From an uncultured Kiloniellales bacterium (lineage in GTDB: Bacteria; Pseudomonadota; Alphaproteobacteria; Kiloniellales; JAKSDN01): a stretch of 64,000 nucleotides of DNA. Below the pieces are notes generated by a model. It was not told the DNA's origin and searched no databases. It was given only the letters and a program-made list of their open reading frames with translations. Position 1 is the stretch's first letter; every line of letters starts with the position of its first letter. The stretch covers positions 27,150-91,149 of the forward strand of contig CAMYKD010000018.1 of the NCBI GenBank assembly GCA_947258885.1. Reading direction: 5' to 3'. This document shows positions 1-64,000 of this stretch, piece after piece. The translations under genes and the position numbers were made by a program.

Positions 1-468
1 GTCGCCCTGGTCTCGGCCGGGGCCAAGGCAATCCTCGACTTGGCGGGCACGCTCGAGGTATTGGAAACGCAGGGAGTCCCGGTGATCGGCTACGGCACGA
101 ACGAGTTTCCCGCCTTCTATTGTCGGCAGAGCGGTCTCCCGCTCGACGTCCAGGTAGACCGCCCGGAAGCCGCGGCCCGCCTGATACAGGCGCACTGGAC
201 GCTTGGTCTCGGCGGCCTCCTGATCGCCAATCCCCCGCCCGGGGCAGCGGCACTCGATCCGGTCGAAGTCGAAGCGCTGGTCGGCCGGGCCCTTGACGAC
301 GTGCGGTCCGCGCGCGTCGGCGGCAAGCGTCTAACGCCGTTCCTGCTCGACCGGGTCAACGAATTGAGCGGTGGCCGGACCCTGGAGGCCAACGTCGCCC
401 TGATCGAGGCGAATGCCGCCCTCGGCGCCGAACTTGCCGCAGCCGTTCTGGCGCTCGACCGCGGCTGA
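1..468 (+). CDS. psuG: pseudouridine-5'-phosphate glycosidase, C-terminal part (5' end outside window)
   Basis: Frame 1 is open from base 1 (VALVSAGAKAILDLAGTLEVLETQGVPVIGYGTNEFPAFY...). This matches my memory of the conserved C-terminal half of PsuG/YeiN (indigoidine synthase A-like) proteins. Stop at 466-468. Confidence 0.8.
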   Translation, partial: VALVSAGAKAILDLAGTLEVLETQGVPVIGYGTNEFPAFYCRQSGLPLDVQVDRPEAAARLIQAHWTLGLGGLLIANPPPGAAALDPVEVEALVGRALDDVRSARVGGKRLTPFLLDRVNELSGGRTLEANVALIEANAALGAELAAAVLALDRG

Positions 469-688
469 CAGGATTGGGGCAGAAAGCGCGAATTTCTGCA
501 AATTTATCAACGAACTGTCCGTTAACCATATAGCGGCTTGATCTCGGAAAAGGATTCTCGATCCGGGGTTATTTGGTTAAGCCTGATGCTTAATTTGTGC
601 GAAAGAGTTTTGCTGTATTCCTATGAACGGTGCGCGCGGGGATCGCCTCCCCGCTTTGGTCCGCCGCAACGAGAGAGCAGAGAGCCTC

Positions 689-3166
689 ATGGCCGACTCC
701 TTGAAAATCTGCGTAGTGGATGACGACCGCGACGTCGCAGAGGGTTTGGCCGAAATTCTCCAAATGGTCGGCCACCAGGTGCAGACCGTCTTCGCAGGCC
801 CGGATGCCCTGCGCGTCCTGGGCCAAGAAGATTTCGATATCGCCTTCATCAATGCCGAGTTGCCCGATCTGACCGACCTCGAGAGCTTCATGGAGGTCCG
901 CAAGATCAATCCCGGCATGAAGACTGTCATGATGACCGGCTACACCATCGAGCAGTTGCTCAGGCAGGCGGTGGGCAGCGGATCGGTGAACGTGCTGCAA
1001 AAACCCGTCACGATGGACGAGGTGGTGCGGGCCTTGGACGTGGCCAAGCCCAAGGGCATCGTCCTGGTTGCCGAGGACGACCCCGAGATCAGCGACAAGA
1101 TTCGAAATACCTTGGTTCTGCAGGAGTATCGGGTCAGGGTCGCCCATACGACCGGAGAAGCGCTGGATGCGGTTGGCGCCGGTGACTGCGACATCCTGGT
1201 TCTCGACCTACGTCGCCCCGTCATCGACGCATTGGAAGTCTATATCGAACTCGAGAAACAGGACCTGGGCCTGCCCACGATCGTGATCAGCACCCATCCG
1301 GACAAGCAAGCCGGTCCGATCGACGTACTGCGCGACCAGACCGTCACGGGGATACTGATCAAGCCCTTCGATCCGGCGCGATTGCTTGCGGCCCTGGAGA
1401 AGACGCACAAGAAAGGTGCTCCTGCCCCGGTCGAAGAAGAACCGCAAGAAGCAGATCGGGCCGAGGCCCGGGGCGGCCGTATCCTGGTCATCGATGACGA
1501 TCGGGACGTGGCCGAGGGTATGGCCGACGTTCTCACCGACATGGGTCATACCGTCGAGATCGCGCTTACCGGCAGCAAGGCCCTGGAGATCGCCGAACGG
1601 TTCGACGCGCAAATCGCGCTCGTCGATATCAAGCTGGGACGGACCAGCGGCCTCGAACTGATAGCCTCCCTGGAGAAGCTGCGCCCGGGCATCGTCAACG
1701 TCGTGATCACCGCCAACGCCGGCAAGGAATCCGTCATCGCGTCTATGCGCAGCGGGGCTTTCGACTTTCTCAACAAACCCACGCATCCACGGGATCTTTT
1801 CGCGGTGCTCGACCGCTGCTTCGAGAAGATAGACACGCAGAAGAATCAGACACGGAACGTACCCGCCGACGAGCCTTCGCCCGACCTTCGCGCCAGCGTG
1901 GGTCATGAACTCCGCGACCCGCTAAACGCGGTCATCGGATTCTCCGAGATCCTGGGCGACGAGATGCTGGGGCCGCTTGGCTCCGAGCAGTATGTGCACT
2001 ACGCCAAGGGCATCAACGAGGCCGGTCAGCATCTGACCACAGTCATCGACGACCTGTTCGAGGACAGCCAGGCGGAGTCCGGCATGATAGAATCGGGCGA
2101 ACCCCAGCCCGAGGCGCCCAGTTCAGAAGAAGCGGAACCGAAGCAGAGCGAGTCGGGCCAAACCGTCGAAGAAATATCGAACGAATTCGAGCCGGACGAT
2201 CCGGATCTCACCGAAACCACGGTAGAAGAACAGGAGGCGTTCGACCTCGGCCAGTCGGAAACCTTCGAGGCCCTTGCCGATGAGTCGGCGGCAGACGAAA
2301 CGGAGAACGTCGAGCCGCACACTTACGAGCCGCAATCGAGCGAACTAGAGCCGGACATGCCGGAATTCCGCGACCCCTTCGGCAATGAAGAAGAGGCCCA
2401 CTCGGCGGACTCCGGCGGACAAGACTATATCGCAGCCATGGCTGAAGACCCGGCGGCGGCCGAGACGGATACGGCCGAGTCCACTGCATCCGGTTCGGGC
2501 TCGAACGAACTCTATTCCGACCGGCCGGATATTGCTGCGCTCTTCGCCGAAGACCCGGAAGCACGCGAAGCGGACCCCGGACCGGCCGGACCTAATGGGC
2601 CGGAACCGGATGTGGCCCAGCCAGACCCGTTGGATCCGCAATTCCAGGATCCGGATCTATCGGGAATTTCAGCCGACGAGCCGTGGCAGGTGACAGAGGA
2701 CCTGGACAACCTGTTGTCCGGCGCGCTCGACTCCCTGGAACCGGACGTTCAGGACCCGGCCCTGAACGACCCGAACTGGGCCGAACCGTACGCCCCTGAA
2801 GTCGAACAGGCCGACCCGGAGTGGAGCGAACCGGAGCCATATGCGCCCCGGGACGACGCGGTCGGCCAGGACGCGCCGCTTGCAGACCAATCGGAAACAT
2901 ACGATGCGCCCGCCTCAGAACCGGACCCGGCTGAGCCCGAGGTCCATGATCCCGGCCCGAGCGAAGCCGCGTGGGACGAACCCGCGACGGATCGCCCAGA
3001 GATGCAGGGTCCAGTCCTCGACGAGTCCGGCGCACACGACGGGGACGGGAACGAGGACGAGGAAGACAAGGAAGACGAGGACAACGAGGAAGGCGACCGG
3101 AACGAGATCCAGAACGGCAACGGTCGCAAGATCCTGAAATTCGGGCCCTTCAAGAAAGTCATCTGA
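689..3166 (+). CDS. atypical multi-receiver protein: REC(pseudo)-REC-REC-HisKA/DHp without ATPase domain, plus ~370-aa Asp/Glu/Pro-rich tail
   Basis: ORF 623-3166. ATG 689 is preferred because it lies 5 aa before the first receiver. Three CheY-like receivers start at ICVVDDDRDV, IVLVAEDDPEI and ILVIDDDRDV. REC1 has Asn at the acceptor position (FDIAFINAELPD); REC2 and REC3 keep Asp (ILVLDLRRP, IALVDIKLG). An H-box (SVGHELRDPLNAVIGFSEIL) follows, but I see no N/G1/G2 ATPase boxes. The tail is extremely acidic and ends in basic RKILKFGPFKKVI. Confidence 0.85.
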   Translation: MADSLKICVVDDDRDVAEGLAEILQMVGHQVQTVFAGPDALRVLGQEDFDIAFINAELPDLTDLESFMEVRKINPGMKTVMMTGYTIEQLLRQAVGSGSVNVLQKPVTMDEVVRALDVAKPKGIVLVAEDDPEISDKIRNTLVLQEYRVRVAHTTGEALDAVGAGDCDILVLDLRRPVIDALEVYIELEKQDLGLPTIVISTHPDKQAGPIDVLRDQTVTGILIKPFDPARLLAALEKTHKKGAPAPVEEEPQEADRAEARGGRILVIDDDRDVAEGMADVLTDMGHTVEIALTGSKALEIAERFDAQIALVDIKLGRTSGLELIASLEKLRPGIVNVVITANAGKESVIASMRSGAFDFLNKPTHPRDLFAVLDRCFEKIDTQKNQTRNVPADEPSPDLRASVGHELRDPLNAVIGFSEILGDEMLGPLGSEQYVHYAKGINEAGQHLTTVIDDLFEDSQAESGMIESGEPQPEAPSSEEAEPKQSESGQTVEEISNEFEPDDPDLTETTVEEQEAFDLGQSETFEALADESAADETENVEPHTYEPQSSELEPDMPEFRDPFGNEEEAHSADSGGQDYIAAMAEDPAAAETDTAESTASGSGSNELYSDRPDIAALFAEDPEAREADPGPAGPNGPEPDVAQPDPLDPQFQDPDLSGISADEPWQVTEDLDNLLSGALDSLEPDVQDPALNDPNWAEPYAPEVEQADPEWSEPEPYAPRDDAVGQDAPLADQSETYDAPASEPDPAEPEVHDPGPSEAAWDEPATDRPEMQGPVLDESGAHDGDGNEDEEDKEDEDNEEGDRNEIQNGNGRKILKFGPFKKVI

Positions 3167-3271
3167 CAGTCGAGCGCCGGTATCGCGGGCGGACGCGGTC
3201 TCGCGGACGCGCGCGACCCTACCGACCGTTGAAGCGGTGACCGGCCGCAAGAGCCGCGCTATCCTGCCGAG

Positions 3272-5749
3272 GTGACCGCGCTATCCGCATTACCGGAGAA
3301 ACACCTCCCTCTGCCCCACCGCTTCGCCGAATGGTTCGCGGCGAAGGGCTGGCAACCCCACGCGCATCAGCTCGATATGCTGGCGGCGGCGGACTCGGGC
3401 AGGTCCGCGTTGCTGATCGCGCCGACCGGCGGCGGCAAGACCTTGGCCGGTTTCCTGCCCGCCCTGATCGACTTGGCGGAAAGCCCGCGCGACGGACTGC
3501 ACACGCTCTACGTCTCGCCCTTGAAGGCACTCGCCGTCGACATCCACCGCAACCTGACGCGGCCGATCCAGGAGCTGGGCCTCGACATTGACTGCGAGAC
3601 GCGCACCGGCGATACGCCCCAGGCCAAGCGCCAGCGCCAGCGTCGCCGCCCTCCACAACTTCTGCTGACCACGCCGGAATCGCTCGCCCTCCTGCTCTCC
3701 TACCACGACGCGCCGCAGGTGTTCGCAGGCCTGAACTCGGTGGTGGTCGACGAGTTGCATGCGCTGGCCGACAACAAGCGCGGCGATCTGCTGGCGCTCG
3801 GTCTGGCCCGCCTGCAAGGCTTGGCGCCCGGCTGCCGCCGGGTCGGCCTCTCGGCCACGGTGCACGACCCGCAGGCGCTGGTCGCCTGGCTCTCGCCGAC
3901 GGGGCGCCATGAGGACGCACCGCTCCGCCTGATCCAGGCCGGCGGGGGCGCCGCGCCCGAGGTCGAGATCCTGGGGACTCGCGCCCATCTGCCCTGGTCC
4001 GGACACATGGCGGTCCATGCCCTCGCCGAGGTCTTCGAGCGCATCCGCGCGGCACGCACCACGCTCGTCTTCGTCAACACCCGCGCCCAGGCTGAGATCG
4101 TGTTCCGCGAGCTGTGGCGGCTCAACGAGGAGGGCCTCGCGATCGCGCTGCACCACGGCAGCCTCTCGGCCGAACAGCGGCGCAAGGTCGAGGCGGCCAT
4201 GGCGCGCGGCGAGCTGCGCGCGGTGGTCGCGACCTCCTCGCTCGATCTCGGGGTCGACTGGGCGGCGGTCGATCTGGTGGTGCAGGTCGGCGCGCCCAAG
4301 GGCGTCTCGCGCCTGCTTCAACGCATCGGCCGGGCCAACCACCGCCTCGACCGGCCGAGCCGGGCGCTGCTCGTTCCGGCCAACCGCTTCGAGGTGCTGG
4401 AATGCCGTGCCGCGCTGGACGGCCTGCGCGCCGGCACCCTGGACGGCGACCCGGCCAAACCCGGCGGCCTCGACGTGCTGGCCCAGCACATCCTCGGCAC
4501 CGCCTGCTCCGGGCCCTTCGATGCCGAGACCCTCTACGCCGAGGTGACGCGCGCCGCGCCCTACGCCGCGCTCCCGCGCCCGGACTTCGACGACGTGCTG
4601 GCCTTCGTCGCCGACGGCGGCTACGCGCTCGGCGGTTACGAACGCTACCGGCGGCTCGGGCGAGACCGCGAAGGACGCTACCGGGTCGCCTCGCCGGCCC
4701 ATCTGCGCCGCTACCGCATGAACGTCGGCACGATCGTCGAAGCGCCGACGGTCCGGGTGAAGCTGAAGCGCGGCCGCATGCTGGGCGAGGTCGAAGAGCA
4801 CTTCGTCCGGGGCTTGGTCCCCGGCGACAGCTTCGTCTTCGCCGGCGAGCTCCTGACCTTCGAAGGCCTGCGCGAGACCTGGGCCGAGGTCATCCGCGGC
4901 CCTGCCGGCGGCGAACCCAAGGTGCCGGCCTACGCGGGAGGCCGCTTGCCGCTCTCGACCCACCTGGCCGAGCGCGTGCGCGCCATGCTCGAAGCCCCGG
5001 GACGTTGGCGTGACCTGCCGGCGAACGTCGCCGATTGGCTGTTCATGCAACGCCGGCGCTCGATCCTACCGCCGGTTGAAGGCCTGCTGGTCGAAACCTT
5101 CCCGCGCGGCCAAAAGCAGTTCCTGGTCGCCTACTGCTTCGAGGGGCGCAACGCGCACCAAACCCTCGGCATGCTGCTGACCCGGCGCATGGAGCGCGCG
5201 GGCCTGGGGCCGCTGGGCTTCGTCGCCACCGACTACGTGCTCGCGGTGTGGAGCCTCGAGCCCGTGACCGACGCGGCCGCGCTGCTCGACCAGGACATGC
5301 TGGGCGACGACCTGGAAGAATGGATGGCGGACTCCTCCATGCTGCGCCGGACCTTCCGCCAGGTCGCGGTGATCGCCGGCTTGATCGAGCGGCGCTATCC
5401 CGGCCGGGAAAAGAGCGGCCGTCAGGTCACCGTCAGCGCCGATTTGATCTACGACGTGCTGCGCAAGTACGAGCCGGACCACGTGCTGCTGCGCGCGACC
5501 CGGGCCGACGCCGCGGGCGGCCTGACCGACATCGGCCGCCTGGCCGGGCTGCTGGCCCGCGTCCAGGGTCGCATAACGCATCGCGCTCTGCCCCGGGTCT
5601 CGCCGCTCGCCGTGCCGGTCCTGCTCGAGATCGGCAAGGAACAGGTCACTGGCGCCGCGCTCGACGAATTGCTCGACGAAAGCGCGCGGGCGCTGATCGA
5701 GGAGGCCACGGGTAGGCTGCAGGTGATACAGGCGGAGCTGCCGCTGTGA
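3272..5749 (+). CDS. Lhr-like DEXH-box helicase (ligase-associated DNA damage response type)
   Basis: 825-aa ORF with GTG start. Helicase motifs present: APTGGGKT (Walker A), VVVDELHAL (DEXH), LSATV, QRIGRANH (motif VI), followed by a long Lhr-type C-terminal region. The stop overlaps the pdeM start (GTGA). Confidence 0.9.
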   Translation: MTALSALPEKHLPLPHRFAEWFAAKGWQPHAHQLDMLAAADSGRSALLIAPTGGGKTLAGFLPALIDLAESPRDGLHTLYVSPLKALAVDIHRNLTRPIQELGLDIDCETRTGDTPQAKRQRQRRRPPQLLLTTPESLALLLSYHDAPQVFAGLNSVVVDELHALADNKRGDLLALGLARLQGLAPGCRRVGLSATVHDPQALVAWLSPTGRHEDAPLRLIQAGGGAAPEVEILGTRAHLPWSGHMAVHALAEVFERIRAARTTLVFVNTRAQAEIVFRELWRLNEEGLAIALHHGSLSAEQRRKVEAAMARGELRAVVATSSLDLGVDWAAVDLVVQVGAPKGVSRLLQRIGRANHRLDRPSRALLVPANRFEVLECRAALDGLRAGTLDGDPAKPGGLDVLAQHILGTACSGPFDAETLYAEVTRAAPYAALPRPDFDDVLAFVADGGYALGGYERYRRLGRDREGRYRVASPAHLRRYRMNVGTIVEAPTVRVKLKRGRMLGEVEEHFVRGLVPGDSFVFAGELLTFEGLRETWAEVIRGPAGGEPKVPAYAGGRLPLSTHLAERVRAMLEAPGRWRDLPANVADWLFMQRRRSILPPVEGLLVETFPRGQKQFLVAYCFEGRNAHQTLGMLLTRRMERAGLGPLGFVATDYVLAVWSLEPVTDAAALLDQDMLGDDLEEWMADSSMLRRTFRQVAVIAGLIERRYPGREKSGRQVTVSADLIYDVLRKYEPDHVLLRATRADAAGGLTDIGRLAGLLARVQGRITHRALPRVSPLAVPVLLEIGKEQVTGAALDELLDESARALIEEATGRLQVIQAELPL

Positions 5750-6429
5750 GACGCGGTTCCGAGGTCCTGGTCAACGGCGTGGAGCTGCTGGCCGACGTTT
5801 CAGGAGCGCTCTACTGGCCGGCGCTGCGCACGCTGGTGGTCGCGGATCTGCATCTGGAGAAGGGCTCGGCATTCGCGGCACGAGGACAGCTGCTGCCGCC
5901 CTACGACAGCGCCGCGACGCTGCAGGCCCTGGCCGAGGTTATCGTCCGTCGCGATCCCGAGCGGGTCATCTGCCTGGGCGACAGCTTCCACGACGACGGC
6001 GCGGCCGGGCGCTTGGCGTCCGCCGACGGCGCGGCGTTGCGCCGCCTGACCGCCGCCCACGACTGGATCTGGATCGCGGGCAATCACGACCCTGTCCCCC
6101 CGGTCGCTTGGGGCGGGAAGGTCGAAACCCGGGTCACGCTGGGCGCGCTCGCATTCCGGCATCGGGCCGGCGGCGACCGCGCACCCGGGGAGATTTCGGG
6201 CCACTACCACCCCACGGCCTCGGTGCGCACGCGCGCCAGGCGGATCACTGGGCGCTGTTTCGTGGGCGACGGCAGGCGCCTGATTCTGCCCGCCTTCGGC
6301 GCCTACACCGGCGGCCTCGACGTGCTCGACCCGGCCATCGCCGGGCTTTTTCCGCGCGGCTTTTCGGTCCACCTGCTCGGCCGCGGCGCGGTCCACAGCT
6401 TCTCCGGGACGGCATTGGCGGCCGGATAG
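5746..6429 (+). CDS. pdeM: ligase-associated DNA damage response endonuclease PdeM (metallophosphoesterase)
   Basis: 227 aa. Calcineurin-like phosphoesterase motifs: VVADLHLEKG, CLGDSFHD, GNHDP, GHYHP. Translationally coupled to the upstream Lhr-like helicase. Confidence 0.85.
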   Translation: MRRGSEVLVNGVELLADVSGALYWPALRTLVVADLHLEKGSAFAARGQLLPPYDSAATLQALAEVIVRRDPERVICLGDSFHDDGAAGRLASADGAALRRLTAAHDWIWIAGNHDPVPPVAWGGKVETRVTLGALAFRHRAGGDRAPGEISGHYHPTASVRTRARRITGRCFVGDGRRLILPAFGAYTGGLDVLDPAIAGLFPRGFSVHLLGRGAVHSFSGTALAAG

Positions 6430-6683
6430 GTCCTGCGGGCCGGCGGCGACCCGTGGATCAGGAAGCCGATCGTCGGCGCGGGATTGCGGGTCGGTGCCAC
6501 CCATCACCGCTCATACCGGGGGCTCATGGGAAGTCAACAGATCGACCGGATCTGTGGCTGGGCCTGCGAGCACGCACCCTGAAACGAGATCTTTCGTTAT
6601 AGTTGCTTTCTTTTCAAGGATATTCTCCCTTCTCAACGTTCTGGGCCAGCCCCGTCAGGCAGTGCGGGCAATGATCTTTTTCG

Positions 6684-6708
6684 GGAAGAAATCGCCGGAC
6701 CGGGTGTT
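6684..6708 (+). promoter_or_regulatory. ECF-type promoter candidate upstream of G/S-rich gene 1
   Basis: GGAAG-AAATCGCCGGACCGGG-TGTT (GGAAG, N16, TGTT), ending 43 nt before ATG 6752. The same architecture recurs at 9664-9688(-), 9778-9802(+) and 11392-11416(+). The 16-nt block CGGGAAGAAATCGCCG is identical to the one at 11390-11405. Confidence 0.6.
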
Positions 6709-6751
6709 TTCTGAACAACGGCCATTGCAACTACAGAGTAGGTAAAATCTT

Positions 6752-7048
6752 ATGAAAAACAAAACCATAGCCGATGAAGCCGTCGAGACGAACGTCGACC
6801 TGGACCGGCGGCGAGCCCTTGCCCGTCTCGGGCTCGGTCTTTCGGCCGCCTACGCGGTCCCGGCCCTACTGACCTTGAGCCGCGGCGCCCACGCCTCGAG
6901 CGGCGATGGCGGCTCTGGCGGCTCGGGTGGCTCCGGCGGCGATAGCGGCTCCGGCGGCAGCGCCTCTGGCGCCAGCGTCAGCGGTCCGAGCAGCGACGAT
7001 CCGGCGGTCGTGTCGGACGGTAGCAGCGGCCCGTCCGTCGATCCCTAG
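6752..7048 (+). CDS. small Gly/Ser/Asp-rich protein 1 with conserved twin-Arg leader (candidate secreted protein or modified-peptide precursor)
   Basis: 98 aa: MKNKTIADEAVETNVDLDRRRALARLGLGLSAAYAVPALLTLSRGAHA|SSGDGGSGGSGGSGGDSGSGGSASGASVSGPSSDDPAVVSDGSSGPSVDP. It has a Tat-like RR n-region, an h-region and an AxA site. The core has no Lys, Arg or aromatic residues. Paralogous to the ORFs at 9890 and 11473. Confidence 0.75.
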   Translation: MKNKTIADEAVETNVDLDRRRALARLGLGLSAAYAVPALLTLSRGAHASSGDGGSGGSGGSGGDSGSGGSASGASVSGPSSDDPAVVSDGSSGPSVDP

Positions 7049-7065
7049 CCCTAGACAACTTTCAT

Positions 7066-7092
7066 CCGCCGGGCCCTTTACGGGCCCGGCGG
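7066..7092 (+). terminator. strong GC hairpin between G/S-rich gene 1 and the kinase-RRE gene (terminator/attenuator candidate)
   Basis: CCGCCGGGCCC-TTTAC-GGGCCCGGCGG forms an 11-bp perfect stem 18 nt after stop 7048. It is followed by GCTCTTTGT, which is only a weak U-tract. Confidence 0.5.
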
Positions 7093-7155
7093 GCTCTTTG
7101 TAGGATCCCCGACAGAGCGTGAGTCGAACAACGGCGTCGAGCCGGACGAGGCGCT

Positions 7156-8382
7156 GTGCCTGATAGATTGCTTCTCGAATTCGAAGGTCTGAGCCACCGG
7201 ATCGCCCTGCTGGACTGCCGCGAGGTCTATGCCTGCTTTCCGGGGGTGTTCCGCGGCTGGAAGATCCATGAAGCCGGAACCGCCGACCAACCCCCGATCC
7301 TGACCCTCGCGGGCTCTGGCGAAGGCTATACCCTGGAAACCCCCTGGCTCGACCAGCCGCTGGTGCGCCGCGACAAGATCGACGCGCTCTGCGGCTTCAT
7401 CGCCGAGTTCATCCGGGCCTATGTCAACGACGACCAGCGGCTGCTCTGCCTGCACGGCGCGGCAGCCGAGTTCGCCGGCAAACTCGTGGTCTTTCCGAAC
7501 CGCTACCGGGCCGGCAAGAGCGTGCTCTCCGCCTGCCTGGCGGCGGCCGGGGTGCGCCTCTTCGCCGACGACGTGCTGCCGATCGGCGGGCCGGACGACC
7601 TCGGCATGGCGCCGGGCATCGTGCCGCGTCTGCGGCTGCCGCTGCCGGACAACCTGACTCCGGCAACAAGGGACTTCCTGGAGGCCCGCCGGGGACCGAG
7701 CGGCAAGCGTTATCTCTACCTGGACTTGGCCGCGGCGGAACTCGCCAGCTACGGCACGCTGGCGCCCATCGGCGGTTTCGTGCTGCTCGAGCGGGAAGCG
7801 GGGGCGGATCTCGATCTCGCGCCGGTCGACCCGGGCGAGATGCTGCGCCAAGTGATCTGGCAGAACTTCGCCCGCGAGACCCCGGCGCCCGAGATCCTGC
7901 GGCGCCTGGAGCGCATCGTCGGTCGCGCCCGCTGCCTTCGCCTGCGCTACGACCGGGCGGACGAGGCCGTGGCCCTGCTCAAGGAAACATTCGCGAGCTG
8001 GCCCGCGGCCGCGGAGGATCCCGAAGGAGCGGTTCAGGATGCACATGGCCCGGGGCCGTCCGCGCCGACAGGGAACGTCCCGACCGGTTGCTATCTGCGC
8101 AATCCGGACATTACCGAAACGAAGGTGGGGGTGGAACACTTCCTGGCCGACTCGAAGGGCGCGGCGATCCACAACCTCAACGCCGTCGGCTCTGCGCTCT
8201 GGCAGCTCATGGCCGAGCCCAGGACCATCGATGAGCTGGTCGACCCGCTGCACGCCGCCTTTCCCGAGGTCGCTCGCACGCAGATCGAGCAGGACGTGCG
8301 CGCACTGCTCAAGGGTCTCATCGCCAAGCGGCTCGTGATGGCGGGATCCGAGGACATCCGGGGGCGCCAGAGCGCCTCGTGA
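7156..8382 (+). CDS. HprK-like serine kinase domain fused to C-terminal PqqD-family (RiPP recognition element-like) domain
   Basis: 408 aa, GTG start. The N-terminal ~300 aa carry HPr kinase C-domain-like motifs: LCLHGAAAEFAGKLVVF, the P-loop-like RYRAGKSVLSACL, and VRLFADDVLPI. The C-terminal ~90 aa are PqqD-like: AAIHNLNAVGSALWQLMAEPRTIDELVDPLHAAFPEVARTQIEQDVRALLKGLIAKRLV. Confidence 0.75.
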   Translation: MPDRLLLEFEGLSHRIALLDCREVYACFPGVFRGWKIHEAGTADQPPILTLAGSGEGYTLETPWLDQPLVRRDKIDALCGFIAEFIRAYVNDDQRLLCLHGAAAEFAGKLVVFPNRYRAGKSVLSACLAAAGVRLFADDVLPIGGPDDLGMAPGIVPRLRLPLPDNLTPATRDFLEARRGPSGKRYLYLDLAAAELASYGTLAPIGGFVLLEREAGADLDLAPVDPGEMLRQVIWQNFARETPAPEILRRLERIVGRARCLRLRYDRADEAVALLKETFASWPAAAEDPEGAVQDAHGPGPSAPTGNVPTGCYLRNPDITETKVGVEHFLADSKGAAIHNLNAVGSALWQLMAEPRTIDELVDPLHAAFPEVARTQIEQDVRALLKGLIAKRLVMAGSEDIRGRQSAS

Positions 8383-8403
8383 AAGGTGCCCCTGGAAAGC
8401 CGG

Positions 8404-9048
8404 CTAGCTGTCGCTGATCAGAACCAACCGCGTCTTCCACTGGCCCTCGGGCGCGCGGCAGGCGATGGCGCGGCGAATCTCCGATTTGCCGTCCAGCGCC
8501 TCCAACGCGGTGTATTCCCGGCACCACTGGCCGCCTCTGTTCTTGAAGGTGCGCACCGGCGTAATCTCGCCGGTCTTGCCGCTGTCCGGATTGCGCCAGG
8601 CAGCGGCCTCGCCGCTCACATTTTTCTCCAAGGCCTGGGTTAACGCCGCTTCCCTGACCCGCTGATCCGCCTGCCCGACGGCGTGGAGCCGGGCGATCTC
8701 CTGCTCGACCCGGTAGTCGACCAACAGGAACCCGCCGCCCAGCCCGACGATCAGCATGGCAAGCGACGCGGCAAGCGCAACGGGCCAAGGACTGCGCCAG
8801 GGACCGCTGCGGCTCGCCCGCTCGGCGGACGTTGCCTGGATCGCCTGGAGGACGCGGGCCGGAACCGGCGCGTTCAACGGTTCGTTGAAGGCCGAGCGCA
8901 ACAGCTCGGCGCTCTCGCGCAGCCGGCGGACGGTTTCGCGGGCTTCGGAATCCCCGGCAAGCGCCGCTTCCACGCGCGCAGTCTCGCTCTGGTCGAGTTG
9001 TCCGTCTACGTAGGCGACCAAGAATTCCGGATCGATAAATTGGGTCAT
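8404..9048 (-). CDS. anti-sigma factor, single TM, periplasmic surface-antigen-like Cys-pair domain
   Basis: Start at MTQFIDPEFLVAYVDGQLDQSETARVEAALAGDSEARETV, an anti-sigma N-terminal helix-type sequence. ATG 9048 lies 4 nt after the sigma stop. TM segment: WPVALAASLAMLIVGLGGGFLLV. C-terminal domain: W.NPDSGKTGEITPVRTFKNRGGQWCREY...ACRAPEGQW. Confidence 0.8.
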   Translation of the reverse strand: MTQFIDPEFLVAYVDGQLDQSETARVEAALAGDSEARETVRRLRESAELLRSAFNEPLNAPVPARVLQAIQATSAERASRSGPWRSPWPVALAASLAMLIVGLGGGFLLVDYRVEQEIARLHAVGQADQRVREAALTQALEKNVSGEAAAWRNPDSGKTGEITPVRTFKNRGGQWCREYTALEALDGKSEIRRAIACRAPEGQWKTRLVLISDS

Positions 9049-9052
9049 GACG

Positions 9053-9586
9053 TCACCTCGCCGGTTCCGGGGTCGGGGTCGGCTGTTCGCCGCCAACGAA
9101 GGCTTTCAGGGCCAGCCGCGCCCGGGCGAGGCGGCTGGTCACGGTGCCGATGGGCAGCTCCAGCATTTCCGAGACCTCCCGGTAGGACAGGCCCTCCACG
9201 GTAACAAGCAGCAGGATGGTCTTCTGCTCCTCGGGCAAGCGATCGACGAAACCGCGCACCGCCTCGAAGGTCATCTGCGCCTCGGCGGCCCGCACTCCGT
9301 CCACCGTGCCGTGCTCGACCGGGTCGATGCTGGCCAGGTGCTGGCCGCGCACGCCCTTGGCGCGCAGGTCGTTCAGATGGAGGTTGCGTGCGATGCGATA
9401 CATCCAACTGTCCAGCCGGGTCCCCGGTTGCCATTGATCGATGTGGCGGATCGCCCTTTCGCAGGTCGCCTGCAAAAGGTCGTCGCCGTCGTGCACAGAG
9501 CCGGTCAGGCCGTAGGCGAAGCGGCGCAGTCGGGGCAGAAACGCGAGCATTTCACGGCGAATCGTCTCGTCCAACTCTGATCGCAC
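9053..9586 (-). CDS. ECF (extracytoplasmic function) RNA polymerase sigma-70 family factor
   Basis: 177 aa. Region 2: DLLQATCERAIRHIDQWQPGTRLDSWMYRIARNLHLNDLRA. Region 4: LPEEQKTILLLVTVEGLSYREVSEMLELPIGTVTSRLARARLAL. GTG start at 9586; an alternative ATG lies at 9550. Confidence 0.9.
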   Translation of the reverse strand: MRSELDETIRREMLAFLPRLRRFAYGLTGSVHDGDDLLQATCERAIRHIDQWQPGTRLDSWMYRIARNLHLNDLRAKGVRGQHLASIDPVEHGTVDGVRAAEAQMTFEAVRGFVDRLPEEQKTILLLVTVEGLSYREVSEMLELPIGTVTSRLARARLALKAFVGGEQPTPTPEPAR

Positions 9587-9663
9587 CCTTTGCCTGAGAC
9601 CACCCTGGAGACCCTGGTGGACCTGAAGTGTCCCGGATCCTCGAGGACCGACCTCAATTCAAC

Positions 9664-9688
9664 AACACGCGAAATCGGGGTTTATTCC
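9664..9688 (-). promoter_or_regulatory. ECF-type promoter candidate upstream of the sigma gene (autoregulation)
   Basis: On the minus strand it reads GGAAT-AAACCCCGATTTCGCG-TGTT (N16). It lies 77 nt upstream of the sigma start at 9586. Confidence 0.55.
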
Positions 9689-9777
9689 CCCTGCACGACG
9701 CTATTACACTACTCAGTACCAGAGAAACCGACCTACGTTATGGTTAACGACCGTGTACGAAAAGACCCTTGGTCGGC

Positions 9778-9802
9778 GGAAGATTTCTTGCCCTGAGGTG
9801 TT
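9778..9802 (+). promoter_or_regulatory. ECF-type promoter candidate upstream of G/S-rich gene 2
   Basis: GGAAG-ATTTCTTGCCCTGAGG-TGTT (N16), 87 nt upstream of ATG 9890. It is divergent from the sigma-gene promoter candidate. Confidence 0.55.
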
Positions 9803-9889
9803 ATTTGGGCAAGACAGGTAGAGGTGGCGCTCCCTCGCGCCAGTCGCGGGGATCGCGGCAAAGAGTTACACACGGGCAGGAAGCAGTCG

Positions 9890-10432
9890 ATGTCGATCAA
9901 CCAGTTCCGGCGCAATCTTCGCCTACTCGCCTCGACCAGCGTCTTGGCCTGCGCGATTATTGGGGCGCCGGTCTCCGTACGGGTCCAGCTGGACGGCCCG
10001 GGTTGGCATTTCGAAGCGCCTCTGATCGGTTCCGGAGTTTTTCGTCATACCTCCGGCGAGAGCTTGGAGCCCGGCACCGCGGAGCTCGGTACCGACAGGA
10101 GCGCTGACGAAGCGCGGCGCAAGGCCCTGGCGCGCCTCGGCCTGGGTGAAGGCACACCCTATGAGCCTCCCGTATTGCTCACCCTGAGCCAGGCCCAGGC
10201 AGCGTCCGGCAGTGGCAGCGGTGGTGACAGCGGCGGTGATAGCGGTTCCTCAGGGGGCGACGACTCCGGTGGCAACAGCGGCCCCGGAGGGGCATCCGGC
10301 CCAAGCAGCGGCACATCGGGGACTTCCGGTACGGCCGGCGCGAGTGGCGGCAGCTTTGGCGACGTGGAGCAGGCAGGCCCCAGTCTCAGCCAGGATGAAG
10401 AGGCGACAGCGATCAGCACCGGTTGGCAGTGA
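9890..10432 (+). CDS. Gly/Ser-rich protein 2: own N-terminal signal, an internal copy of the conserved leader module, then a G/S-rich tail
   Basis: Preferred ATG 9890 (AGGAAG upstream). Signal: MSINQFRRNLRLLASTSVLACAIIGAPVS. After ~60 aa comes ...DEARRKALARLGLGEGTPYEPPVLLTLSQAQAASGSGSGGDSGGDSGSSGGDDSGGNSGPGG.... The track ORF starts at GTG 9824. Confidence 0.7.
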   Translation: MSINQFRRNLRLLASTSVLACAIIGAPVSVRVQLDGPGWHFEAPLIGSGVFRHTSGESLEPGTAELGTDRSADEARRKALARLGLGEGTPYEPPVLLTLSQAQAASGSGSGGDSGGDSGSSGGDDSGGNSGPGGASGPSSGTSGTSGTAGASGGSFGDVEQAGPSLSQDEEATAISTGWQ

Positions 10433-10812
10433 GTAGCCGCGTCCCGAATCCTTACTATGGACTGCCGTGGCTGGCAGCTTTCATGCTCGCGTCATGCACG
10501 GCGCAGGGTCCGGGATCATCCCAGGAGGCGGCGCGGGACACGTTCTACGATGGCTTGAGCACCGAGGAAATCGCGGTCGCGCAGCAGGCCGTCCAAGAGG
10601 CGCTCGAAAGCCGGCTGAGCAACGAGACGTCCCAGTGGACGTACCCAAACGGCAGCTCAGGCTCGGTCACGCCGCTCCGCACCTTCCGCACCAAGACGGG
10701 TCACTATTGCCGGGACTATGCCGAATCCCTCGCCAAGGGGTCTCAGCCGGGCTCCACCGTCAGGACGGCATGCCGCGGCAGCCAGGGTATATGGCGGGTG
10801 GTCAAGCGCTAA
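10423..10812 (+). CDS. lipoprotein with surface-antigen-like Cys-pair domain (paralog of the anti-sigma periplasmic domain)
   Basis: TTG 10423 (or GTG 10429) overlaps the end of the upstream gene. Lipobox: AAFMLASC. Domain: SQWTYPNGSSGSVTPLRTFRTKTGHYCRDY...ACRGSQGIW. It aligns position for position with the anti-sigma C-terminus. Confidence 0.7.
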   Translation: MAVSSRVPNPYYGLPWLAAFMLASCTAQGPGSSQEAARDTFYDGLSTEEIAVAQQAVQEALESRLSNETSQWTYPNGSSGSVTPLRTFRTKTGHYCRDYAESLAKGSQPGSTVRTACRGSQGIWRVVKR

Positions 10813-11080
10813 CGTCGGCCCCAGAGCGCTGGACCGCGCTCGACTTCGCGGTGCTCGCACGCATCGACAGCGTCAGCAACGCCGGAGGACAGCAAAACCA
10901 GCACGCCCGGCGAGCCGGCTAAGTCCGCCGGCGGTTTCGGCTGTCTCGAACAGATGGGCCCCGACCTGAGCACCGGCGACGAGGCCGAGGCCATCCAGCG
11001 TGGAGGGCAATAACAGCCACGCCTCGGATCGCCCTGCAGGGCCTGATCGGCAACCAAACCCCGCACTCGACAGACCGCGC

Positions 11081-11319
11081 CTAGCCCGCATTTCTCACAC
11101 TGTCCACGGTCTGCGTCGCGTTCAGGCGGTGCGCTCGGCTAGGAGAAGGGCGAAAAGCGCAGCCGTAGCTACGGTTGAGGCTTTCGACGCGGCCGACACC
11201 CGGCTGGGCGCGACCCAGCCGTGCGGCGCGATGCTGAAGCATCGGGCAAGCGGCTTGACGCACCCTGTTGGCGGGACAGCGTCGCGCAGACCATGGACAG
11301 TGTGAGAAATGCGGGCTAG
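11081..11319. repeat. ~239-bp element bounded by 35-bp inverted repeats (MITE-like element or long-stem structured RNA)
   Basis: The left arm at 11081-11115 is CTAGCCCGCATTTCTCACACTGTCCACGGTCTGCG. The right arm at 11285-11319 is its reverse complement with one mismatch. The interior holds several short palindromes (CCGTAGCTACGG, GGCTGGG..CCCAGCC, GATGCT..AGCATC). No credible ORF. Confidence 0.7.
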
Positions 11320-11391
11320 CGGCGGACTTACGGGTCTCGTCTACCGGTGGCCTTCCCGATCTCCCCGCACGAACTTTTCTTTCGCCGCGCG

Positions 11392-11416
11392 GGAAGAAAT
11401 CGCCGTTCGGCGTGTT
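11392..11416 (+). promoter_or_regulatory. ECF-type promoter candidate upstream of G/S-rich gene 3
   Basis: GGAAG-AAATCGCCGTTCGGCG-TGTT (N16), 56 nt upstream of ATG 11473. Confidence 0.6.
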
Positions 11417-11472
11417 TGGTTAATGGAAGGTTAACGCACTCCCTTTGTCCTACGCTCGAGAGGAGTTATGTC

Positions 11473-11877
11473 ATGAGCAACAAAACCGAAGAGAAAGCGA
11501 CCGACGGGCTCACGGCCGAAATGAATCGCCGCAGGGCACTTGCCCGCATTGGCTTGGGCGTTTCCGTTGCCTATGCAGCACCGGTCCTGATGAACCTAAG
11601 CCAAGCGGCGGCGTCGTCCGGCAGCGGTTCGAGCGGACCGAGCGGCCACGGCGGGCCGGACGGCGACGAAGGGTCGAGCGGCCACAGCGGGCCGAGCGGC
11701 CACGGCGAGTCGAGCGGCGACGAAGGGTCGAGCGGCGACGAAGGGTCGAGCGGCCACAGCGGGCCGAGCGACTATAGCGAAGGGCCCAGCTCTCCCTCGG
11801 GACCGAGCGACTATAGCGAAGGGCCCACCTCTCCCTCGGGACCGAGCGACTATAGCGAAGGGCCCACCTATCGCTAA
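11473..11877 (+). CDS. small Gly/Ser/His/Asp-rich protein 3 with conserved twin-Arg leader and tandem SDYSEGP repeats
   Basis: 134 aa from ATG 11473 (GAGGAG upstream). Sequence: MSNKTEEKATDGLTAEMNRRRALARIGLGVSVAYAAPVLMNLSQAAA|SSGSGSSGPSGHGG...(SGPSDYSEGPxSP)x3...TYR. The N-terminus and leader are collinear with gene 1. Confidence 0.75.
   Translation: MSNKTEEKATDGLTAEMNRRRALARIGLGVSVAYAAPVLMNLSQAAASSGSGSSGPSGHGGPDGDEGSSGHSGPSGHGESSGDEGSSGDEGSSGHSGPSDYSEGPSSPSGPSDYSEGPTSPSGPSDYSEGPTYR
11761..11870 (+). repeat. 39-bp in-frame tandem repeat (~2.8 copies) inside G/S-rich gene 3
   Basis: GG(G/A)CCGAGCGACTATAGCGAAGGGCCCA(G/C)CTCTCCCTCG occurs at 11761, 11800 and, truncated, at 11839. GGCGACGAAGGGTCGAGC is also repeated three times between ~11663 and 11751. 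Confidence 0.9.
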
Positions 11878-11991
11878 GAATCGAGGGGTCCTTCGGGCTC
11901 GATCGGTCTCACGCCGACCTAATCTCGGGGATCCTCGAGAACGCGGCAGAGAAAGCAGCGTTCGGAATGTGATGCGCGGCGAGGCCGGCCC

Positions 11992-13392
11992 CTACCCGGC
12001 CTCGCCGAGGCATTCGTCGAGGATGCCGAGCGCCCGGTCCATTTCGTCTTCGGTGACGACGAGCGGCGGGCTCAGGGTCAGCACGCTGCCCATGGTGGTT
12101 TTGAAGCTGAGCCCGCGGTCGAGCGCCCGATACAGGACCTCCTCGGTGGCCTCCGTCGCGGGCTCCTTGCTCTCCCTGTCGGCCACCAGCTCCAGTCCGA
12201 GCAGCAGCCCGCGCCCGCGCACGTCGCCGACCAAGCGATGCCGGTCCTTCAGGTCGTGCAACCGTTCGAGCGCGCGGGCCCCGACCTCGGCGGCATGCTC
12301 GACCAGCCCCTCCTGCTCGATGATCTCGATCGTGGTGAGCGCCGCCCGGGCGGTCACCGGGTTCTTTTCGTGGGTGTAGTGGCCGACCGCCCAGGCACCG
12401 GCCGCGTCCAGCCCGGGCTGGCAAAGCACGGCCGCAATGGGCAGCATGCCGCCGCCCAGCGCCTTGCCGAGAACCAGGATGTCCGGCACCACCGCCTCGT
12501 GCTCGCAGGCGAACATGCGCCCGGTCCGGCCCAGCCCGGTCGGGATCTCGTCGAAGATCAAGAGCGCCCCATGGTCGTCGCAGGCCTGGCGCACCGCCTG
12601 CCAGAAGCCCGGCGGCGGCAGGTAAGGCACGGCACGGGCCGGCTCGGCGACCACCGCCGCCACGTCGCCCTCCTTCTCCAGCACGTAGCGTACGAAATTG
12701 GCGCAGGTCATGTGGCAGAGATCGAGCTGTGGCCGACCGTCGCGATCCGGATAGCCATAGGGGCAGCGGTAGCAGGTGAAGGGGGCGACATGCTCGCCGC
12801 CCGGCAGCAGCGGCCCGACCGGCCCGGAGCGGAATAGCTGCTCGCCGCCAACGCTGGCGCCGCCGAAGCCCGCGCCGTGGAAAGAATCCCAGAACGACAC
12901 GGTCTTGTGCCGGCCCGTGGCCGCGCGGGCGACCTTGAGCGCCACGTCGATCGCGTCGGATCCGCCGGTCGTGAACAGCGCCTTGGAGAGCGCGCCCGGC
13001 GAGATCCCGGCCAGCTTGCGCGCCAGCGCCACGGCCGGCTCGCAGGTAAAGCGCCGCGGCGCGAAGGGCAACTCGTCGAGCTGCGCCTTGATCGCCGCCT
13101 TGAGCCGCGGATGGCCGTAGCCGATGTGATGGACGTTGTTGCCGTGGAAGTCCATGTAGCGCCGGCCGGCCAGGTCCTCGATCCAAATGCCCTCGGCGCG
13201 GCGCACGACCGAAAGGCAGGGCGTCGAGATCGACTGGTGCAGAAAGTAGCGGGCGTCCTGCTCGACCAGCGCCCGGGTCGCCGCATCGTGGGTCGCCGCC
13301 GTCCAGCGCCGCCGGCGTTCGGAGGTGTTGCTCTCGCCTTCCGAGAGATGCGGCACGGCTCCCGGCTTGACCTTGCCCTCATTTGTGCTCAT
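11992..13392 (-). CDS. class-III (fold-type I) PLP aminotransferase-family enzyme; candidate PbfA-type (R)-1-hydroxy-2-aminoethylphosphonate ammonia-lyase
   Basis: Start at MSTNEGKV (ATG 13392). Motifs: FTTGGSDAIDVALKVAR, LLIFDEIPTGLGRTG, VLGKALGGG (PLP Lys). Located directly downstream of phnW and phnX on the same strand. The PbfA assignment comes from context only. Confidence 0.8.
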   Translation of the reverse strand: MSTNEGKVKPGAVPHLSEGESNTSERRRRWTAATHDAATRALVEQDARYFLHQSISTPCLSVVRRAEGIWIEDLAGRRYMDFHGNNVHHIGYGHPRLKAAIKAQLDELPFAPRRFTCEPAVALARKLAGISPGALSKALFTTGGSDAIDVALKVARAATGRHKTVSFWDSFHGAGFGGASVGGEQLFRSGPVGPLLPGGEHVAPFTCYRCPYGYPDRDGRPQLDLCHMTCANFVRYVLEKEGDVAAVVAEPARAVPYLPPPGFWQAVRQACDDHGALLIFDEIPTGLGRTGRMFACEHEAVVPDILVLGKALGGGMLPIAAVLCQPGLDAAGAWAVGHYTHEKNPVTARAALTTIEIIEQEGLVEHAAEVGARALERLHDLKDRHRLVGDVRGRGLLLGLELVADRESKEPATEATEEVLYRALDRGLSFKTTMGSVLTLSPPLVVTEDEMDRALGILDECLGEAG

Positions 13393-13543
13393 GGCTTTGC
13401 GCTGTGCTCCAAGGCCGCGACATGGACGACTGCCAGGTCGAAGGCATCGGTTCGCGGTCCCGCGCCGGACGGGTCCCGCTTGGCGCGTCACTGGACTTGC
13501 GGCGCCAAGCGGGACGGGTTCGGACCGATGAACGCCTTTCGAG

Positions 13544-14398
13544 CTATGGCTTTTCGCCGCGGGCCAGGCGCTCGTTGACGTCGTCGATGACCTCGGGCAG
13601 CTGGGTGAACTCGTCGATGACGTAGTGGGCACCCGCCTTGCGCAGGATCTCCCGAGTCAGGGCCAGGCGACGCTGCATCTCCTCGTCGGGCAGGCTCTTG
13701 GCCTCGTCGAGCGAATTGACGTTCATGTAGTTGCTATAGCGGGCGATGCCGACGCCCCAGCAGCCGGCTTCCAGGGCCTCGCCGACGCCCGAGACGGTGT
13801 CGTCGACCTTCACGACGGACTGGATCGGATGCACGTCCAGCATGTCCAGGTTGCGATAGACCATAAAGGGCTTGGGGCGCGCGCCGTGCTCGACCTCGTC
13901 GCCGGCGACCGAGGCATCGGGCGTGTAGCCCTGCTTCTTGGCGTCCTCCTCGAGGATGTCGACCATGGAGCGCACGAAGCCGGTCGAGCTGCCGATCTTG
14001 ATGCCGTAGTCGTTCTGCAGCCTCTGCGTGGTCTCGGCCACGCCGGGCAGCAGGTCCGTGTACTGGCGCAAGCACTCGAGCTGCATCGGCACGAAGTCCG
14101 CGAACATGCGGTCGATGTCGCCCTGGTCGGGGTCCTTGCCGTGGACCGCCTTCCAGCGTTCGCGGATCTCAGGCACCTCGGTCAGCGCCTTGATGTGAAG
14201 ATCCTTCCTGAGCCCCATGGGCCCCCGGGCCTCGAGCATGGAGATCTCGACACCGTGCTTCCCGAACACGTCGACGAAAACCACGGCAGGAGCCAGCACA
14301 TAGGCGTCAGCGGTGGTGCCGCTCCAATCCAGAACGATCCCCTTGACCTTGCCCCTGTAGCTTCTGGTGTAAACGTAATCCGAACGCAGACTCATCAT
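13544..14398 (-). CDS. phnX: phosphonoacetaldehyde hydrolase (phosphonatase)
   Basis: 284 aa. HAD motif I in the PhnX context (IVLDWSGTTAD). Adjacent to phnW. Confidence 0.9.
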   Translation of the reverse strand: MMSLRSDYVYTRSYRGKVKGIVLDWSGTTADAYVLAPAVVFVDVFGKHGVEISMLEARGPMGLRKDLHIKALTEVPEIRERWKAVHGKDPDQGDIDRMFADFVPMQLECLRQYTDLLPGVAETTQRLQNDYGIKIGSSTGFVRSMVDILEEDAKKQGYTPDASVAGDEVEHGARPKPFMVYRNLDMLDVHPIQSVVKVDDTVSGVGEALEAGCWGVGIARYSNYMNVNSLDEAKSLPDEEMQRRLALTREILRKAGAHYVIDEFTQLPEVIDDVNERLARGEKP

Positions 14399-14491
14399 GT
14401 CCTCCTATGGATTTGTCCCACGGGTGCCGGGCCGGCTCCCTATTTCTACGCGTTTGCTTCGCCGGGCCGACAAGCCCGCCTTCCGCCGACC

Positions 14492-15637
14492 TCAGGCGGC
14501 CGCCGGCATACAGTTGGCCACGCCCATTTCGCCGAGCGTCTCGCGGATGGCGGCGAGCGCGCCTTCCATCTGTTCGGGTCCCAGGCGGCCGATGCAGCCG
14601 ATGCGAAAGCTGTCGGCAACGGTCAGCTTGCCCGGATAAATGACATAGCCGCTCCGGCGCAGCCGGTCGTAGAAGGCCTCGAAGTCGAACTTCGGATCGA
14701 CCGGCTTGTGAAATGTCACGATGACCGGCGCCTGCAGCGCGTCGGGCAGCAGCGTGCGAAAGCCGAGCGCGCGCATGCCCTCGATCAGGATCCGGCAGTT
14801 CCGGGCGTATCGCGCGCCGCGTCCCGCGACACCGCCCTCGGCCTCGAACTCCTCGAGTGCCCGGTCGAAGGCGAGGATGCAGTGGGTCGGCGGCGTGAAG
14901 CGCCACTGGCCGTTCTGTTCCATCGAAACCCATTGGTCGTAGAGATCGAGGCTGAGCGAAGGGCTGTTGCCCTTGGTCCGCTCCAGCGCCTCCTTGCGTG
15001 CGATGCAGAAACCCATGCCGGGCACGCCTTCCAGGCATTTGTTGGACGAGGCCACCACGGCATCGAAGGGTATCGCGCGCGCGTCCAGCGGGATCGCCCC
15101 GAAGGCGCTCATCGCGTCGATCAGGAGGCCTCGGCCGTGCCTGGCCGTCACTTCGGCCACGGCCTGGAGCGGGTTGAGGATGCCCGAGGTCGTCTCGCAG
15201 TGGACCACGGCGACATGGCTTACTTCGCGGTCGGCAGCCAGTGCGGCGTCGAGCGCTTGGGGATCGACCGGCGTGTCCTCGGGCGTTTCCTGGATCACCG
15301 TGGCGCGGTCGTAGTACTCGCAGATCCGGGCGATCCGCTTGCCGTAGGCGCCGTTCACCAGGACCAGGACCTTGCCGTCGGGCGGCACGAAGTTGCCCAT
15401 CATGGCCTCGACCACGAAGGTGCCGCTGCCTTGGAGCGGCACGCAGACGTGGCCGTCATCGCCGTTCACGATCTCGACCAGCCGCTCGCGGACCCGCCGG
15501 TTGACCGCGATGAAACGCGTATCGCGCGAGCCGTAGTCGTGCAGCATGGCCTCTTTGATACCTGGCGAGGTGGTCAGCGGGCCGGGTGTGAGCAGCCAGG
15601 GGTCGCCGGTCGGCGAAGCGGAAGGTGCGGTGGTCAT
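14492..15637 (-). CDS. phnW: 2-aminoethylphosphonate--pyruvate transaminase
   Basis: Start at MTTAPSASPTGDPWLLTPGPLTTS (ATG 15637, GAGGGGA RBS). Class-V aminotransferase fold with SSNKCLEG (PLP Lys). The track ORF extends to 15694. Confidence 0.9.
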   Translation of the reverse strand: MTTAPSASPTGDPWLLTPGPLTTSPGIKEAMLHDYGSRDTRFIAVNRRVRERLVEIVNGDDGHVCVPLQGSGTFVVEAMMGNFVPPDGKVLVLVNGAYGKRIARICEYYDRATVIQETPEDTPVDPQALDAALAADREVSHVAVVHCETTSGILNPLQAVAEVTARHGRGLLIDAMSAFGAIPLDARAIPFDAVVASSNKCLEGVPGMGFCIARKEALERTKGNSPSLSLDLYDQWVSMEQNGQWRFTPPTHCILAFDRALEEFEAEGGVAGRGARYARNCRILIEGMRALGFRTLLPDALQAPVIVTFHKPVDPKFDFEAFYDRLRRSGYVIYPGKLTVADSFRIGCIGRLGPEQMEGALAAIRETLGEMGVANCMPAAA

Positions 15638-15707
15638 GGCGGGTGTCCCCTCGTTGTCATGCGGTGGACGGTTGCGCACTATGGGAACGATCATTAATAT
15701 AAATCAA

Positions 15708-15744
15708 ATCGATATTTTTTATATCTATCATAGGTTATATCGAT
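15708..15744. promoter_or_regulatory. AT-rich divergent phnW/lysR control region with inverted repeat ATCGATAT-N21-ATATCGAT
   Basis: The 8-bp arms lie at 15708-15715 and 15737-15744, in the only AT-rich stretch between the divergent genes. Plausible LysR-type operator; not proven. Confidence 0.3.
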
Positions 15745-16615
15745 GAATTTTGCTCAGCTTCGGGCCTTCCATGCGGTCGCGACCGCGGGCAGCTATACCC
15801 GGGCCTCCGAGACCCTCCACGTCACCCAGCCGACCCTCTCGGGCCAAGTCAAGGCGCTGGAGGAAAGTTACGGCGTGCGGCTGTTCGAGCGACGGGGGCG
15901 GGGCGTCGAACTGACCGGGCTGGGCCGCGGGCTGCTCGACATCACCCGCCGACTCTACGCGATCGAGGCCGAAGCGGAGCAGCTGCTCTCGGCGGCCCGC
16001 AGTCTGACCGGCGGCCAGCTACGGGTCGGGGCCGACGCGCCCTACCACGTGATCCCCCTGCTCGCCGCCTTCAACCGGCGCCATCCGGGCATCCAGCTCT
16101 CGCTGAGCTTCGGCAACTCGGAGAAGGTGCTGCACGACCTCTTCGAACGGCGTAGCGAGGTGGCGGTTCTGGCCGACCTCAAGGCCGACCGGCGGCTCTA
16201 CGCCCTGCCCTTCCGCAGGGACCGCCTGGTGGTCTTCGTCGAGCGGGGCCATCCCTGGGCCCGGCGCCGCAGCATCCGGCTGGCCGAGTTGGCCGACCAG
16301 CGGCTGGTGCTGCGCGAGCCGGGCTCGATCACGCGGGCCATCTTCGAGCGGGCGATTGCGGCGGCCGAAGTGGCGCCGGGCGAGATCCTGGAGATCGGCA
16401 GCCGCGAGGCGGTGCGCGAGGCGGTGGCCGCGGGCCTCGGCATCGGCGCGGTCTTCGAGAGCGAGTTCGGCCGCGACCCGCGCCTGCACGCGCTGGCCGT
16501 GCGCGATGCGGATCTGGAGGCCGTCGAGTCCGCCGCCTGCCTCGAGGACCGCCGGCCGGTGCGCGTCGTGCGCGCCTTCTTCGATCTCATACGGGAAACG
16601 AACCCGGCGATTTGA
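15743..16615 (+). CDS. LysR-family transcriptional regulator (phosphonate cluster)
   Basis: 290 aa. N-terminal wHTH: MNFAQLRAFHAVATAGSYTRASETLHVTQPTLSGQVKALE. Divergent from phnW. Confidence 0.9.
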   Translation: MNFAQLRAFHAVATAGSYTRASETLHVTQPTLSGQVKALEESYGVRLFERRGRGVELTGLGRGLLDITRRLYAIEAEAEQLLSAARSLTGGQLRVGADAPYHVIPLLAAFNRRHPGIQLSLSFGNSEKVLHDLFERRSEVAVLADLKADRRLYALPFRRDRLVVFVERGHPWARRRSIRLAELADQRLVLREPGSITRAIFERAIAAAEVAPGEILEIGSREAVREAVAAGLGIGAVFESEFGRDPRLHALAVRDADLEAVESAACLEDRRPVRVVRAFFDLIRETNPAI

Positions 16616-16888
16616 TGGCCGGCGGCAAGGCCGCGGTTCTTGCCTGTCGCGTAACCTGTCGGTAGTAATTTTGGAGCATTCTGCCTCGGACGACTCGGCC
16701 GGACCCTCCTCGGGGATGGGTCGATCGGCCTTGCCGTACCATGGTCATGAGCCAATTTCGCCCGTGGACGACCGTGGCAAGTCGAGAGGTTCGATGAACG
16801 TGCCAGACATCATCGGGAATATCTGTCGGGCCTTATCCGGCTGGCCGGACGTATTGGATTTTCAGGTAATAATGTTCAGGGGTAGATC

Positions 16889-18109
16889 ATGACGGGACCT
16901 TCGCGTTGGACACGAGCGCCCACTTGGTTTGCAATCCTTTTGGTGGCGGTCGCTCTCTCGGCCTGCATCACGGTCGTCGAGCAACAGCGGCCCTACGTGC
17001 AGCCCCAGCCCCAGGTGCCTCTGGTACCGTCGATCGAGGGCCTGGCGTTGGACCGCGCCCGGGCAGAGCTCGAGCACGCCGGCTACCGGCTGGGCCACGT
17101 GGCCAAGGAGAGGGACCGCTACGCTCCGCCACGATCGGTTCTCTGGCAAGACCCGGAACCCTATACACGGGCGCCCAGGGGCAGCCGTGTGGACGTCGTT
17201 ATCGCAGCGCGCGCCCTGCCCGATGCCGCCCCGCCGCCGGACCTGACCTCGGTTCCGGAGCTTCACGGCCTCAGGCTCAAGAAGGTCCGGCGTGAACTCA
17301 GGCGCGCCGACCTTCGCCTTGGCGAGGTCACCGAACGCTTTACCAACCGCGCGCCCGCAGGCACCGTTATCCGGCAGCGTCCCTCCGCGACGCGTCGGGT
17401 AGAGCCCGGCAGCACCGTCAACATAGTGATCGCCCGGGCCGAGGCCAACCAGCCGGTCGCCGGGGCCAAAGTGCCGAAACTGCGCGGCCTGCCCCTCCAA
17501 AAGGCCCGCGCCAGACTGGACCAGGCGCAGCTTCGCCTGGGTCAGGTCACGGAAAGGGCCGATAACAACGCCCGCAGGGGAACCGTGATCGGCCAGCAGC
17601 CCGCGCCGCGGACCCAGGTCCGGCCCGGCACCGCGGTCGACCTGGTGATCGCCGGACGGCAGCCGAACCAGCCGGTCGCCGGGGCTAAAGTGCCGAAACT
17701 GCGCGGCCTTTCCCTCAAGCAGGCCGGCGCCAGGCTAAAGCAGGCGCAGCTCCGACTGGGCCAAGTGACAGAGAAGGCCGATGGCAACGCCCGCAGGGGA
17801 ACCGTGATCGGCCAAGAACCCGCGCCGAAGCGGCAGGTCAAGCCCGGCACGGCAGTCGATGTCGTGGTCGCCGGCGCCAGTCAGGAACAGCAGCCCAATG
17901 CGGTCGAAGTTCCCGACCTGGTCGGCAAGAATGTCAGAATCGTCGGCGCCTTGCTCGAGCGCTCAGGTCTGAAACTCGGCACGATACGCAAGGAGAAGGA
18001 GGGCAACGGCAAGCGCAACACGGTGCTCGTGCAGACGCCGCAGCCCGGCACGATGGTCCGACCGGGCACCGCCGTGGATCTGGTCGTCCTGAGAACGCGA
18101 GACAAGTGA
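16889..18109 (+). CDS. lipoprotein composed of five PASTA domains
   Basis: 406 aa. Lipobox: LLVAVALSAC. It contains five ~70-aa repeats of the PASTA pattern (VP.L.GL.L..A...L..A.L.LG.V.......GTVI.Q.P...T.V.PGT.VDLVIA). No kinase or transpeptidase domain is attached. Confidence 0.8.
   Translation: MTGPSRWTRAPTWFAILLVAVALSACITVVEQQRPYVQPQPQVPLVPSIEGLALDRARAELEHAGYRLGHVAKERDRYAPPRSVLWQDPEPYTRAPRGSRVDVVIAARALPDAAPPPDLTSVPELHGLRLKKVRRELRRADLRLGEVTERFTNRAPAGTVIRQRPSATRRVEPGSTVNIVIARAEANQPVAGAKVPKLRGLPLQKARARLDQAQLRLGQVTERADNNARRGTVIGQQPAPRTQVRPGTAVDLVIAGRQPNQPVAGAKVPKLRGLSLKQAGARLKQAQLRLGQVTEKADGNARRGTVIGQEPAPKRQVKPGTAVDVVVAGASQEQQPNAVEVPDLVGKNVRIVGALLERSGLKLGTIRKEKEGNGKRNTVLVQTPQPGTMVRPGTAVDLVVLRTRDK
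17447..17884 (+). repeat. 219-bp in-frame tandem duplication (PASTA repeats 3 and 4)
   Basis: AACCAGCCGGTCGCCGGGGC(C/T)AAAGTGCCGAAACTGCGCGGCCT... recurs at 17447 and 17666. Nucleotide identity is high across the unit. Confidence 0.85.
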
Positions 18110-18173
18110 CGGCGGTCATGGCCCAAACGGCAGACCATGGCGTGATCCGGCGGCACGGCGACGGGCGCGCCCC

Positions 18174-20174
18174 TCACCTCGTTCGCCAGGCCTGGGTGCG
18201 GCGGTGCAGGCCGCGAGTGAGGCCCGCGTGCAGCAGGCGCACGCCGGCATTGGTATAGAAGATCATCATGCCCATGGCCGCGGCCGGAGCGATGTCGCCA
18301 GCGTCGTCCATGTTGAGCACCGCGACCGAGGCCAGCGTCGTGTCCGGCGAATATAGGAAGACGACCGCCGAGACCGTCGTCATGGCGTTGACGAAGAGAT
18401 AGATCGAGATATCCAGGATGGCCGGCAGGCAGACCGGCACGGTGACCCGCGCGAAAATCTTGGTGAATGGCTGTTTGAGCGATTGCGAGACCGCTTCGAA
18501 CTCCGGGTCCATCTGCTTCAGCGCGGTCACCGCGGTCAGGTGCGAGACCGTGTAGAAGTGGGTCACGGTACAAATCACGAGAATGCCCATGGTACCGTAA
18601 ACGAAGTTGAGCGGATTGTTCGGGTGGTTGAAGAAGAAGATGTAGGCGAGCCCCAGCACCATGCCCGGGATCGCCATCGGCATCATGGCAAGAAACTGGA
18701 AGCCCGTGCGCCCACTGTTGAACCCCTTGCCCTTCTCGACCATGTAGGCCCCGGTGAACACCATGAAAGTCCCGACGACCGCTGTGTAGAACGCCATCCG
18801 GACGGAGTTCGCATAGGAATCCCAACCGCCGCCGTCCATGACGTCGAAGTTGTAGTTGCCCAGGCTGAGCGACAGGTTGTAGGGCCAGAACTTGATCAAG
18901 GCGGCGTACTGGCAGACCGCTAGCACGCCGAGGACGAAGAAGGCGACGAAGCAACAGTAGGCGAACATGGCCCGATCGAAGCGCCGGCTGGGTTTCGGCT
19001 CGTAAGGCACGGCGCGGGCCGAGAGCAGCGCCACCTGTTTCTTCTGGACGATGCGGTCGACCGTGAAGGCGATCAGGGCCGGGATCAGCAGCACCACGCT
19101 GACCACCGCGCCCATCTGGAAGTTCTGCTGGCCGATCACCTGCTTGTAGATGTCGACCGCGAGCACGTTGAACTGCCCGCCGATCACCTTGGGCACGCCG
19201 AAGTCGGTGATTACTAGGTTGAACACGACGAAGGCCGCGGAAATCAGGCCGTAGCGCGCGCCCGGAATCGTTACGGTCCAGAAGATCCGCGGCTTGGGCG
19301 CCCTGAGCGCGACCGCCGCCTCGTAGAGCCTGGCGTCGGCGATCGACAGCGCCGTGATGATGATGATGAGCGCGTGCGGAAAGGTGAAGAAGACCGAGGC
19401 GATCACGATCCCGGTCGGACCGTAGATCTCGGAAGGGCCATAGGCGCCGTTGGCCAGCATGTCCCACCAGGGCGCAACCGTCTCTTCACCGAACGCCCAC
19501 TCCGCCACCTTCAAGACGAGGCTCTGCTTGCCGAAGAGATAGATCAAACCGATGCCGGCGAGCAGCGAGGGCACCAGGATCGGCACCATGGCGATCATCT
19601 TGAACGCGCCCTTGAAGCGCATGCAGCTTCGGGTCAGCGCGTAGGCATAGAGAAAGGCCAGCGTCACGGTGACGATCGTGCTGATCACCGCGATCATGAG
19701 GCTGTTGTGGATCGAGGTGAACAGTGCGGGGGTCGAGAAGTACGACAGGTAGTTGCCGGTCCCGGTCGCCTGTGTCGGGCGGATTTGGACACGCCGAAAC
19801 TCGCCGCTGGTCAGCTCGAACCAGTCCGTGCCGGTGGCCGGTCGGCCCTTGACCAGGAAACCGCCGCTGCCCTCCTTCGTGTTGCGGATACGGTAGAGCG
19901 TCTTGGCCCGGAAGCTGAAATCGGGGAAGAAACGGGTCGCCGGAAAACGTCCGTCGGCCGTGGTGACGAGGGCCCCCGGGGCCACGACGCCCAGGCCTTC
20001 GCCCAGCGCCATCGCGTTCAGGGTCTCGCCCCAGCCCTCGCCCCTGTCGACCTGGAATTCCACCGCGTCGAAACGGAAGGCATAGGTTTCGAAGGACTTG
20101 GACAGCATGACGTAGAGCGGAAAGGCGAGCGCGATCAGCAGGTAGAGAACGATCACCAGCATGTAGGCGCGCAT
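18174..20174 (-). CDS. phnU: 2-aminoethylphosphonate-type ABC transporter permease (fused double permease)
   Basis: Start at MRAYMLVIVLYLL (ATG 20174). ~666 aa and multi-TM, with two binding-protein-dependent permease units. Downstream of phnS and phnT. The N-terminal 110 aa of the track ORF overlap phnT and look spurious. Confidence 0.8.
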   Translation of the reverse strand: MRAYMLVIVLYLLIALAFPLYVMLSKSFETYAFRFDAVEFQVDRGEGWGETLNAMALGEGLGVVAPGALVTTADGRFPATRFFPDFSFRAKTLYRIRNTKEGSGGFLVKGRPATGTDWFELTSGEFRRVQIRPTQATGTGNYLSYFSTPALFTSIHNSLMIAVISTIVTVTLAFLYAYALTRSCMRFKGAFKMIAMVPILVPSLLAGIGLIYLFGKQSLVLKVAEWAFGEETVAPWWDMLANGAYGPSEIYGPTGIVIASVFFTFPHALIIIITALSIADARLYEAAVALRAPKPRIFWTVTIPGARYGLISAAFVVFNLVITDFGVPKVIGGQFNVLAVDIYKQVIGQQNFQMGAVVSVVLLIPALIAFTVDRIVQKKQVALLSARAVPYEPKPSRRFDRAMFAYCCFVAFFVLGVLAVCQYAALIKFWPYNLSLSLGNYNFDVMDGGGWDSYANSVRMAFYTAVVGTFMVFTGAYMVEKGKGFNSGRTGFQFLAMMPMAIPGMVLGLAYIFFFNHPNNPLNFVYGTMGILVICTVTHFYTVSHLTAVTALKQMDPEFEAVSQSLKQPFTKIFARVTVPVCLPAILDISIYLFVNAMTTVSAVVFLYSPDTTLASVAVLNMDDAGDIAPAAAMGMMIFYTNAGVRLLHAGLTRGLHRRTQAWRTR

Positions 20175-20238
20175 GATCCAGTCGTCGCGCCCGACCTTTG
20201 GCCGGATTACCGGTGCCCGTGCGACAGCCTGGGCGGTG

Positions 20239-21354
20239 CTAGCCACGGACGGCGCTTCCCGGGTAGATGCGGATGCGCTCCCGAGGCAGCAGGACCGAAA
20301 GGGCGTCGCCCTCGTTGATGCCCTGGCTGCGGACCAGGTTGATCGACAGATCGGCGCGGAGGCGTGCTTCGCCGAGACCTTCGGACACCAGATCGGCGCG
20401 GTAGAAGGAGCCGAGGAACTCCATCTCGCCGATACGCGCCTCGACGGCGTTCTCCTCGCCGCCCTGAACGCTCTGGACCACGATGTCCTCGGGCCGCACC
20501 GCAACGGTCACCGCCGTACCCTCGGCGAGGCCATCGGATTCGCAGGCGAGGTCGACCCCGGCGAGCCGCACCCGGTCCGGTCCGGAAACGGTGCCCGGCA
20601 CGAAGTTCATGGTGCCGATGAAGTCGGCCACGAAGGAGGTCGCCGGAAGCCGGTAGATTTCGAGCGGCGTACCGATTTGCTCGATTACGCCGTGGTTCAT
20701 GACCACGATACGGTCGGCCATGGTAAGCGCCTCCTCCTGGTCGTGGGTTACCATGACCGTCGTGATGCCGAGGCGCCGCTGCAGGTCCTTGACCTCGTGA
20801 CGCAAGTGAACCCGCACCTTGGCGTCGAGCGCCGAGAGCGGCTCGTCGAGCAGCAGCAGGCCGGGCGAGCTGGCGATCGCGCGGGCCAAGGCGATGCGTT
20901 GCTGCTGTCCGCCGGACAGCTGCGCCGGGTACTTGTCGCCCTGGTCCGGCAGGCCGACCAGGTCCAGCAGCTCCGTCACCCGGGCCGCGATCTCGGCCCG
21001 CGAGGCCTTGCGGTTCTCCAGCCCGTAAGCGATGTTCCTGGTCACGGTCAGGTTAGGAAAGAGCGCGTAGGACTGGAACACGATGCCGAAATCGCGCTCG
21101 GACGGCGGCAGCGCCGAGATGTCCTTGCCGGCCTGCTCGACCCGGCCGCGGGTTTGGATGTCGAGCCCGGCGATCGCCCGCAGGAGTGTCGTCTTGCCGC
21201 AGCCCGAGGGTCCGAGGAAGCAAACGAACTCGCCCTCGTAGATCTCGAGCGTGACGTCCTTCAGCGCGGTGAAGCCGCCGAACTTCTTCGTCAGATCCTC
21301 GATGCGCAGATAGACCGTACGGTCCGTCTCCCCGCCTGCCCCGGATTCGCTCAT
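20239..21354 (-). CDS. phnT: 2-aminoethylphosphonate-type ABC transporter ATP-binding protein
   Basis: Start at MSESGAGGE (ATG 21354). Walker A: GPSGCGKT. Signature: LSGGQQQR. Walker B: LLLLDEPLSALD. PotA/CysA-like C-terminal domain. Confidence 0.85.
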   Translation of the reverse strand: MSESGAGGETDRTVYLRIEDLTKKFGGFTALKDVTLEIYEGEFVCFLGPSGCGKTTLLRAIAGLDIQTRGRVEQAGKDISALPPSERDFGIVFQSYALFPNLTVTRNIAYGLENRKASRAEIAARVTELLDLVGLPDQGDKYPAQLSGGQQQRIALARAIASSPGLLLLDEPLSALDAKVRVHLRHEVKDLQRRLGITTVMVTHDQEEALTMADRIVVMNHGVIEQIGTPLEIYRLPATSFVADFIGTMNFVPGTVSGPDRVRLAGVDLACESDGLAEGTAVTVAVRPEDIVVQSVQGGEENAVEARIGEMEFLGSFYRADLVSEGLGEARLRADLSINLVRSQGINEGDALSVLLPRERIRIYPGSAVRG

Positions 21355-21483
21355 ATCCCCGTTTCCTGCAACGCGCCCTTTTCCGTGACGATAGCACTTC
21401 GCGGGCCGACAGGAAAAGAAAGCCGGCCGCCGCCGTGTCACCCGGCGGCGGCCGGCTGGTTCAGCGGTCGGCTGAGAGCCGGT

Positions 21484-22524
21484 CTAGTTCTTCGGCTCCG
21501 ATTTGCCGTCGTAGCGCTTCTGCCACTCGGCGAGAATCGCCTTGCGGTTGTTGGCGGCGAACTCGAAGTCGTTGTCGATCATCGCCTCGGTGATGCCCTC
21601 CGGGAAGTACTTCACCGGCTTGGCGATGCCCGGAATGGCGACCACGGCATAGCCCTCGTTGTAGAGCTTGTTGGCCTTCTCGGTGATCGACCAGTCGACC
21701 AGATTCTTGGCGGCCTCCAGCTTGCCGGTCCCGGCGATGATCGCGGTCGCTTCCATGTCCCAGCCGATGCCTTCCTTGGGTACGATGATCTCGAGCGGCG
21801 CGCCCGCGGCCTTGGACTTGGCGCCGCGGAACGCGAAGGAAACGCCGATCGGCACCTCGCCGGCCGCCGCCTGCTTGCAGGGCTTGGAGCCGGAGTGGGT
21901 GTAGTGGCTGATGTTCTCGTGGAGCGCGTCCATGAACTCCCAGCCGCCCTTCTCGCCGAATATCTGCAGCCAACTGGAGACGTCGAGGAAGCCCGTGCCC
22001 GAGGAGTTCGGGTTGGGCATGGCGACATGGCCCTTGTAGACCGGCTTGGTCAGGTCCTTCCAGGAGGTCGGTGTCGGCAGTTTGTTCTTGTTGGCCTCGA
22101 CGGTATTGACGCAAACCGAGGCGACCCAGGCGTCCATGCCTGTCCAGCTCGGCGGGTTGTCCTTGTCGCGGAACTTCGGATCCAGCTTGTCCAGCCCCTT
22201 GGGCGCATAGGGCTCAAGCATGCCCTCGCCCTTCATCAGGAGCAAGCTGGTCGCCGCCAGACCCCAGACCACGTCGGCCTGCGGGTTGTTCTTCTCGGCC
22301 AACAGCTTGGCGGTGACGATGCCGGTCGAGTCCCGGACCCACTTGATCTCGATATCCGGATAGTCCTCGTTGAAGGCCTCGGCATAGCGCTTCAGGTCCT
22401 CGGCCTCCACTGCGGTATAGACGGTCAGTTCCGTCTTGGCGACGGCTCCACCGGCCACGAAGGCCAGACCGGCAGCCGCCATGACGGTGCCCTTGAAAAC
22501 TTGGCTGAATACTCCCTGTTTCAT
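21484..22524 (-). CDS. phnS: 2-aminoethylphosphonate-type ABC transporter periplasmic substrate-binding protein
   Basis: 346 aa with a signal peptide (...AAGLAFVAGGAVA). Iron(III)/2-AEP-type SBP. First gene of the phnS-T-U operon. Confidence 0.8.
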   Translation of the reverse strand: MKQGVFSQVFKGTVMAAAGLAFVAGGAVAKTELTVYTAVEAEDLKRYAEAFNEDYPDIEIKWVRDSTGIVTAKLLAEKNNPQADVVWGLAATSLLLMKGEGMLEPYAPKGLDKLDPKFRDKDNPPSWTGMDAWVASVCVNTVEANKNKLPTPTSWKDLTKPVYKGHVAMPNPNSSGTGFLDVSSWLQIFGEKGGWEFMDALHENISHYTHSGSKPCKQAAAGEVPIGVSFAFRGAKSKAAGAPLEIIVPKEGIGWDMEATAIIAGTGKLEAAKNLVDWSITEKANKLYNEGYAVVAIPGIAKPVKYFPEGITEAMIDNDFEFAANNRKAILAEWQKRYDGKSEPKN

Positions 22525-22615
22525 GTGTTCTTGCTCCTTCCTGTTGGGGCCGGCTTGGCATCCTGCCGGCGCCGGCCTGATGGGGCCTTACTCGGCCCCG
22601 TTCTACTTTTCATAA

Positions 22616-22631
22616 TTGCATTATATTGCAA
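22616..22631. promoter_or_regulatory. TTGCA-N6-TGCAA palindrome upstream of phnS (LysR-box candidate)
   Basis: TTGCATTATATTGCAA lies ~90 nt upstream of the phnS start, in an AT-rich spacer. It fits the generic T-N11-A LysR pattern. Confidence 0.3.
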
Positions 22632-22854
22632 CTTTACGACGGCCGCCCTGAATATTCCTCCCAAATGCTTGTGAACCGCAAGCCCGCTGTGGGCCTGCCC
22701 CCAATATCGGCCGTTTTCGCTCTCGCCATGCCCAGTGGCCACGAATTTTCGGATGAATCCCATGCCGTGTCCGCTATGCTGGACAGATGAGCACAAACCG
22801 GCCCGGTGGTGGTCTCCCGACCGCGCTCCGCGGGGCCGAAGACAGGGAGGAGTT

Positions 22855-24450
22855 ATGAATATGCACAAAACTTTCGCCTGCCTCGCGCTGGGGTTGGTTC
22901 TCGCGCTCGGCGGTACGCCGGCCACGGCCAAGACACCGAACGACACCCTCGTGATTGCCAAGGACATGAGCGACATCATCACCCTCGATCCGGCCGAGGT
23001 GTTCGAGTTCACCGGCGGGGAGCTGATCGCCAACATCTACGACCGGGTCATGATGTTCGAGCCCGAGGACCTGACCAAGCTGGTCGGCGGGGTCGCGGAA
23101 AGCTACACGGTCAGCGACGATGGCAAGACCATCACGCTCAAGGTCCGGGCCGGCCAGACGTTCCACTCCGGCAACCCGGTAACCGCCGAGGACGTGGCCT
23201 TCTCGCTGCAGCGGGTGATCAAGCTCAACAAGACCCCGTCGTTCATCTTCACCCAGTTCGGCTGGAGCGCGGACAACGTCGACAGTCTGGTCAAGCCGAC
23301 GGACGCCATGACTGTCAGCCTGACCATCAACGCGGAGTTCTCGCCCGGGCTGGTGCTCAACTCGCTGCAGGCCGGCGTCGGCTCTGTGGTCGACAAAAAG
23401 ACCGTCATGGCCAACGAGAAGGACGGCGATCTGGGTTACGAGTGGCTCAAGAATCATAGTGCCGGTTCCGGCGCCTTCTCGCTCAAGACCTGGAAGGCAA
23501 ACGAGCTGGTAACCCTCGAGGCCAACCCGAACTACCGCCACGGCGCCCCGGGCATGAAGCGGGTCATCATTCGCCACGTGCCCGAGCCCTCGGCTCAGCG
23601 GCTGCTGGTCGAAAAGGGCGACGTCGACATCGCGCGCAATCTGCAGCCCGACCAGATCAAGGGCCTGGCCGGTAACAACGATGTCGTGATCGGCAAGTAC
23701 CCCAAGGCGGGCCTGACCTACGTGGCCACCAACGACGCCCACGAGATCCTGAGCAAGCCCCAGGTGCGCCTGGCCATGCGCTACCTGATCGACTACGAGG
23801 GCATGGTCAATTCGTTCCTGGCCGGCGAATACAAAATCCACCAAGCGGTCTGGCCGTCGGGGCTTTGGGGCTCCTATGACGAGACGCCGTTCTCGCTCGA
23901 CATCGAAAAGGCCAAGGCACTGCTCGCCGAGGCCGGCTATCCGAACGGCTTCAAGATCAAGATCGACACCTTGACCGAGGCGCCCTTCTCCGAGATCGCC
24001 CAGTCGATCCAGCAGAGCCTCGCGAAGGCCGGCATCGAGTCCGACATCACCCTCTCGGAGGGTAAGACCCTGTGGCCGAAATACCGGGCGCGCAAGCATG
24101 AGATCATTGTCGCCCGCTGGTCGCCGGATTACATCGACCCGCACTCCAACACCGACTCCTTCGCCCACAATCCGGACAACCGGCTGGAGGCGAAGCTGAC
24201 CGGCAAGCTGGCCTGGCGCACCTCCTGGTTCGATCCGGAGATCAACGTCCTGACCGAGGGCGCGGCCAAGGAGTTGGATCTCACCAAGCGTAAGCAGATG
24301 TACGCCGAGCTGCAGCAAAAGGTGCAGATGGTCTCGCCGTTCTCGATCATGTTCCAGCGTAGCGAGCAAGTCGTGCTGCGCAAGAACGTGAAGGGTTTCG
24401 TGAGCGGCTCCAACTTCGACCTGGTGTTCTATCGGAACATCACGAAATAG
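22855..24450 (+). CDS. ABC transporter substrate-binding protein, family 5 (Dpp/Opp/Nik type)
   Basis: Start at MNMHKTFACLALGLVLALGGTPATA (ATG 22855, GGGAGGAG RBS). ~531 aa. Confidence 0.85.
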   Translation: MNMHKTFACLALGLVLALGGTPATAKTPNDTLVIAKDMSDIITLDPAEVFEFTGGELIANIYDRVMMFEPEDLTKLVGGVAESYTVSDDGKTITLKVRAGQTFHSGNPVTAEDVAFSLQRVIKLNKTPSFIFTQFGWSADNVDSLVKPTDAMTVSLTINAEFSPGLVLNSLQAGVGSVVDKKTVMANEKDGDLGYEWLKNHSAGSGAFSLKTWKANELVTLEANPNYRHGAPGMKRVIIRHVPEPSAQRLLVEKGDVDIARNLQPDQIKGLAGNNDVVIGKYPKAGLTYVATNDAHEILSKPQVRLAMRYLIDYEGMVNSFLAGEYKIHQAVWPSGLWGSYDETPFSLDIEKAKALLAEAGYPNGFKIKIDTLTEAPFSEIAQSIQQSLAKAGIESDITLSEGKTLWPKYRARKHEIIVARWSPDYIDPHSNTDSFAHNPDNRLEAKLTGKLAWRTSWFDPEINVLTEGAAKELDLTKRKQMYAELQQKVQMVSPFSIMFQRSEQVVLRKNVKGFVSGSNFDLVFYRNITK

Positions 24451-24465
24451 CCCTCGAGTACCGCT

Positions 24466-25530
24466 GTGGCACATAGCGGCAATCCGATCGCGGGGACGGG
24501 CACTGGCTCGTCCCCGCGACTATTTGTCGCCAGGGCCGCCAACCTCCTTTTCACGCTGTCGCTGACCTTCGTCGGCCTGACCGCGATCACCTTCATCATC
24601 GGCCGGGTCATGCCCGCCGATCCGGTGTTGGCGATCGTCGGCGACCGCGCGCCCAAGGAAGTCTACGAGGCCATGTACGTGAAGCTCGGCCTCGATAAGC
24701 CGTTGATCCAGCAATACCTGATCTATCTCGTCAACGTGTTGCAGGGCGATTTCGGCAAGTCGATCATGACCACCCGGCCGGTGCTCGACGACCTGATCCG
24801 CTTCTTTCCGGCGACCTTCGAGCTGGCCAGCATCGCCACCATCGCGGGCGTCTTTATCGGCGTGCCCATGGGGGTGGTCGCGGCGGTGCGCCAGGGCCGG
24901 CTGACCGACCACATCGTGCGCGTGGTCGGGCTGATCGGCTACTCGGTGCCGATCTTCTGGCTCGGCCTGATGGCGCTTCTGGTGTTCTACGCGCGCCTCG
25001 AATGGCTACCGGGTCCGGGCCGCATCGAGGTCTACTACGACGGCATCGTCGAGCCTACCACGGGCTTCATATTGATCGATTCTGCGATGCAGAAGGAGTG
25101 GGAGGTGTTCCACAATGCGCTTTCCCATATCGTCCTGCCGGCGGCCATGCTCACGACCTTCGCGCTCGCCTATATTGCGCGCATGACACGCAGCTTCATG
25201 CTCGATCAGCTGAACCAGGAGTACGTCATCACCGCCCGCGTCAAGGGCCTGTCGGAAATGGCAGTGATCTGGCGTCATGCTTTCCGGAACGTGCTCATTC
25301 AATTGATCACCATCATCGGCCTCACCTACGCCTCGCTGCTCGAAGGCTCGGTTTTGACCGAAACGGTCTTCGCCTGGCCCGGCATCGGCCAGTACATCAC
25401 CAACTCGCTGTTCAACGCCGACATGAACGCCGTCATCGGCGGCACGGTGGTCGTCGGCATCTGCTTCGTCGGGATCAACATGATCTCCGATGCGCTCTAT
25501 CGGATCGTCGACCCCAGGGCGCGCCGATGA
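24466..25530 (+). CDS. ABC transporter permease (DppB/OppB-like)
   Basis: 354 aa and multi-TM. The GTG start is uncertain. Confidence 0.8.
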   Translation: MAHSGNPIAGTGTGSSPRLFVARAANLLFTLSLTFVGLTAITFIIGRVMPADPVLAIVGDRAPKEVYEAMYVKLGLDKPLIQQYLIYLVNVLQGDFGKSIMTTRPVLDDLIRFFPATFELASIATIAGVFIGVPMGVVAAVRQGRLTDHIVRVVGLIGYSVPIFWLGLMALLVFYARLEWLPGPGRIEVYYDGIVEPTTGFILIDSAMQKEWEVFHNALSHIVLPAAMLTTFALAYIARMTRSFMLDQLNQEYVITARVKGLSEMAVIWRHAFRNVLIQLITIIGLTYASLLEGSVLTETVFAWPGIGQYITNSLFNADMNAVIGGTVVVGICFVGINMISDALYRIVDPRARR

Positions 25531-26465
25531 CCAGCAGCGCGGCCGTCCCCCGGAGCCCGTCCCGGCGCTTGAAAACCTGGCTGCTGTCCGATTCGCCGGA
25601 ATCGGTCTTCCACGCCCGTTGCCAGCGGCTCTACCTCGGCTGGCGCGTCTTCAGCATAAACCCGATCGCCATGACCGGGCTGCTGATCATCGTCTCGCTG
25701 GTGCTGGCCGCCGCCCTGGCCCCACTCTTGACCCAGGGCGACGGTACCGAACAGGTCCTGTCGCGACGCCTGCTGCCGCCGGGTGCCGAGCACTGGTTCG
25801 GCACGGACGAGTTGGGCCGCGACATTTACGACCGGATCGTCTGGGGATCGCGCATCACGCTGTATATCGTCGGGCTCGTCGGCGTCCTCGTGGTGCCCAT
25901 CGGGCTCGTGATCGGCACCGTGGCCGGCTATGTCGGCGGCTGGGTCGACAACGTGCTCATGCGCTTCACCGATATCTTCCTCGCCTTTCCACGGCTCATT
26001 CTGGCGCTCGCCTTCGTTTCGGCGCTCGGCCCCGGCATCGAGAACGCGGTGCTGGCCATCGCGCTCACCACCTGGTCGCCCTATGCCCGCCTGGCCCGGG
26101 CCGAAACCATCACCATTCGCAACAGCGAGTACATCATGGCCGCCAAGCTGCAGGGCGCGTCGGGCTGGCGCATCCTCTACGGCCACATCGCGCCGCTCTG
26201 CATCTCCTCGGTGATCATCCGCCTGACCCTGGACATGGCTGGGATCATCCTGACCGCCGCGGGTCTGGGCTTCCTGGGCCTGGGCGCGCAGCCGCCGCTG
26301 CCCGAGTGGGGCGCCATGATCTCGACGGGGCGGCAATATCTCCTGGACCAATGGTGGGTGGCGACCGTGCCCGGCATCGCCATCTTCGTGGTCAGCCTGG
26401 GCTTCAACCTCCTGGGCGACGGGCTGCGCGACGTGCTCGACCCGAAAGGCGGGGGGACCGGATGA
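25527..26465 (+). CDS. ABC transporter permease (DppC/OppC-like)
   Basis: ATGA overlap with the upstream stop. Starts MTSSAAVPRSPSRRLKTW. Multi-TM. Confidence 0.8.
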   Translation: MTSSAAVPRSPSRRLKTWLLSDSPESVFHARCQRLYLGWRVFSINPIAMTGLLIIVSLVLAAALAPLLTQGDGTEQVLSRRLLPPGAEHWFGTDELGRDIYDRIVWGSRITLYIVGLVGVLVVPIGLVIGTVAGYVGGWVDNVLMRFTDIFLAFPRLILALAFVSALGPGIENAVLAIALTTWSPYARLARAETITIRNSEYIMAAKLQGASGWRILYGHIAPLCISSVIIRLTLDMAGIILTAAGLGFLGLGAQPPLPEWGAMISTGRQYLLDQWWVATVPGIAIFVVSLGFNLLGDGLRDVLDPKGGGTG

Positions 26466-27313
26466 CGGAAGGACCCCTGCTTGCGGTCGAGGATCTGCAC
26501 GTCGATTTCGCCACGCCCAAGGGGCTCGTGGAGGCGGTGCGCGGCGTCAGCTTCTCGCTCGGCCGCGAAAAGCTCGGCATCGTCGGCGAATCGGGCTCGG
26601 GCAAGTCGGTCACCGGCCGCGCGATCCTGCGCCTCGTGCGACCGCCCGGGCGGGTGCGCGCCGATCGTCTGGAATTCGACGGCATCGACCTGCTCTCGGC
26701 CAGCGAACGCGTCATGCGCGATATCCGCGGCGAGCGCATCTCCATGGTCATGCAGGACCCCAAGTTCTCGCTCAATCCGGTCATCACGGTCGGACGGCAG
26801 ATCGCCGAGGCCTACCGCATCCACGGCAAAGTGTCCCGGCGCGAGACCAAGCGCAAGGCGCTGGAGATGCTGAAAGCCGTGCGCATCCGCGATCCCGAGC
26901 GGGTCTATCACGCCTATCCGCATGAGGTCTCGGGCGGCATGGGTCAGCGCATCATGATCGCCATGATGCTGATCCCGGACCCGGATATCCTGATCGCGGA
27001 CGAGCCGACCTCCGCGCTCGACGTCACGGTGCAGCTTCAGGTGCTCGCCATCCTCGATGACCTGGTGACCCAGCGCGGCCTGGGCCTCATCTTCATCAGC
27101 CACGACCTCAGCCTCGTGGCCTCGTTCTGCGACCGGGTACTGATCATGTATGCCGGACGGGTTATGGAGATCTGCAACGCCAAGGAACTGGCCCAGGCCC
27201 GGCATCCCTATACCCGGGGACTGCTCAATTGCCTGCCGCAGGTCGACGCGGGGGGCAGGGTGGAGTTGCCGGTGCTCGACCGCGACCCGGCCTGGCTGGA
27301 GCACGGCCTTTGA
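26462..27313 (+). CDS. ABC transporter ATP-binding protein (DppD-like)
   Basis: ATGA overlap with the upstream stop. Starts MTEGPLLAVEDLHVDF. Walker A: GESGSGKS. Signature: VSGGMGQR. Walker B: ILIADEPTSALD. Confidence 0.85.
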   Translation: MTEGPLLAVEDLHVDFATPKGLVEAVRGVSFSLGREKLGIVGESGSGKSVTGRAILRLVRPPGRVRADRLEFDGIDLLSASERVMRDIRGERISMVMQDPKFSLNPVITVGRQIAEAYRIHGKVSRRETKRKALEMLKAVRIRDPERVYHAYPHEVSGGMGQRIMIAMMLIPDPDILIADEPTSALDVTVQLQVLAILDDLVTQRGLGLIFISHDLSLVASFCDRVLIMYAGRVMEICNAKELAQARHPYTRGLLNCLPQVDAGGRVELPVLDRDPAWLEHGL

Positions 27314-28095
27314 TCCAGGCCGAAAACCTCGACGTCACTTTCGGGCGCGGCAAGCATGCCGTCCATGCGGTGCGCAACGTTTCCTTCCAAGTGGCCGAAG
27401 GCGAGAGCTTCGGATTGGTAGGCGAGTCGGGCTCGGGCAAGTCGACGGTCGTGCGCGCGCTCTGCGGCCTCAACCCGAACTGGACCGGGCGCGTGACGAT
27501 TGCCGGGCGGATCATGGCGGCGCGGCGCGACAAGGCCTTCTTCAAACTGGTGCAGATGGTGTTCCAGGATCCCTACGGCTCGCTCCACCCGCGTCATACC
27601 GTCGACCGTATCCTATCCGAGCCCATCGCCATCCATCGTCTGGGCGAGGTCGACCGACGCGTGTCCCGGGCCTTGGACGAAGTGGGCCTGGGACCGTCGT
27701 TTCGCTACCGCTATCCGCATCAGCTCTCGGGCGGCCAGCGCCAAAGGGTCGCGGTGGCGCGCGCGCTGATCCTCGAGCCCAGGATTCTTCTGCTCGACGA
27801 ACCGACCTCGGCACTCGACGTCTCGGTGCAGGCCGAGGTGCTCAACCTGCTCCAGCGCCTGAAGCGCGAGCGGGAGCTGACCTACATCCTGGTCAGCCAC
27901 AACCTGGCCGTGGTCGCCCACATGTGCGCGCGCTTGGCGGTCATGAACCACGGCCGAATCGTCGAAGAGCTCTCCGTCGAGCAACTCAGGTCCGCCACGC
28001 CGAGCGAGCGCTACACGCAACAGCTCCTGACCGCCAGCCTCGGCTACGACCGTGCCGCGGTGGACAGGTTCGAGGACTTCGCCGCGGAAGCTTAA
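27310..28095 (+). CDS. ABC transporter ATP-binding protein (DppF-like)
   Basis: TTG 27310 overlaps the upstream TGA. Begins (M)IQAENLDVTFGRGKH. Walker A: GESGSGKS. Signature: LSGGQRQR. Walker B: ILLLDEPTSALD. Confidence 0.8.
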   Translation: MIQAENLDVTFGRGKHAVHAVRNVSFQVAEGESFGLVGESGSGKSTVVRALCGLNPNWTGRVTIAGRIMAARRDKAFFKLVQMVFQDPYGSLHPRHTVDRILSEPIAIHRLGEVDRRVSRALDEVGLGPSFRYRYPHQLSGGQRQRVAVARALILEPRILLLDEPTSALDVSVQAEVLNLLQRLKRERELTYILVSHNLAVVAHMCARLAVMNHGRIVEELSVEQLRSATPSERYTQQLLTASLGYDRAAVDRFEDFAAEA

Positions 28096-28118
28096 GCGCG
28101 CCGGTCGCCGCCCCGCGG

Positions 28119-28715
28119 CTACAGCCGAAATCGCGGCAGGAATCGCGGCACGCTGTTCCGGTAGCTCTTGTAGGCGGCACCGAAGCGCGCGACGAGCTCG
28201 CGCTCCTCGAAGATTGTGACGGCATAGATCGCCGGCCAATAGACGACCAGGAGCCCGTAGACCGCCAGGTAGTTGGTGAAGCAGGCCAAGGCCAGCAGGC
28301 CGAGCCCGCCGGCGGCGTAGCGCGGATGGCGGACCCGGGCGTAGATGCCCTCGGTCAGTAGCCTGCCGGGCGCCCGGCTTGGCACGAGTTCGGGCAGACC
28401 GATCAGGGTACCGATCGAGAGCTGTCGGCGGCACAGCACCTCGAGCACGATGGCGGCGAGGTAGGCGAGCGCGGCCGGCGGCCACAGCAAGGGCACCGTC
28501 CCGAACTCGACCGCGAGCAGTGGGCCGCGCAGCGCGAAGATCCCCGCGCCGATCAGGACCATGACGGCCGAGGCCGCACCGTAGGCGATCCCCGGCCCCA
28601 GCCGCCGCCACAGGCCCACGAAAGGATGGATCAGGAACCAGAAGGCCAGCAACGGCACGAAGCTCACCATGACGAAGAGCGCCAGGTAGTAGCGGACGGC
28701 CTCGAATATCGTCAT
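28119..28715 (-). CDS. isoprenylcysteine carboxyl methyltransferase (ICMT/PEMT)-family membrane methyltransferase
   Basis: Start at MTIFEAVRYYLALFVMVSF. C-terminal motif: GIYARVRHPRY...EERELVARFGAAYKSY. Confidence 0.7.
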   Translation of the reverse strand: MTIFEAVRYYLALFVMVSFVPLLAFWFLIHPFVGLWRRLGPGIAYGAASAVMVLIGAGIFALRGPLLAVEFGTVPLLWPPAALAYLAAIVLEVLCRRQLSIGTLIGLPELVPSRAPGRLLTEGIYARVRHPRYAAGGLGLLALACFTNYLAVYGLLVVYWPAIYAVTIFEERELVARFGAAYKSYRNSVPRFLPRFRL

Positions 28716-28896
28716 GACGGGCGCACTCCCCGCCTCGTCGGCCGCGGACCTTGCCGTCAGCTCGCCTCCACCTCGGGCGGCACATTGACGGGCGCGGGCG
28801 GCAGGCCGCTCCACAGCGCGTCGCTCCCCGTGGTGTGGGCGTTGTAGAGGAAGGTTTTCGAGAAACAGGTCGCCATGAGTCGCACCACGGGGCGCG

Positions 28897-29277
28897 CTAC
28901 CGGGTCACCGCGCCGCCGGCCCGGACCCAGGCCTGGATGCCGCCGGCCATGTTGACCACGTTGTCGAATCCCATTTCGTCGAGGGTCTTGGCGGCCATGG
29001 CCGAGCGCGCGCCCGTGCCACAGAACAGGATCAGCCTCTTGCCGGAGGCGAAGGCCGAATTGTGCATCGGACCCTGGGGGTCGGCGATGAACTCGATGAA
29101 GCCGCGCGGCGCGTGGACCGAATCCGGGATCGTGCCCTTGGCCCGTTCCTCGGGCTCCCGCACGTCGACGAAGACCACCTCGCCGCCGCCGTGCAGGTCG
29201 ACGGCATCGTGCACGGCGATCACGTCGACCACCGCGTTGGCCTCGGCCAGCAGGTCCTTGAAGCCCTTGGTCAGCAT
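28897..29277 (-). CDS. rhodanese-like sulfurtransferase domain protein
   Basis: Start at MLTKGFKDLL. Active-site loop: ILFCGTGARS. Single rhodanese domain. Confidence 0.8.
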   Translation of the reverse strand: MLTKGFKDLLAEANAVVDVIAVHDAVDLHGGGEVVFVDVREPEERAKGTIPDSVHAPRGFIEFIADPQGPMHNSAFASGKRLILFCGTGARSAMAAKTLDEMGFDNVVNMAGGIQAWVRAGGAVTR

Positions 29278-29361
29278 GCTTTCCTTTCCCCTCCGCAACG
29301 CCGCAGCCGGTCCCCTTGCCCGGGCCACCGATGTTACAGATAGGATTCCGCGGCGCGGTTG

Positions 29362-30177
29362 CTAGAGGGTGGCGCCCGGACTGGCCAGGGCGTATTGGCT
29401 CAGCTGCTCGGTGATGTAATCGAAGGCCTCGTCGACAGAATCGGTGCGGAAGAACAGCTCGGTGTCCTCGGGGGAGATCGTGCCGTAGCGCTCCAGGGCC
29501 TCCAGGTTGATGACCTCGGCCCAGTACTTGCTGCCGAACAGGATGATCGGCATGTGCTTCTTGATCTTTTCGGTCTGCACCAGGGTGAGCAGCTCGAACA
29601 GTTCGTCCAGCGTGCCGAAACCGCCCGGCATGACCACGACCGCCTTGGCCAGGTAGGCGAACCAGAACTTGCGCATGAAGAAGTAGTGGAACGCGAAGCT
29701 CAGCTCGCGGGTGATCGAGGCGTCGCCGGACTGCTCGAAGGGCAGCGAGATGCCGAGTCCGATGTTGACGCCCTTGGCCTCGGAGGCGCCCCGGTTGGCC
29801 GCCTGCATGATGCCCGGCCCACCACCGCTGCACACGACGAAGCGCCGGTCCGTCTGGTCCAGTCCCTTGGACCAATCCGTCAGCCGCCGGGCCAACTCGC
29901 GGGTGGCCTCGTAGTAGGCCGAAAGCTCGTAGCGCATCTCGGCCCGCTTCAGGTCGCCGCCCGCCGCCTTCGCTGCCTCCAGTTCCTTTTCGGCCTCTTC
30001 GCGCGCCACGATCCTGGCCGAGCCGAAGAAGACGATCGTGTCGTCGATCCTGTAGTGCTCGAAACGGGCACGAGGCTCCAGATACTCGGCCAGAATGCGC
30101 AGCGGCCGCGCGTCGGCGCTGCTCAAAAAGTGTTGGCTCTTGTAAGCCTTCAAGATGTCGTGGGGTTTATCGTTCAT
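29362..30177 (-). CDS. LOG-family (TIGR00730-type) nucleotide/nucleoside 5'-monophosphate nucleosidase
   Basis: Start at MNDKPHDILKAY (ATG 30177). Motifs: GGGPGIMQAANRGA and PGGFGTLDELFE. Confidence 0.8.
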   Translation of the reverse strand: MNDKPHDILKAYKSQHFLSSADARPLRILAEYLEPRARFEHYRIDDTIVFFGSARIVAREEAEKELEAAKAAGGDLKRAEMRYELSAYYEATRELARRLTDWSKGLDQTDRRFVVCSGGGPGIMQAANRGASEAKGVNIGLGISLPFEQSGDASITRELSFAFHYFFMRKFWFAYLAKAVVVMPGGFGTLDELFELLTLVQTEKIKKHMPIILFGSKYWAEVINLEALERYGTISPEDTELFFRTDSVDEAFDYITEQLSQYALASPGATL

Positions 30178-30492
30178 CGCAGCCTGTGGTCCGTCGTTCG
30201 CCGCACATGGTGCGCGCCGCGTCCGGCTACCATAGGCTGCCGCCGTCATGAACGGCAATGGCCGGCGAGCATCGACAAAGCGCGAAAAGGCCGAGCTCAG
30301 ACGAATTGGGCCCCGCCCAGGGAAGGAAAGGCGGGGCCCTAACACGCAAAGGAGGCCCAAGGGCAATGAGTTGTCAACCCTTGGAAACACCACCATAGCT
30401 CCCATTTCCTTACAGAATCCTAATTTGTCGAAATAGAATTCGGGACTGCGGCAACCGCTCCGCAGTCGAGGGTGGGGGACGGGGATGGACGC

Positions 30493-30684
30493 ATGGTCGA
30501 GGTCATGATCGAACGGTGGACGAACGCGGACGGCAGCACCGATCACCTCTGGTCGCTGTGGCGCGACGGCGATCGTCTCCAGTTCGGCCGCAAGCACGAG
30601 ACGTGCGAGGCGGCGGAGGCCGAGGCGCTGGAGTTCTGCCACCGCTCGCTCGGGGTCCAGCCCGACCGGGTGACCCACCTGTGA
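30493..30684 (+). CDS. small hypothetical protein translationally coupled to the rhomboid gene
   Basis: 63 aa (MVEVMIERWTNADGSTDHLWSLWRDGDRLQFGRKHETCEAAEAEALEFCHRSLGVQPDRVTHL). Its TGA overlaps the rhomboid GTG (GTGA). I recognise no family. Confidence 0.4.
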   Translation: MVEVMIERWTNADGSTDHLWSLWRDGDRLQFGRKHETCEAAEAEALEFCHRSLGVQPDRVTHL

Positions 30685-31355
30685 GCACCTCGGCACCGGG
30701 CGCGCCGATTCGCCGGCAACCGATCTTCAACGCGCCGCCGGGCACGCTGTGGACCTGCGGCGCCCTGGTGGTCAGCTATCTTCTGTTTCTCTTGGCCGGA
30801 CCGGTGTGGCGGCAGACGGCCCTCGACACCTTCGCTTTCGTTCCGGCACGATTCCTGGCGCGCTTCGCCGCGGGCGAACCCGGATCGTCGGCCCTGGATC
30901 TGCTGCCGTTGATCGGCCACGCGTTCCTGCACACCGACGCCCTGCACCTGCTGGTCAATACCGGCCTCTTGCTCGCTTTCGGTGCGGCCGTCGAGCGCCG
31001 GCTGGGCGTTTGGCGTTTCCTGATCCTCTTCGCCGCCGGCGCGGCAGCCGGCGCCCTGGCCGAGGCCCTGGCCGGCCACGCCGGTCCGGTTTATCTGATT
31101 GGCGCCTCGGGCGCGGTCTACGGCATGATGGCCGCGGCCATACCTATTCTGTTCCGTGCCGGCATACCCGGCCGGCGGCGTCGGGCGCTCGAGTTCATCG
31201 CCGTCATCATGGGGCTCAACGTGCTCGTGGCGATCATCGGCCTCGGCGATTTTCTGGCCGGCGCCGAGATCTCCTGGCGGGCTCATGTGGGCGGTTTCCT
31301 CGCCGGCCTGGTCTTGGGCTTCGCGCTCTCGCCTCGGCCGGCAGAGTCAAGCTGA
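30681..31355 (+). CDS. rhomboid-family intramembrane serine protease
   Basis: GTG 30681. Motifs: HAFLHTDALHLLVN, catalytic GASGAVYG, and AHVGGFLAGL (catalytic His). Multi-TM. Confidence 0.8.
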   Translation: MSTSAPGAPIRRQPIFNAPPGTLWTCGALVVSYLLFLLAGPVWRQTALDTFAFVPARFLARFAAGEPGSSALDLLPLIGHAFLHTDALHLLVNTGLLLAFGAAVERRLGVWRFLILFAAGAAAGALAEALAGHAGPVYLIGASGAVYGMMAAAIPILFRAGIPGRRRRALEFIAVIMGLNVLVAIIGLGDFLAGAEISWRAHVGGFLAGLVLGFALSPRPAESS

Positions 31356-31358
31356 GCC

Positions 31359-31709
31359 TCAAAAACCCAACAAACCGCCGCGCCGCGCCACGGTCAGCAG
31401 AACGAGCGCGACGACGCCGGCAGCGACCCCGGGCAGGACCTTGCGGCGCCAGCCGAAGAAGACCAGGAAGGCGATCGCCATGGCCGCCAGACGATCAGAC
31501 AGCGGCACCTCGGCCAGAATGCCCAGCGGCATGATCGTCATACGCGAGATCAGGCCGGCGAGCATGGCATAGGACACGCAGGTCACCCACCGGAAGACAG
31601 CGCCCTGCGGATCGATCCGCGTCGAGACGAGCACGCCCAGCCCGCGCCACAGATAGGTCGCCGCGATGGCGAGCAGCAAGAACGGCCAAGCCTCGAATCC
31701 GGCGGTCAT
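31359..31709 (-). CDS. azlD: AzlD-family branched-chain amino acid transport protein
   Basis: Start at MTAGFEAWPFLLLAIAATYLWR. ATGA overlap with the azlC stop. ~116 aa and hydrophobic. Confidence 0.75.
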   Translation of the reverse strand: MTAGFEAWPFLLLAIAATYLWRGLGVLVSTRIDPQGAVFRWVTCVSYAMLAGLISRMTIMPLGILAEVPLSDRLAAMAIAFLVFFGWRRKVLPGVAAGVVALVLLTVARRGGLLGF

Positions 31710-32425
31710 GGGCGGGCTCCCGACCGGGGGAGCCGCGCCAGCCAGAAGGCCGCGGTGCCGGCGATCACCCCGGTCGCCAAGAGGCCCCAGTCCGGCGAGA
31801 CCAAATGCAGGAGCGGCCCGACCACGGCGCCGATCAAGAGGGCGAAAGCCGTCGCCCTGTCCCGCGCGTCGGCAAATATGAGGGCGAAGAAAACGGGGTT
31901 GAGGAAAACCAGGCCGTAGGTGACCGGCTGCGGCAACGCGCCGGCCGCCAAATGCCCCGCGGCGGTCCCGATCAAGGCGGCCGTCATGCAGACCGTACCG
32001 AAGACTGCGAAATAGCGCCGCCGCTCGGCCCCGGGCAGGCCCGGGCAAACCCTGAGGCCGGCCGCCCAGGTGTTGACCGAGATGAACTGCACCAGCGCAT
32101 AGAGCCAGGCGCGCCGGGCCAAACCGGGCTGCAGCAGGGGCATGAACGAGACGGCCATGGGCAGGAAGCGCGCATTGGCCAGCGAGACGGCCATGACCAC
32201 AGCCACGATTTCACTGCCAGCGGCGTAGAGCTCGGCCAGCGCGATCTGTCCGGGCAGCCCCCAGATGCCGGCCGTGGCCAGCAACGCGATCTCGAGGCCG
32301 AGCGCGCTCTCGCGCGCCAGCGAGCCGAACCCGGTCATGCTGGCGAGCAGGACCAACGACGGCATGCCCAGCGCGTCGAGCACGGCGCGCCGGACGATGC
32401 CGCGTGACGCTGGCGTGTCGCTCAT
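31706..32425 (-). CDS. azlC: AzlC-family branched-chain amino acid transport permease
   Basis: 239 aa, multi-TM, with an AzlC-like N-terminus (GMPSLVLLASMTGFGSLARE). Confidence 0.8.
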   Translation of the reverse strand: MSDTPASRGIVRRAVLDALGMPSLVLLASMTGFGSLARESALGLEIALLATAGIWGLPGQIALAELYAAGSEIVAVVMAVSLANARFLPMAVSFMPLLQPGLARRAWLYALVQFISVNTWAAGLRVCPGLPGAERRRYFAVFGTVCMTAALIGTAAGHLAAGALPQPVTYGLVFLNPVFFALIFADARDRATAFALLIGAVVGPLLHLVSPDWGLLATGVIAGTAAFWLARLPRSGARP

Positions 32426-32470
32426 CGCCCGCCGCTTCCCCTCGCCGGGACGACGGCCGGGTTGTGGGGT

Positions 32471-33235
32471 TCAGAGCTCGTCGCCGACATTCGATTCGAG
32501 CGCCCGGCCGAGCTCCGAGGCGGCCGCGCGCAGGTCGGGCAGATAGCTCCGCGCCTGCGCCTCGTCCATGCGCGCCTGCGGGGCGTGAACCGCCAGAGCC
32601 GCGACCACCCGATCGCCGCTATCACGGATCGGCACGGCGATGCCGAGCAGCCCCAGCATGTATTCCTGCACGTTGATCGAGACCGCCTGCTCGCGGATCG
32701 ATTCCATCTGCTCCTCCAAGCGCTGCGGGTCCGTGACCGTGTGCGGGGTGTACGATTCGAGCGGTGCGCCGCCGAGCAACCGCCGCCGCGCCCGCGGCGC
32801 CATGTAGGCGAGGAGCAGCTTGCCGATCGCTGAGCAATGGGCCGGCAAGCGGCTGCCGGGCTGAAGCTGCAGGCGCAGCGGCCAATCGCATTCGACGCGG
32901 TCGAGGTAGATCACATCCCGGTCGTCGAGGATGCCGACGTTGCAGGTCTCGCCGATCCGCGCGACCAGCTTGCGCAGTACCTCGTGGGAGGCGCCGGTCC
33001 GCTGAGACGCCGAGAGCGCCGACAGCGAGAGCTGCTTGAGCCTGTGTCCGACCAGGTAGTGCTCGCGAAGCGGTTCGTGCAGCAGCAAGCCGTTCGTCTC
33101 GAGCTGACGCAGCACGCGGTGGGCGGTCTGCCGGGAGAGGCCCGTCTGGCTGGCCAGGTCCGACAAGCCGAGCGTGCGTGGACTGCCCGCCACCGCCTCG
33201 AGAAGCGCTATAGCCTTTTCAAGCGCCGATCCCAT
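32471..33235 (-). CDS. IclR-family transcriptional regulator
   Basis: Start at MGSALEKAIALLEAVAGSPRTLGLSDLASQTGLSRQTAHRVLRQLE (wHTH), followed by an IclR effector domain. Divergent from tctC. Confidence 0.85.
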   Translation of the reverse strand: MGSALEKAIALLEAVAGSPRTLGLSDLASQTGLSRQTAHRVLRQLETNGLLLHEPLREHYLVGHRLKQLSLSALSASQRTGASHEVLRKLVARIGETCNVGILDDRDVIYLDRVECDWPLRLQLQPGSRLPAHCSAIGKLLLAYMAPRARRRLLGGAPLESYTPHTVTDPQRLEEQMESIREQAVSINVQEYMLGLLGIAVPIRDSGDRVVAALAVHAPQARMDEAQARSYLPDLRAAASELGRALESNVGDEL

Positions 33236-33494
33236 CGCCCCTCCCGCGTGCGGTCCCGTGCCGCCTTCGGTGCCGGATTTCCTAACGTCAAGACAATACC
33301 TTACTGCAAAGCGGCGTGAGAACATCAAAAAAATTGACAGATTGTCCTGTTTTTTGCTTTCCAGTCGCTATGGCATTGATGTAAGGTCCTCCGCAAAAGG
33401 ATCGCGACTTCGGCCTGGACGTAGCCAAGGACAAGGCTATCGCAACAGGCTAGAGTACCGGCGAATAAAGAAACTCGGAACTTGGGAGGTTTTG

Positions 33495-34514
33495 ATGGTC
33501 ACCAGAAGAGACATTGGAAAACTATTCGCGGGCGCGCTTCTTGGGGCGACCCTGGCCCTGCCCGCCCTCGCGGCAGAGGACAAGCTGCCGGCCAGCATGG
33601 ACAAGCCGGGGGGCTTTCCGGAACGCCCGCTCAACATGATCGTGCCCTACGGTCCGGGCGGCGGCTCGGGCCAAGTGTCGCGTGCCATGATCCAGGCCTT
33701 CACCGAGTTGACGGGTGTCGGCGTCAACCCGGACTACAAGCCCGGCGGCAGCGGAATTGTCGGCCTGGGCAACTACATGGCTGCGCCCGCCGACGGCTAT
33801 ACCGTGCTCGAGCACATCGACGACGCCACCAGCGCCTACGTGTCCGGGTCCAGCGGCGTCAACCCGGCCAGCGACCTGGTGCCGTTGGTGATCTCGCAGA
33901 TCACCTTCAGCCAGATCTACATTCGCTCCGACGAGGACCGCTTCTCCGACTGGGCGACCTTCGTCGCCTGGGCGAAGGCGCAGGACGGCAAGGCGACCAT
34001 CGCCAACGTGTCGCGCGAGGGCTCCATGGAGCGGATCAACCTGAAGCTGGTGATGGACCACTTCGGATTCGATCTGCAACAGATCAGCTTCGACAAGGGC
34101 GGGCCGCGCTATGGCGCGCTCAAGGGCGGACAGGTGGACGCGCTGTTCGAGCAGCCGGGCGACGTGCGCGGCTTCCTGGACAGCGGCGATTTCAAGCCGA
34201 TCCTGACTCTCCTGAAGGAACGGCCGGCAGCCTTTGCCGAGGTCCCGGCGATGGGCGACGTCGGCTTGACCTTCGAGCCGCTGATGCGGTTCCGCGGCTT
34301 CTACGTCAAGAAGGGCGTCCCAGAGGACCGACTGGAATGGCTCCAGTGGGCCTTCCAGAAGGCCTACTTCCAGCCCAGCTATCAGGCCTACAACAAGACC
34401 AAGTTCATGGATCTGATCGACAGCTTCCGCGACACCGCGGGCGCCGTCGAACTGATCAATCAGACCGCCGAAGGCTACAAGGCCGTCTACAAGGAGATGG
34501 GTCTGATCAAGTAG
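33495..34514 (+). CDS. tctC: tripartite tricarboxylate transporter substrate-binding protein (TctC/Bug family)
   Basis: ATG 33495 (GGGAGG RBS). Tat/Sec-type signal: MVTRRDIGKLFAGALLGATLALPALA. Bug-family motif: IVPYGPGGGSG. Confidence 0.85.
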   Translation: MVTRRDIGKLFAGALLGATLALPALAAEDKLPASMDKPGGFPERPLNMIVPYGPGGGSGQVSRAMIQAFTELTGVGVNPDYKPGGSGIVGLGNYMAAPADGYTVLEHIDDATSAYVSGSSGVNPASDLVPLVISQITFSQIYIRSDEDRFSDWATFVAWAKAQDGKATIANVSREGSMERINLKLVMDHFGFDLQQISFDKGGPRYGALKGGQVDALFEQPGDVRGFLDSGDFKPILTLLKERPAAFAEVPAMGDVGLTFEPLMRFRGFYVKKGVPEDRLEWLQWAFQKAYFQPSYQAYNKTKFMDLIDSFRDTAGAVELINQTAEGYKAVYKEMGLIK

Positions 34515-34607
34515 GCCGGTCGGGCCTTTTGGGCCCGGCCCGAGGCTAGGGGGCCCGGCGCGGCGACACCCCGCCGGCCCCCGGACCGCAAAGGGGGACA
34601 ACGAAGC

Positions 34608-35141
34608 ATGGCCAGGCTATCCCGCAGCCAGATCCTCGAGGCCGCCTTCTGGATCGGCTTCGCGGCCCTGGCCTATGTCTTCAGCTATAACTTCGACCGC
34701 GAGATCGAGATCTACCGCTTCGGCGCCTCCGGCTGGCCGCGCGTGGTGATCCTGCTGATCGCCCTTGCCGCGGTCTGTCAGATCCTCCAGTCCCTGCGCG
34801 AAAGCCGCAGGAACGCCAGACGGGCCGTCGTGCAGATCACCGAGACGGTACCGGAACGCAAGCTGGAAGACAGCCTGCGGATCACCGCCGTGCTCGGTCT
34901 GCCGGTGCTCTATGCGGCGCTGCTCGACATCAGCGGGTTCTATTTCACCACGCCGATCTTCATAGCGGCCTATCTCTGGCTGAACGGCGAGCGTCGCCTC
35001 CCCTGGCTGATCGGCGTGCCGGTATTTATCTACGCCGTGCTGCTGACGGTTTTTACCAAGCTGCTCTACATCGGCCTGCCGACCGGCTACGTCCGGCCGT
35101 TCTACGATTTCAGCAACTGGCTGCTGGTGCTGATCAAATGA
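34608..35141 (+). CDS. tctB: tripartite tricarboxylate transporter small membrane subunit (TctB family)
   Basis: 177 aa with 4 predicted TM segments. Located between tctC and tctA. Confidence 0.75.
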   Translation: MARLSRSQILEAAFWIGFAALAYVFSYNFDREIEIYRFGASGWPRVVILLIALAAVCQILQSLRESRRNARRAVVQITETVPERKLEDSLRITAVLGLPVLYAALLDISGFYFTTPIFIAAYLWLNGERRLPWLIGVPVFIYAVLLTVFTKLLYIGLPTGYVRPFYDFSNWLLVLIK

Positions 35142-35172
35142 CGGCCGGCGGAACCTGACGAGACGGCCACGG

Positions 35173-36681
35173 ATGGAAGACTTCCTTCAAGGCACGCTCA
35201 CGCTGTTCGGCAACCCGACCAGTGTCATGATCTTCGTCGGCGGGTTGCTCGGCGGCATGCTATTCGGCGCGGTGCCCGGCATCTCCATGCTGACCCTGGC
35301 GGCGATCATCCTGCCGTTCACGGGCAACCTGACCGCGTCCGATGCGATCATGCTCTATTCGGTGATATACTGCGCCGGCGTGTTTGGCGGGGCGATCACC
35401 GCGATCCTGTTCAACATTCCAGGCGCGCCGGAGAACGCGCCGACCGCCTTCGACGGCTATCCCATGACCTGCAAGGGCCAGGCCGGCAAGGCCGTGGGCG
35501 CGGCGGTGCTCTGCTCGGCCTTCGGCGGCACCTGCTCGGCGCTTTTGATGATGGCGGCGACCGCGACCATCGCCGACTGGGCGATCAGCGCACTCGGGCC
35601 GCCCGAGATCTTTGCCCTGGTGTTCTTCGGCCTGGCGGTCGCCTCCTCGGTCGGCGCGTCGACGCTCTGGAAGGGCTGGCTCTCCGTGCTCCTGGGCCTG
35701 ATGGTCGCGACGGTCGGCATGGATCCCGTGGGCGGGCTCAGGCGTTACGATTTCGGCTTCACCTACCTTCTGGCCGGCATCCACTTCATTCCGACCATCC
35801 TCGGCTTCTTCGCCGTGTCCGAGGTCTTCGTCCAGCTCGAGAAGCGGGTGCGCGGCACCTACGAGGCGCCCAAGGTGAACCTCGATTTCCCCAGCTTCCT
35901 CGAGTTCTGGAAGCTGAAGCTGGCCGTCGTCCGCTCGGTGGTGATCGGCTTTTTCGCCGGAATCCTGCCGGGGATCGGCGCGGTGCTGGCGGCCTTCATG
36001 GGGTACAACGAGGCGGTGCGCTGGTCGAAGACCCCGGAGAAATTCGGCACCGGCGAGTTGGAGGGCGTGGTGTCCTCGGAGACCGCCAACAACGCGGCGA
36101 CGGGCGCCGCCATGATCCCGCTCCTGGCGCTCGGCCTGCCCGGCGGCGCGCTCACCGCCATGATGATCGGCGTGTTCCAGATCCACGGCATCGAGGCCGG
36201 GCCCCTGGTCTTCATCAACAGCAAAGACCTGGTCTGGGTGGTCTTCTCGGCCATGTTCTTCGCCAACATCTCGATCTTCTTCCTGGGCTGGCTGCAGACC
36301 AAGACGGTCGTCCATCTCCTGCGTGTGCCGTTCCATTTCCTGGCCCCGGCCATCCTGCTGTTCGGCTCGGTCGGCGCCTATGCGGTGCGCGGGCTGGCGC
36401 TCGACGTGCTGGTCATGTTCGCCGCCGGGATCCTCGCCTTCTTCCTGCGCCGCTCCGGCTATTCCGTGGCCGGCATCGTGCTCGGCCTCATCCTCGGCAA
36501 GATCGGCGAGCAGAACTTCGCCCAGGCCATGCAGATGGTGCACTATGATCCGGTCGCCTTCATGGGCCGGCCGATCGCCGCGCTCCTGCTCGTGGGCGGC
36601 GCGCTGACCATCGCCGTGAACGTGGTCAAGGCGTTCCGGGGCACGCGCGCCTCGGTCGACGACGAAACCGCCGAGGCATAA
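35173..36681 (+). CDS. tctA: tripartite tricarboxylate transporter large permease (TctA family)
   Basis: 502 aa, multi-TM, TctA-like. Confidence 0.85.
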   Translation: MEDFLQGTLTLFGNPTSVMIFVGGLLGGMLFGAVPGISMLTLAAIILPFTGNLTASDAIMLYSVIYCAGVFGGAITAILFNIPGAPENAPTAFDGYPMTCKGQAGKAVGAAVLCSAFGGTCSALLMMAATATIADWAISALGPPEIFALVFFGLAVASSVGASTLWKGWLSVLLGLMVATVGMDPVGGLRRYDFGFTYLLAGIHFIPTILGFFAVSEVFVQLEKRVRGTYEAPKVNLDFPSFLEFWKLKLAVVRSVVIGFFAGILPGIGAVLAAFMGYNEAVRWSKTPEKFGTGELEGVVSSETANNAATGAAMIPLLALGLPGGALTAMMIGVFQIHGIEAGPLVFINSKDLVWVVFSAMFFANISIFFLGWLQTKTVVHLLRVPFHFLAPAILLFGSVGAYAVRGLALDVLVMFAAGILAFFLRRSGYSVAGIVLGLILGKIGEQNFAQAMQMVHYDPVAFMGRPIAALLLVGGALTIAVNVVKAFRGTRASVDDETAEA

Positions 36682-36764
36682 GATAAGATGAAAGGTGCCG
36701 GGGAGGCCAATCGAGCATCGGGAGCGCTTTCGACCTTGTCGGGAGCGCCGCAAAGCTGATCAAG

Positions 36765-38204
36765 GTGACTGTCATGCTCCGTCCTCAGACCAAACACGCG
36801 ACCGATCCCCAAGACGAGAGCGCGATCGCGGCCGAGCTAGCCGCCCGCGGCCGGACCGCCATGGCGGCCCTGGAGGGCGCCAGCCAGGACCGCATCGACG
36901 AGGCGGTCACGGCGCTCGCTTGGTCGATCTACAAGCCCGAGAACGCCCGCATGCTGGCCGAGATGGCGGTCGAGGACACCGGACTCGGCAACGCTCCCGA
37001 CAAGATCATCAAGAATACGCGCAAGACCTTCGGCACCCTGCGCGACCTGCTGCGCGTCCGCAGCACCGGGGTGATCGAGGAAGACCCGGCGCGCGGCCTG
37101 ACGATCTATGCCAAACCGGTCGGCGTCGTGGCCGCGGTCTGCCCCTCGACCAACCCGGCGGCGACGCCGATCAACAAGGCTATGATGGCGCTCAAGGGCG
37201 GTAACGCCGTGATCGTCGCCCCCTCGCCCGCCGGCTGGTCGACCTCGGCCCGGACGGTCGCGCTGGCGCGCGCCGAGCTGGAGAAGATCGGCCTGCCGAG
37301 CGACCTGATGCAGGTGCTGCCGCAGCCAGCCAGCAAGGGCCTCACCCAGGCCCTGATGGAGGCCGCGGACCTGGTCGTCGTCACCGGCTCGCAGAACAAC
37401 GTGCGACGCGCCTATTCAAGCGGCACGCCCGCCATCGGGGTGGGCGCCGGCAACGTGCCGGTGATCGTCGACGAGAGTGCCGACTTCGCCGACGCGGCCC
37501 AGAAGATCATGGCATCGAAGTGCTTCGACAACGCGACCTCCTGTTCCTCGGAGAACTCCGTCGTCATCCTCGACAAGGTTTTCGACCAGGCGATCGCGGC
37601 ACTGGAGGCGGCCGGCGGCTACCTGGCGAACGCCGAGGAAAAGCAGCGTGTGGTGAATACGCTGTGGCAGGACGGCAAGCTGAACCGCCACCTGATTGCC
37701 AAGGACGCCCCGGTGCTGGCCGCGGCCTTCGACCTGCCGGAGGCGGCCCAGGACGCCCGCTTCTTCATGATCGAGGAGAGCGGCGTCGGCGAGGACTTTC
37801 CGCTGTCCGGCGAGAAGCTGTCGCTGGTGCTCACGGTCTACCGCGTGCCTGATTTCGACGCGGCCCTGGCCAAGGTCGCCGAGATCCTCGGCTACCAGGG
37901 CATCGGCCATTCCTGCGGCATCCACACCGCCGCGCCGGACCGCGCCCGGCGCCTGGCCGAGGAGCTCGACGTGGTGCGCGTGCTGGTCAACCAGGCGCAC
38001 ACCTTCGGCAACGGCGGCGGCTTCGACAACGGCCTCAACTTCACGCTCTCCATGGGCTGCGGCACCTGGGCCGGCAACTCGATCAGCGAGAACCTGAACT
38101 GGCGCCACTTCGTCAACCTGACCCACCTGGTCACCACGATTCCCGAGGACAAGCCGGACGAGGAGGCGCTGTTCGGCGCCCACTGGGCGAAATACGGAAA
38201 ATGA
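36765..38204 (+). CDS. CoA-acylating aldehyde dehydrogenase (EutE/SucD-Ck/SauS-like)
   Basis: 479 aa. Aldehyde dehydrogenase fold with a catalytic Cys context (DNATSCSSENSVVI). It has the short C-terminus typical of acylating enzymes. Confidence 0.75.
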   Translation: MTVMLRPQTKHATDPQDESAIAAELAARGRTAMAALEGASQDRIDEAVTALAWSIYKPENARMLAEMAVEDTGLGNAPDKIIKNTRKTFGTLRDLLRVRSTGVIEEDPARGLTIYAKPVGVVAAVCPSTNPAATPINKAMMALKGGNAVIVAPSPAGWSTSARTVALARAELEKIGLPSDLMQVLPQPASKGLTQALMEAADLVVVTGSQNNVRRAYSSGTPAIGVGAGNVPVIVDESADFADAAQKIMASKCFDNATSCSSENSVVILDKVFDQAIAALEAAGGYLANAEEKQRVVNTLWQDGKLNRHLIAKDAPVLAAAFDLPEAAQDARFFMIEESGVGEDFPLSGEKLSLVLTVYRVPDFDAALAKVAEILGYQGIGHSCGIHTAAPDRARRLAEELDVVRVLVNQAHTFGNGGGFDNGLNFTLSMGCGTWAGNSISENLNWRHFVNLTHLVTTIPEDKPDEEALFGAHWAKYGK

Positions 38205-38208
38205 CGCT

Positions 38209-39333
38209 ATGAACTTCGAGGAACACGCCGCCAAGCCGCTGCTGGCGGAAGCCGGTATCGCGATCCCCGAGGGTGCGGTCGCGGAAGACAGCGCCGCGGC
38301 GGCCGGGATCGCGGCAAGGCTCGGCCCGGTCGTGGTCAAGGCGCAGGTGCCGGCCGGCAAGCGCGGCAAGGCCGGTGGGATCAGGCCGGCCGATACGCCG
38401 GAGGAGGTCGCGCAAGCGGCCGAGGCCATCCTCGGCATGACGATCGGCGGACATCAGGTCGAGAAGGTCCTGGTCGAGAGCCGGGCCGACATTGCCCGCG
38501 AGCTCTATGCCGCGGTACTGAACGATCCCGCCAGCCGCTCGCCCCTGGTCATGTTCTCGACCCGGGGCGGCATGGACATCGAGGAGGTCGCGGCGAGCGA
38601 GCCGGCGGCCGTGCGTCGCCTTGTCGTCGACATCACCTCCGGTTTCGACAAGACGCAGGCCGAAGACTTGCTCTCCGGGCTCGACCTCGGGTCGGCCGGC
38701 GCCGCGGCGGCCGAGGTCCTGGCGAAGCTCTACGCGCTCTACCGGGCGCGCGACGCCGAGTTGGTCGAGATCAATCCGCTGGTCGTCACGGGCGACGGCC
38801 GCGTGGTCGCCCTCGACTGCAAGCTGGCGCTGGACGACGGCGCCCTGCCCCGCCAGGGCGACCTGGCCGAGGCCGGCGCGCCCGAGCCCATGACCGGGCT
38901 GGAGGCGCGCGGCCGCGAGCTCGGTCTGCGCTACATCGAGCTCGACGGCCCGGTCGGCGTGCTGGCCAACGGTGCGGGCCTCACCATGACGACGATGGAC
39001 GCGGTGGTGCACTGCGGCGGCCGGCCGGCGAACTTCCTCGAGATCGGCGGCGAGGCCTACACCAAGGCCACGGCGGCGCTGGAGCTGGTGCTCGCCAACC
39101 CTCGGGTCGAGAGCCTGGTCGTGAACTTCTGCGGCGCCTTCGCCCGCTGCGACGTCATGACCGAGGGCGTGGTCGCGGCCTGGGAAACGCTGAAGCCCGA
39201 GATCCCCGTGTTCTTCTCGATCCACGGCACCGGCGAGGACGAGGCTGTCGCCCTGCTCAAGGAGCGCCTCGATATGGAACCCTTCGACCTGATGGACGAC
39301 GCGGTGAAGGCCGCGATCGAGGCCGCCCGATGA
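38209..39333 (+). CDS. succinyl-CoA synthetase beta-subunit-like (ATP-grasp) ADP-forming acid-CoA ligase subunit
   Basis: 374 aa. Starts MNFEEHAAKPLLAEAGIAIPEG..VVVKAQVPAGKRGKAGGI. 4-nt overlap with the alpha subunit gene. Confidence 0.8.
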   Translation: MNFEEHAAKPLLAEAGIAIPEGAVAEDSAAAAGIAARLGPVVVKAQVPAGKRGKAGGIRPADTPEEVAQAAEAILGMTIGGHQVEKVLVESRADIARELYAAVLNDPASRSPLVMFSTRGGMDIEEVAASEPAAVRRLVVDITSGFDKTQAEDLLSGLDLGSAGAAAAEVLAKLYALYRARDAELVEINPLVVTGDGRVVALDCKLALDDGALPRQGDLAEAGAPEPMTGLEARGRELGLRYIELDGPVGVLANGAGLTMTTMDAVVHCGGRPANFLEIGGEAYTKATAALELVLANPRVESLVVNFCGAFARCDVMTEGVVAAWETLKPEIPVFFSIHGTGEDEAVALLKERLDMEPFDLMDDAVKAAIEAAR

Positions 39334-40202
39334 TCGTCCGCCAGCAGGACCGCGTCCTGGTCCAGGGCATCACCGGCCGCCAGGGCAGCTTCTGGACCGA
39401 GCGCATGCAGGCCTACGGCACCAGGGTCGTCGGCGGCGTCAACCCGAAGAAGGCGGGCAGCGAGCACTGCGGCGTTCCGGTCTTCGCCAGCGCCCGCGAG
39501 GCCATGGACCAGGGCGGTTTCGACGCCTCGGTCCTGTTCATCCCGCCGCTCGCCGCCAAGGACGCCGCGCTCGACGCGATCGAAGCGGGCGCCAAGACCC
39601 TGGTCATGCTGACCGAGTTCGTCCCGGTGCAGGACGTCATGGCAATCCTGGCCGCGGCCCGGGCCCACGGCTGCTGCGTCGTCGGACCGAATACCGCCGG
39701 CCTGGTCACACCGGGCGAATGCTTCGTCGGCATCATGCCGGGCTTCAACGAGAATATCTTCCAGCCCGGGCGCATCGGCGTGATCTCGCGCAGCGGCTCG
39801 CTGGGCACGCTCCTCTGCCTCAACCTGGTGCGCGCCGGCTTCGGCCAGTCCGCCTTCATCGGCATCGGCGGCGACCCGGTCTCGGGCACAACCATGCGCG
39901 AGGCGCTGGAGCGGCTCGACGCGGACGAACGGACCGACGCGGTCGTGCTGGTCGGCGAGATCGGCGGCGCCAAGGAGGAGGAGGCCGCCGACTACGCCGC
40001 CGGCATGGCCAAGCCGGTGGTCGCCTTCATCGCCGGCCGCGCCTCGCCGCCGGGCAAGAAGATGGGCCACGCGGGCGCGATCGTCATGGGCGACCAAGGC
40101 ACCCACGCCTCGAAGAAGGCGGCGTTCGAGGCTGCCGGCGTGCGGGTTCTCGACATGCCCTCCGGGGTGGGACCGGCGCTCAGCGCAGCCCTCGCCGGCT
40201 GA
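39330..40202 (+). CDS. succinyl-CoA synthetase alpha-subunit-like acid-CoA ligase subunit
   Basis: 290 aa. CoA-binding motif: [11 protein letters not shown]. Phosphohistidine loop: MGHAGAIV. Confidence 0.8.
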
Positions 40203-40232
40203 AGCCGCAACGCGCCCTCGCCCGGAACTCCG

Positions 40233-40982
40233 ATGTTCGGACTCGACCCCGAGACTCTTCTGGGCATCACGCTGGCCCTGGCGCTGGGCGGCCTGGTCAA
40301 GGGCACGATCGGCATCGGCCTGCCGATCGCCAGCGTGGCGGTGCTCTCGCAGTTCCTCGAGGTGCCGCTGATCCTGGCGCTGATGAGCCTGCCCATCGTG
40401 CTGACCAACGTCTGGCAGGTCGTGCAGGCCGGAAGGCCGCGGGAGGCGGCCCGGCGCTTCTGGCCGGTCATCCTGTTCCTGATGATCTTCATCTTCGCGA
40501 GCGGCCTCCTCGTCGTGCGCCTGGACCAGCGGCTGGTCTACAGCCTGATCGGCTTGGCCATCCTGGGCTTCGCGGTCATGAACCTGACCCGGCCGGCCGG
40601 CCGGTTGGCGCCGCGCGGCGAGCGCTGGGCGGGGGCCCTGGCCGGCGCTCTGGCGGGCGTGCTGGGGGGCATATCGACCATCTGGAGCCCGCCGATCCTG
40701 ATGTTCTTCATCATGCTGCGCCTGCCCAAGGAGGCCTTCGTCAGGGCGCTCGGGCTGGTCCTGCTGAGCGGCAGCTTTCCCCTGATCCTGGCCTATGTCC
40801 AGAACGGCATACTCACGCCGCGCACGGCGGCCATGTCGGCCGCGGCCACGCTGCCGGCCCTGGGCGGACAGGCGGCGGGCCAGTGGCTGCGCCAGCGCAT
40901 CGACGAGGCGCGCTTCCGCAAGATGGTCCTGTTCGCCCTCCTCCTCAGCGGCCTCAACCTGCTGCGCCGGGCGGTGTTCTGA
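40233..40982 (+). CDS. TauE/SafE-family sulfite/organosulfonate anion exporter
   Basis: 249 aa, multi-TM. TauE-like N-terminus: LALALGGLVKGTIGIGLPIASV. Confidence 0.75.
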   Translation: MFGLDPETLLGITLALALGGLVKGTIGIGLPIASVAVLSQFLEVPLILALMSLPIVLTNVWQVVQAGRPREAARRFWPVILFLMIFIFASGLLVVRLDQRLVYSLIGLAILGFAVMNLTRPAGRLAPRGERWAGALAGALAGVLGGISTIWSPPILMFFIMLRLPKEAFVRALGLVLLSGSFPLILAYVQNGILTPRTAAMSAAATLPALGGQAAGQWLRQRIDEARFRKMVLFALLLSGLNLLRRAVF

Positions 40983-41039
40983 CGCCGCGCCGCAGGCCGT
41001 TCATGGTTGGACTTCGACCTTTGGAATCGGCTTCGGATT

Positions 41040-41060
41040 TGGTATGATATATTCATACCA
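41040..41060. promoter_or_regulatory. palindromic operator candidate for parDE
   Basis: TGGTATGA-TATAT-TCATACCA has perfect 8-bp arms and ends 16 nt upstream of the parD ATG. Confidence 0.5.
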
Positions 41061-41076
41061 TGGTGAGAGGACGGAC

Positions 41077-41355
41077 ATGGGCACGCTGGAGAAGATCACG
41101 ATCTCGCTCCCGGAAGAGATGGTCGCTGAGATCAAGGCGGCAGTCGAGGCCGGCGAATTCACCAACACCAGCGAGGCGATACGCGACGCCCTGCGTCACT
41201 GGCGGCGCTCTCGCACCGTCATCGCCCTCAACGACGAGGAACTGCGACGGCTCGTCGCGGAGGGCCGGGAGAGCGGCGCGCCCGTCGACGCGGATACGGC
41301 GCTCCAGCGCCTGCGCGCGAAGTATACGGCCTTGTTGGCCGGGGAAGGCCGGTGA
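41077..41355 (+). CDS. parD: type II antitoxin, ParD/RHH (CopG-like) family
   Basis: 92 aa, starting MGTLEKITISLPEEMVAEIKAAVEAGEFTNTSEAIRDALRHW. Overlaps the parE start. Confidence 0.85.
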   Translation: MGTLEKITISLPEEMVAEIKAAVEAGEFTNTSEAIRDALRHWRRSRTVIALNDEELRRLVAEGRESGAPVDADTALQRLRAKYTALLAGEGR

Positions 41356-41639
41356 GTGGTTTCCGGCTGAGGCCGAAAGCCGTCGAAGATCTCGAAACCA
41401 TCGGCGACTTCATCGCGGCCGACGATCCGGGGCGCGCCGTTTCCTTTATCGACGAGATCGTGTCCCTTTGCACAAGTATCGCAGAAAGCCCGCGCGCCTA
41501 CAGTCGCCGGGACGACCTCGCCAAAGGTCTGAGACAAGCCGTTCACGGGCGCTATCTCGTCTTCTTCACCGCCGATGACCAGGGCATCGTAGTCGAGCGC
41601 GTCCGGCCCGGCGCCCGCCGACTAGAAGACCTGTTTTGA
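41352..41639 (+). CDS. parE: type II toxin, ParE/RelE family
   Basis: 95 aa with a GTGA overlap. Sequence: FRLRPKAVEDLETIGDFIAADDPGRAVSFIDEI...GRYLVFF.... Confidence 0.85.
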   Translation: MSGFRLRPKAVEDLETIGDFIAADDPGRAVSFIDEIVSLCTSIAESPRAYSRRDDLAKGLRQAVHGRYLVFFTADDQGIVVERVRPGARRLEDLF

Positions 41640-41745
41640 CAGATCGGACCACCGATTCGTGATTGTGATCCGGAGGCTGTTCCGAAGGCCGGATCTGATC
41701 TATAAGCGGGCGAATACCCTTCCGAACGACGCTGGATGACAAGCC

Positions 41746-42315
41746 ATGGCCGATAAACCCATCAGTCGCTTTCCCGTGCCCGAATTGGCGGCGCTGCCCG
41801 GGGACATTCAGGAGAGAATTATCGCGGTCCAGGAAAAGTCCGGCTTCATACCGAACGTCTTTCTGACGCTGGCCCATCGACCCGACGAGTTCCGCGCGTT
41901 CTTCGCCTACCACGACGCGCTCATGGAGAAGGACAGTGGGCTGACCAAGGCCGAGCGGGAAATGATCGTGGTCGCGACCTCGAACGCCAACAGCTGCCAG
42001 TACTGCGTCGTGGCTCACGGCGCAATTCTGCGCATCCGCGCCAAGGCCCCCTTGGTCGCGGACCAGGTCGCGGTCAATTACCGCAAGGCCGACATCACCG
42101 AACGCCAGACGGCGATGCTGGACTTTGCCATGAAGCTGTCCCAGGACTCCGGCTCGGTCGGGGAGAGCGACCTCGAGACCTTACGGGGTCACGGGTTCTC
42201 CGATGAAGACATATGGGATATCGGCGCGGTCGCGGCGTTCTTCGCAATGAGCAACCGCTTGGCGAACCTCACCTCGATGAGACCCAACGACGAGTTCTAC
42301 AATCTGGGTCGATAG
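41746..42315 (+). CDS. peroxidase-related AhpD/carboxymuconolactone decarboxylase (CMD)-family protein
   Basis: 189 aa with the CxxC-type motif NSCQYCVVAHG. Confidence 0.75.
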   Translation: MADKPISRFPVPELAALPGDIQERIIAVQEKSGFIPNVFLTLAHRPDEFRAFFAYHDALMEKDSGLTKAEREMIVVATSNANSCQYCVVAHGAILRIRAKAPLVADQVAVNYRKADITERQTAMLDFAMKLSQDSGSVGESDLETLRGHGFSDEDIWDIGAVAAFFAMSNRLANLTSMRPNDEFYNLGR

Positions 42316-42325
42316 CCGCCGCGCC

Positions 42326-44575
42326 CTACCGATAGACGTAGATCGGGCTGGACCAGGCCTGGTGGCCGTCCTCCTGGGTGACGCGGACATAGAGCGGGTT
42401 GTCGCCCTCGGGGCGCAGCTCGATGCGGCGCTCGACGGTCATGCGGCGGTGCGGGTTCTCCTCGGGCAGGCGAAAGATGCGGACGCGGCGGCCCAGGGCG
42501 CCGGCCTCGATGGTCTCATCCTCCAGGCCGATCTCCTCGACCGGCACGCCGCACTTGACCGGCGCGGTCTCCAGCTTGAGGGTGCCCGCATAGGGGTCGG
42601 CGAGCCAGGCGTCGAAGCCGCCCAGGTTGCCCGTCGTCAGCGCCCGCCAGCGAAGGTCACTATCAGAAACCTGGTCCAACGTCTTGTCGCGGTTGAAGAA
42701 GTTGATCGGCCGCGCGTCCAGGATCCGGTTGCCCGAAAGGGTGGCCGTGCCGTCCCAGATGACCTGGCGGAAGCGGCCGCGGTATTCCGCGCCCTCCCAG
42801 ACGACGCGGATGCGGTTGCCCAGCTCGTCCGCGCCGTAGGGCCGGATCGTCTGGAGATGCTCCAGGCCGTTGAAGACGTCCAGCCGCTCGATCGGCGCAG
42901 AGCCCAGAACCTCGATCCGCAGCGTGACGCCACCCTCGGGCAGGTGGACGATGTCGCCCATCATCGCGGTCTCGGCCTGGCACCCCTCGGCCGGGCCCAA
43001 CTCCGGGTCCTCGTGATAGAGCGTGGCCGGGCCGTCGATGCGGGCCCAGACGTCCAGATGCAGGCGCGCGCCCGTGGTGCCGAAGTGACGCCGCTTGCGC
43101 AGGCAGTCGAACACGGCGGCTCGGCTCAGCTCGGGCAGGAACAGGCAGGTCAGCCCTCCGACCGCGCCGAACAGCGAGGCGCCCGGGTAGCTCGCCCCCG
43201 GCCGGCCCTTGTGGCCGTCGCTGTTGGAGACGATCCCGACCCTATAGCCCATCTCGAAGGCGTCGCGCAGCAGCCACTCGAAGGTGCCCCAGGAGGAGTG
43301 GATCTCGACCGATCGCTCGAACCGCCCGTCGTGGGCCAGCTTGATGTCGGCGTAGCGCCCGCCGCAGTGGGCGAAGCAGACCGCGTCCTCGCCGTCTTTC
43401 GCGAGGGCCTCGAACAGCTCGGCGGCGGTGGCGCAGTCCGATTCGACGTCGCTCTTATCCTCCACCAAAGCATGCGAAGAGCGGCGTATTACGCTGCTTT
43501 CGCTTGAGAAATATACATTGCGATCGCCACCAAGACCGGTGTTGCCGGACCACTCGTAGCCGGGCAGGACGACGAAGCGGCCCGGTTCCTCGAACTCGGT
43601 CGCGAGTTCGCCGAGCGTGCCCCAGAAGTCCTTCGTGATCTGGAAGTCGTTGCCCTGATGGCCGGTCGCGTCGAGGAAGGCCAGGTCTCGGGCGAAGGCG
43701 AAGTAGTCGCGGGCACTGTTGGTGCCGATCGTCTCCTCGCTCTGGCCGTGCAGGTCGCCCCAGTAGGACACCAACTCGGCCTGCTCGACGAGGCGCAGCG
43801 GGTTGGAGCGGGCGAGCAGCGCGCCCGCTCCGTCCAACATCTCGATCTCGAGCTCGCCTTCGCCCTCCGCCGAAAGGCCTTCGAGCACCATGGCGAAGCG
43901 TCCGGCATTGTAGTCCAGCGTCTCCGGCAGGCCGGCCACCGGCCGCGAAGCCCGCAAATGCAGGCGGGCTTCCGCCTTGTCGCTCGGGTTGCCCCACTTG
44001 TCCTCGGCCTTGATCGATAGGCGGAAGGGCTCGCCAATGCGGCGCAGGGTCGGCAGGATGGCCTGCCAGCGCTCCGGCGGGCCGGGCACGATCGCGATAG
44101 TCGGCTGGACCGGCAGGGGTTGATAGCCGTAGGTGGCGATCGGATCGACCAGGACCCTGAATTCGAAGGTCTCCTCGCAGAAGGTCTGCAGACGCATGCC
44201 GGGCGAGCCGCGGCGCGGGTCGCCGTAGCGCACGGTGATCCAATCGCCCTCGCGCAGGAAGCCCCGGACCACCTTGATGTAGAGCGTGCGGTCCCAGGGC
44301 CGGACGTTGCCCTTGGGGTCGTAGCGGACCTGCAGGACCGCGTCGTTGCTGGCCTCTACCGTCGTGTAGTTGAAGCCCTCCGGGTCCTCGAACTGCGGGC
44401 GGGTCTGGTCCGAGGCGAAGCGCGAGACGATCTTGAGGCTGCCGCTGTCGTCGATGCCGTGCAGGCCGGCGGTGTAGGTCAGCGTGAAGGCGACCGTGCT
44501 GCCGGCCTCGAAGGCCCCGGCAGGCGTGACCTCGGCGCGCCCCAGCAACTCGGCGGCGATCGGCTCGTGGGCCAT
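42326..44575 (-). CDS. large uncharacterised protein, possible PHP/DUF3604-like metal-dependent hydrolase
   Basis: 749-aa ORF with typical codon bias and no signal peptide. The central segment YWGDLHGQSEETIGTNS...GHQGNDFQ resembles metal-binding PHP-type motifs. The family assignment is from memory only. Confidence 0.6.
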   Translation of the reverse strand: MAHEPIAAELLGRAEVTPAGAFEAGSTVAFTLTYTAGLHGIDDSGSLKIVSRFASDQTRPQFEDPEGFNYTTVEASNDAVLQVRYDPKGNVRPWDRTLYIKVVRGFLREGDWITVRYGDPRRGSPGMRLQTFCEETFEFRVLVDPIATYGYQPLPVQPTIAIVPGPPERWQAILPTLRRIGEPFRLSIKAEDKWGNPSDKAEARLHLRASRPVAGLPETLDYNAGRFAMVLEGLSAEGEGELEIEMLDGAGALLARSNPLRLVEQAELVSYWGDLHGQSEETIGTNSARDYFAFARDLAFLDATGHQGNDFQITKDFWGTLGELATEFEEPGRFVVLPGYEWSGNTGLGGDRNVYFSSESSVIRRSSHALVEDKSDVESDCATAAELFEALAKDGEDAVCFAHCGGRYADIKLAHDGRFERSVEIHSSWGTFEWLLRDAFEMGYRVGIVSNSDGHKGRPGASYPGASLFGAVGGLTCLFLPELSRAAVFDCLRKRRHFGTTGARLHLDVWARIDGPATLYHEDPELGPAEGCQAETAMMGDIVHLPEGGVTLRIEVLGSAPIERLDVFNGLEHLQTIRPYGADELGNRIRVVWEGAEYRGRFRQVIWDGTATLSGNRILDARPINFFNRDKTLDQVSDSDLRWRALTTGNLGGFDAWLADPYAGTLKLETAPVKCGVPVEEIGLEDETIEAGALGRRVRIFRLPEENPHRRMTVERRIELRPEGDNPLYVRVTQEDGHQAWSSPIYVYR

Positions 44576-44891
44576 GCGCCCTGCCCTCCTTTTTCCAACC
44601 GCCCGGCCGGCGGCCCTCCCATTTTGCGGTCCCGGTGAGGTCTGTCAATGACGCCACCGCCCGGGGGCGCCGGCGCGTCCGGACCAGGAACGTGGCCGAC
44701 ACTCCTCAATCGTAGTTAATCCAAGAAAAATCAACCACTGATTAGGGAATGGCGCATAGGATCCCGATGGCAGGCCGGGACCCTTGTAACAACATCGCGG
44801 CGACACACATACCAGACCACACCATCCGGATGCGGCCGCGGGGTGATTTGAACCGAGTATTGACGTGTCCTTTTCAAGACCTGGGCGGGCC

Positions 44892-45518
44892 ATGGAGATT
44901 TCCGAGCTGCGCCACGATCTGGTGCGCAACAATCTGAGATTTCTGAGGCTCTGGCTGCAACGGCCGGCGCGCCTCGGCGCCCTTGTGCCCAGCGGCAGGA
45001 GCCTGGCCGCGGCCATGGCCGCTGAAATCGATACGACGGCCCCGGGCGCGGTGGTCGAGCTGGGCGGCGGAACCGGCAACATCACGGCGGCCCTGCTGGA
45101 CATCGGTACCGATCCCCGGGACATCGTGGTGATCGAGCGCGAGCCCTCGCTCTGCCGCGTCATCGCCAGGCGCTTTCCCCAGATCCGCGTGATCTGCGGC
45201 GACGCCACCAAGCTGCGCGGCCTGTTGCGCCGGGCCGGGATCGGACCGGTCAAGGCCGTGGTCTCGGGCTTGCCGCTCCTGGCGATTCCCAAGCGGGCCG
45301 AGCGCCTGATCGTCGCCCAGGCCTTCGACGTCCTGGCCGACTACGGCGTCCTCATCCAGTTCACCTACGGCCCGAGGGCCCCGATCTCGCGTGCGGTCGC
45401 CAGCGGGCTCGATATCGCCGGCGACCGTTCCCATTGGGTGCTCGGCAACCTGCCGCCCGCCGCAGTCTGGCAGTACCGGCGCCGGGCCGAGTCACGGGAT
45501 ATCGCCGGCGCGGCCTAA
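44892..45518 (+). CDS. class I SAM-dependent methyltransferase (phospholipid N-methyltransferase PmtA / rRNA adenine MTase-like)
   Basis: Start at MEISELRHDL. SAM motif: VVELGGGTGNITAALL. Confidence 0.7.
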   Translation: MEISELRHDLVRNNLRFLRLWLQRPARLGALVPSGRSLAAAMAAEIDTTAPGAVVELGGGTGNITAALLDIGTDPRDIVVIEREPSLCRVIARRFPQIRVICGDATKLRGLLRRAGIGPVKAVVSGLPLLAIPKRAERLIVAQAFDVLADYGVLIQFTYGPRAPISRAVASGLDIAGDRSHWVLGNLPPAAVWQYRRRAESRDIAGAA

Positions 45519-45635
45519 GTGCCCTTCCCGCGCCTCTTGCCAGATGGCGCGGCATTCAGCACGATCCGGACCCAGGGACTCCGAACGCAGGGCGCACCGC
45601 CCCGCGCGAACCCAATTCCAGGGAGGTCCGGGCGC

Positions 45636-46373
45636 TTGAGTCAAACGGGGCGATCGGAACGCGAATTGACCGTCGAGGTCTGGCGCGGCGGCGCGGAGGG
45701 CCGCTTCGAGCGCTACCGGGTACCGGCGCGGGAGAACCAGAGCGTGCTCGACCTGGTCACCTGGGTGCAGCGCCACCTCGAGCCGGCCCTGGCCTACCGC
45801 TTCGCCTGCCGAGTCGGCATGTGCGGGTCCTGCGCCATGACCGTGAACGGCCGGCCGCGCTGGACCTGCCGCACTCACGTCGGCCAAGTCGCGAAAGGCG
45901 GCCGCCTTAAGATCGCGCCGCTCGGCAACCTGCCGGTGATCCGCGACCTGGTCACCGACATGACCCCGTTCTTCGAGAAGTGGCAGAGGGCGCGCGGGCG
46001 CTTCTCCCCGACCCGCACGCGCGAGGACGAACCGGCTGCGGTCGACCCCGGCAGCAAGGCGAGGCGCGCGGCCGACGCCGGCATCGAGTGCATCAACTGC
46101 GCGGTCTGCACGGCCGCCTGCGACGTTGTGCGCTGGAACCCGGACTACTTGGGTCCGGCGGCGCTCAACCGGGCCTGGACGCTGATCAACGACGCGCGCG
46201 ACGGCGCACGGGCGGCACGTCTCGCGGCAGTCTCGGGCGCGGCCGGCTGCCACAACTGCCACAGCCACCAGGGCTGCGCCGAGCACTGCCCCATGGGCCT
46301 CAACCCAACCGCCGCCATCGCCGGTCTGAAGCGTGCCTCGCTGATCGCCCTGCTCAAGGGGGAGCTGTCGTGA
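45636..46373 (+). CDS. succinate dehydrogenase/fumarate reductase-type iron-sulfur subunit
   Basis: TTG 45636 (GGGAGG RBS). [2Fe-2S] motif: CRVGMCGSCAMTVNG. Further clusters: CINCAVCTAAC and CHNCHSHQGCAEHCP. Confidence 0.8.
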   Translation: MSQTGRSERELTVEVWRGGAEGRFERYRVPARENQSVLDLVTWVQRHLEPALAYRFACRVGMCGSCAMTVNGRPRWTCRTHVGQVAKGGRLKIAPLGNLPVIRDLVTDMTPFFEKWQRARGRFSPTRTREDEPAAVDPGSKARRAADAGIECINCAVCTAACDVVRWNPDYLGPAALNRAWTLINDARDGARAARLAAVSGAAGCHNCHSHQGCAEHCPMGLNPTAAIAGLKRASLIALLKGELS

Positions 46374-46711
46374 CCGCGTGGCTTTCCCTGCTCCAGCGCC
46401 TTTCCGCCCTGGTCCTGGCGCCGCTGGTGCTGGTCCACCTGGGGCTGATGGTCTATGCCATCGGCGACGGGCTCACCGCGGCCGAGATCCTGGGGCGCAC
46501 CCGGGGCAGCCTGTTCTGGGCCTTGTTCTACGGCCTCTTCGTGATCGCGGCGGCGGTGCACGGGCCGATCGGCCTGCGCACGGTGCTCGCCGAGATGACA
46601 GCTTGGCGCGGCCGGAGCCTGGACCGCGCCCTGCTCGCCTTCGGCCTGGTGCTGCTCGCGCTGGGCGCGCGCGCCGTTCTCGCGGTGGTGCTGCCGGGGG
46701 CAGCTCCGTGA
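46370..46711 (+). CDS. Sdh/Frd-type small hydrophobic membrane anchor subunit
   Basis: GTGA overlap with the upstream stop. 113 aa with 3 TM segments. Contains His (LVLVHLGL, AAAVHGPIG). Confidence 0.65.
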   Translation: MTAWLSLLQRLSALVLAPLVLVHLGLMVYAIGDGLTAAEILGRTRGSLFWALFYGLFVIAAAVHGPIGLRTVLAEMTAWRGRSLDRALLAFGLVLLALGARAVLAVVLPGAAP

Positions 46712-47046
46712 TCCGGCCGCACCGCAACCACCCGGGCTATTGGGCCTTCGTGCTGCACCGCCTGTCGGGCGTCGTCCTGGCGCTCTTCCTGCCGGCCCAT
46801 TTCCTGGTTCTCGGTCTGGCGGTCGAAGAAGCGGCGCTCGACTCCTTCCTCTCGTGGTCTGACGCGCCGCTGGCGAAATTGGCCGAAAGCGGCCTCGTCG
46901 TCCTGCTTGCCGTTCACCTAACCGGCGGCCTTCGTCTGCTCGCCCTCGAGCTCCTGCCCTGGTCCGACCGCCAGAAGGGCTTAATCGCGCTCGCCACCGG
47001 CCTGGCCCTCGCCGCTGGCGGTCTGTTCCTACTGAGCGCGGGTTGA
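46708..47046 (+). CDS. Sdh/Frd-type membrane anchor/cytochrome b-like subunit
   Basis: GTGA overlap with the upstream stop. 112 aa with 3 TM segments (HRLSGVVLALFLPAHFLVLG). Confidence 0.65.
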   Translation: MIRPHRNHPGYWAFVLHRLSGVVLALFLPAHFLVLGLAVEEAALDSFLSWSDAPLAKLAESGLVVLLAVHLTGGLRLLALELLPWSDRQKGLIALATGLALAAGGLFLLSAG

Positions 47047-47050
47047 GCCA

Positions 47051-48785
47051 ATGCCCGAACACTTCACCACCGACATCCTGATCATCGGCGCCGGGGGGGC
47101 GGGGCTGTTCGCGGCGTTGCACACCAAGCAGGCGGCGCCGGAGCTCGAGGTCACGGTCGCGGTCAAGGGGCTGCTCGGCAAATGCGGCTGCACGCGCATG
47201 GTCCAGGGCGGCTACAACGTGGCCCTGGCGCCCGCCGACTCGCTCGAGCGGCACTTCATGGACACCATCGTCGGCGGCAAGTGGCTGCCGCGCCAGGATC
47301 TCGCCTGGCGCCTGGTCGAGGGCGCGGTCGAGCGGATCCGCGAGCTGGAGAACGAGCTCGGCTGCTTCTTCGACCGCAACCCGGACGGCTCCCTGCACCA
47401 AAAGGCCTTCGCCGGGCAGAGCTTCGACCGCACGGTGCACAAGGGGGATCTCACCGGCATCGAGATCATCAACCGCCTGTCCGAGCAGGTCTGGGCGCGC
47501 GACATCAAGCGCCTCGAAGAGCACCGTGCCGTCGCCCTCGTCCCGGCCGCCGCGGGTGACGGGCTTGCCGGCGTGCTTTTTCCGCGTGATCCAGGCCAAG
47601 GCCGTGCTGCTGGCGGCCGGCGGCGGGCCCACCATGTACCTCTACCACACGCCCTCGGGCGACAAGGCCTGCGATGGCATGGCCATGGCGCTCAGGGCCG
47701 GCCTGGCGCTGAGGGACATGGAGATGGTGCAGTTCCACCCCACAGGCCTGATGGCAGGGCCCGACACGCGCATGACCGGCACAGTGCTGGAAGAGGGCCT
47801 GAGGGGCGCCGGCGGCTGGCTCTTGAACGGCGCCGGCGCGCGCTTCATGACGGACTACCACGCCCACGGCGAGCGCGCCACGCGCGACATCGTCTCGCGC
47901 GCCATCTTCGCCGAGATGCGCGCCGGCCGGACCTCGCCCTTGGGCGGTGTCTTCGTCGAGATGAAACACCTCGGCCCGGACGAGGTGCGTCGCCAGTTCA
48001 AGGGCATGGTCGAGCGCTGCGCGGACTGCGGCTTCGACCTGGCCGGCGGGCGCGTCGAGGTGGTACCGACCGCACATTACATGATGGGCGGCGTGGTCTT
48101 CGAGCCCGACGGCACGACCGCCCTGCCCGGCCTTTACCTGGCCGGCGAGGATGCCGGCGGCGTGCACGGCGCCAACCGCCTGGGCGGCAACGGCGTCGCC
48201 AATTCGACGGTCTTCGGCGGCATCGCCGGCGACAGCATGGCGGCCTTCGCCGCCAAGGAGGGCGCGCTGCGCGAGCCGGACCCCGAGGCCATCGAGGCCG
48301 CCGTGGCGCGCTGTCGGCGGCCCTTCGCGCAAGCCCCCGGCGACCTGAACGGCCTGCGAGAGCGGCTGGCGCAGTTGATGTGGGACGACGTCGGCATCCT
48401 GCGCGACCGCGCCGGCCTGCAGCGGGCGATCGCGGCGCTCGAGGACCTGGCCGCGGAGCTCGAGGAAACCGGCATTCCCGACAGCCAGCCGGCCTTCAAC
48501 CTGACTTGGCACGACTGGCTCAACCTGGACAGCCAGATCCTGGTCAGCCGGGCGATCGCCCGGGCCGCGCTCGCCCGTGAAGACTCGCGCGGCGCCCATT
48601 TCCGCGAAGACTTTCCCGATGCGGGCGATGCGGAGAAAAGCGCGTATACTGTGGTGCGGCAGGCGGAAGACGGGCTCGAGGTGAGCCAACAGCCGGTCGC
48701 CTTCACCATCGTCCGGCCGGGCGAGAGCCTGATCGAGGGCGAGGCCGGGGCGCCGCCCGGCGCGGAGCAGGAGCAGACGGCATGA
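47051..48785 (+). pseudogene. Sdh/Frd-type FAD flavoprotein subunit, interrupted by a frameshift at a T5 run (47577-47581)
   Basis: The N-terminal part, in frame 47051, is DILIIGAGGAGLFAAL...GLAGVLF. The continuation RVIQAKAVLLAAGGGPTMY...MEMVQFHPTGL...HYMMGGV... lies in the frame of ORF 47526-48785. Removing one T would give one continuous ~577-aa protein. Confidence 0.75.
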
Positions 48786-49747
48786 TCCCCAAGGCGCTGA
48801 TCGAGGAGACCGCCTACCAGCTCATGTTCACGGCGGGTATCGAGATCCCCGAGGACTACCTGGCCGGCATCAAGGCCATGGCGAGCGCGGAAACGGGCGA
48901 CCTCTCGGCCTTCGTGCTAAGGGCCATGCTCGAGAACTGGGAGGCGGCGAAAGACGACCGTCGGCCGATGTGCGCCGATACCGGCCTGCCGCGCTATTTC
49001 GTCAAGGCGGGCAACGAGGCCGTCATCGAGGGCGGCTTCGTGGCGCTCGAGCAGGCGCTCAGGTCGGCCACGGCGCGAGCCACCCACGACATCCCGCTGC
49101 GGCCGAACCGGGTCCATCCGCTGTCGCGGCTCGACCACGACAACAATGTCGGCGTGAACGCGCCCGAGATCGACTACAGCTTCGAGCCGGGGGCCGAGTG
49201 GCTCGACATCACCACGGTGCACAAGGGCGGCCTGTTCGGCAGCGACTACCGCATGCTTTTCCCCGGCGACGGCATCGACGGCATCAAGCGCTTCCTGCTC
49301 GATACCCTGATCGCCTTCGGCAAGCGCGGCCTGGCCTGCCAGCCGGCCATCGTCGGCGTCGGGCTGGGCGGCTCCAAGGACGTCTGCATGACGCTCGGCA
49401 AGCAGGCGGCCTGCCTGCGGGTGGTCGGCGACCGCAATCCTGACCCCGAGATCGCCAAGCTGGAGCTGGAGCTCAAGGACCTCGGCAACTCGATCGGCAT
49501 GGGGGCGATGGGCTTCGTCGGCTCCTCGATGGTGGTCGATTGCCACGTCGAGGTCGGCTATACCCATACCGGCGGGATGCCGATGAGCGTGCACTGTTTT
49601 TGCCTGTCGTCGCGGCGCGCGGTGGCGCGCATCCACGCCGACGGCCGTGTCGAGCAGCGCACCGACCCGCAGTGGTTCACCCCCTACCTGAGACGGGACA
49701 CGGTCGAATGGCCTCAGAACGCAGCAGGCTTAAGGAAATCCGGCTGA
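48782..49747 (+). CDS. Fe-S type hydro-lyase (class I fumarate/tartrate/mesaconate hydratase) alpha-type subunit
   Basis: ATGA overlap with the flavoprotein stop. 321 aa. The Cys-ligand context (PMCADTGLP) resembles the CQDTG motif. Confidence 0.75.
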   Translation: MIPKALIEETAYQLMFTAGIEIPEDYLAGIKAMASAETGDLSAFVLRAMLENWEAAKDDRRPMCADTGLPRYFVKAGNEAVIEGGFVALEQALRSATARATHDIPLRPNRVHPLSRLDHDNNVGVNAPEIDYSFEPGAEWLDITTVHKGGLFGSDYRMLFPGDGIDGIKRFLLDTLIAFGKRGLACQPAIVGVGLGGSKDVCMTLGKQAACLRVVGDRNPDPEIAKLELELKDLGNSIGMGAMGFVGSSMVVDCHVEVGYTHTGGMPMSVHCFCLSSRRAVARIHADGRVEQRTDPQWFTPYLRRDTVEWPQNAAGLRKSG

Positions 49748-50388
49748 CCACGCCGGTCTCGGCCGACGCCATCGCGGCGCTCGAGCTGGGCGACGTGGTG
49801 TTCCTGGACGGCATCATCTACACCGGCCGCGAGGGCGTCTACCGGCGCATCCTCGACGAGGGGATCGAGCCGCCGGTCGACGTGAAGTTGCTCAGCAACG
49901 TCAACTTCCACTGCTCGCCGGCCGCCGCCGTGGATCCGGACGGCGGCTACACCGTCGGTGCGGTCACGGCCACGGCGAGCTTCCGTTTTTCCCAGAAGCT
50001 GCCGAAATGGTTCGAGGTCTCCGGCTGTAAGGTGATCATCGGCAAGGGCGGCATGAGCGAGGCCGACTACCGCGATGTCTTCGTGCCGAACGGTGCCGTC
50101 TACCTGACCACCGTCGGCTACGGCACCGGCGCGCTTCTGGGCCGCGGCATCAAGCGGGTGCTTGGTGCCCACTGGATCGAGGAGCTGGGCATCGCCCAGG
50201 CGCTCTGGGTTTTCGAGGTCGAGAACATCGGCCCCTTCCTGGTCGAGAGCGACCGCGCCGGCAACAGTCTCTTCGAGCAAAACAACCGCGCGGTGAACAG
50301 CCGCATCGAGGCTCTCTACCAAGGCCTGCGACAACCGAGCCTGAGCCGCTTCGGCGAGACCGGCGACCGCAAGGACGAGGTGATCTGA
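49708..50388 (+). CDS. Fe-S type hydro-lyase beta-type subunit
   Basis: Start at MASERSRLKEIRLTTPVS, 40 nt inside the alpha gene. Beta-subunit motifs: GDVVFLDGIIYTGREG and IIGKGGM. Confidence 0.7.
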   Translation: MASERSRLKEIRLTTPVSADAIAALELGDVVFLDGIIYTGREGVYRRILDEGIEPPVDVKLLSNVNFHCSPAAAVDPDGGYTVGAVTATASFRFSQKLPKWFEVSGCKVIIGKGGMSEADYRDVFVPNGAVYLTTVGYGTGALLGRGIKRVLGAHWIEELGIAQALWVFEVENIGPFLVESDRAGNSLFEQNNRAVNSRIEALYQGLRQPSLSRFGETGDRKDEVI

Positions 50389-50752
50389 CCGGCCGCACCG
50401 CTCGGATCATCGATGAGCTTTGGTATCATGCGATCCCCGGGTCTGTGGCGGCGTGGAGCACAAATTTGACACCGGATACCGCGTGACCGGCCACGTCTGA
50501 CTGCGCTATATTGAGAATTAGTCCATTAGTGCCTGTCGTTCTTGATCAAAATCCAAGATAAATTGCTGATGTTGCAAAGGATTACAACGATCCTGACCGG
50601 CGATTTCCGGTTGCGCGAACTCCGAACTAAGAGGTAGGAGTATAGACAAAACTGGTGGCATATTGGTGGAACCGTCGAGATTTCGGACAGGTCCGGCAAA
50701 TACAGTGCCGCTGCCCGCCTCGAGCGTGGTTTTCCACCATAGGAGCGTGTGG

Positions 50753-51043
50753 ATGCTTGAGAGGGTAGGTTCTGTTCTTCGCGATCTGGGTATTCCGTTG
50801 CCGGGACGGCGCACCCGTGGCCAGGGAACGGCGCAGGATGTCCGCGAAGGCATGTCCTTCGCCCGCTTGCTCTCGGCCAACGTCACAGAGACCGCGCGCG
50901 TGCTGGAGGTGGTCACCGATAGTGCCGGCATTCCCCACATTCGCTATTCCGTCGAGGTGAGAGATCAGAGCGGCCAACACGACGAAGGTTCGCGGGTTCT
51001 CGCCCAATCCTCCTTCCTGGCCCTGTACCGAAGGGTGAGGTAA
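50753..51043 (+). CDS. small hypothetical protein
   Basis: 96 aa from ATG 50753, with AGGAG 7 nt upstream. Sequence: MLERVGSVLRDLGIPLPGRR...IRYSVEVRDQSGQHDEGSRVLAQSSFLALYRRVR. I recognise no family. It lies in the AT-richer spacer. Confidence 0.4.
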   Translation: MLERVGSVLRDLGIPLPGRRTRGQGTAQDVREGMSFARLLSANVTETARVLEVVTDSAGIPHIRYSVEVRDQSGQHDEGSRVLAQSSFLALYRRVR

Positions 51044-51244
51044 CACCGCCGGTCTCCTCGGAGGGCGACGCCAAGCTCGGTCTGCCGACCGAATTCGTCA
51101 TCGGACCCCGGTGGTGGTCCTACCGGGCGGTGCGTTGCGCCCCCCGGCAGGCACGCTATTTTGAAGTTGCAAAAGACGGGGCGTCCCGGGACAATCAAGC
51201 AATAATAACTACATAAAAGACAGTAGGGAGGAGCGAAGGAAGCG

Positions 51245-51529
51245 ATGACCACGCTGACCGGCGCCGTTTCGAGCGTCGAGCAGGTTGCAGGCGGTGTCGT
51301 TGCAGGCGCAGCGCGATACATGGAAACGCTGGTTGCCGTGGTTCGGGCGCTTCGGGTGCGGTCGGGGCCCAGACCCGACCGTGAAGAGATGGATTTCTTT
51401 CCGGTGATCAAACGCTCAACAGATCCACTGGTGGGTGCTGTCAGAGGGTGCGGTGGACCCGCATTCACTGGTTTTCAAGGCGAAGGCGCAGTCTGTCGTG
51501 GGTTAGCATCCCGCAACGCTCTGTGCTAA
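51245..51529 (+). CDS. small hypothetical protein
   Basis: 94 aa. Strong RBS (GGGAGGAGCGAAGGAAGCG-ATG). No recognisable domain. The coding call is uncertain. Confidence 0.3.
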   Translation: MTTLTGAVSSVEQVAGGVVAGAARYMETLVAVVRALRVRSGPRPDREEMDFFPVIKRSTDPLVGAVRGCGGPAFTGFQGEGAVCRGLASRNALC

Positions 51530-51645
51530 CCTTAAGGTGAGAGATCGCCTCCCGACGCTGGAACGAGAGGCTGTCTTGTCAATGTGTTAGCCGACGAGCT
51601 GCAGAGGCGCCGCCAGCTAGGCGTCAGGCGAGGGAAGGTGCAGTC

Positions 51646-53106
51646 GTGTCCCTGACCTTACAGGTCAAAGATTTCGACCGGTTGCTGCCGGAAGCGGATT
51701 GCTCGAGGGTCCTCGAGACGGGCACCCTGACCATTGGTCGGGGGCTGGAGAACGACTGGGTGCTGCCCGATCCCGAAAGGGTCATCTCCAAGCGACACTG
51801 CGCCATTGAAGCGGCCGGCGGCCAATATCTGCTCATCGACATGAGCTCCAATGGGGTTTTTCTCAACCGGTCGGATACGCCCATCGGCCAAGGCAATTCC
51901 GTTGCCTTAAAGGACGGCGACCATCTCAGGGTCAGCCATTTCGAAATCGAAGTGGGAGTGAGCGAACAGCGGGACACCGCCCCGGCCGGACACGCCGACG
52001 CCATGGGAGGCGAATCCGTGTCGACCTTCCCCGAACTCCCGGGAGAGCCTTCGGCTACCGATGCGTCGCTGGATGACATCCTAGGCTTTTCAGAAGATCT
52101 CGAGCCCGCGCGCGAGCAGCAAGCGGAGCCCGGCTCCATATCCGGTCACGATCTCTTCGCGCCGGAGCCCGCCGGCGAAAGCGTATCCCCGGATTTCACC
52201 GCCGAGATGGAGCACGCGCCCCTGGACCAGGATTTCCTGCAGGTTCCCGAACCGGTCCCCGACGCGGCTCCGGAGATCCCGGACGATTGGGACGAGGAAT
52301 GGACACCCGCCGAAGCGCCGGCCCAGCACGCGGAATCCGGTGACACGTCGTCCTGGCCGGACAGCGACGACCCCTTTGGCCCGGCCGCGGCGCCAGGGCC
52401 GGACCTGGCCGAGAGCGAGGCGCCGCCGCCGCTGCCGCCGGAACAACCGACGGCGGCCCCGTCCCGGGCTCGTCGGGCGCCCCAACCGGCCGCGCAGCCG
52501 CCGGCAATAGCCGCGAAAAAAGCGCTCGAGGCTTTCTACGCGGGTGCCGGACTGAGCGAGGTCGAAATCCCCGAGGCGGAGGTCGCACAGACGCTGGAGA
52601 TGCTCGGCACGCTTTTCCGCGAGGTCGTGCAGGGACTGATGGAGGTGCTGGCGGCGCGCAGCAGCATCAAGAGCGAATTCCGCCTGTCCCAGACGATCAT
52701 TCAGCCGGTCGAGAACAATCCCTTGAAGTTCTCGCTCGGCGTGGATGATGCCTTGATCGCGCTGCTCACCAAGCACGGCAAGGGGTATCTGCCGCCCGTC
52801 GACGCGATCCAAGAGGCTCTCGACGACATCAAGGCCCATCAGGTCGCCGTGCTGGCCGGTATGCAAGTGGCCTTGACCAGCCTCCTGGCGCGCTTCGACC
52901 CCAATGCTCTCGAGACACGGATCGGCCAGGAGAAGGGGATCGGGACACTGTTGACGGCAAAGAAATCCCGCTATTGGGACGAGTTCACTCGCCTGTACCA
53001 GAACATCGCCGTGGAAGCCGAGGACGATTTCCAACGCGTGTTCGGGCGCGAGTTCGGCCGTGCTTACGAGGACCAAGTTCGCAAGCAGGGCAAACGCCGC
53101 ACCTGA
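51646..53106 (+). CDS. tagH: type VI secretion system FHA-domain protein TagH (Fha)
   Basis: 486 aa. N-terminal FHA domain: LTIGRGLENDWVLPDPERVISKRHCAIEAAGGQYLLIDMSSNGVFLN. Then a Pro/acidic linker and a conserved TagH C-terminal domain. Confidence 0.9.
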   Translation: MSLTLQVKDFDRLLPEADCSRVLETGTLTIGRGLENDWVLPDPERVISKRHCAIEAAGGQYLLIDMSSNGVFLNRSDTPIGQGNSVALKDGDHLRVSHFEIEVGVSEQRDTAPAGHADAMGGESVSTFPELPGEPSATDASLDDILGFSEDLEPAREQQAEPGSISGHDLFAPEPAGESVSPDFTAEMEHAPLDQDFLQVPEPVPDAAPEIPDDWDEEWTPAEAPAQHAESGDTSSWPDSDDPFGPAAAPGPDLAESEAPPPLPPEQPTAAPSRARRAPQPAAQPPAIAAKKALEAFYAGAGLSEVEIPEAEVAQTLEMLGTLFREVVQGLMEVLAARSSIKSEFRLSQTIIQPVENNPLKFSLGVDDALIALLTKHGKGYLPPVDAIQEALDDIKAHQVAVLAGMQVALTSLLARFDPNALETRIGQEKGIGTLLTAKKSRYWDEFTRLYQNIAVEAEDDFQRVFGREFGRAYEDQVRKQGKRRT

Positions 53107-53156
53107 AGCCCGAACCGGGGGGAGGTGCGAAAAGAGTAAAAGGGAAGGACCGGAGC

Positions 53157-53678
53157 ATGAGACCTGTCAACAAGCAGACCGCCCGGATTTTGCTGCTTTT
53201 CGGCATGGTCGTGCCCGTGTTGTCGGGATGCATCGCGGACGCGGCCTCGGGTGTTACCACGGCGCTCATCGATAAGATATTCGAGCCCGGCGCGACCTCG
53301 ATAGAGGCGAATATTGTCGCTGCCGAGGACTTGAACCCGGATTACGACGGCCAGGCGTCTCCGCTCGTCGTGCGCATGTACGAGCTAAAGTCGCCGACGG
53401 CCTTCAACAATGCGTCCTTTTTCGCCCTGTACGACAGCGACGTGGCCGAATTGGGCGACGACCTCAAGGGCAAGGAGGAAATCGAGCTGCGGCCCGGCGA
53501 CAAGCTCGAGTTGGAGCGCGAGCTGCAGCCAGAGACGCGCTTCGTCGGCTTTATCGCGGGCTATCGGGACATCGAGAACGCCTCGTGGCGGGCCGTGGCC
53601 GAGGTGCCCGAGGGCGAGACGACCGACCTGAAGATCGACTTCGGTCGGCTAGCCGTGAAGATCGTCGAAGTAGACTGA
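53157..53678 (+). CDS. tssJ: type VI secretion system lipoprotein TssJ
   Basis: ATG 53157. Lipobox: VPVLSGC. TssJ core: LNPDYDGQASPLVVRMYELKS...FFALY. Confidence 0.85.
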   Translation: MRPVNKQTARILLLFGMVVPVLSGCIADAASGVTTALIDKIFEPGATSIEANIVAAEDLNPDYDGQASPLVVRMYELKSPTAFNNASFFALYDSDVAELGDDLKGKEEIELRPGDKLELERELQPETRFVGFIAGYRDIENASWRAVAEVPEGETTDLKIDFGRLAVKIVEVD

Positions 53679-53809
53679 TGACCGCCCGGCGTCGTCTGCT
53701 CGGTCCTGCAGTCTGCCGCAGCCATCGGGTCTGAACATGTGTCAAAATTCACATACTGGAGCCTCTGTTTTCGGCATGAACAGAGCGACTTGTCATTACG
53801 GGGCCATGC

Positions 53810-55144
53810 ATGACGCTTTATAACAAAGTGGTCTGGTGCGAGGGGATGTTCCTGCGTCCCCAGCACTTCCAACAGCAGGACCGTTATGTCGAGCATCTGG
53901 TGCGCCAGAGTTCGGCCAGCTTCCGGCCCTACGCCTGGGGCTTCAAGGAGTTGAAGATCGACCATGACCTGCTGCAGACCGGTAAGTTCGCCCTGAGTCG
54001 TTCCAGGGGCGTCATGCCCGACGGGACTCCCTTCGACCTTCCGGAGGAGGCCGCCGCCCCCGAAGCGCTGGACCTGAGCGAGAAGATAGAGAACGCGACG
54101 GTATTTCTGGCCTTGCCGGTGCGCGATGCGCGGGGCATGGACATCGACCATGGCGGCGTGGGCAACGGGATGCTGCGCTATGCCGTCGAGGAGTCGGAGG
54201 TCCACGACAGCAGCGGCGGCGCCGAGGGCGCCAGCCAGATACAGATTGGCCACCTGAACTTCCGGTTGATGCTGGAGGACGAGGAGCGCAGCGGATATCA
54301 CTGCCTGGGTCTGGCTCGGATCGTCCAGGTGGGCGCGGACAAGACCGTGGTGTTCGACGAGGACTTCATCCCGTCGTGCATCGACTTTCACGCCGCCGAC
54401 AAGCTCGGTGGCTTCGTGAACGAGCTTGAGGGTCTGCTCCACCAGCGCGGCGAAAGTCTGGCGGGCCGGGTTTCGGAATCGGGCCGCGGCGGCGCCGCTG
54501 AGATCGCCGATTTCCTGCTTCTGCAGGCGGTCAACCGCTATGAGCCGCTGGTCGCCCATTTATCGCGCGTGCCGGACGTGCACCCCGAGACGCTGTATCG
54601 CTTCTTGGCGGAGATGGCCGGCGAACTTGCCACCTTCGGCACGCAGAACAAGCGGCCGCCAGCATTCCCGGAGTACCGGCAGGATGCGCTCAAGGAAACC
54701 TTCGAGCCGGTTATGACCTCCTTGCGGCAATCGCTCAGCATGGTCTTCGAGCGCACGGCGGTCGCCATTCCGCTGGAAGAGCGAAAGTACGGCATACGGG
54801 TGGCCATGATCTCCGACAAGGCCCTGTTGTCGGAAGCCACCTTCGTGCTGGCGGTAAATGCGGACGTGCCGGTCGAAGGACTACGCCGGAACTTTCCCGC
54901 CCAGGTCAAGATCGGACCCGTGGAGAAGATCCGCGAACTTGTGAACCGGGCGCTTCCGGGGATAGGGCTGAACGCCTTGCCGGTGGCGCCGCGGCAAATT
55001 CCCTATCATGCGGGCGTGACCTATTTCGCGCTTGATACCAAGGGTCAATTCTGGAAGGAGCTGGAACGCTCGGGCGGCCTTGCGATTCACGTGGCGGGCA
55101 AATTTCCCGGCCTTGAAATGGCCCTCTGGGCGATCAGGCAGTGA
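53810..55144 (+). CDS. tssK: type VI secretion system baseplate subunit TssK
   Basis: 444 aa. Canonical N-terminus: KVVWCEGMFLRPQHFQQQDRY. Confidence 0.9.
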   Translation: MTLYNKVVWCEGMFLRPQHFQQQDRYVEHLVRQSSASFRPYAWGFKELKIDHDLLQTGKFALSRSRGVMPDGTPFDLPEEAAAPEALDLSEKIENATVFLALPVRDARGMDIDHGGVGNGMLRYAVEESEVHDSSGGAEGASQIQIGHLNFRLMLEDEERSGYHCLGLARIVQVGADKTVVFDEDFIPSCIDFHAADKLGGFVNELEGLLHQRGESLAGRVSESGRGGAAEIADFLLLQAVNRYEPLVAHLSRVPDVHPETLYRFLAEMAGELATFGTQNKRPPAFPEYRQDALKETFEPVMTSLRQSLSMVFERTAVAIPLEERKYGIRVAMISDKALLSEATFVLAVNADVPVEGLRRNFPAQVKIGPVEKIRELVNRALPGIGLNALPVAPRQIPYHAGVTYFALDTKGQFWKELERSGGLAIHVAGKFPGLEMALWAIRQ

Positions 55145-55149
55145 TGTAG

Positions 55150-56514
55150 ATGTCGGACAAAGATCCCTTTTCCGATTTTGATTCGGAACCGGAAGACCTC
55201 GAACGGACAATCATCATGCCGGCGCCTGGCGGTCGGCGACGCACGCAGAGCGAGGCTTTCGAACCGCCCCGGCCCATGGCGCGGCCCAGTGGGCCGGCGC
55301 CGGTCGTCGAGAGTACGGCCAAGAATCCGCTGATCCGCGCCGCAGCCACGGCCTTCGCCCTGGTCCGACGCCTGCGCAACACGGCACGCCACGACGACGT
55401 TCCCGGGCTGCGCGACAGCGTGCTCGCCACGATAAAGGAATTCGAGACCAAGGCACGCGGCCTCGGCTCGGGGTCCGAGACCACTTATGCGGCCCGCTAC
55501 GCGCTCTGCGCCCTGATCGACGAAACGGTTCTATCCACGCCCTGGGGCAGCCAGAGCGCCTGGACCACGGAAAGCCTCCTGGGCACGCTCCACAACGAAA
55601 CCAAGGGCGGCGCCAAGTTCTTTCAGATCCTGGAGCGAATGTCCGAGAGCCCGGCACACAACATCGACCTGCTGGAGTTTCTTTACCTCTGCCTCAGTTT
55701 GGGCTTTCAAGGCAAGTTTGCGGTCATGGATCGGGGCGCTGCCCAGCTCGAGGAGATTACGCACAATCTCTACCGGACGATCCGCAACCAGCGCGGCGAG
55801 GGCGAGCGCGAGCTTTCGCCGCACTGGCGGGGCATCGCCGACCGTCGGCCGGCCGTCGCGCGCTATATCCCTCTGTGGGTGGTCCCGGTCGCCGTCTGTG
55901 CCGTGGCCGTGGCCCTCTACCTGGGCTTCAGCTACAGCATCAACCGCGCTTCCGACGATGTCTTCGCCAAGCTCAACACTCTGGGCGGCGAGGCCGCGCA
56001 GCTTTACGAGCGTCCGGCCGCCACCGAGCCGCTTGTGGTCGAGACCGTCGCCCTGGCCTCCGACGAACCGCCGCCGCCACCGCCCGCCGTGAGGATCGGT
56101 GGCCTGCTCCAAGAGGAGGTGGAGCGCGGACTGCTCCAGGTTGTGGACCTGGGCTATGCGACAAACATCGTGGTTCACAACAAGGGCCTGTTCCCCTCCG
56201 GCAGCGCCAGGGTGTCGAATGACTATCGTCCGGTGATCCTCAAGATCGGCGACGTGTTGAAGAACGAGCCCGGACCGCTTCTGGTCACTGGTCATACCGA
56301 CAAGATTCCGATCCGCACGTTGAAGTTTCCGTCCAATTGGCACTTGTCGGACGCCCGGGCAAAGGCGGTTGTCGCCCTGATGTCCGAATCCGTCGGCAAT
56401 TCGAACAAATTGGTCGCCGAAGGCCGCGCCGACACGGAGTTGATCGCGCCGGGCAACAGCGCCAAAGACCATCAGCGAAACCGGCGTATCGAGATCAAGA
56501 TCCCAGTGAAGTAG
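55150..56514 (+). CDS. tssL: type VI secretion system membrane subunit TssL (DotU), long form with OmpA/MotB-like peptidoglycan-binding domain
   Basis: 454 aa with a DotU core, a TM segment (YIPLWVVPVAVCAVAVALYLGF) and a C-terminal OmpA-like domain (VTGHTDKIPI...NRRIEIKI). Confidence 0.9.
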   Translation: MSDKDPFSDFDSEPEDLERTIIMPAPGGRRRTQSEAFEPPRPMARPSGPAPVVESTAKNPLIRAAATAFALVRRLRNTARHDDVPGLRDSVLATIKEFETKARGLGSGSETTYAARYALCALIDETVLSTPWGSQSAWTTESLLGTLHNETKGGAKFFQILERMSESPAHNIDLLEFLYLCLSLGFQGKFAVMDRGAAQLEEITHNLYRTIRNQRGEGERELSPHWRGIADRRPAVARYIPLWVVPVAVCAVAVALYLGFSYSINRASDDVFAKLNTLGGEAAQLYERPAATEPLVVETVALASDEPPPPPPAVRIGGLLQEEVERGLLQVVDLGYATNIVVHNKGLFPSGSARVSNDYRPVILKIGDVLKNEPGPLLVTGHTDKIPIRTLKFPSNWHLSDARAKAVVALMSESVGNSNKLVAEGRADTELIAPGNSAKDHQRNRRIEIKIPVK

Positions 56515-56658
56515 GTACTAGAGGCATTCGGAGGCAAGGGGAATGGCTGGAAGCAAGATGCGCTCCAAGGCACCCACACCGAGAGAGACCAACACAGTCC
56601 ATGGCGAGGCCGCCGGCGAGCGCGCCCGGAATCCGGAAACTCGCGAAAGGTAAGCGCG

Positions 56659-59600
56659 ATGCTGAAACGCCTGTTTGGATGGCTGCTGAACCGGTGGGTC
56701 ATTTCGATCCTCGGGCTTCTTCTTCTTGGCCTCCTGATCTGGTTCGTCGGTCCCTTGATCGCCTTCGCGGGATGGGAGCCCTTGGCCAGCGCCGAGGCCC
56801 GGCTGGCAATCATCGTCACGATCGTCCTGATCTGGGCCGTCAAGGCGATTTGGACGGCCATCCGCGCCAGGCAGACCAATGCCCAGGTAATCGAGAGCCT
56901 GGCGTCCGGCCCGGAGGAGGGCGCGGACGGCCAGGCCTCGGAGGAAGAGCTGGCGATCCTGCGCGAGCGGTTCCGGGAGTCGCTGGCGGTCCTCAAGAAG
57001 GCGAAGCTAGGCGGCAAGGGGCGTAGACGCCAGCTCTATCAGCTGCCCTGGTACCTGATCATCGGGCCGCCGGGCGCCGGCAAGACGACCGCGTTGAAGA
57101 ACTCGGGCCTGAAGTTCCCCCTGTCGGGTCAGACAGGCGGCGAGGACGTCCGTATCCGCGGCGTCGGCGGCACCCGGAACTGCGACTGGTGGTTCACCGA
57201 CGAGGCCGTGTTGCTAGACACAGCCGGCCGCTATACCACGCAGGACAGCGACCGGACGGTCGACAGCGCGGCCTGGACCGGGTTCCTTCAGCTGCTGAAG
57301 AAGCACCGCCGGCGCCGCCCGGTCGACGGCATCATCGTCGCCTTCAGCTTGGACGACATGGCCCGGCAGGGCGAAGAGGAACGGCGGCTGCATGCCGTCG
57401 CCGTCCGCCAACGGCTGCAGGAATTGGCCAACGAGCTCAAGGTCAAGGTTCCGGTCTACGTCGTGCTGACGAAGTGCGACCTGGTCGCGGGCTTCATCGA
57501 GTTCTTCGACGATCTGGGCCGCGAGGAGCGTGGCCAGGTCTGGGGCCTGACCTTTCCGATCGCCACATCAGAGAATCCAAGCGGCGTCATCGCCGACTTC
57601 GGGACCGAGTACGACGCGATCATGGAGCGCCTCGATGGCAGGCTGATCACGCGTCTCGATCAGGAACGGGACATCAACCGGCGTGGCGCGATCCAAGGCT
57701 TTACCCAGCAGATGGCGGCACTCAAGGGGTCGATCCAGGACTTCCTGGCAGAGACCTTCCAGCCGAGCCGATTCGAGGAGCCCTGCCTGCTGCGCGGTAT
57801 CTATTTCTCCAGTGGGACCCAGGAGGGAACTCCAATCGACCGCGTGATCAGCTCGATATCCGGGACCTTCGGGCTGGACCGCCAAGTCATGCCTGCGTTC
57901 AGCGGCCCGGGCCGGAGCTACTTCCTGACCCGCCTGCTGCGCGACGTCGTGTTCCAGGAGGCCGATCTGGTCGGCCATACCGGGCTGCTGCATCAGTATC
58001 GCGTCTGGTTCCAGCGCGCCGCCTATGCCGGAGCGGCCGCGCTCGTGGTCCTGCTGGCGGCGGCCTGGTCGACCAGCTACCTGCGCAATCAGAACTACAT
58101 CGGCGAGACGGAGACCCAGGTCCAGGAGTACGAACAGCTGGCCGAGGCGTTGGCTGCCGGCAGCGGTTCGGTGGAGGAGATGCTGATGCCGCTCAATGCG
58201 CTTCGCGCGCTGCCCGGCGGTTACGATGATCGGGACAAGCCGGTGCCGGTGATGATGGGTCTTGGCCTGTATCAGGGCGACAAGCTCGGGGCGGCCGCCC
58301 AAGGCGCCTATCGCAGGGCGTTCCAGACCATCCTTCTGCCGCGTGTTATGGAAGGCCTGGAAGACCAGATGCGCCTCTACGTCGAGCGCTCCGACATCCT
58401 CTACGAGGCGCTCAAGGCCTACCTGATGATGGGCAACCCCAAGGTCCTCGACCGCGAGTTCGTACAGCTCTGGGTCTCGCTGGATTGGGGCGCACGCCTG
58501 CCGGGCGCCACCAACGAGCCCTTGCGCGAGCAGTTCCAAACGCACTTGGCGGCTCTGATGGAGGGCGATTTGGTACCGCCGGCGCTGAACGCAACGCTGG
58601 TCACCCAGGCGCGGGAGATCCTGGCCCGGCGGCCACTGGCCGAACGGCTCTACGGGCAGGTCAAGCGCGAGGCCATGTCGGACGGCCTCGAGGACTGGCG
58701 GGTCACCGACAAGATCGGCGATGGCGGGCGCTACTTCAGGCGCCGTAGCGGCGAGTTGATGACCAAGGGTATTCCCGGGCTGTTCACCTACAGCGGCTAC
58801 AAGGACGCCTTTCTCGTCAAGCTGCCCGAACTCGCGCGTGTAGCGGTCGCGGAAACCTGGGTCATCGGCACCGAGCACAGCCAAACTCCCGGCGAAACCG
58901 ACCTGCCCGCGCTCGAGCGCTATGTCACCGACCTCTATTTCGCCGAGTATGTACGGCAGTGGGAGGACTTCCTGGCGGATGTCGACATCGTCCGGTTCCG
59001 AGGCTTCGGCGAGGCGGCCAACGCGATGAACGTCCTTTCGTCCATAGACTCGCCGATCAAGGGCTTTCTCAAGGCGGTGGCCGATGAGACCATGCTGTCC
59101 AAGTCGCCGATCGATATCGGCGTGGTGGCCGAGGCCTCGGACAAGCTCAAGGAAATGAAGGACCGACTCGGCAAGCTGCTCGCTATGGCCCCGGGCTCCG
59201 GGGAGCTCGTGCCGGACAAGGACGCGTCCAGCGTCGTCGACCGCCGCTTCGAGCGGATCCACACGCTGGTCAAGGGAAGCAGCGACAGTCCACCGCCGAT
59301 CGGCCGTGTCCTGGACACCCTGAACGACCTCTACGTGCACCTGAGCGCGGCGCGCGGCGGCGGTGCCACGCTCGCGCCGCCGGGCTCGGTCGATGCCATC
59401 GCGCGCGTCCGCCTGGAGGCCGAGCGCCAGCCCGAGCCGCTGGCGGCGTGGCTGCGCAGCCTGGCGGGGGAGAGCTCCCAGGTGACCGTGAGCTCGGTGA
59501 AGGCCCGGCTCAACAATATATGGACCGCCGATATCGCCCCCTACTGCCGCAGCGCGTTGGCCAACCGTTACCCCCTGGCGAGGAACAGTGCCCAGGACGT

Positions 59601-60213
59601 CAACCTGAACGACTTCTCGAACTATTTTGGCCCGCAGGGCAAGGTCGCCGCCTTCTTCTCCATGCACCTCAAGCCCTATATCGATATCTCGGTCCGGCCG
59701 TGGCGGCCGATCTCGAGCGCCGGCGCGAAAATCGCCATCTCCGAGGGCACGCTCAAACAGTTTGAAAAGGCGGCGCGCATCAAGGAGGCGTTCTTCGCCG
59801 GCGGCGCCTCGCAACCGCTGGTGAATTTCCAGATTCGCCCGCTGGGTCTGGACAAGTCGGCCCGTCAGGTGCTGCTCGAGCTCGGCGATCAGCGGCTCAC
59901 CTACCGCCACGGACCGACGCGCCTGGAGAGCATGCAGTGGCCGCCACCAAGCGGCGAAAGCCGGGCCCGGCTCGTGTTCACGCCCCTGGGCGGCGCCGGC
60001 GCCCAGTCGTCGAGCATCAGCGCCGAAGGGCCCTGGGCCCTGTTCCGCCTGCTCGACAAGGCCAAGGTCGGCTCGACCACCATGGCGGACCGCTTCAAGG
60101 TGACCTTCGACGTCCAGGGCCAGACGGCGGTCTTCGAGCTGCGGGCCTCGAGCGTGGCCAATCCCTTCCGTTCGAGCGCCTTGGGGGGCTTCCGGTGCCT
60201 GGGGAAGCTGTAG
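56659..60213 (+). CDS. tssM: type VI secretion system membrane subunit TssM (IcmF)
   Basis: 1184 aa with N-terminal TM segments, Walker A (GPPGAGKTT) and IcmF-related C-terminal domains. Confidence 0.95.
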   Translation: MLKRLFGWLLNRWVISILGLLLLGLLIWFVGPLIAFAGWEPLASAEARLAIIVTIVLIWAVKAIWTAIRARQTNAQVIESLASGPEEGADGQASEEELAILRERFRESLAVLKKAKLGGKGRRRQLYQLPWYLIIGPPGAGKTTALKNSGLKFPLSGQTGGEDVRIRGVGGTRNCDWWFTDEAVLLDTAGRYTTQDSDRTVDSAAWTGFLQLLKKHRRRRPVDGIIVAFSLDDMARQGEEERRLHAVAVRQRLQELANELKVKVPVYVVLTKCDLVAGFIEFFDDLGREERGQVWGLTFPIATSENPSGVIADFGTEYDAIMERLDGRLITRLDQERDINRRGAIQGFTQQMAALKGSIQDFLAETFQPSRFEEPCLLRGIYFSSGTQEGTPIDRVISSISGTFGLDRQVMPAFSGPGRSYFLTRLLRDVVFQEADLVGHTGLLHQYRVWFQRAAYAGAAALVVLLAAAWSTSYLRNQNYIGETETQVQEYEQLAEALAAGSGSVEEMLMPLNALRALPGGYDDRDKPVPVMMGLGLYQGDKLGAAAQGAYRRAFQTILLPRVMEGLEDQMRLYVERSDILYEALKAYLMMGNPKVLDREFVQLWVSLDWGARLPGATNEPLREQFQTHLAALMEGDLVPPALNATLVTQAREILARRPLAERLYGQVKREAMSDGLEDWRVTDKIGDGGRYFRRRSGELMTKGIPGLFTYSGYKDAFLVKLPELARVAVAETWVIGTEHSQTPGETDLPALERYVTDLYFAEYVRQWEDFLADVDIVRFRGFGEAANAMNVLSSIDSPIKGFLKAVADETMLSKSPIDIGVVAEASDKLKEMKDRLGKLLAMAPGSGELVPDKDASSVVDRRFERIHTLVKGSSDSPPPIGRVLDTLNDLYVHLSAARGGGATLAPPGSVDAIARVRLEAERQPEPLAAWLRSLAGESSQVTVSSVKARLNNIWTADIAPYCRSALANRYPLARNSAQDVNLNDFSNYFGPQGKVAAFFSMHLKPYIDISVRPWRPISSAGAKIAISEGTLKQFEKAARIKEAFFAGGASQPLVNFQIRPLGLDKSARQVLLELGDQRLTYRHGPTRLESMQWPPPSGESRARLVFTPLGGAGAQSSSISAEGPWALFRLLDKAKVGSTTMADRFKVTFDVQGQTAVFELRASSVANPFRSSALGGFRCLGKL

Positions 60214-60920
60214 CGGCGCAAGGCGGGCCCGCCGTCCTCGGCTACTACGGCAAGGTGCCGACCAAGGGGGACTTCGTGCTCCGGCGCCTGCCCAGGTCCT
60301 TCGTGGACCCCTGGGACGCGTGGCTGCAGCGCGCGATGGCGATCAGCCGCGAGCAGCTGGCCGAGGCTTGGCTCGACGCCTACCTGACCAGCCCGATCTG
60401 GCGCTTTGCCCTGACCGCCGGGGTGTGCGGCGGACACGCGGCCGCCGGGGTGCTGATGCCCAGCGTCGATTCGGTGGGGCGTTATTATCCCATGACCATC
60501 GCGACCCTGCAGCCGGCGCCGCGCAACCCCTTCGACGTCGCGGCACGGGAGGAAGCCTGGTTTGCCGGCGCGGAGGACGCGGCTTTGTCCTGCCTGGAAC
60601 AGGGTTTTCGTCTCGAGGGCCTCGACGAACGCCTGGGCAACCTGGGCGCCACCCCGGACGGCGCCGGCGCCCAACCGGCGCAGCCCCTGCCCCAGACATC
60701 GGCCGGCGGGCTCGGCTGGTCTCTCGGCCAGGACGCGCCGGACCGGCTCTGTCAGGGCCTTTACCCCGAGATTCTGGACGACTTGCTGCGCGCCAAGTTC
60801 CGGACCTACAGCCTGTGGTGGACCACCGGATCGGACCAAATCGCGCCCTCGCTGAGGGTCTACGAGGGCCTGCCCTACCAGGGCGACTTCGCCGCCTTCC
60901 TCCGCGGCGCCGGGGCCTGA
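60195..60920 (+). CDS. tagF: type VI secretion system-associated protein TagF
   Basis: GTG 60195 overlaps the tssM end. Hallmark motif: GYYGKVPTKGDFVLRRLPRSFVDPWDAWL. Confidence 0.8.
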   Translation: MPGEAVAAQGGPAVLGYYGKVPTKGDFVLRRLPRSFVDPWDAWLQRAMAISREQLAEAWLDAYLTSPIWRFALTAGVCGGHAAAGVLMPSVDSVGRYYPMTIATLQPAPRNPFDVAAREEAWFAGAEDAALSCLEQGFRLEGLDERLGNLGATPDGAGAQPAQPLPQTSAGGLGWSLGQDAPDRLCQGLYPEILDDLLRAKFRTYSLWWTTGSDQIAPSLRVYEGLPYQGDFAAFLRGAGA

Positions 60921-61094
60921 ACCAAAGGTCATCGATATCGACCGTCGTCGGAGAGGGGACCCGGCGGGCCGCGGTTCTTTGCCCCGACGTCGCAGAAACT
61001 TTAGGTGAAAAAGCCGCCGGCACCGCGCTTTTTGTTGAAAAGACCTAGAAAAAAGACGAACAATGGGGGGCAGGCTACAAAAAAGGGGCGCCTC

Positions 61095-61883
61095 ATGGAA
61101 GATCGCTTTGACATGGCGAAGCTGCTCGATCTTCGGAAACTGACCACCGCGATCGCAGAAATTCTCCAGGGGCAGCTGGCCGGGTATCTCTCGACTTTGC
61201 ATCCACTGTTCGCGCCCCAGCGGGTGCTCGGCAACAACACCAGCCCGGGTACCAGCGCGACCGTCAAGGGCGCCGACAAGGCCTTCGCCGATCTGCAGGC
61301 GACCTACATCAGGTTGGCCGGGACCAAGCTCTACAATCTGCCCAAGGCGCTCGAGCCGCCGATACCGGTCACCACCTCCCGGCCCGAGATCGTGCGCGTG
61401 GAGTATCCTTACGAAGCGAGCGCCGACGGCGCGACCAAGAGCCTGACCGCGGTCGCGCCGCTCAAATGGGTGTTGACCTACAGCGGCTTCACGCCCGAGC
61501 ACCTGCGTGCGCTGCTGGCCCAGGGCGTCAACGTGAACGAGCGCCAGCTCACGGAAACCCTGCTGCACATCCTGATGATGGACCTGGTGGTCAGTCAGCA
61601 ATCAGGGCTGACCGACATCCTCTCCGCGCTCGGCTTCACCATCGAGGCGTCGCACGCGCCCGAGTTCGGCGAGCTGCCGCTGACCTACGTCAGCGCCCCG
61701 GTCCATACCCGGCGCCCGCCCGACCAGCTCATGCTGCAGATCGCCGAGATCTCCGGCAGCCCGCTCTTCGAGGAGGTGGTGCGCATCGAGGACATCGTGG
61801 CCCTGAAGACGCCGCTGAAGGACCGGCTCCTGGAGGCGGCGCGCAGCCACGCCGGCGGCCTGCTGGAGGCGGCGGGCGGCTGA
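61095..61883 (+). CDS. hypothetical protein of unknown function in T6SS cluster
   Basis: 262 aa from ATG 61095 (MEDRFDMAKLLDLRKLTTAIAEIL...). It has the codon bias of its neighbours. I recognise no TM segment, signal peptide, or kinase/phosphatase motifs. Confidence 0.65.
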   Translation: MEDRFDMAKLLDLRKLTTAIAEILQGQLAGYLSTLHPLFAPQRVLGNNTSPGTSATVKGADKAFADLQATYIRLAGTKLYNLPKALEPPIPVTTSRPEIVRVEYPYEASADGATKSLTAVAPLKWVLTYSGFTPEHLRALLAQGVNVNERQLTETLLHILMMDLVVSQQSGLTDILSALGFTIEASHAPEFGELPLTYVSAPVHTRRPPDQLMLQIAEISGSPLFEEVVRIEDIVALKTPLKDRLLEAARSHAGGLLEAAGG

Positions 61884-61918
61884 GCCTTTTCATATTTCGC
61901 GGAACCTGCCGGTATTCC

Positions 61919-63229
61919 CTATCGACCCAGTAACTTTTGCTGCCGGACGCCTGGCGCGCGGGTCTCGAACAGCGGTTGGCCCAGCTCCAAGAGGGCGAGC
62001 TCGAGCGCCGCGCCGTTCCGCTGTCGCTGGAGGCCCGTCGCGAGTACCTCCCGGCAGTGCTCGGCGGTGATCGGCTGGCCGACCAGGTATCGCGTGCCGG
62101 CGTGAAAGCGGCTCTTGTTGGCCTCCCACCAGCCCTGCACCAGGTCCGGCTTCGGCCAAGGCAGGTCCCCGTCCGGGTCCATCTCGACGTCCTCGTCCTC
62201 GGGGCTTTCCGTAGGCACCGCTTCCAAATCCTCCGGCCCCTCGCCCTCCAGATCCTCATAGGCCAGGTCCGCCCCGGTGATGATCGAGAAGGCCTCGCCT
62301 GCCACGCGCGCGATCTCGGGCGTTTCCATCTGCTTGATCAGCCAGGGGACATAATGCGCATCGCCGCGCGCGCCGGTCGCCATGATGACCGTGCGCAGCC
62401 AACTCGGATCGGCCACCAGTCCCTTGAGCCAGGCCTGCGCCGCCGAGCTTTCGAGGGCCCGCGGAACGAGCTGAAGCGCGCGCTCGGCAAAGGGCGAGTC
62501 CGAGACGACCTCCACCTTGAGGCTCTCCAGCGCCCGGCGACGCTCGCCCAGCAGCACCGCCGACCAGGCCGCCCAGAAGCGGCAGCCCGGGTCTTCCTCG
62601 ATCTCGGCCCGCTCGCCCAGCAGAGGCAGCAGGTCCTTGCGGCCCAGCTCGCCCGCCGCACGCAGGGCGCGGGTGCGAAGCGGCACATCGTCGTCGGTCA
62701 GCGCGCTGTCCAGCCGCGGGCCCGGGTCGACCCGGTGCAGCGCACAGGCCGCAATGCCGAGCCGGCGCAAGAAGGGCGAACCGCCGTTCAAGAAGGTCTT
62801 GCCGGTGCCCTTGAGCTGCTTCGGCGTGACCCAGCCGAGCGCCGAGACGAAGCCGCGCGTCGTCTCCGGCACCTCCTCCGCCACGGCCAGCACTTGGTCG
62901 AGGCGCTTCGGGTTCCGGCTTTCGAGCGCCAGCACCGCGGCCGCGAAGACCTCGCCCGGCTCCTGTAGCTCGAGCTGGGCGGCGGCCAGTTCCCAACCCA
63001 ACTCGCCGGCTACGCGCAGGCCGTCCAGGTTGGCGTCGACCCGTTCGTCCAGCTCGACCAGGTCGTCGAGATCGTACTGCGGCGCGTGCACCGCGAGGTC
63101 GCGCAGGAACCAAAGGAACGGCGCCTCGTCGGCATGCTCGGCTGCGATGTCCTTGATGATCAACGGTCCGCCCGCATCAAGAGAACGAGAGTTTGTGCAT
63201 TTTGCCACATTATTTTTCCGCCGGTCCAC
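61919..63229 (-). CDS. HEAT-like repeat protein, TIGR02270-type (T6SS/DUF2169-associated)
   Basis: 436 aa. N-terminal signature: IAAEHADEAPFLWFLRDLAVHAPQYDLDDLVELDERVDANLDGLRVAG. The GTG start is uncertain. Confidence 0.7.
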   Translation of the reverse strand: MDRRKNNVAKCTNSRSLDAGGPLIIKDIAAEHADEAPFLWFLRDLAVHAPQYDLDDLVELDERVDANLDGLRVAGELGWELAAAQLELQEPGEVFAAAVLALESRNPKRLDQVLAVAEEVPETTRGFVSALGWVTPKQLKGTGKTFLNGGSPFLRRLGIAACALHRVDPGPRLDSALTDDDVPLRTRALRAAGELGRKDLLPLLGERAEIEEDPGCRFWAAWSAVLLGERRRALESLKVEVVSDSPFAERALQLVPRALESSAAQAWLKGLVADPSWLRTVIMATGARGDAHYVPWLIKQMETPEIARVAGEAFSIITGADLAYEDLEGEGPEDLEAVPTESPEDEDVEMDPDGDLPWPKPDLVQGWWEANKSRFHAGTRYLVGQPITAEHCREVLATGLQRQRNGAALELALLELGQPLFETRAPGVRQQKLLGR

Positions 63230-63484
63230 TACAGTGGTTCGTGTCCGCCGCCCGGCCTCCGGCCAAGATCAGCAAAGCGTGGTGGACGCGACGGAGATCT
63301 GGGGAAAGTCACACCGTGGCGGCATATTTCTTCGCGGCGCTTTTGGGGGCGGTCCGGTCGCCGCGAACCGTCGGTCGGCGTGACGATCGGCGGCAAGCCG
63401 TGTTGCCACCGGATTTGCCGTGGCCTAGACTTTTTGCCGAGGTCGGCGCAGGCCGCAAGCACTCTGGGGGAAGGGAATAGGCGC

Positions 63485-64000
63485 GTGCTGCAGCTCAAGA
63501 ACGAGAGTCCCTTCGAGCCGGCGATCGCCCTGTTCCCCGACGAGAACGGCATCGACACGCTCTACGTCGTGGTCAAGGCCACCTTCCACCTGGGCGACCG
63601 CCTGGAGATCGCCGAGGAGCAGGTGCCGCCCGTCCTGGCCGACGAGTACTGGAGCGAGCCGGGCGTCTCGAGCCTCAAGTACGCGTCCGATCTGCACCTC
63701 TGCAAGCCTGCGACCGACGTGGTGCTGGTCGGCCAGGCCTGGGCGCCCGAGGGCAAGCAGGTCGGACAGCTCGACATGGGCATCGCCGTGGGCGAGCGGC
63801 GCAAGCTGGTGCGCGTGTTCGGCGAGCGGGTGTGGCGCAACAAAGGCGCCGCGATCTCGCCGCCCGAGCCGTTCGAGAGCATGCCGCTGGTCTACGAGCG
63901 CGCCTATGGCGGCGTGCACGAGACCGAGGCGAACGGCGAAACCCTGCTGGGCGAGGGACGCAACCCGGTCGGCCTCGGTTTTCGCGGCAAGCGAAAGGCC
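63485..64000 (+). CDS. DUF2169-family protein (T6SS effector/VgrG-associated), N-terminal part; runs off window
   Basis: Absent from the ORF track because no stop lies inside the window. GTG 63485 opens VLQLKNESPFEPAIALFPDENGIDTLYVVVKATFHLG...KPATDVVLVGQAWAP...VFGERVWR...MPLVYERAYGG, which is the DUF2169 pattern. Confidence 0.75.
   Translation, partial: MLQLKNESPFEPAIALFPDENGIDTLYVVVKATFHLGDRLEIAEEQVPPVLADEYWSEPGVSSLKYASDLHLCKPATDVVLVGQAWAPEGKQVGQLDMGIAVGERRKLVRVFGERVWRNKGAAISPPEPFESMPLVYERAYGGVHETEANGETLLGEGRNPVGLGFRGKRKA

Follow-up and report, generated by a model that had tools for sequence, protein, structure and literature searches.

We find that the gene at 7156 to 8382 and the small serine-rich open reading frame (ORF) upstream of it belong to an uncharacterized two-gene cassette that occurs across the Proteobacteria. 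The locus lies in a stretch of DNA of 64,000 nucleotides (nt), here called the window, from an uncultured Kiloniellales bacterium. The larger gene encodes a fusion of an HprK/PEPCK-like P-loop domain with a PqqD-type RiPP recognition element (RRE), and the smaller gene encodes a precursor with a leader and a Ser-rich core. In our judgment this is probably a minimal RiPP-like cassette, in which the enzyme phosphorylates the leader-bearing precursor, which is then exported. The enzyme family comprises 1,066 clusters at 50% identity and is present in 54 GTDB species; its carriers are almost all uncultured, and the sole annotation of its members is "PqqD family protein." Mesorhizobium sp. KR9-304 (L058) was the one cultured carrier that we found, and Aquamicrobium (L067) is a further carrier. 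Our literature search found no paper on the HprK-related kinase, fusions of a kinase with an RRE, or HPr kinases that accompany serine-rich precursors.

The enzyme joins a P-loop phosphotransferase domain to an RRE

The ORF at 7156 to 8382 (forward strand) has a GTG start codon, which agrees with the N termini of the homologues, and encodes an enzyme of 408 amino acids (aa). Residues 1 to 285 (nt 7156 to 8010) form an HprK/PEPCK-like P-loop phosphotransferase domain. A disordered interdomain linker follows (residues 286 to 304; nt 8011 to 8067; pLDDT of <50), the length of which varies among homologues, and then a PqqD-like RRE (residues ∼305 to 398) with a short C-terminal tail and the stop codon (nt 8068 to 8382). 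The initial annotation had described this polypeptide as an HPr-kinase-like domain fused to a PqqD/RRE domain; the Pfam match to PF05402 and the PEPCK/HprK fold bear out that description, and the interpretation as a whole is supported. The fusion is not obligatory. About one-fifth of the relatives are unfused, and in the one example that we looked at the gene order was precursor, kinase, and discrete PqqD gene.

The AlphaFold2 model of the enzyme has a pLDDT of 86.5. When the N-terminal domain was searched with Foldseek, it matched ATP-dependent PEPCK (E value of ∼7e-6) and HprK/P (E value of ∼4e-4), at just 9 to 21% identity; the fold is thus that of the P-loop phosphotransferases, not a non-kinase fold. 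The two motifs quoted in the annotation are present, RYRAGKS at residues 116 to 122 and ADD at residues 137 to 139, and the P-loop and the DD pair are nearly invariant in 137 cluster representatives, distant relatives at 33 to 77% identity. Within the P-loop (N115-RYRAGKS-122, with G-K-S at nt 7513 to 7521), which is not degenerate in these relatives, G120 is kept in all 137, K121 in 136, and S122 in 134. The acidic residues D138 and D139 (nt 7567 to 7572) are each kept in 136 of the 137, H100 in 135, and, within P157-RLRLPLP-164, R158 in 134 and R160 in 136.

Sequence searches with the enzyme found little beyond the RRE. Residues 1 to 295 matched no Pfam family at an E value of ≤10, Hpr_kinase_C (PF07475) included, and sequence and profile searches of the PDB returned RREs alone and no kinase. 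NCBIfam gave a local match to TIGR04352 (HprK_rel_A). The fold, the Walker-A Lys and Ser, and the acidic pair place the domain among the PEPCK/HprK-fold P-loop phosphotransferases, and together with this sub-threshold family match they suggest that it is a kinase. HprK/P has the same fold and the same LHG…GKS…DD motif order. Unlike HprK/P, the enzyme has no Pfam Hpr_kinase_C match, and it has Ser/Asn in place of the first Walker-A glycine. The substrates also differ: those of HprK/P and PEPCK are HPr and oxaloacetate, whereas the substrate proposed here is a leader-tagged disordered peptide.

The HPr-rel-A system consists of the kinases HprK_rel_A (TIGR04352) and HprK_rel_B (TIGR04355) and a PqqD-family protein. 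Its A-type kinase is the nearest sequence family to our kinase domain; both are ∼280 aa long, share the P-loop/DD block, and have a PqqD-family partner. The annotation had left open whether the fusion belongs to this system. It does not: the match to TIGR04352 covers only residues 93 to 140 and scores 40.7 bits, against a cut-off of 200, and neither a second kinase (HprK_rel_B) nor a separate PqqD-family protein is encoded anywhere in the 64-kb window. Ten unfused relatives scored 34 to 57 bits against the same model. The cassette differs further in that its RRE resembles the lasso-type PqqD models, not a system-specific one. The enzyme is a member of a sister family of the HPr-rel-A kinases.

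The C-terminal domain is a lasso-type RRE. It matches the Pfam PqqD family (PF05402) at residues 327 to 394 (nt 8134 to 8337) with an E value of 9.7e-14 and a score of 51.9 bits (cut-off, 23.4), and it has the winged-helix fold with a three-stranded sheet. The family profile matched solved RREs of lasso and LPP systems (TbiB1, 1.6e-9; LppB, 4.5e-8; PbaB1, 5.5e-6; TfuB1, 9e-5), and Foldseek superposed the domain on TbiB1 with a TM score of 0.85 to 0.88 and an rmsd of 1.4 to 2.1 Å. LppB residues N33, L32, D70, M78, and L83 align with invariant residues N342, L341, D380, L388, and L393 of the enzyme, and D70 of LppB hydrogen bonds with the leader Tyr (PMC13381572). By this alignment, the residues with which LppB contacts the Tyr and Pro of its leader are retained.

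Three small ORFs share one leader

Precursor A (98 aa; 6752 to 7048, forward strand) is the Ser-rich small ORF that had been noted beside the enzyme gene. Its leader (residues 1 to 48; nt 6752 to 6895) has an acidic N-region, R19-R20-R21, ALARLGL, Y34-A-V-P37-A-L39, TLS, and A46-H-A48. Its core (residues 49 to 98; nt 6896 to 7045) is disordered, Ser/Gly rich, and 34% Ser. The same leader was found on two other ORFs on the forward strand, so that the "three candidate substrates" of the annotation can be named. Precursor B (180 aa; 9890 to 10432) begins with a signal of its own (MSINQFRRNLRLLAS…) and carries the leader motif internally, from nt 10115 (RRKALARLGLGEGTPYEPPVLLTLSQAQA), where YxxPxL is kept despite Glu residues in the hydrophobic region. 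A Ser/Gly-rich segment follows, and then a conserved C-terminal motif, SQDEEATAISTGWQ, which recurs at five other loci (L012, L013, L028, L034, and L062). Precursor C (134 aa; 11473 to 11877), the gene for which has a ribosome-binding site, has the leader (RRRALARIGLGVSVAYAAPVLMNLSQAAA) and then a Ser/Gly/Pro/Glu-rich repeat tail.

Across the family the leader is signal-like, with twin arginines and the form RRxALxRLGL…YxxPxL…AxA. Among 61 unique sequences, RR is invariant, leader positions Y15 and P18 are found in all 61, and L20 is found in 56; Y15, P18, and L20 were not fixed by the pattern used to collect the leaders. Counted from the end of AxA, the spacing is Y-15/P-12/L-10. A YxxPxL-type motif is the ligand of lasso/LPP-type RREs, and the corresponding positions are W-15/P-12/L-10 in the PbaA leader and Y-16/P-13/V-11 in the LppA leader (PMC13381572); the PbaA register is identical to that of the cassette, that of LppA is close, and in paeninodin-type leaders the motif is equally far from the leader/core junction. 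Given YxxPxL and the retained pocket residues, the RRE probably docks the leader of the neighboring precursor.

In its anatomy the leader resembles a Tat signal peptide as well. Judged by inspection, RR-x-A-L is invariant, the ends are of the AxA type, and the h-region is moderately hydrophobic (mean Kyte-Doolittle hydropathy, 1.64) and uncharged (60 of 68 sequences). Tat-type export of the precursors is therefore a prediction from leader anatomy; Tat is known to accept unstructured hydrophilic cargo of 100 to 120 aa (PMC6708511).

Behind the leader is a low-complexity, Ser/Thr-rich tail of 30 to 160 aa. Tails that are otherwise unrelated, such as (GGS)n, (SEP)n, (SEASM)n, and (PSx)n, have Ser in common: it makes up 12 to 48% of nearly all tails, and Thr is found in the few that are Ser poor. 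In 61 of 68 sequences the core has at least one Ser within its first four residues, and the acceptor sites are likely to lie in the core.

The precursor and the enzyme are paired across species

We compared the loci of 54 GTDB species, which come from the Alpha-, Beta-, and Gammaproteobacteria and the Desulfobacterales. In 44 of them a leader-bearing ORF adjoins the fusion gene; in 43 it is upstream on the same strand, and in 1 it is divergent. At 8 of the 10 loci with no adjoining ORF, the upstream sequence is absent or masked. Of the two further exceptions, one has 354 nt of upstream sequence ending in a repeat tail, and the other (L014) retains a tail remnant. In six unrelated neighborhoods the small upstream ORF was the sole conserved neighbor of the fusion gene. 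The genes for a ligase-associated helicase and PdeM, upstream in the window, are syntenic in close relatives only and were rejected as members of the system. Judged from sequence comparison, the proposed pairing of the fusion protein with the small ORF as enzyme and substrate is thus better supported than the initial annotation could have known.

That annotation had also held that phosphorylation would be the only modification encoded. Consistent with this, the precursor-enzyme pair has no further modifying enzyme as a conserved companion in 66 loci, and lyases, nucleotidyltransferases, and glycosyltransferases in particular are not conserved with it in the window and the 66 loci. Pfam and NCBIfam scans of the window ORFs found, as had been stated, no lasso cyclase or protease at the locus; the 64-kb window encodes neither a lasso cyclase nor a B2 protease, and it has no second kinase and no further RRE.

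An ECF sigma factor may control the cassette in this lineage

Between the stop codon of precursor A and the start of the enzyme gene is a terminator- or attenuator-like hairpin (7065 to 7093, forward strand; 12-bp stem with 11 G-C pairs and a 5-nt loop), followed by CTCTTTGTAG; the whole element spans 7065 to 7103. A strong hairpin (z of <−2) is at the same intergenic position in 32 of 46 loci; its sequence is not conserved.

Beyond the enzyme gene, on the reverse strand, are genes for a 214-aa anti-sigma factor (8404 to 9048) and a 177-aa ECF sigma-70 family factor (9053 to 9586). The anti-sigma factor has a zf-HC2/RseA-like N terminus, one putative transmembrane segment, and a C-terminal 17kDa_Anti_2 domain; the same domain is found in a putative lipoprotein (10423 to 10812, forward strand; start codon uncertain). 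An ECF-type promoter-like motif, GGGAAGAAATCGCCGGACCGGGTGTT, precedes precursor A (6683 to 6708, forward strand), and the same motif precedes precursor C (11391 to 11416, forward strand). It is also found, as GGGAATAAACCCCGATTTCGCGTGTT, upstream of the ECF sigma gene (9664 to 9689, reverse strand), which is consistent with autoregulation. The pattern has exactly three matches in 64 kb, where ∼0.1 would be expected even with three mismatches allowed, but it was built from those same sites. Precursor B is preceded by a weaker motif, GGAAGATTTCTTGCCCTGAGGTGTT (9778 to 9802, forward strand), which has counterparts in L031 and L034; at these two loci and at L049, related motifs precede sigma and precursor genes. 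The cassette genes in this lineage thus appear to belong to an ECF sigma regulon. A scan of 6400 to 12000 gave no sigma-70 promoter, and a search of the window against Rfam at gathering thresholds found nothing.

The anti-sigma factor accompanies the cassette in 16 loci, from the Alphaproteobacteria and the Desulfobacterales. The ECF module as a whole is found in only 13 to 16 of the 66 loci, and we rejected it as an obligatory part of the cassette.

The cassette resembles, but is distinct from, known RiPP systems

The closest parallel is LPP of the Bacillota, which has a precursor (LppA), an HprK-like kinase (LppK), and a discrete RRE (LppB) (Popov et al., Nat Commun 2026, PMC13381572). LppK with LppB phosphorylates Ser3 of the linear core as the primary modification, and LPP has been reported from the Bacillota only (PMC13381572). 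In both systems an HprK-like kinase and a lasso-type RRE are the primary and sole core-modifying machinery and the peptide is linear and not cyclized; the leader has YxxPx[V/L] ∼15 to 16 residues before the junction, and a Ser that could serve as acceptor is near the start of the core. The cores are variable, there are one to three precursors per locus, and the cassette keeps pocket residues of the LPP RRE, N33 and D70 among them. By fold and motifs, then, the cassette has the kinase, the RRE, and the YxxP-type leader on a linear precursor that characterize LPP. It is nevertheless not a member of LPP. The SipW-like signal peptidase I (LppS), the NTP-transferase, and the MsbA-like exporter of LPP are missing: none was found among the neighbors in the window, and none recurs in the 66 loci. 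The cassette also differs from LPP in its phylum, in the usual fusion of the kinase with the RRE, in its Tat-like leader with an AxA site, and in its long (30 to 160 aa), Ser/Gly-rich, low-complexity cores. Some of its lineages have ECF sigma control, and its kinase has no Pfam relatives and only a local likeness to TIGR04352.

The paeninodin-type systems (PadeK/ThcoK with a B1 RRE) likewise have an HprK-like Ser kinase directed to a precursor, the leader of which has W/Y-15, P-12, and L-10. There, however, the acceptor is the C-terminal Ser and the product is a lasso peptide. A lasso cluster was rejected here because Pfam and NCBIfam scans of the neighboring ORFs revealed neither an Asn-synthetase-like macrolactam synthetase (C) nor a transglutaminase-like leader peptidase (B2).

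Bufferin precursors use signal peptides as RiPP leaders, and a partner protein has been suggested to keep the signal peptide masked until modification has finished (PMC12452194). The cassette is like bufferins and other MNIO RiPPs in a leader that resembles a general export signal peptide, in the predicted modification in the cytoplasm and housekeeping export, in some protein-sized substrates, and in sigma/anti-sigma genes in the clusters. In bufferins, however, MNIO oxidizes Cys, whereas in the cassette Ser is presumably phosphorylated, and the signal is of the Sec type with a DUF2063 partner, not a PqqD fusion. Neither an MNIO enzyme (MbnB/DUF692) nor a DUF2063 partner is among the cassette neighbors; bufferins are an analogy only.

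A model for the cassette and its alternatives

In the model that we favor, the YxxPxL of the leader would dock as a β-strand into the C-terminal PqqD-type RRE of the enzyme. With the leader so held, the P-loop domain would move phosphate from ATP (possibly pyrophosphate) to Ser, and sometimes Thr, in the core; the best-placed acceptors would be the first serines after the junction, and further serines in the tail may also be modified. The leader would double as a twin-arginine (Tat-type) export signal ending in an AxA signal-peptidase site. The phosphorylated, polyanionic polypeptide would be exported and its leader cut off by the housekeeping signal peptidase, which would account for the lack of a dedicated protease or transporter gene. 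The intergenic hairpin would keep precursor transcripts above enzyme transcripts. Expression of the three precursor genes, and of the enzyme gene along with them, appears to be driven in this organism by the neighboring ECF sigma/anti-sigma pair.

Phosphotransfer by the enzyme is predicted from its fold, its motifs, and a sub-threshold family match. The fusion could instead be an export-gating chaperone: the RRE would bind the leader and the P-loop NTPase would time release to the translocase, with no phosphate reaching the cargo. REMP chaperones such as TorD and DmsD bind Tat signal peptides and are a precedent; the cassette leader has complete signal-peptide anatomy, and an S8 peptidase (L049 and L066), which has a globular domain, bears the same leader, which suggests export targeting. 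We consider a chaperone unlikely, since members of the HprK/P and PEPCK fold family are substrate phosphotransferases and not switch NTPases, the domain keeps the DD pair and the His of HprK-type kinases, and the nearest characterized pairs of an RRE with an HprK-like protein are true kinases. A chaperone would also leave the Ser/Thr richness of unrelated tails unexplained.

The leader may be primarily an export signal, because it is found on the S8 peptidase and similar sequences are found on small Cys-containing orphan peptides (P0131 and P0150), near which neither an RRE nor a kinase is encoded. Taken further, it could be merely a lineage-typical export signal, with the RRE binding some other peptide, or acting in cis, and the small ORFs not kinase substrates. 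An AlphaFold2 model of a single-chain chimera of precursor A and the enzyme, made with the family alignment, gave no confident docking of the leader, but the pLDDT of the whole precursor, 27 to 46, is too low for the model to bear on docking. Adjacency persists in four proteobacterial classes while all other neighbors change, even precursor B, with an internal segment that has lost its hydrophobicity, keeps YxxPxL, and the RRE retains the pocket residues that recognize Tyr and Pro. Such strong conservation would be unusual in a plain signal peptide, and we regard this alternative as quite improbable.

If the enzyme does act on the core, its chemistry could be another group transfer or a two-step reaction on Ser, so that the end product is not a simple phosphopeptide; examples are nucleotidylylation, PPi-dependent phosphorylation followed by elimination to dehydroalanine, and phosphorolysis. 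HprK/P itself is bifunctional, being both kinase and phosphorylase, and can use PPi. The LPP and paeninodin kinases put several phosphates on one Ser, and lanthipeptide kinases phosphorylate Ser/Thr ahead of elimination (PMC10604976). O-phosphorylation, however, is the simplest chemistry for this fold, and none of the lyases and transferases named above is conserved with the pair; we give such chemistry a low probability.

It is highly improbable that the small ORFs are GC-rich, low-complexity artifacts and that the fusion acts on an unlinked target, for instance as a regulatory kinase of the ECF sigma/anti-sigma pair: other frames are often called in the precursor repeats and ECF modules are near the cassette in some lineages, but across classes the leader is conserved as protein and shares its frame with the Ser-rich reading, a hairpin lies behind precursor A, precursor C has its ribosome-binding site, promoter-like motifs precede all three precursors, and the small ORF is nearly universal, as the ECF module is not.

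Implications

Phosphorylation as a class-defining RiPP modification was described in 2026, in the Bacillota only (PMC13381572). The cassette would carry phosphorylation-defined RiPPs into Gram-negative bacteria, stripped to one enzyme and one substrate; with a leader so similar to a housekeeping export signal, it could do without a protease and a pump of its own. Neither standard annotation nor RiPP miners see the cassette, because gene callers, which often pick other frames in the precursor repeats, mis-frame or miss the substrates. A role in metal or mineral binding, or in envelope stress, is plausible.

More tentatively, and less likely than not, the cassette could be a dedicated pathway of the Proteobacteria for secreted phosphoproteins. 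A leader-guided cytoplasmic kinase would hyperphosphorylate long, disordered, Ser-rich polypeptides, and the RRE would serve as a proofreading Tat-signal chaperone that releases the cargo only once it is modified. The products would be polyanionic phosphoserine polymers of the periplasm or the extracellular space, by analogy with phosvitin, osteopontin, and phosphophoryn, and would bind metals or control minerals under an envelope-sensing ECF sigma factor. If true, the placement of an RRE on a signal peptide would bear on how signal-peptide-bearing RiPP precursors escape premature export. The exported phosphoserine-rich polymers, if they exist, would represent a novel type of polyanion in the bacterial periplasm or outside the cell and could matter for metal homeostasis, for interactions with minerals in sediments, and for envelope stress.

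Domain structure of the enzyme

The enzyme gene was confirmed as an open reading frame (ORF) at 7156-8382 (+) of the window, encoding 408 aa from a GTG start that agrees with the N termini of its homologs. The initial annotation had read the product as an HprK-like domain fused to a PqqD/RRE domain, and both halves of that reading held up. Pfam PqqD (PF05402) matched residues 327-394 (E = 9.7e-14; 51.9 bits versus a threshold of 23.4), the best NCBIfam matches of the C-terminal part were lasso-type PqqD chaperones, and sequence searches with this domain matched the solved RREs TbiB1 and LppB. Compared with solved RREs, the family profile gave 1.6e-9 for TbiB1, 4.5e-8 for LppB, 5.5e-6 for PbaB1, and 9e-5 for TfuB1. 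When the C-terminal part of an AlphaFold2 model was compared with the PDB, Foldseek returned TbiB1 with a TM score of 0.85 to 0.88. Sequence and modeled fold identify the C-terminal domain as an RRE of the PqqD type; NCBI labels the closest protein merely "PqqD family protein."

For the N-terminal ~285 residues, Pfam gave no matches even at E ≤ 10. The AlphaFold2 model, built from 30 homologs (pLDDT, 86.5; pTM, 0.82), has two domains with a disordered linker (residues 286 to 304) between them. Foldseek matched its N-terminal part to ATP-dependent PEP carboxykinases (PEPCK; E ~ 7e-6) and HPr kinase/phosphorylases (HprK/P; E ~ 4e-4) in the PDB. PEPCK and HprK/P have one P-loop phosphotransferase fold in common. 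H100, G101, G120-K121-S122, D138-D139, R158, R160, and P162 are invariant in 30 homologs (47 to 89% identity). We also aligned 137 sequences, the window protein plus those 136 of its best 150 relatives that were at least 270 aa long (33 to 77% identity). G120 was kept in all 137, K121, D138, D139, and R160 in 136 each, H100 in 135, R158 in 134, and S122 in 134 (plus 2 with Thr). Since the GKS and DD residues are kept in at least 134 of the 137 sequences, the P-loop is not degenerate among the homologs. The first Walker A glycine is replaced by Ser or Asn in this family, and the order LHG…GKS…DD matches that in HprK/P.

An exhaustive phmmer search of 1.84 billion cluster representatives, with the N-terminal part as query, gave 1,066 clusters at E ≤ 1e-3, 321 of them at E ≤ 1e-30. 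Membership in the HPr-rel-A system, which the initial annotation had raised, was rejected: the NCBIfam model TIGR04352 ("HprK-related kinase A") gave a local match to residues 93 to 140 of 40.7 bits, far under the cutoff of 200. Ten unfused relatives scored 34 to 57 bits against the same model, some spanning positions 90 to 278 of its 280; the family therefore stands beside HprK_rel_A as its sister, not within it. Among the 136 representatives (those of at least 270 aa from the best 150 relatives), 102 are at least 370 aa long (fused) and 28 are 270 to 320 aa long. In one unfused example (P0200), the order is a low-complexity small ORF, a 293-aa kinase, and a discrete 104-aa PqqD protein. The kinase-RRE fusion is common, not obligatory.

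Pairing of the enzyme with a small ORF

On the contigs of six homologs from different lineages, the sole common neighbor was a same-strand small ORF that lies 60 to 300 nt upstream of the enzyme gene. When one genome per GTDB species was scanned, 54 loci had the fusion gene; they belong to Rhodospirillales/Kiloniellales, Dongiaceae, Afifella, Xanthobacteraceae, Mesorhizobium, many Gammaproteobacteria, one betaproteobacterium, and Desulfobacterales. All carriers except Mesorhizobium sp. KR9-304 are MAGs, and the window is ~89% identical to a Rhodospirillales MAG. The leader pattern places the small ORF beside the fusion gene in 44 of these 54 loci (upstream and codirectional in 43, divergent in 1). 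In 8 of the 10 exceptions the upstream sequence is absent or masked, and several of these still have a Gly/Ser/Thr-rich tail fragment. In locus L059 only 354 nt lie upstream and the sequence stops within the repeat tail; in L014 a tail remnant alone lies upstream of 5001. All-against-all clustering of the ORFs of 66 loci revealed no second universally conserved neighbor.

The Ser-rich small ORF that the initial annotation placed beside the fusion gene is precursor A (6752-7048, +). The three candidate substrates proposed there were likewise recovered, the others being the leader-bearing precursors B (9890-10432, +) and C (11473-11877, +). In precursor B, a separate N-terminal signal precedes an internal copy of the motif, and the C terminus bears a conserved …DEEAxAIxxGWQ.

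Because it is GC rich and repetitive, the small ORF is often called in the wrong frame. In L007 (5490-5873), L011 (5436-5870), and L010 (5746-5841), gene callers misframed the Gly/Ser repeat, giving Ala/Val/Gln-rich "proteins," or truncated it; consequently, the precursors are systematically absent or wrong in public protein sets. In L036 (~4593-4910) there is an in-frame stop inside the precursor repeat. Interrupted or remnant precursors (L036 and L014) could reflect assembly collapse of repeats or real decay.

Elsewhere in the window, immediately upstream of the cassette (3272-6429, +), are a ligase-associated DNA damage response helicase (TIGR04121, 1118 bits) and PdeM (TIGR04123); no cognate ligase or exonuclease was seen beside them in the examined part of the window. 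An 847-aa protein (623-3166, +) has three receiver domains and HisKA, with HATPase_c absent among its Pfam matches. Five PASTA domains (Pfam E = 8e-64) make up most of a 406-aa ORF (16889-18109, +), which is unusual for an alphaproteobacterial genome, as these domains typify PBPs and PknB-type kinases of Gram-positive bacteria.

The precursor leader

We anchored 61 unique precursor sequences on the twin arginine. Their consensus is an acidic N-region, RR-x-A-L-x-R-L-G-L-x5-Y-x-x-P-x-L-x-T-L-S-x-A-x-A, and then a tail. The search pattern fixed the first ten positions only; outside it, Y15 and P18 were found in 61/61 sequences, L20 in 56/61, S24 in 54/61, L23 in 52/61, and T22 in 47/61. The tails (30 to 160 aa) are of low complexity and of unrelated types, such as (GGS)n, (SEP)n, (SEASM)n, and (PSx)n, with GR repeats in Desulfobacterales. 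What they have in common is Ser (12 to 48% in nearly all; Thr instead in a few). Most cores open with S-S-G, S-G-G, or G-S-G, and in 61 of 68 sequences there is a Ser among the 4 residues that follow the AxA site.

According to a 2026 study of the linear polyphosphorylated peptides (LPP) of Bacillota, a [Y/W]xxPx[L/V] motif is common to lasso and LPP leaders and occupies a cleft of the RRE; the Tyr hydroxyl hydrogen bonds to LppB D70, the kink at Pro is held by N33, and Y-to-A and P-to-A substitutions weaken binding (PMC13381572). We mapped LppB residues onto the window enzyme by HMMER alignment to chain 9x8z_B and scored conservation in 30 homologs. The equivalents of N33 (N342), L32 (L341), D70 (D380), M78 (L388), and L83 (L393) are invariant in the family, and those of F74 (L384), Y60 (F369), and I56 (L365) nearly so. 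Assuming that signal peptidase cuts after AxA, the motif register is Y-15/P-12/L-10; elsewhere it is W-15/P-12/L-10 (paeninodin-type PbaA) and Y-16/P-13/V-11 (LppA) (PMC13381572).

In addition, the leader resembles a Tat signal. Its RR and the A-L after it are invariant; the next 17 residues carry no charge in 60 of 68 sequences (mean Kyte-Doolittle hydropathy, 1.64); and the segment closes with AxA, which a basic residue often immediately precedes. Two explanations give export a larger part. One, that the enzyme is a noncovalent export chaperone, is unlikely, the DD pair and the His of the enzyme being conserved as in HprK-type kinases. Slightly less likely still is that the leader is a signal peptide only and the kinase has unrelated substrates. 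In precursor B, Glu residues occur in the segment around the leader motif, yet Y-x-x-P-x-L is retained (GTPYEPPVLLTLS); because of these residues the segment is unable to form a signal peptide core, which argues that YxxPxL is read by a protein, not by the export machinery alone.

The leader profile retrieved ~50 further small proteins (62 to 72 aa). Some belong to the cassette itself: P0125 (Aquamicrobium) has the order ECF sigma, anti-sigma, S8 peptidase, precursor, and 420-aa PqqD fusion; other matches, with Cys-containing cores, had no RRE or kinase nearby. P0131 (L071, 6001-6204) and P0150 (L069, 6001-6213), of 67 to 70 aa, have a closely related leader, RRxALxKLGLAAxxAYxAPxxxH[LI]DRxAxA, and Cys-containing or basic cores; they are conserved beside MmcB-like and HldE genes, with no RRE or kinase within 6 kb. 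In Hyphomicrobiales, the RR…YxxPxL leader, with a Ser/Arg-rich linker after it, is also found on a subtilisin-like S8 peptidase (L049, 1574-2815; L066, 4607-5902), whose gene lies directly upstream of those for a 65- to 90-aa precursor and the kinase-RRE protein. The peptidase may be exported and act in processing. Because this peptidase and peptides with no RRE or kinase nearby carry such leaders, the leader probably serves export as well as docking; this is the chief uncertainty in reading it as a docking element. Unstructured hydrophilic cargo of 100 to 120 aa is tolerated by Tat unless a hydrophobic stretch is present (PMC6708511). In bufferins, signal peptides act as RiPP leaders, and a partner protein is proposed to mask them until modification (PMC12452194). 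By analogy with such cargo and the bufferins it is reasonable that the products are exported.

Hairpin and ECF module

Between the precursor A stop and the enzyme start is a hairpin (7065-7103, +) with a 12-bp GC-rich stem followed by a T-rich stretch, by far the strongest in the region. When the equivalent intergenic region was folded in 46 loci, z was below -2 in 32; by eye, a long, perfectly paired hairpin is visible in nearly all 46, and several have clear U-tracts, but the sequences are unrelated. Other RiPP operons combine abundant precursor transcript with partial read-through into the enzyme gene, and the conserved position of the hairpin fits, by analogy, such a precursor-excess layout.

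The ECF-type promoter-like motif GGAA[G/T]AAA…[C/G]GTGTT (GGGAAKAAAYCSC-N7-SGTGTT) is found at exactly three places in the 64 kb, preceding precursor A (6683-6708, +), precursor C (11391-11416, +), and the divergent ECF sigma gene (9664-9689, -). A weaker copy lies upstream of precursor B (~9778-9802, +). Allowing 3 mismatches across the 64 kb added no site (~0.1 expected). The pattern was built from the window's own sites, so independent support comes from its recurrence in other lineages: equivalent motifs precede sigma and precursor genes in L031 and L034, and L049 has a variant. These sites suggest that the precursors are a regulon of the adjacent ECF sigma factor.

The ECF sigma gene, an anti-sigma and a lipoprotein gene (both with 17kDa_Anti_2 domains), and B-type precursors lie beside the cassette in 13 to 16 of 66 loci, in Alphaproteobacteria and Desulfobacterales, with gene order rearranged; the module is absent from the gammaproteobacterial loci among the 66. 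It is accessory regulation, outside the cassette core. B-type precursors, which co-occur with this module, end in (S/P)x(D/E)EEAAxIxxGW(Q) (window, 9890-10432; L012, 7953-8297; L028, 3485-3862; L034, 3275-3610; L062, 112-498). Those from the clade of the window have the leader motif at an internal position, after a distinct N-terminal signal. They may be ligands of the anti-sigma sensor domain. Bufferin clusters also contain sigma/anti-sigma genes (PMC12452194).

Proposed mechanism and related systems

We propose that the precursor leader would dock on the RRE via YxxPxL and that the tethered P-loop domain would then phosphorylate Ser of the disordered core. The serines closest to the junction are the best candidates, judging by analogy and spacing, and the Ser-rich tail is perhaps multiply modified; LPP cores are phosphorylated at Ser3 (PMC13381572). 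The product would be exported, probably by Tat, with a housekeeping signal peptidase removing the leader at AxA. The hairpin would set the precursor:enzyme ratio, and in this lineage the ECF sigma factor would control expression. We consider this whole scheme somewhat favored; we are more confident that an RRE-guided enzyme acts on the neighboring small protein and less so of the export route and multisite phosphorylation. A different chemistry at Ser is improbable, to the same degree as a leader that is a signal peptide only. That the small ORFs are artifacts, or the enzyme a regulatory kinase, is very improbable given a leader-bearing ORF adjoining the enzyme gene in most species loci.

A lasso cluster was rejected: as the initial annotation had stated, the locus has no lasso cyclase or protease, neither C (macrolactam synthetase) nor B2 (leader peptidase) being found in the window. 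The predicted mode of working resembles that of the LPP and paeninodin kinase-RRE pairs. However, LPP clusters have a SipW-type peptidase, an NTP-transferase, and a pump, none of which accompanies the window cassette, and the phylum differs; for these reasons the cassette is not an LPP system. Bufferins share the export logic but differ in chemistry. In the literature searched, we found no description of this cassette, which is widespread, unannotated, and mechanistically suggestive.

What the first reader, a model, noticed from the sequence alone, without database searches (positions are those of the whole stretch)
8404..10812. The anti-sigma periplasmic domain has a free lipoprotein paralog in the same locus
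The anti-sigma C-terminus is W.NPDSGKTGEITPVRTFKNRGGQWCREY...RRAIACRAPEGQW. The lipoprotein at 10423-10812 reads WTYPNGSSGSVTPLRTFRTKTGHYCRDY...VRTACRGSQGIW. Both share the same spacing of W, P, G, TP-RTF, CR-Y, ACR and G-W. This is a surface-antigen-like two-Cys domain.

The lipoprotein gene overlaps the end of G/S-rich gene 2, so it would be sigma-induced. A soluble or lipid-anchored copy of the sensor domain under control of its own sigma suggests feedback, by ligand titration or as a decoy. It might also bind the G/S-rich products.
Basis: seen in the sequence. Interest (0 to 1): 0.55.

Follow-up and report, generated by a model that had tools for sequence, protein, structure and literature searches.

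The report
Anti-sigma sensor with free lipoprotein twin
A membrane-bound regulator that holds a stress sigma factor in check has a sensor domain that is duplicated as a separate lipoprotein switched on by that same sigma factor. Both copies probably recognise a short conserved tail on a co-regulated secreted protein, which would give a testable feedback mechanism for a sigma-factor group whose trigger is unknown.

Summary
The periplasmic domain of the anti-sigma factor (8404-9048, -) and the lipoprotein (10429-10812, +) are both PF16998 "17 kDa surface antigen" domains. They are 36% identical by BLASTP (E 9e-15) and the profile comparison gives E 5e-24.

The pairing is not a local accident:
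- All 13 related loci with enough flank have the same arrangement. An ECF sigma and anti-sigma sit divergent from a secreted low-complexity protein followed by a free 17k paralog.
- A promoter motif, GGAAGA-N14-GTGTT, lies upstream of the sigma gene and all three G/S-rich genes. It occurs only there in the 64 kb. It has the layout of the experimentally defined RpoE6 (ECF26) promoters of Sinorhizobium.

New here: only the last ~20 residues of the gene upstream of the lipoprotein are conserved (GPxLSxxEEAxAIxxGW[QKR]). In a sister subfamily, which includes rhizobial EcfR6, this same motif is fused to the anti-sigma's 17k domain as a C-terminal tail. Those loci lack a free paralog (0 of 4). AlphaFold2 models the fused tail with pLDDT 89-96.

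Best reading: both 17k domains bind this tail, which would create a product-dependent feedback or titration loop. Binding and the sign of the feedback are untested. This is a new variant of ECF26-type signalling and of moderate interest.

The parts
6684..6708 (+). ECF-type promoter motif GGAAGA-N14-GTGTT upstream of GS1
   Evidence: one of only 4 matches in 64 kb (0.56 expected by chance). Conserved in L001-L003.
6752..7048 (+). GS1: small secreted G/S-rich protein with a twin-arginine-like signal (RRRALARLGLGLSAAYAVPALLTLSRGAHA). It has no C-terminal GWQ motif.
   Evidence: No Pfam or NCBIfam hit.
7065..7093 (+). Strong intrinsic-terminator-like hairpin after GS1
   Evidence: 12-bp stem with 11 GC pairs, followed by a T-rich tail.
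7156..8382 (+). Fusion of an HprK-related P-loop domain with a PqqD (RiPP-recognition-element) domain. Present only in the window's own clade.
   Evidence: PF05402 PqqD E 9.7e-14. TIGR04352 HprK_rel_A E 1.4e-10, below its cut-off. Orthologs only in L001-L003.
8404..9048 (-). Anti-sigma factor, 214 aa. Layout: cytoplasmic anti-sigma domain, one TM helix (about 8719-8787), then a periplasmic PF16998 17k domain (about 8407-8670).
   Evidence: 342 clusters at 50% identity match the full-length profile at E<=1e-30.
9053..9586 (-). ECF sigma factor (sigma-2 and sigma-4 domains), ECF26/RpoE6-like
   Evidence: Pfam Sigma70_r2 and Sigma70_r4_2. 47% identical (E 6e-47) to the RpoE6-type sigma of S. medicae pSymA.
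9664..9688 (-). Autoregulatory ECF promoter motif GGAATA-N14-GTGTT upstream of the sigma/anti-sigma operon
   Evidence: Same layout as the S. meliloti RpoE6-dependent promoters GGAATA-N14-CCGTT.
9778..9802 (+). ECF promoter motif upstream of the GS2-lipoprotein operon
9890..10432 (+). GS2: Sec-signal protein with a vestigial Tat-like leader segment, a G/S-rich region and a conserved C-terminal motif
   Evidence: In other lineages the orthologs carry a Hint/BIL domain instead.
10343..10429 (+). Conserved C-terminal motif of GS2 (SGGSFGDVEQAGPSLSQDEEATAISTGWQ). Proposed ligand of the 17k domains.
   Evidence: Conserved in every split locus. Homologous to the tails of tail-fused anti-sigmas: hhalign probability 95.7%, E 8.9e-9.
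10429..10812 (+). Free 17k-domain lipoprotein: lipobox LASC, 17k domain at about 10576-10797
   Evidence: AF2 model pLDDT 81.5.
10930..11013 (+). Degenerate remnant of a second C-terminal motif (GGFGCLEQMGPDLSTGDEAEAIQRGGQ*) with no usable start codon
   Evidence: Absent from L001 and L002.
11392..11416 (+). ECF promoter motif upstream of GS3
11473..11877 (+). GS3: Tat-like-signal G/S/E/H-rich secreted protein with no C-terminal GWQ motif

Best explanation
This is an ECF26/RpoE6-like sigma/anti-sigma module.

**Components**
- The single-pass anti-sigma factor senses the periplasm through a 17k (PF16998) domain.
- The sigma factor drives its own operon, three secreted low-complexity proteins (GS1-3) and a lipoprotein carrying a paralogous 17k domain. 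The lipoprotein is translationally coupled to GS2.

**Proposed mechanism (inferred, not shown)**
- Both 17k domains bind the conserved ~20-residue C-terminal tail of GS2, GPxLSxxEEAxAIxxGW[QKR]-COOH.
- The regulon product therefore reports back to the anti-sigma.
- The lipoprotein is made in fixed ratio with GS2. It competes for or buffers that tail, so the anti-sigma in effect reads the amount of GS2 tail not captured by the lipoprotein.
- In the sister subfamily the same tail is part of the anti-sigma and docks on its 17k domain in cis. By analogy, I take the tail-bound anti-sigma to be the stable, sigma-holding state. GS2 would then give negative feedback and the lipoprotein would relieve it. 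The sign of the loop is the least certain step.
For: **Shown**
- The two domains are homologous.
- The shared promoter motif occurs 4 times in 64 kb against 0.56 expected. All four sites are in promoter positions of the sigma gene and GS1-3. The motif is conserved in orthologous loci and matches mapped RpoE6 promoters (PMC6180224).
- The GS2 and lipoprotein genes overlap.
- The arrangement of sigma/anti-sigma(17k), motif protein and free 17k is conserved in 13 of 13 loci with enough flank: the window, L001-L004, L006-L010, L081, L084 and L090.
- Within the motif proteins only the signal peptide and the C-terminal motif are conserved. The middle varies between G/S-rich, G/D/E-rich, collagen-like GEE repeats, and forms with or without a Hint domain.
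- The motif regex gives 17 hits, all in ECF-linked loci. It gives none in the 69 loci with generic 17k proteins.

**Rosetta stone**
- At least five anti-sigma clusters (P0086, P0240, P0249, P0253, P0259), plus the Agrobacterium pAt and Sinorhizobium pSymA EcfR6-type proteins, carry the motif as a C-terminal tail after the 17k domain.
- Tails against GS2-type C-termini: hhalign probability 95.7%, E 8.9e-9.
- Tail-fused loci have no free 17k gene (0 of 4).
- AF2 of P0086 gives pLDDT 89-96 for tail residues 251-274, after a linker at about 55.

**Shared signature**
- The Arg-Thr of P[VL]RTF is the only position conserved in both the anti-sigma and lipoprotein clades but not in generic 17k proteins.
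Against: - No physical binding data exist.
- For the fused tail only pLDDT is visible, not contacts or PAE. The tail alignment has 5 sequences.
- Tail-fused anti-sigmas lack the Arg of RTF, so cis and trans binding may differ.
- The NPDSG loop is conserved in anti-sigma and generic 17k domains but is degenerate in the lipoprotein clade. The two receptors are therefore not equivalent, and the anti-sigma may sense something else as well.
- Gene adjacency and coupling would also be expected if the lipoprotein were only a partner or chaperone of GS2 with no regulatory role.
- Some orthologs of the free 17k protein have a plain signal peptide and no lipobox (L006, L008, P0114). Lipid anchoring is therefore not essential.
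- The sign of the feedback is a guess.
Confidence: 0.45

Rival explanations
1. RseB/MucB-like model. The free 17k lipoprotein binds the anti-sigma's paralogous 17k domain directly, as a heterodimer of paralogs. It shields the anti-sigma from site-1 proteolysis, giving negative feedback without GS2 acting as ligand.
For: - Paralogous domains often dimerise (general knowledge).
- The lipoprotein is co-regulated with the sigma factor and is always co-inherited with the anti-sigma.
- The two clades show parallel branching in the NJ tree.
Against: - It does not explain why the C-terminal motif of the upstream gene is the only conserved part of that protein.
- It does not explain why the motif is fused to the anti-sigma exactly in those loci that lack the free paralog.
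- The lipoprotein shows no homology to RseB or MucB.
Confidence: 0.2
2. Output-only model. The lipoprotein is an envelope partner of GS2 (anchor, chaperone or export factor) and belongs to the regulon's function. The anti-sigma's 17k domain senses an unrelated envelope cue, as generic 17k proteins may. The paralogy reflects reuse of a domain and there is no feedback.
For: - Tight coupling with GS2.
- The anti-sigma keeps the generic NPDSG loop that the lipoprotein has lost.
- Many ECF regulons contain envelope proteins with no regulatory role (general knowledge).
Against: - Tail-fused anti-sigmas place the GS2-type motif on the sensor itself. This ties the motif to the anti-sigma's 17k domain, not only to the lipoprotein's.
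- The RT signature is shared by both clades.
Confidence: 0.25
3. Chance or a non-functional duplication. The similarity or the co-location is fortuitous.
For: None beyond the short length of the domain.
Against: - hhalign E 5e-24.
- Conservation of the pair across 13 loci and several families of Alphaproteobacteria.
Confidence: 0.02

Closest known systems
ECF26 sigma factors, especially S. meliloti RpoE6-EcfR6 with the divergent serine protease SMa0142 (PMC6180224; PMC3511301)
   Same: - The sigma is 47% identical to the pSymA RpoE6-type sigma of S. medicae.
- The anti-sigma is 27% identical over its full length, with the same layout of anti-sigma domain, TM helix and periplasmic domain.
- The promoter layout is the same: GGAA[T/G]A-N14-NNGTT.
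- It is autoregulated, and the divergent gene encodes a secreted protein with an acidic G-rich stretch.
   Different: - In EcfR6-type proteins the motif is a cis tail, the divergent gene is an S8 protease, and there is no free 17k paralog.
- Here the motif sits on a separate secreted protein and a free 17k lipoprotein is present.
- The rhizobial periplasmic domain is too diverged to hit PF16998.
- The trigger of ECF26 is described as hypothetical.
RseA-RseB / MucA-MucB (sigma-E/AlgU)
   Same: A regulon- or operon-encoded periplasmic protein modulates a single-pass anti-sigma factor from the periplasmic side (own knowledge; PMC7400510 listed).
   Different: - RseB is not a paralog of the RseA periplasmic domain.
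- No sequence relationship was found here.
DegS PDZ activation by C-terminal YxF peptides of unassembled porins
   Same: A free C-terminal peptide of an exported protein acts as the periplasmic signal for an ECF pathway (own knowledge).
   Different: - The receptor there is the PDZ domain of the site-1 protease, not the anti-sigma.
- The peptide there comes from misfolded porins, not from a dedicated regulon product.
PhyR-NepR-EcfG partner switch (sigma mimicry)
   Same: A paralog of one partner acts as a competitor or decoy within an ECF circuit (PMC4551977 listed; own knowledge).
   Different: - That switch is cytoplasmic, the mimic is of the sigma factor, and it is controlled by phosphorylation.
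- Here the duplicated part is the periplasmic sensor domain.
CpxP-CpxA, and RsgI-SigI of Clostridium thermocellum
   Same: - CpxP is a regulon-encoded periplasmic protein that feeds back on its sensor.
- In RsgI the anti-sigma sensor domain belongs to the same family as modules found in the regulated products.
- Both statements rest on my own knowledge.
   Different: Different domain families and different signalling chassis. No homology.

Membership tests
Pfam PF16998 17kDa_Anti_2 (RT0821/Lpp0805 surface-antigen domain) | HMM score above the gathering threshold (26.6 bits) | tested here: met
   Anti-sigma 38.2 bits, lipoprotein 29.7 bits.
Pfam PF16998 17kDa_Anti_2 (RT0821/Lpp0805 surface-antigen domain) | Conserved W...G..G..P...CR.Y...ACR..G.W skeleton with two Cys | tested here: met
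   These columns are invariant in the anti-sigma, lipoprotein and generic clades.
ECF (group IV) sigma-70 factors | Sigma-2 and sigma-4 domains only, with a co-transcribed anti-sigma | tested here: met
   Sigma70_r2 E 7e-15, Sigma70_r4_2 E 3.4e-15, TIGR02937 above its cut-off. The anti-sigma starts 4 nt after the sigma stop.
ECF26 group | Promoter consensus -35 GGAATA / -10 GT, with autoregulation | tested here: met
   GGAATA-N14-GTGTT lies upstream of the sigma gene and GGAAGA-N14-GTGTT upstream of GS1-3. The consensus is quoted from PMC6180224.
ECF26 group | Sigma sequence assigned by the ECF Hub group HMM | not testable with these tools
   Only a pairwise comparison was possible: 47% identity to an RpoE6-type sigma. 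The best NCBIfam matches are below their cut-offs.
ECF26 group | [quoted passage not shown] | tested here: inconclusive
   The architecture matches, and the protein aligns over its full length with the EcfR6-type protein (E 1e-14). The COG5662 model itself was not available.
Zinc-binding anti-sigma (ZAS) domain | zf-HC2 above threshold with an H-x3-C-x2-C motif | tested here: not met
   zf-HC2 scores 20.8 bits, below the 22.2 cut-off. The N-terminal sequence LVAYVDGQLD has no His or Cys ligands. It is an anti-sigma-domain fold without the zinc site.
Bacterial lipoproteins | Signal peptide ending in a lipobox [LVI][ASTVI][GAS]C | tested here: met
   ...LAAFMLAS-C, with the Cys conserved in at least 90% of 23 homologs. 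Lipidation itself cannot be tested here. A few orthologs lack the Cys.
RseB/MucB family | Homology to the RseB/MucB domains | tested here: not met
   No such Pfam or NCBIfam hit for the lipoprotein.

The most novel reading that the evidence does not exclude
The 17k domain and the GPxLSxxEEAxAIxxGW[QKR] tail form a dedicated periplasmic receptor-peptide pair. This pair is the long-missing signal-sensing element of RpoE6-type ECF26 systems.
- In rhizobial EcfR6-type anti-sigmas the tail docks in cis. It would be released or cleaved, for example by the co-regulated S8 protease, to activate sigma.
- In Kiloniellales-type loci the pair has been split. There is a secreted tail-bearing protein, in some lineages carrying a self-cleaving Hint domain, and two competing receptors. 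Together these would form a ratio-sensing circuit.
Probability: 0.3. Interest if true: 0.7.

Novelty: new variant of a known kind. Interest (0 to 1): 0.55.

Why it matters
- **An open question becomes testable.** ECF26 sigma factors are widespread in Proteobacteria, but how their anti-sigma factors are triggered is described as hypothetical (PMC6180224). This locus, its 13 split relatives and the tail-fused relatives point to a concrete hypothesis: a small two-Cys periplasmic domain recognises a defined C-terminal peptide, either in cis or in trans.
- **A function for PF16998.** If true, it would give the first molecular function for the PF16998 "17 kDa surface antigen" domain. No literature was found for that family, and the model has no solved structural relative by Foldseek.
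- **A rare kind of circuit.** It would add an example of a sensor-domain paralog acting as a competitor inside its own regulon.
- **If not true.** If binding is absent, this remains an ordinary uncharacterised ECF regulon with a duplicated domain.

Tried and rejected
- **Structure prediction of a lipoprotein-linker-GS2-tail chimera.** Binding in trans could therefore not be modelled.
- **PDB sequence search with the lipoprotein.** Nothing found.
- **Profile search for the C-terminal motif in the 5.8-billion-protein database.** A 29-aa query was rejected as too short. The 45-aa profile returned one marginal hit, so the motif's wider distribution is unknown.
- **Literature searches.** PF16998, 17kDa_Anti_2, RT0821 and IPR032635 returned nothing functional. 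The ECF reclassification paper does not mention the domain in its main text, and its supplements are not held.
- **The lipoprotein upstream of S. meliloti rpoE1 as the same thing.** I considered whether SMc01418 is a 17k lipoprotein. It is a "lipoprotein 15" repeat protein, not a 17k domain, so this was rejected.
- **L011 (Competibacter).** It looked like a gammaproteobacterial example, but it has no sigma factor and two overlapping head-to-head 17k ORFs. I set it aside.
- **Rfam scan of 6000-12500.** No RNA family found.
Full report
**1.

The region contains these genes:
- GS1 (6752-7048, +)
- an HprK-like/PqqD fusion (7156-8382, +)
- an anti-sigma factor (8404-9048, -)
- an ECF sigma factor (9053-9586, -)
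- GS2 (9890-10432, +)
- a lipoprotein (10429-10812, +)
- GS3 (11473-11877, +)

Pfam places both the anti-sigma C-terminus and the lipoprotein in PF16998 17kDa_Anti_2, each above the gathering score. BLASTP gives 36% identity over 77 residues, E 9e-15. Comparing alignments of 23 homologs of each gives hhalign probability 99.6%, E 5e-24 over 84 columns. The two Cys are invariant everywhere and face each other across a hairpin in the AF2 model. No third copy exists in the window.

The lipoprotein most likely starts at the GTG at 10429, overlapping the GS2 stop codon. That start gives a signal peptide with lipobox LASC, and the Cys is conserved in at least 90% of homologs.

**2. The lipoprotein belongs to the sigma factor's regulon (inferred from promoters)**

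The upstream regions of GS1, GS2 and GS3 share GGAAGA-N14-GTGTT. A search of the whole 64-kb window with one mismatch allowed finds four sites: those three, plus GGAATA-N14-GTGTT upstream of the sigma gene on the minus strand. Chance expectation is 0.56 sites, and no shuffle reached four.

The motif is conserved at the equivalent places in L001-L005 and L007-L009. It is recognisable in degenerate form in L006 and L010.

Its layout matches two published references from PMC6180224:
- the cross-species ECF26 consensus, -35 GGAATA / -10 GT
- the RpoE6-dependent promoters of S. meliloti, for example SMa0142 GGAATA-N14-CCGTT

The window's sigma factor is 47% identical to the RpoE6-type sigma of S. 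medicae pSymA. No convincing terminator separates GS2 from the lipoprotein; the only hairpin within GS2 (10020-10037) is weak (5 pairs). A strong terminator follows GS1.

**3. The paralog pair is a conserved module**

The full-length anti-sigma profile matches 93 clusters at 90% identity and 342 clusters at 50% identity at E<=1e-30. The named sources are mostly Kiloniellales and other Rhodospirillales metagenome-assembled genomes, plus the cultured Pelagibius marinus.

Every locus with enough upstream sequence has a free 17k protein encoded divergently from the sigma gene. These loci are the window, L001-L004, L006-L010, L081, L084 and L090. Anti-sigma identity in this set falls to about 35%.

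In a neighbour-joining tree the anti-sigma domains and the free proteins form two separate clades with parallel internal branching. Both are apart from the 69 generic 17k proteins of Rickettsiales, Xanthobacteraceae and others. This indicates an old duplication that has been co-inherited since. The tree is rough because the domain is short.

**4. What lies between them: a conserved C-terminal peptide**

The gene immediately upstream of the free 17k gene always encodes a signal-peptide protein with a low-complexity middle. The middle varies widely between lineages:
- G/S-rich in the window
- G/D/E-rich in Pelagibius
- GEE repeats that hit Pfam Collagen in L084
- with a Hint/intein-like domain in L004, L007, L009 and L010
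- without a Hint domain in the window, L001-L003 and L008

Only the last ~20-30 residues are conserved: FGxVEQVGPxLSxxEEAxAIxxGW[QKR]-COOH. A regular expression for this ending hits only ECF-linked loci. It gives no hits in the 69 generic 17k loci, about 1.2 Mb searched in six frames. GS1 and GS3 lack the motif. They share only a twin-arginine-like signal with one another and with an internal, apparently vestigial, segment of GS2.

**5. Rosetta-stone fusions**

Several anti-sigma homologs are 40-60 residues longer. Their extension ends in the same motif, for example P0240 ...GGPLTPEEEKALIGNGWR and P0086 ...GPIDAADEARLIRSGWR.
- Tails against the C-termini of the G-rich proteins: hhalign probability 95.7%, E 8.9e-9 over 20 columns.
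- Loci with a tailed anti-sigma contain no free 17k gene. This holds for L085, L091, Agrobacterium pAt (L093) and S. medicae pSymA (L094), that is 0 of 4, using a custom 17k HMM.
- Their divergent gene is instead an S8 serine protease with an acidic G-rich N-terminal stretch. This is the rpoE6/SMa0142 arrangement described for ECF26.
- The distribution is therefore complementary: a tail in cis, or a tail-bearing protein plus a second receptor in trans.

AlphaFold2 on P0086 models the tail (helix 245-254, strand 255-259, helix 262-270) at pLDDT 89-96 after a linker at about 55. This is what one expects if the tail packs on the domain, but contacts could not be inspected.

The Arg-Thr of P[VL]RTF is the only position conserved in both the anti-sigma and the lipoprotein clades and not in generic 17k proteins. 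The tailed anti-sigmas lack the Arg.

**6. Mechanism**

Shown:
- homology of the two domains
- conserved synteny of the module
- gene overlap between GS2 and the lipoprotein
- a shared promoter motif at the sigma gene and GS1-3
- a conserved C-terminal motif on GS2-type proteins
- fusions of that motif to the anti-sigma, and their complementary distribution with the free paralog

Inferred:
- Both 17k domains bind the GS2 tail.
- The lipoprotein, made in step with GS2, competes with the anti-sigma for it.
- Tail-bound anti-sigma is the resting state, so GS2 gives negative feedback that the lipoprotein buffers.

I put about 0.45 on the tail-binding/titration model as a whole. The sign of the feedback is the least secure part of it.

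Rivals:
- Direct heterodimerisation of the two 17k domains, RseB-like (0.2).
- A pure output role for the lipoprotein with no feedback (0.25).

A caveat for any decoy idea: the lipoprotein clade has lost the NPDSG loop, which the anti-sigma shares with generic 17k proteins.

**7. Comparison with known systems, and novelty**

The chassis is an ordinary ECF sigma with a single-pass anti-sigma, nearest to ECF26/RpoE6. The activation mechanism of that group is stated to be hypothetical.

The following were not found in any searchable paper:
- a PF16998 sensor domain on an anti-sigma factor
- its regulon-encoded paralog
- the conserved peptide

The domain has no solved structural relative by Foldseek. 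I rate this a new variant of a known kind, with interest about 0.55. It is not paradigm-changing. It does provide a specific, cheap-to-test hypothesis for a widespread and poorly understood ECF group, and for an uncharacterised "surface antigen" domain.

Noticed in passing
window 7156-8382 (+); orthologs in L001 3012-4232, L002 3855-5075, L003 10674-11870: A fusion of an HprK-related P-loop domain (TIGR04352, below cut-off) with a PqqD/RiPP-recognition domain (PF05402, E 1e-13). It occurs only in the window's own clade, next to the Tat-like-leader G/S-rich proteins GS1 and GS3 that carry the same ECF promoter. It may modify the Ser-rich proteins before export, for example by phosphorylation. 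Lineages that lack it have intrinsically acidic (D/E-rich) low-complexity regions instead.
   Followed up: partly
L010 8294-9343 and 6101-7171; L009, L007, L004, L006: In other lineages the orthologs of GS2 carry a Hint/bacterial-intein-like domain (CFVAGT...VVHNKGG) between the signal peptide and the acidic low-complexity region. Self-cleavage would release the tail-bearing fragment. The window's GS2 has lost the Hint domain. In its place it holds an internal, disrupted copy of the Tat-like leader found in GS1 and GS3.
   Followed up: partly
L004 792-1688, L007 6920-7630, L009 7160-7867, L010 7226-7897, L081 6377-7048, L083 729-1400, L084 3574-4245: A PKHD-type 2OG-Fe(II) oxygenase (PF13640 plus PKHD_C) directly follows the free 17k gene in many split loci. 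It is absent from the window and from L001-L003. In L084 it accompanies a GEE-repeat protein that hits Pfam Collagen (E 8e-19).
   Followed up: partly
window 10930-11013 and 11065-11335: Downstream of the lipoprotein there is a start-less remnant of a second C-terminal motif (…GPDLSTGDEAEAIQRGGQ*). It is followed by a 51-nt inverted-repeat pair (86% complementary, arms 169 nt apart). Both are missing from the closest relatives L001 and L002, so this is a window-specific insertion or rearrangement, possibly MITE-like.
   Followed up: partly
L093 (A. tumefaciens Ach5 pAt, 6001-6744) and L094 (S. medicae pSymA, 5001-5783): The rhizobial EcfR6-type anti-sigma factors have a periplasmic region that is a strongly diverged 17k-like domain (ATFRD..CRE[YF]E..VACR..G.W) plus the tail GY.PASS.ET.DAYLA.I.AG.PL..EEE. 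Pfam does not recognise it. This may be a new annotation for a studied S. meliloti system.
   Followed up: partly
L011 9878-10651 (Candidatus Competibacter MAG): Two 17k-domain ORFs overlap head-to-head on opposite strands, with no sigma factor nearby. One groups with the anti-sigma clade and the other with the lipoprotein clade in the tree. This could be an assembly artefact or a relic.
   Followed up: no
P0149 (391 aa) and P0167 (583 aa): Proteins with three tandem 17k domains, or with an N-terminal region plus two 17k domains. The domain is therefore also used in repeats outside anti-sigma factors.
   Followed up: no
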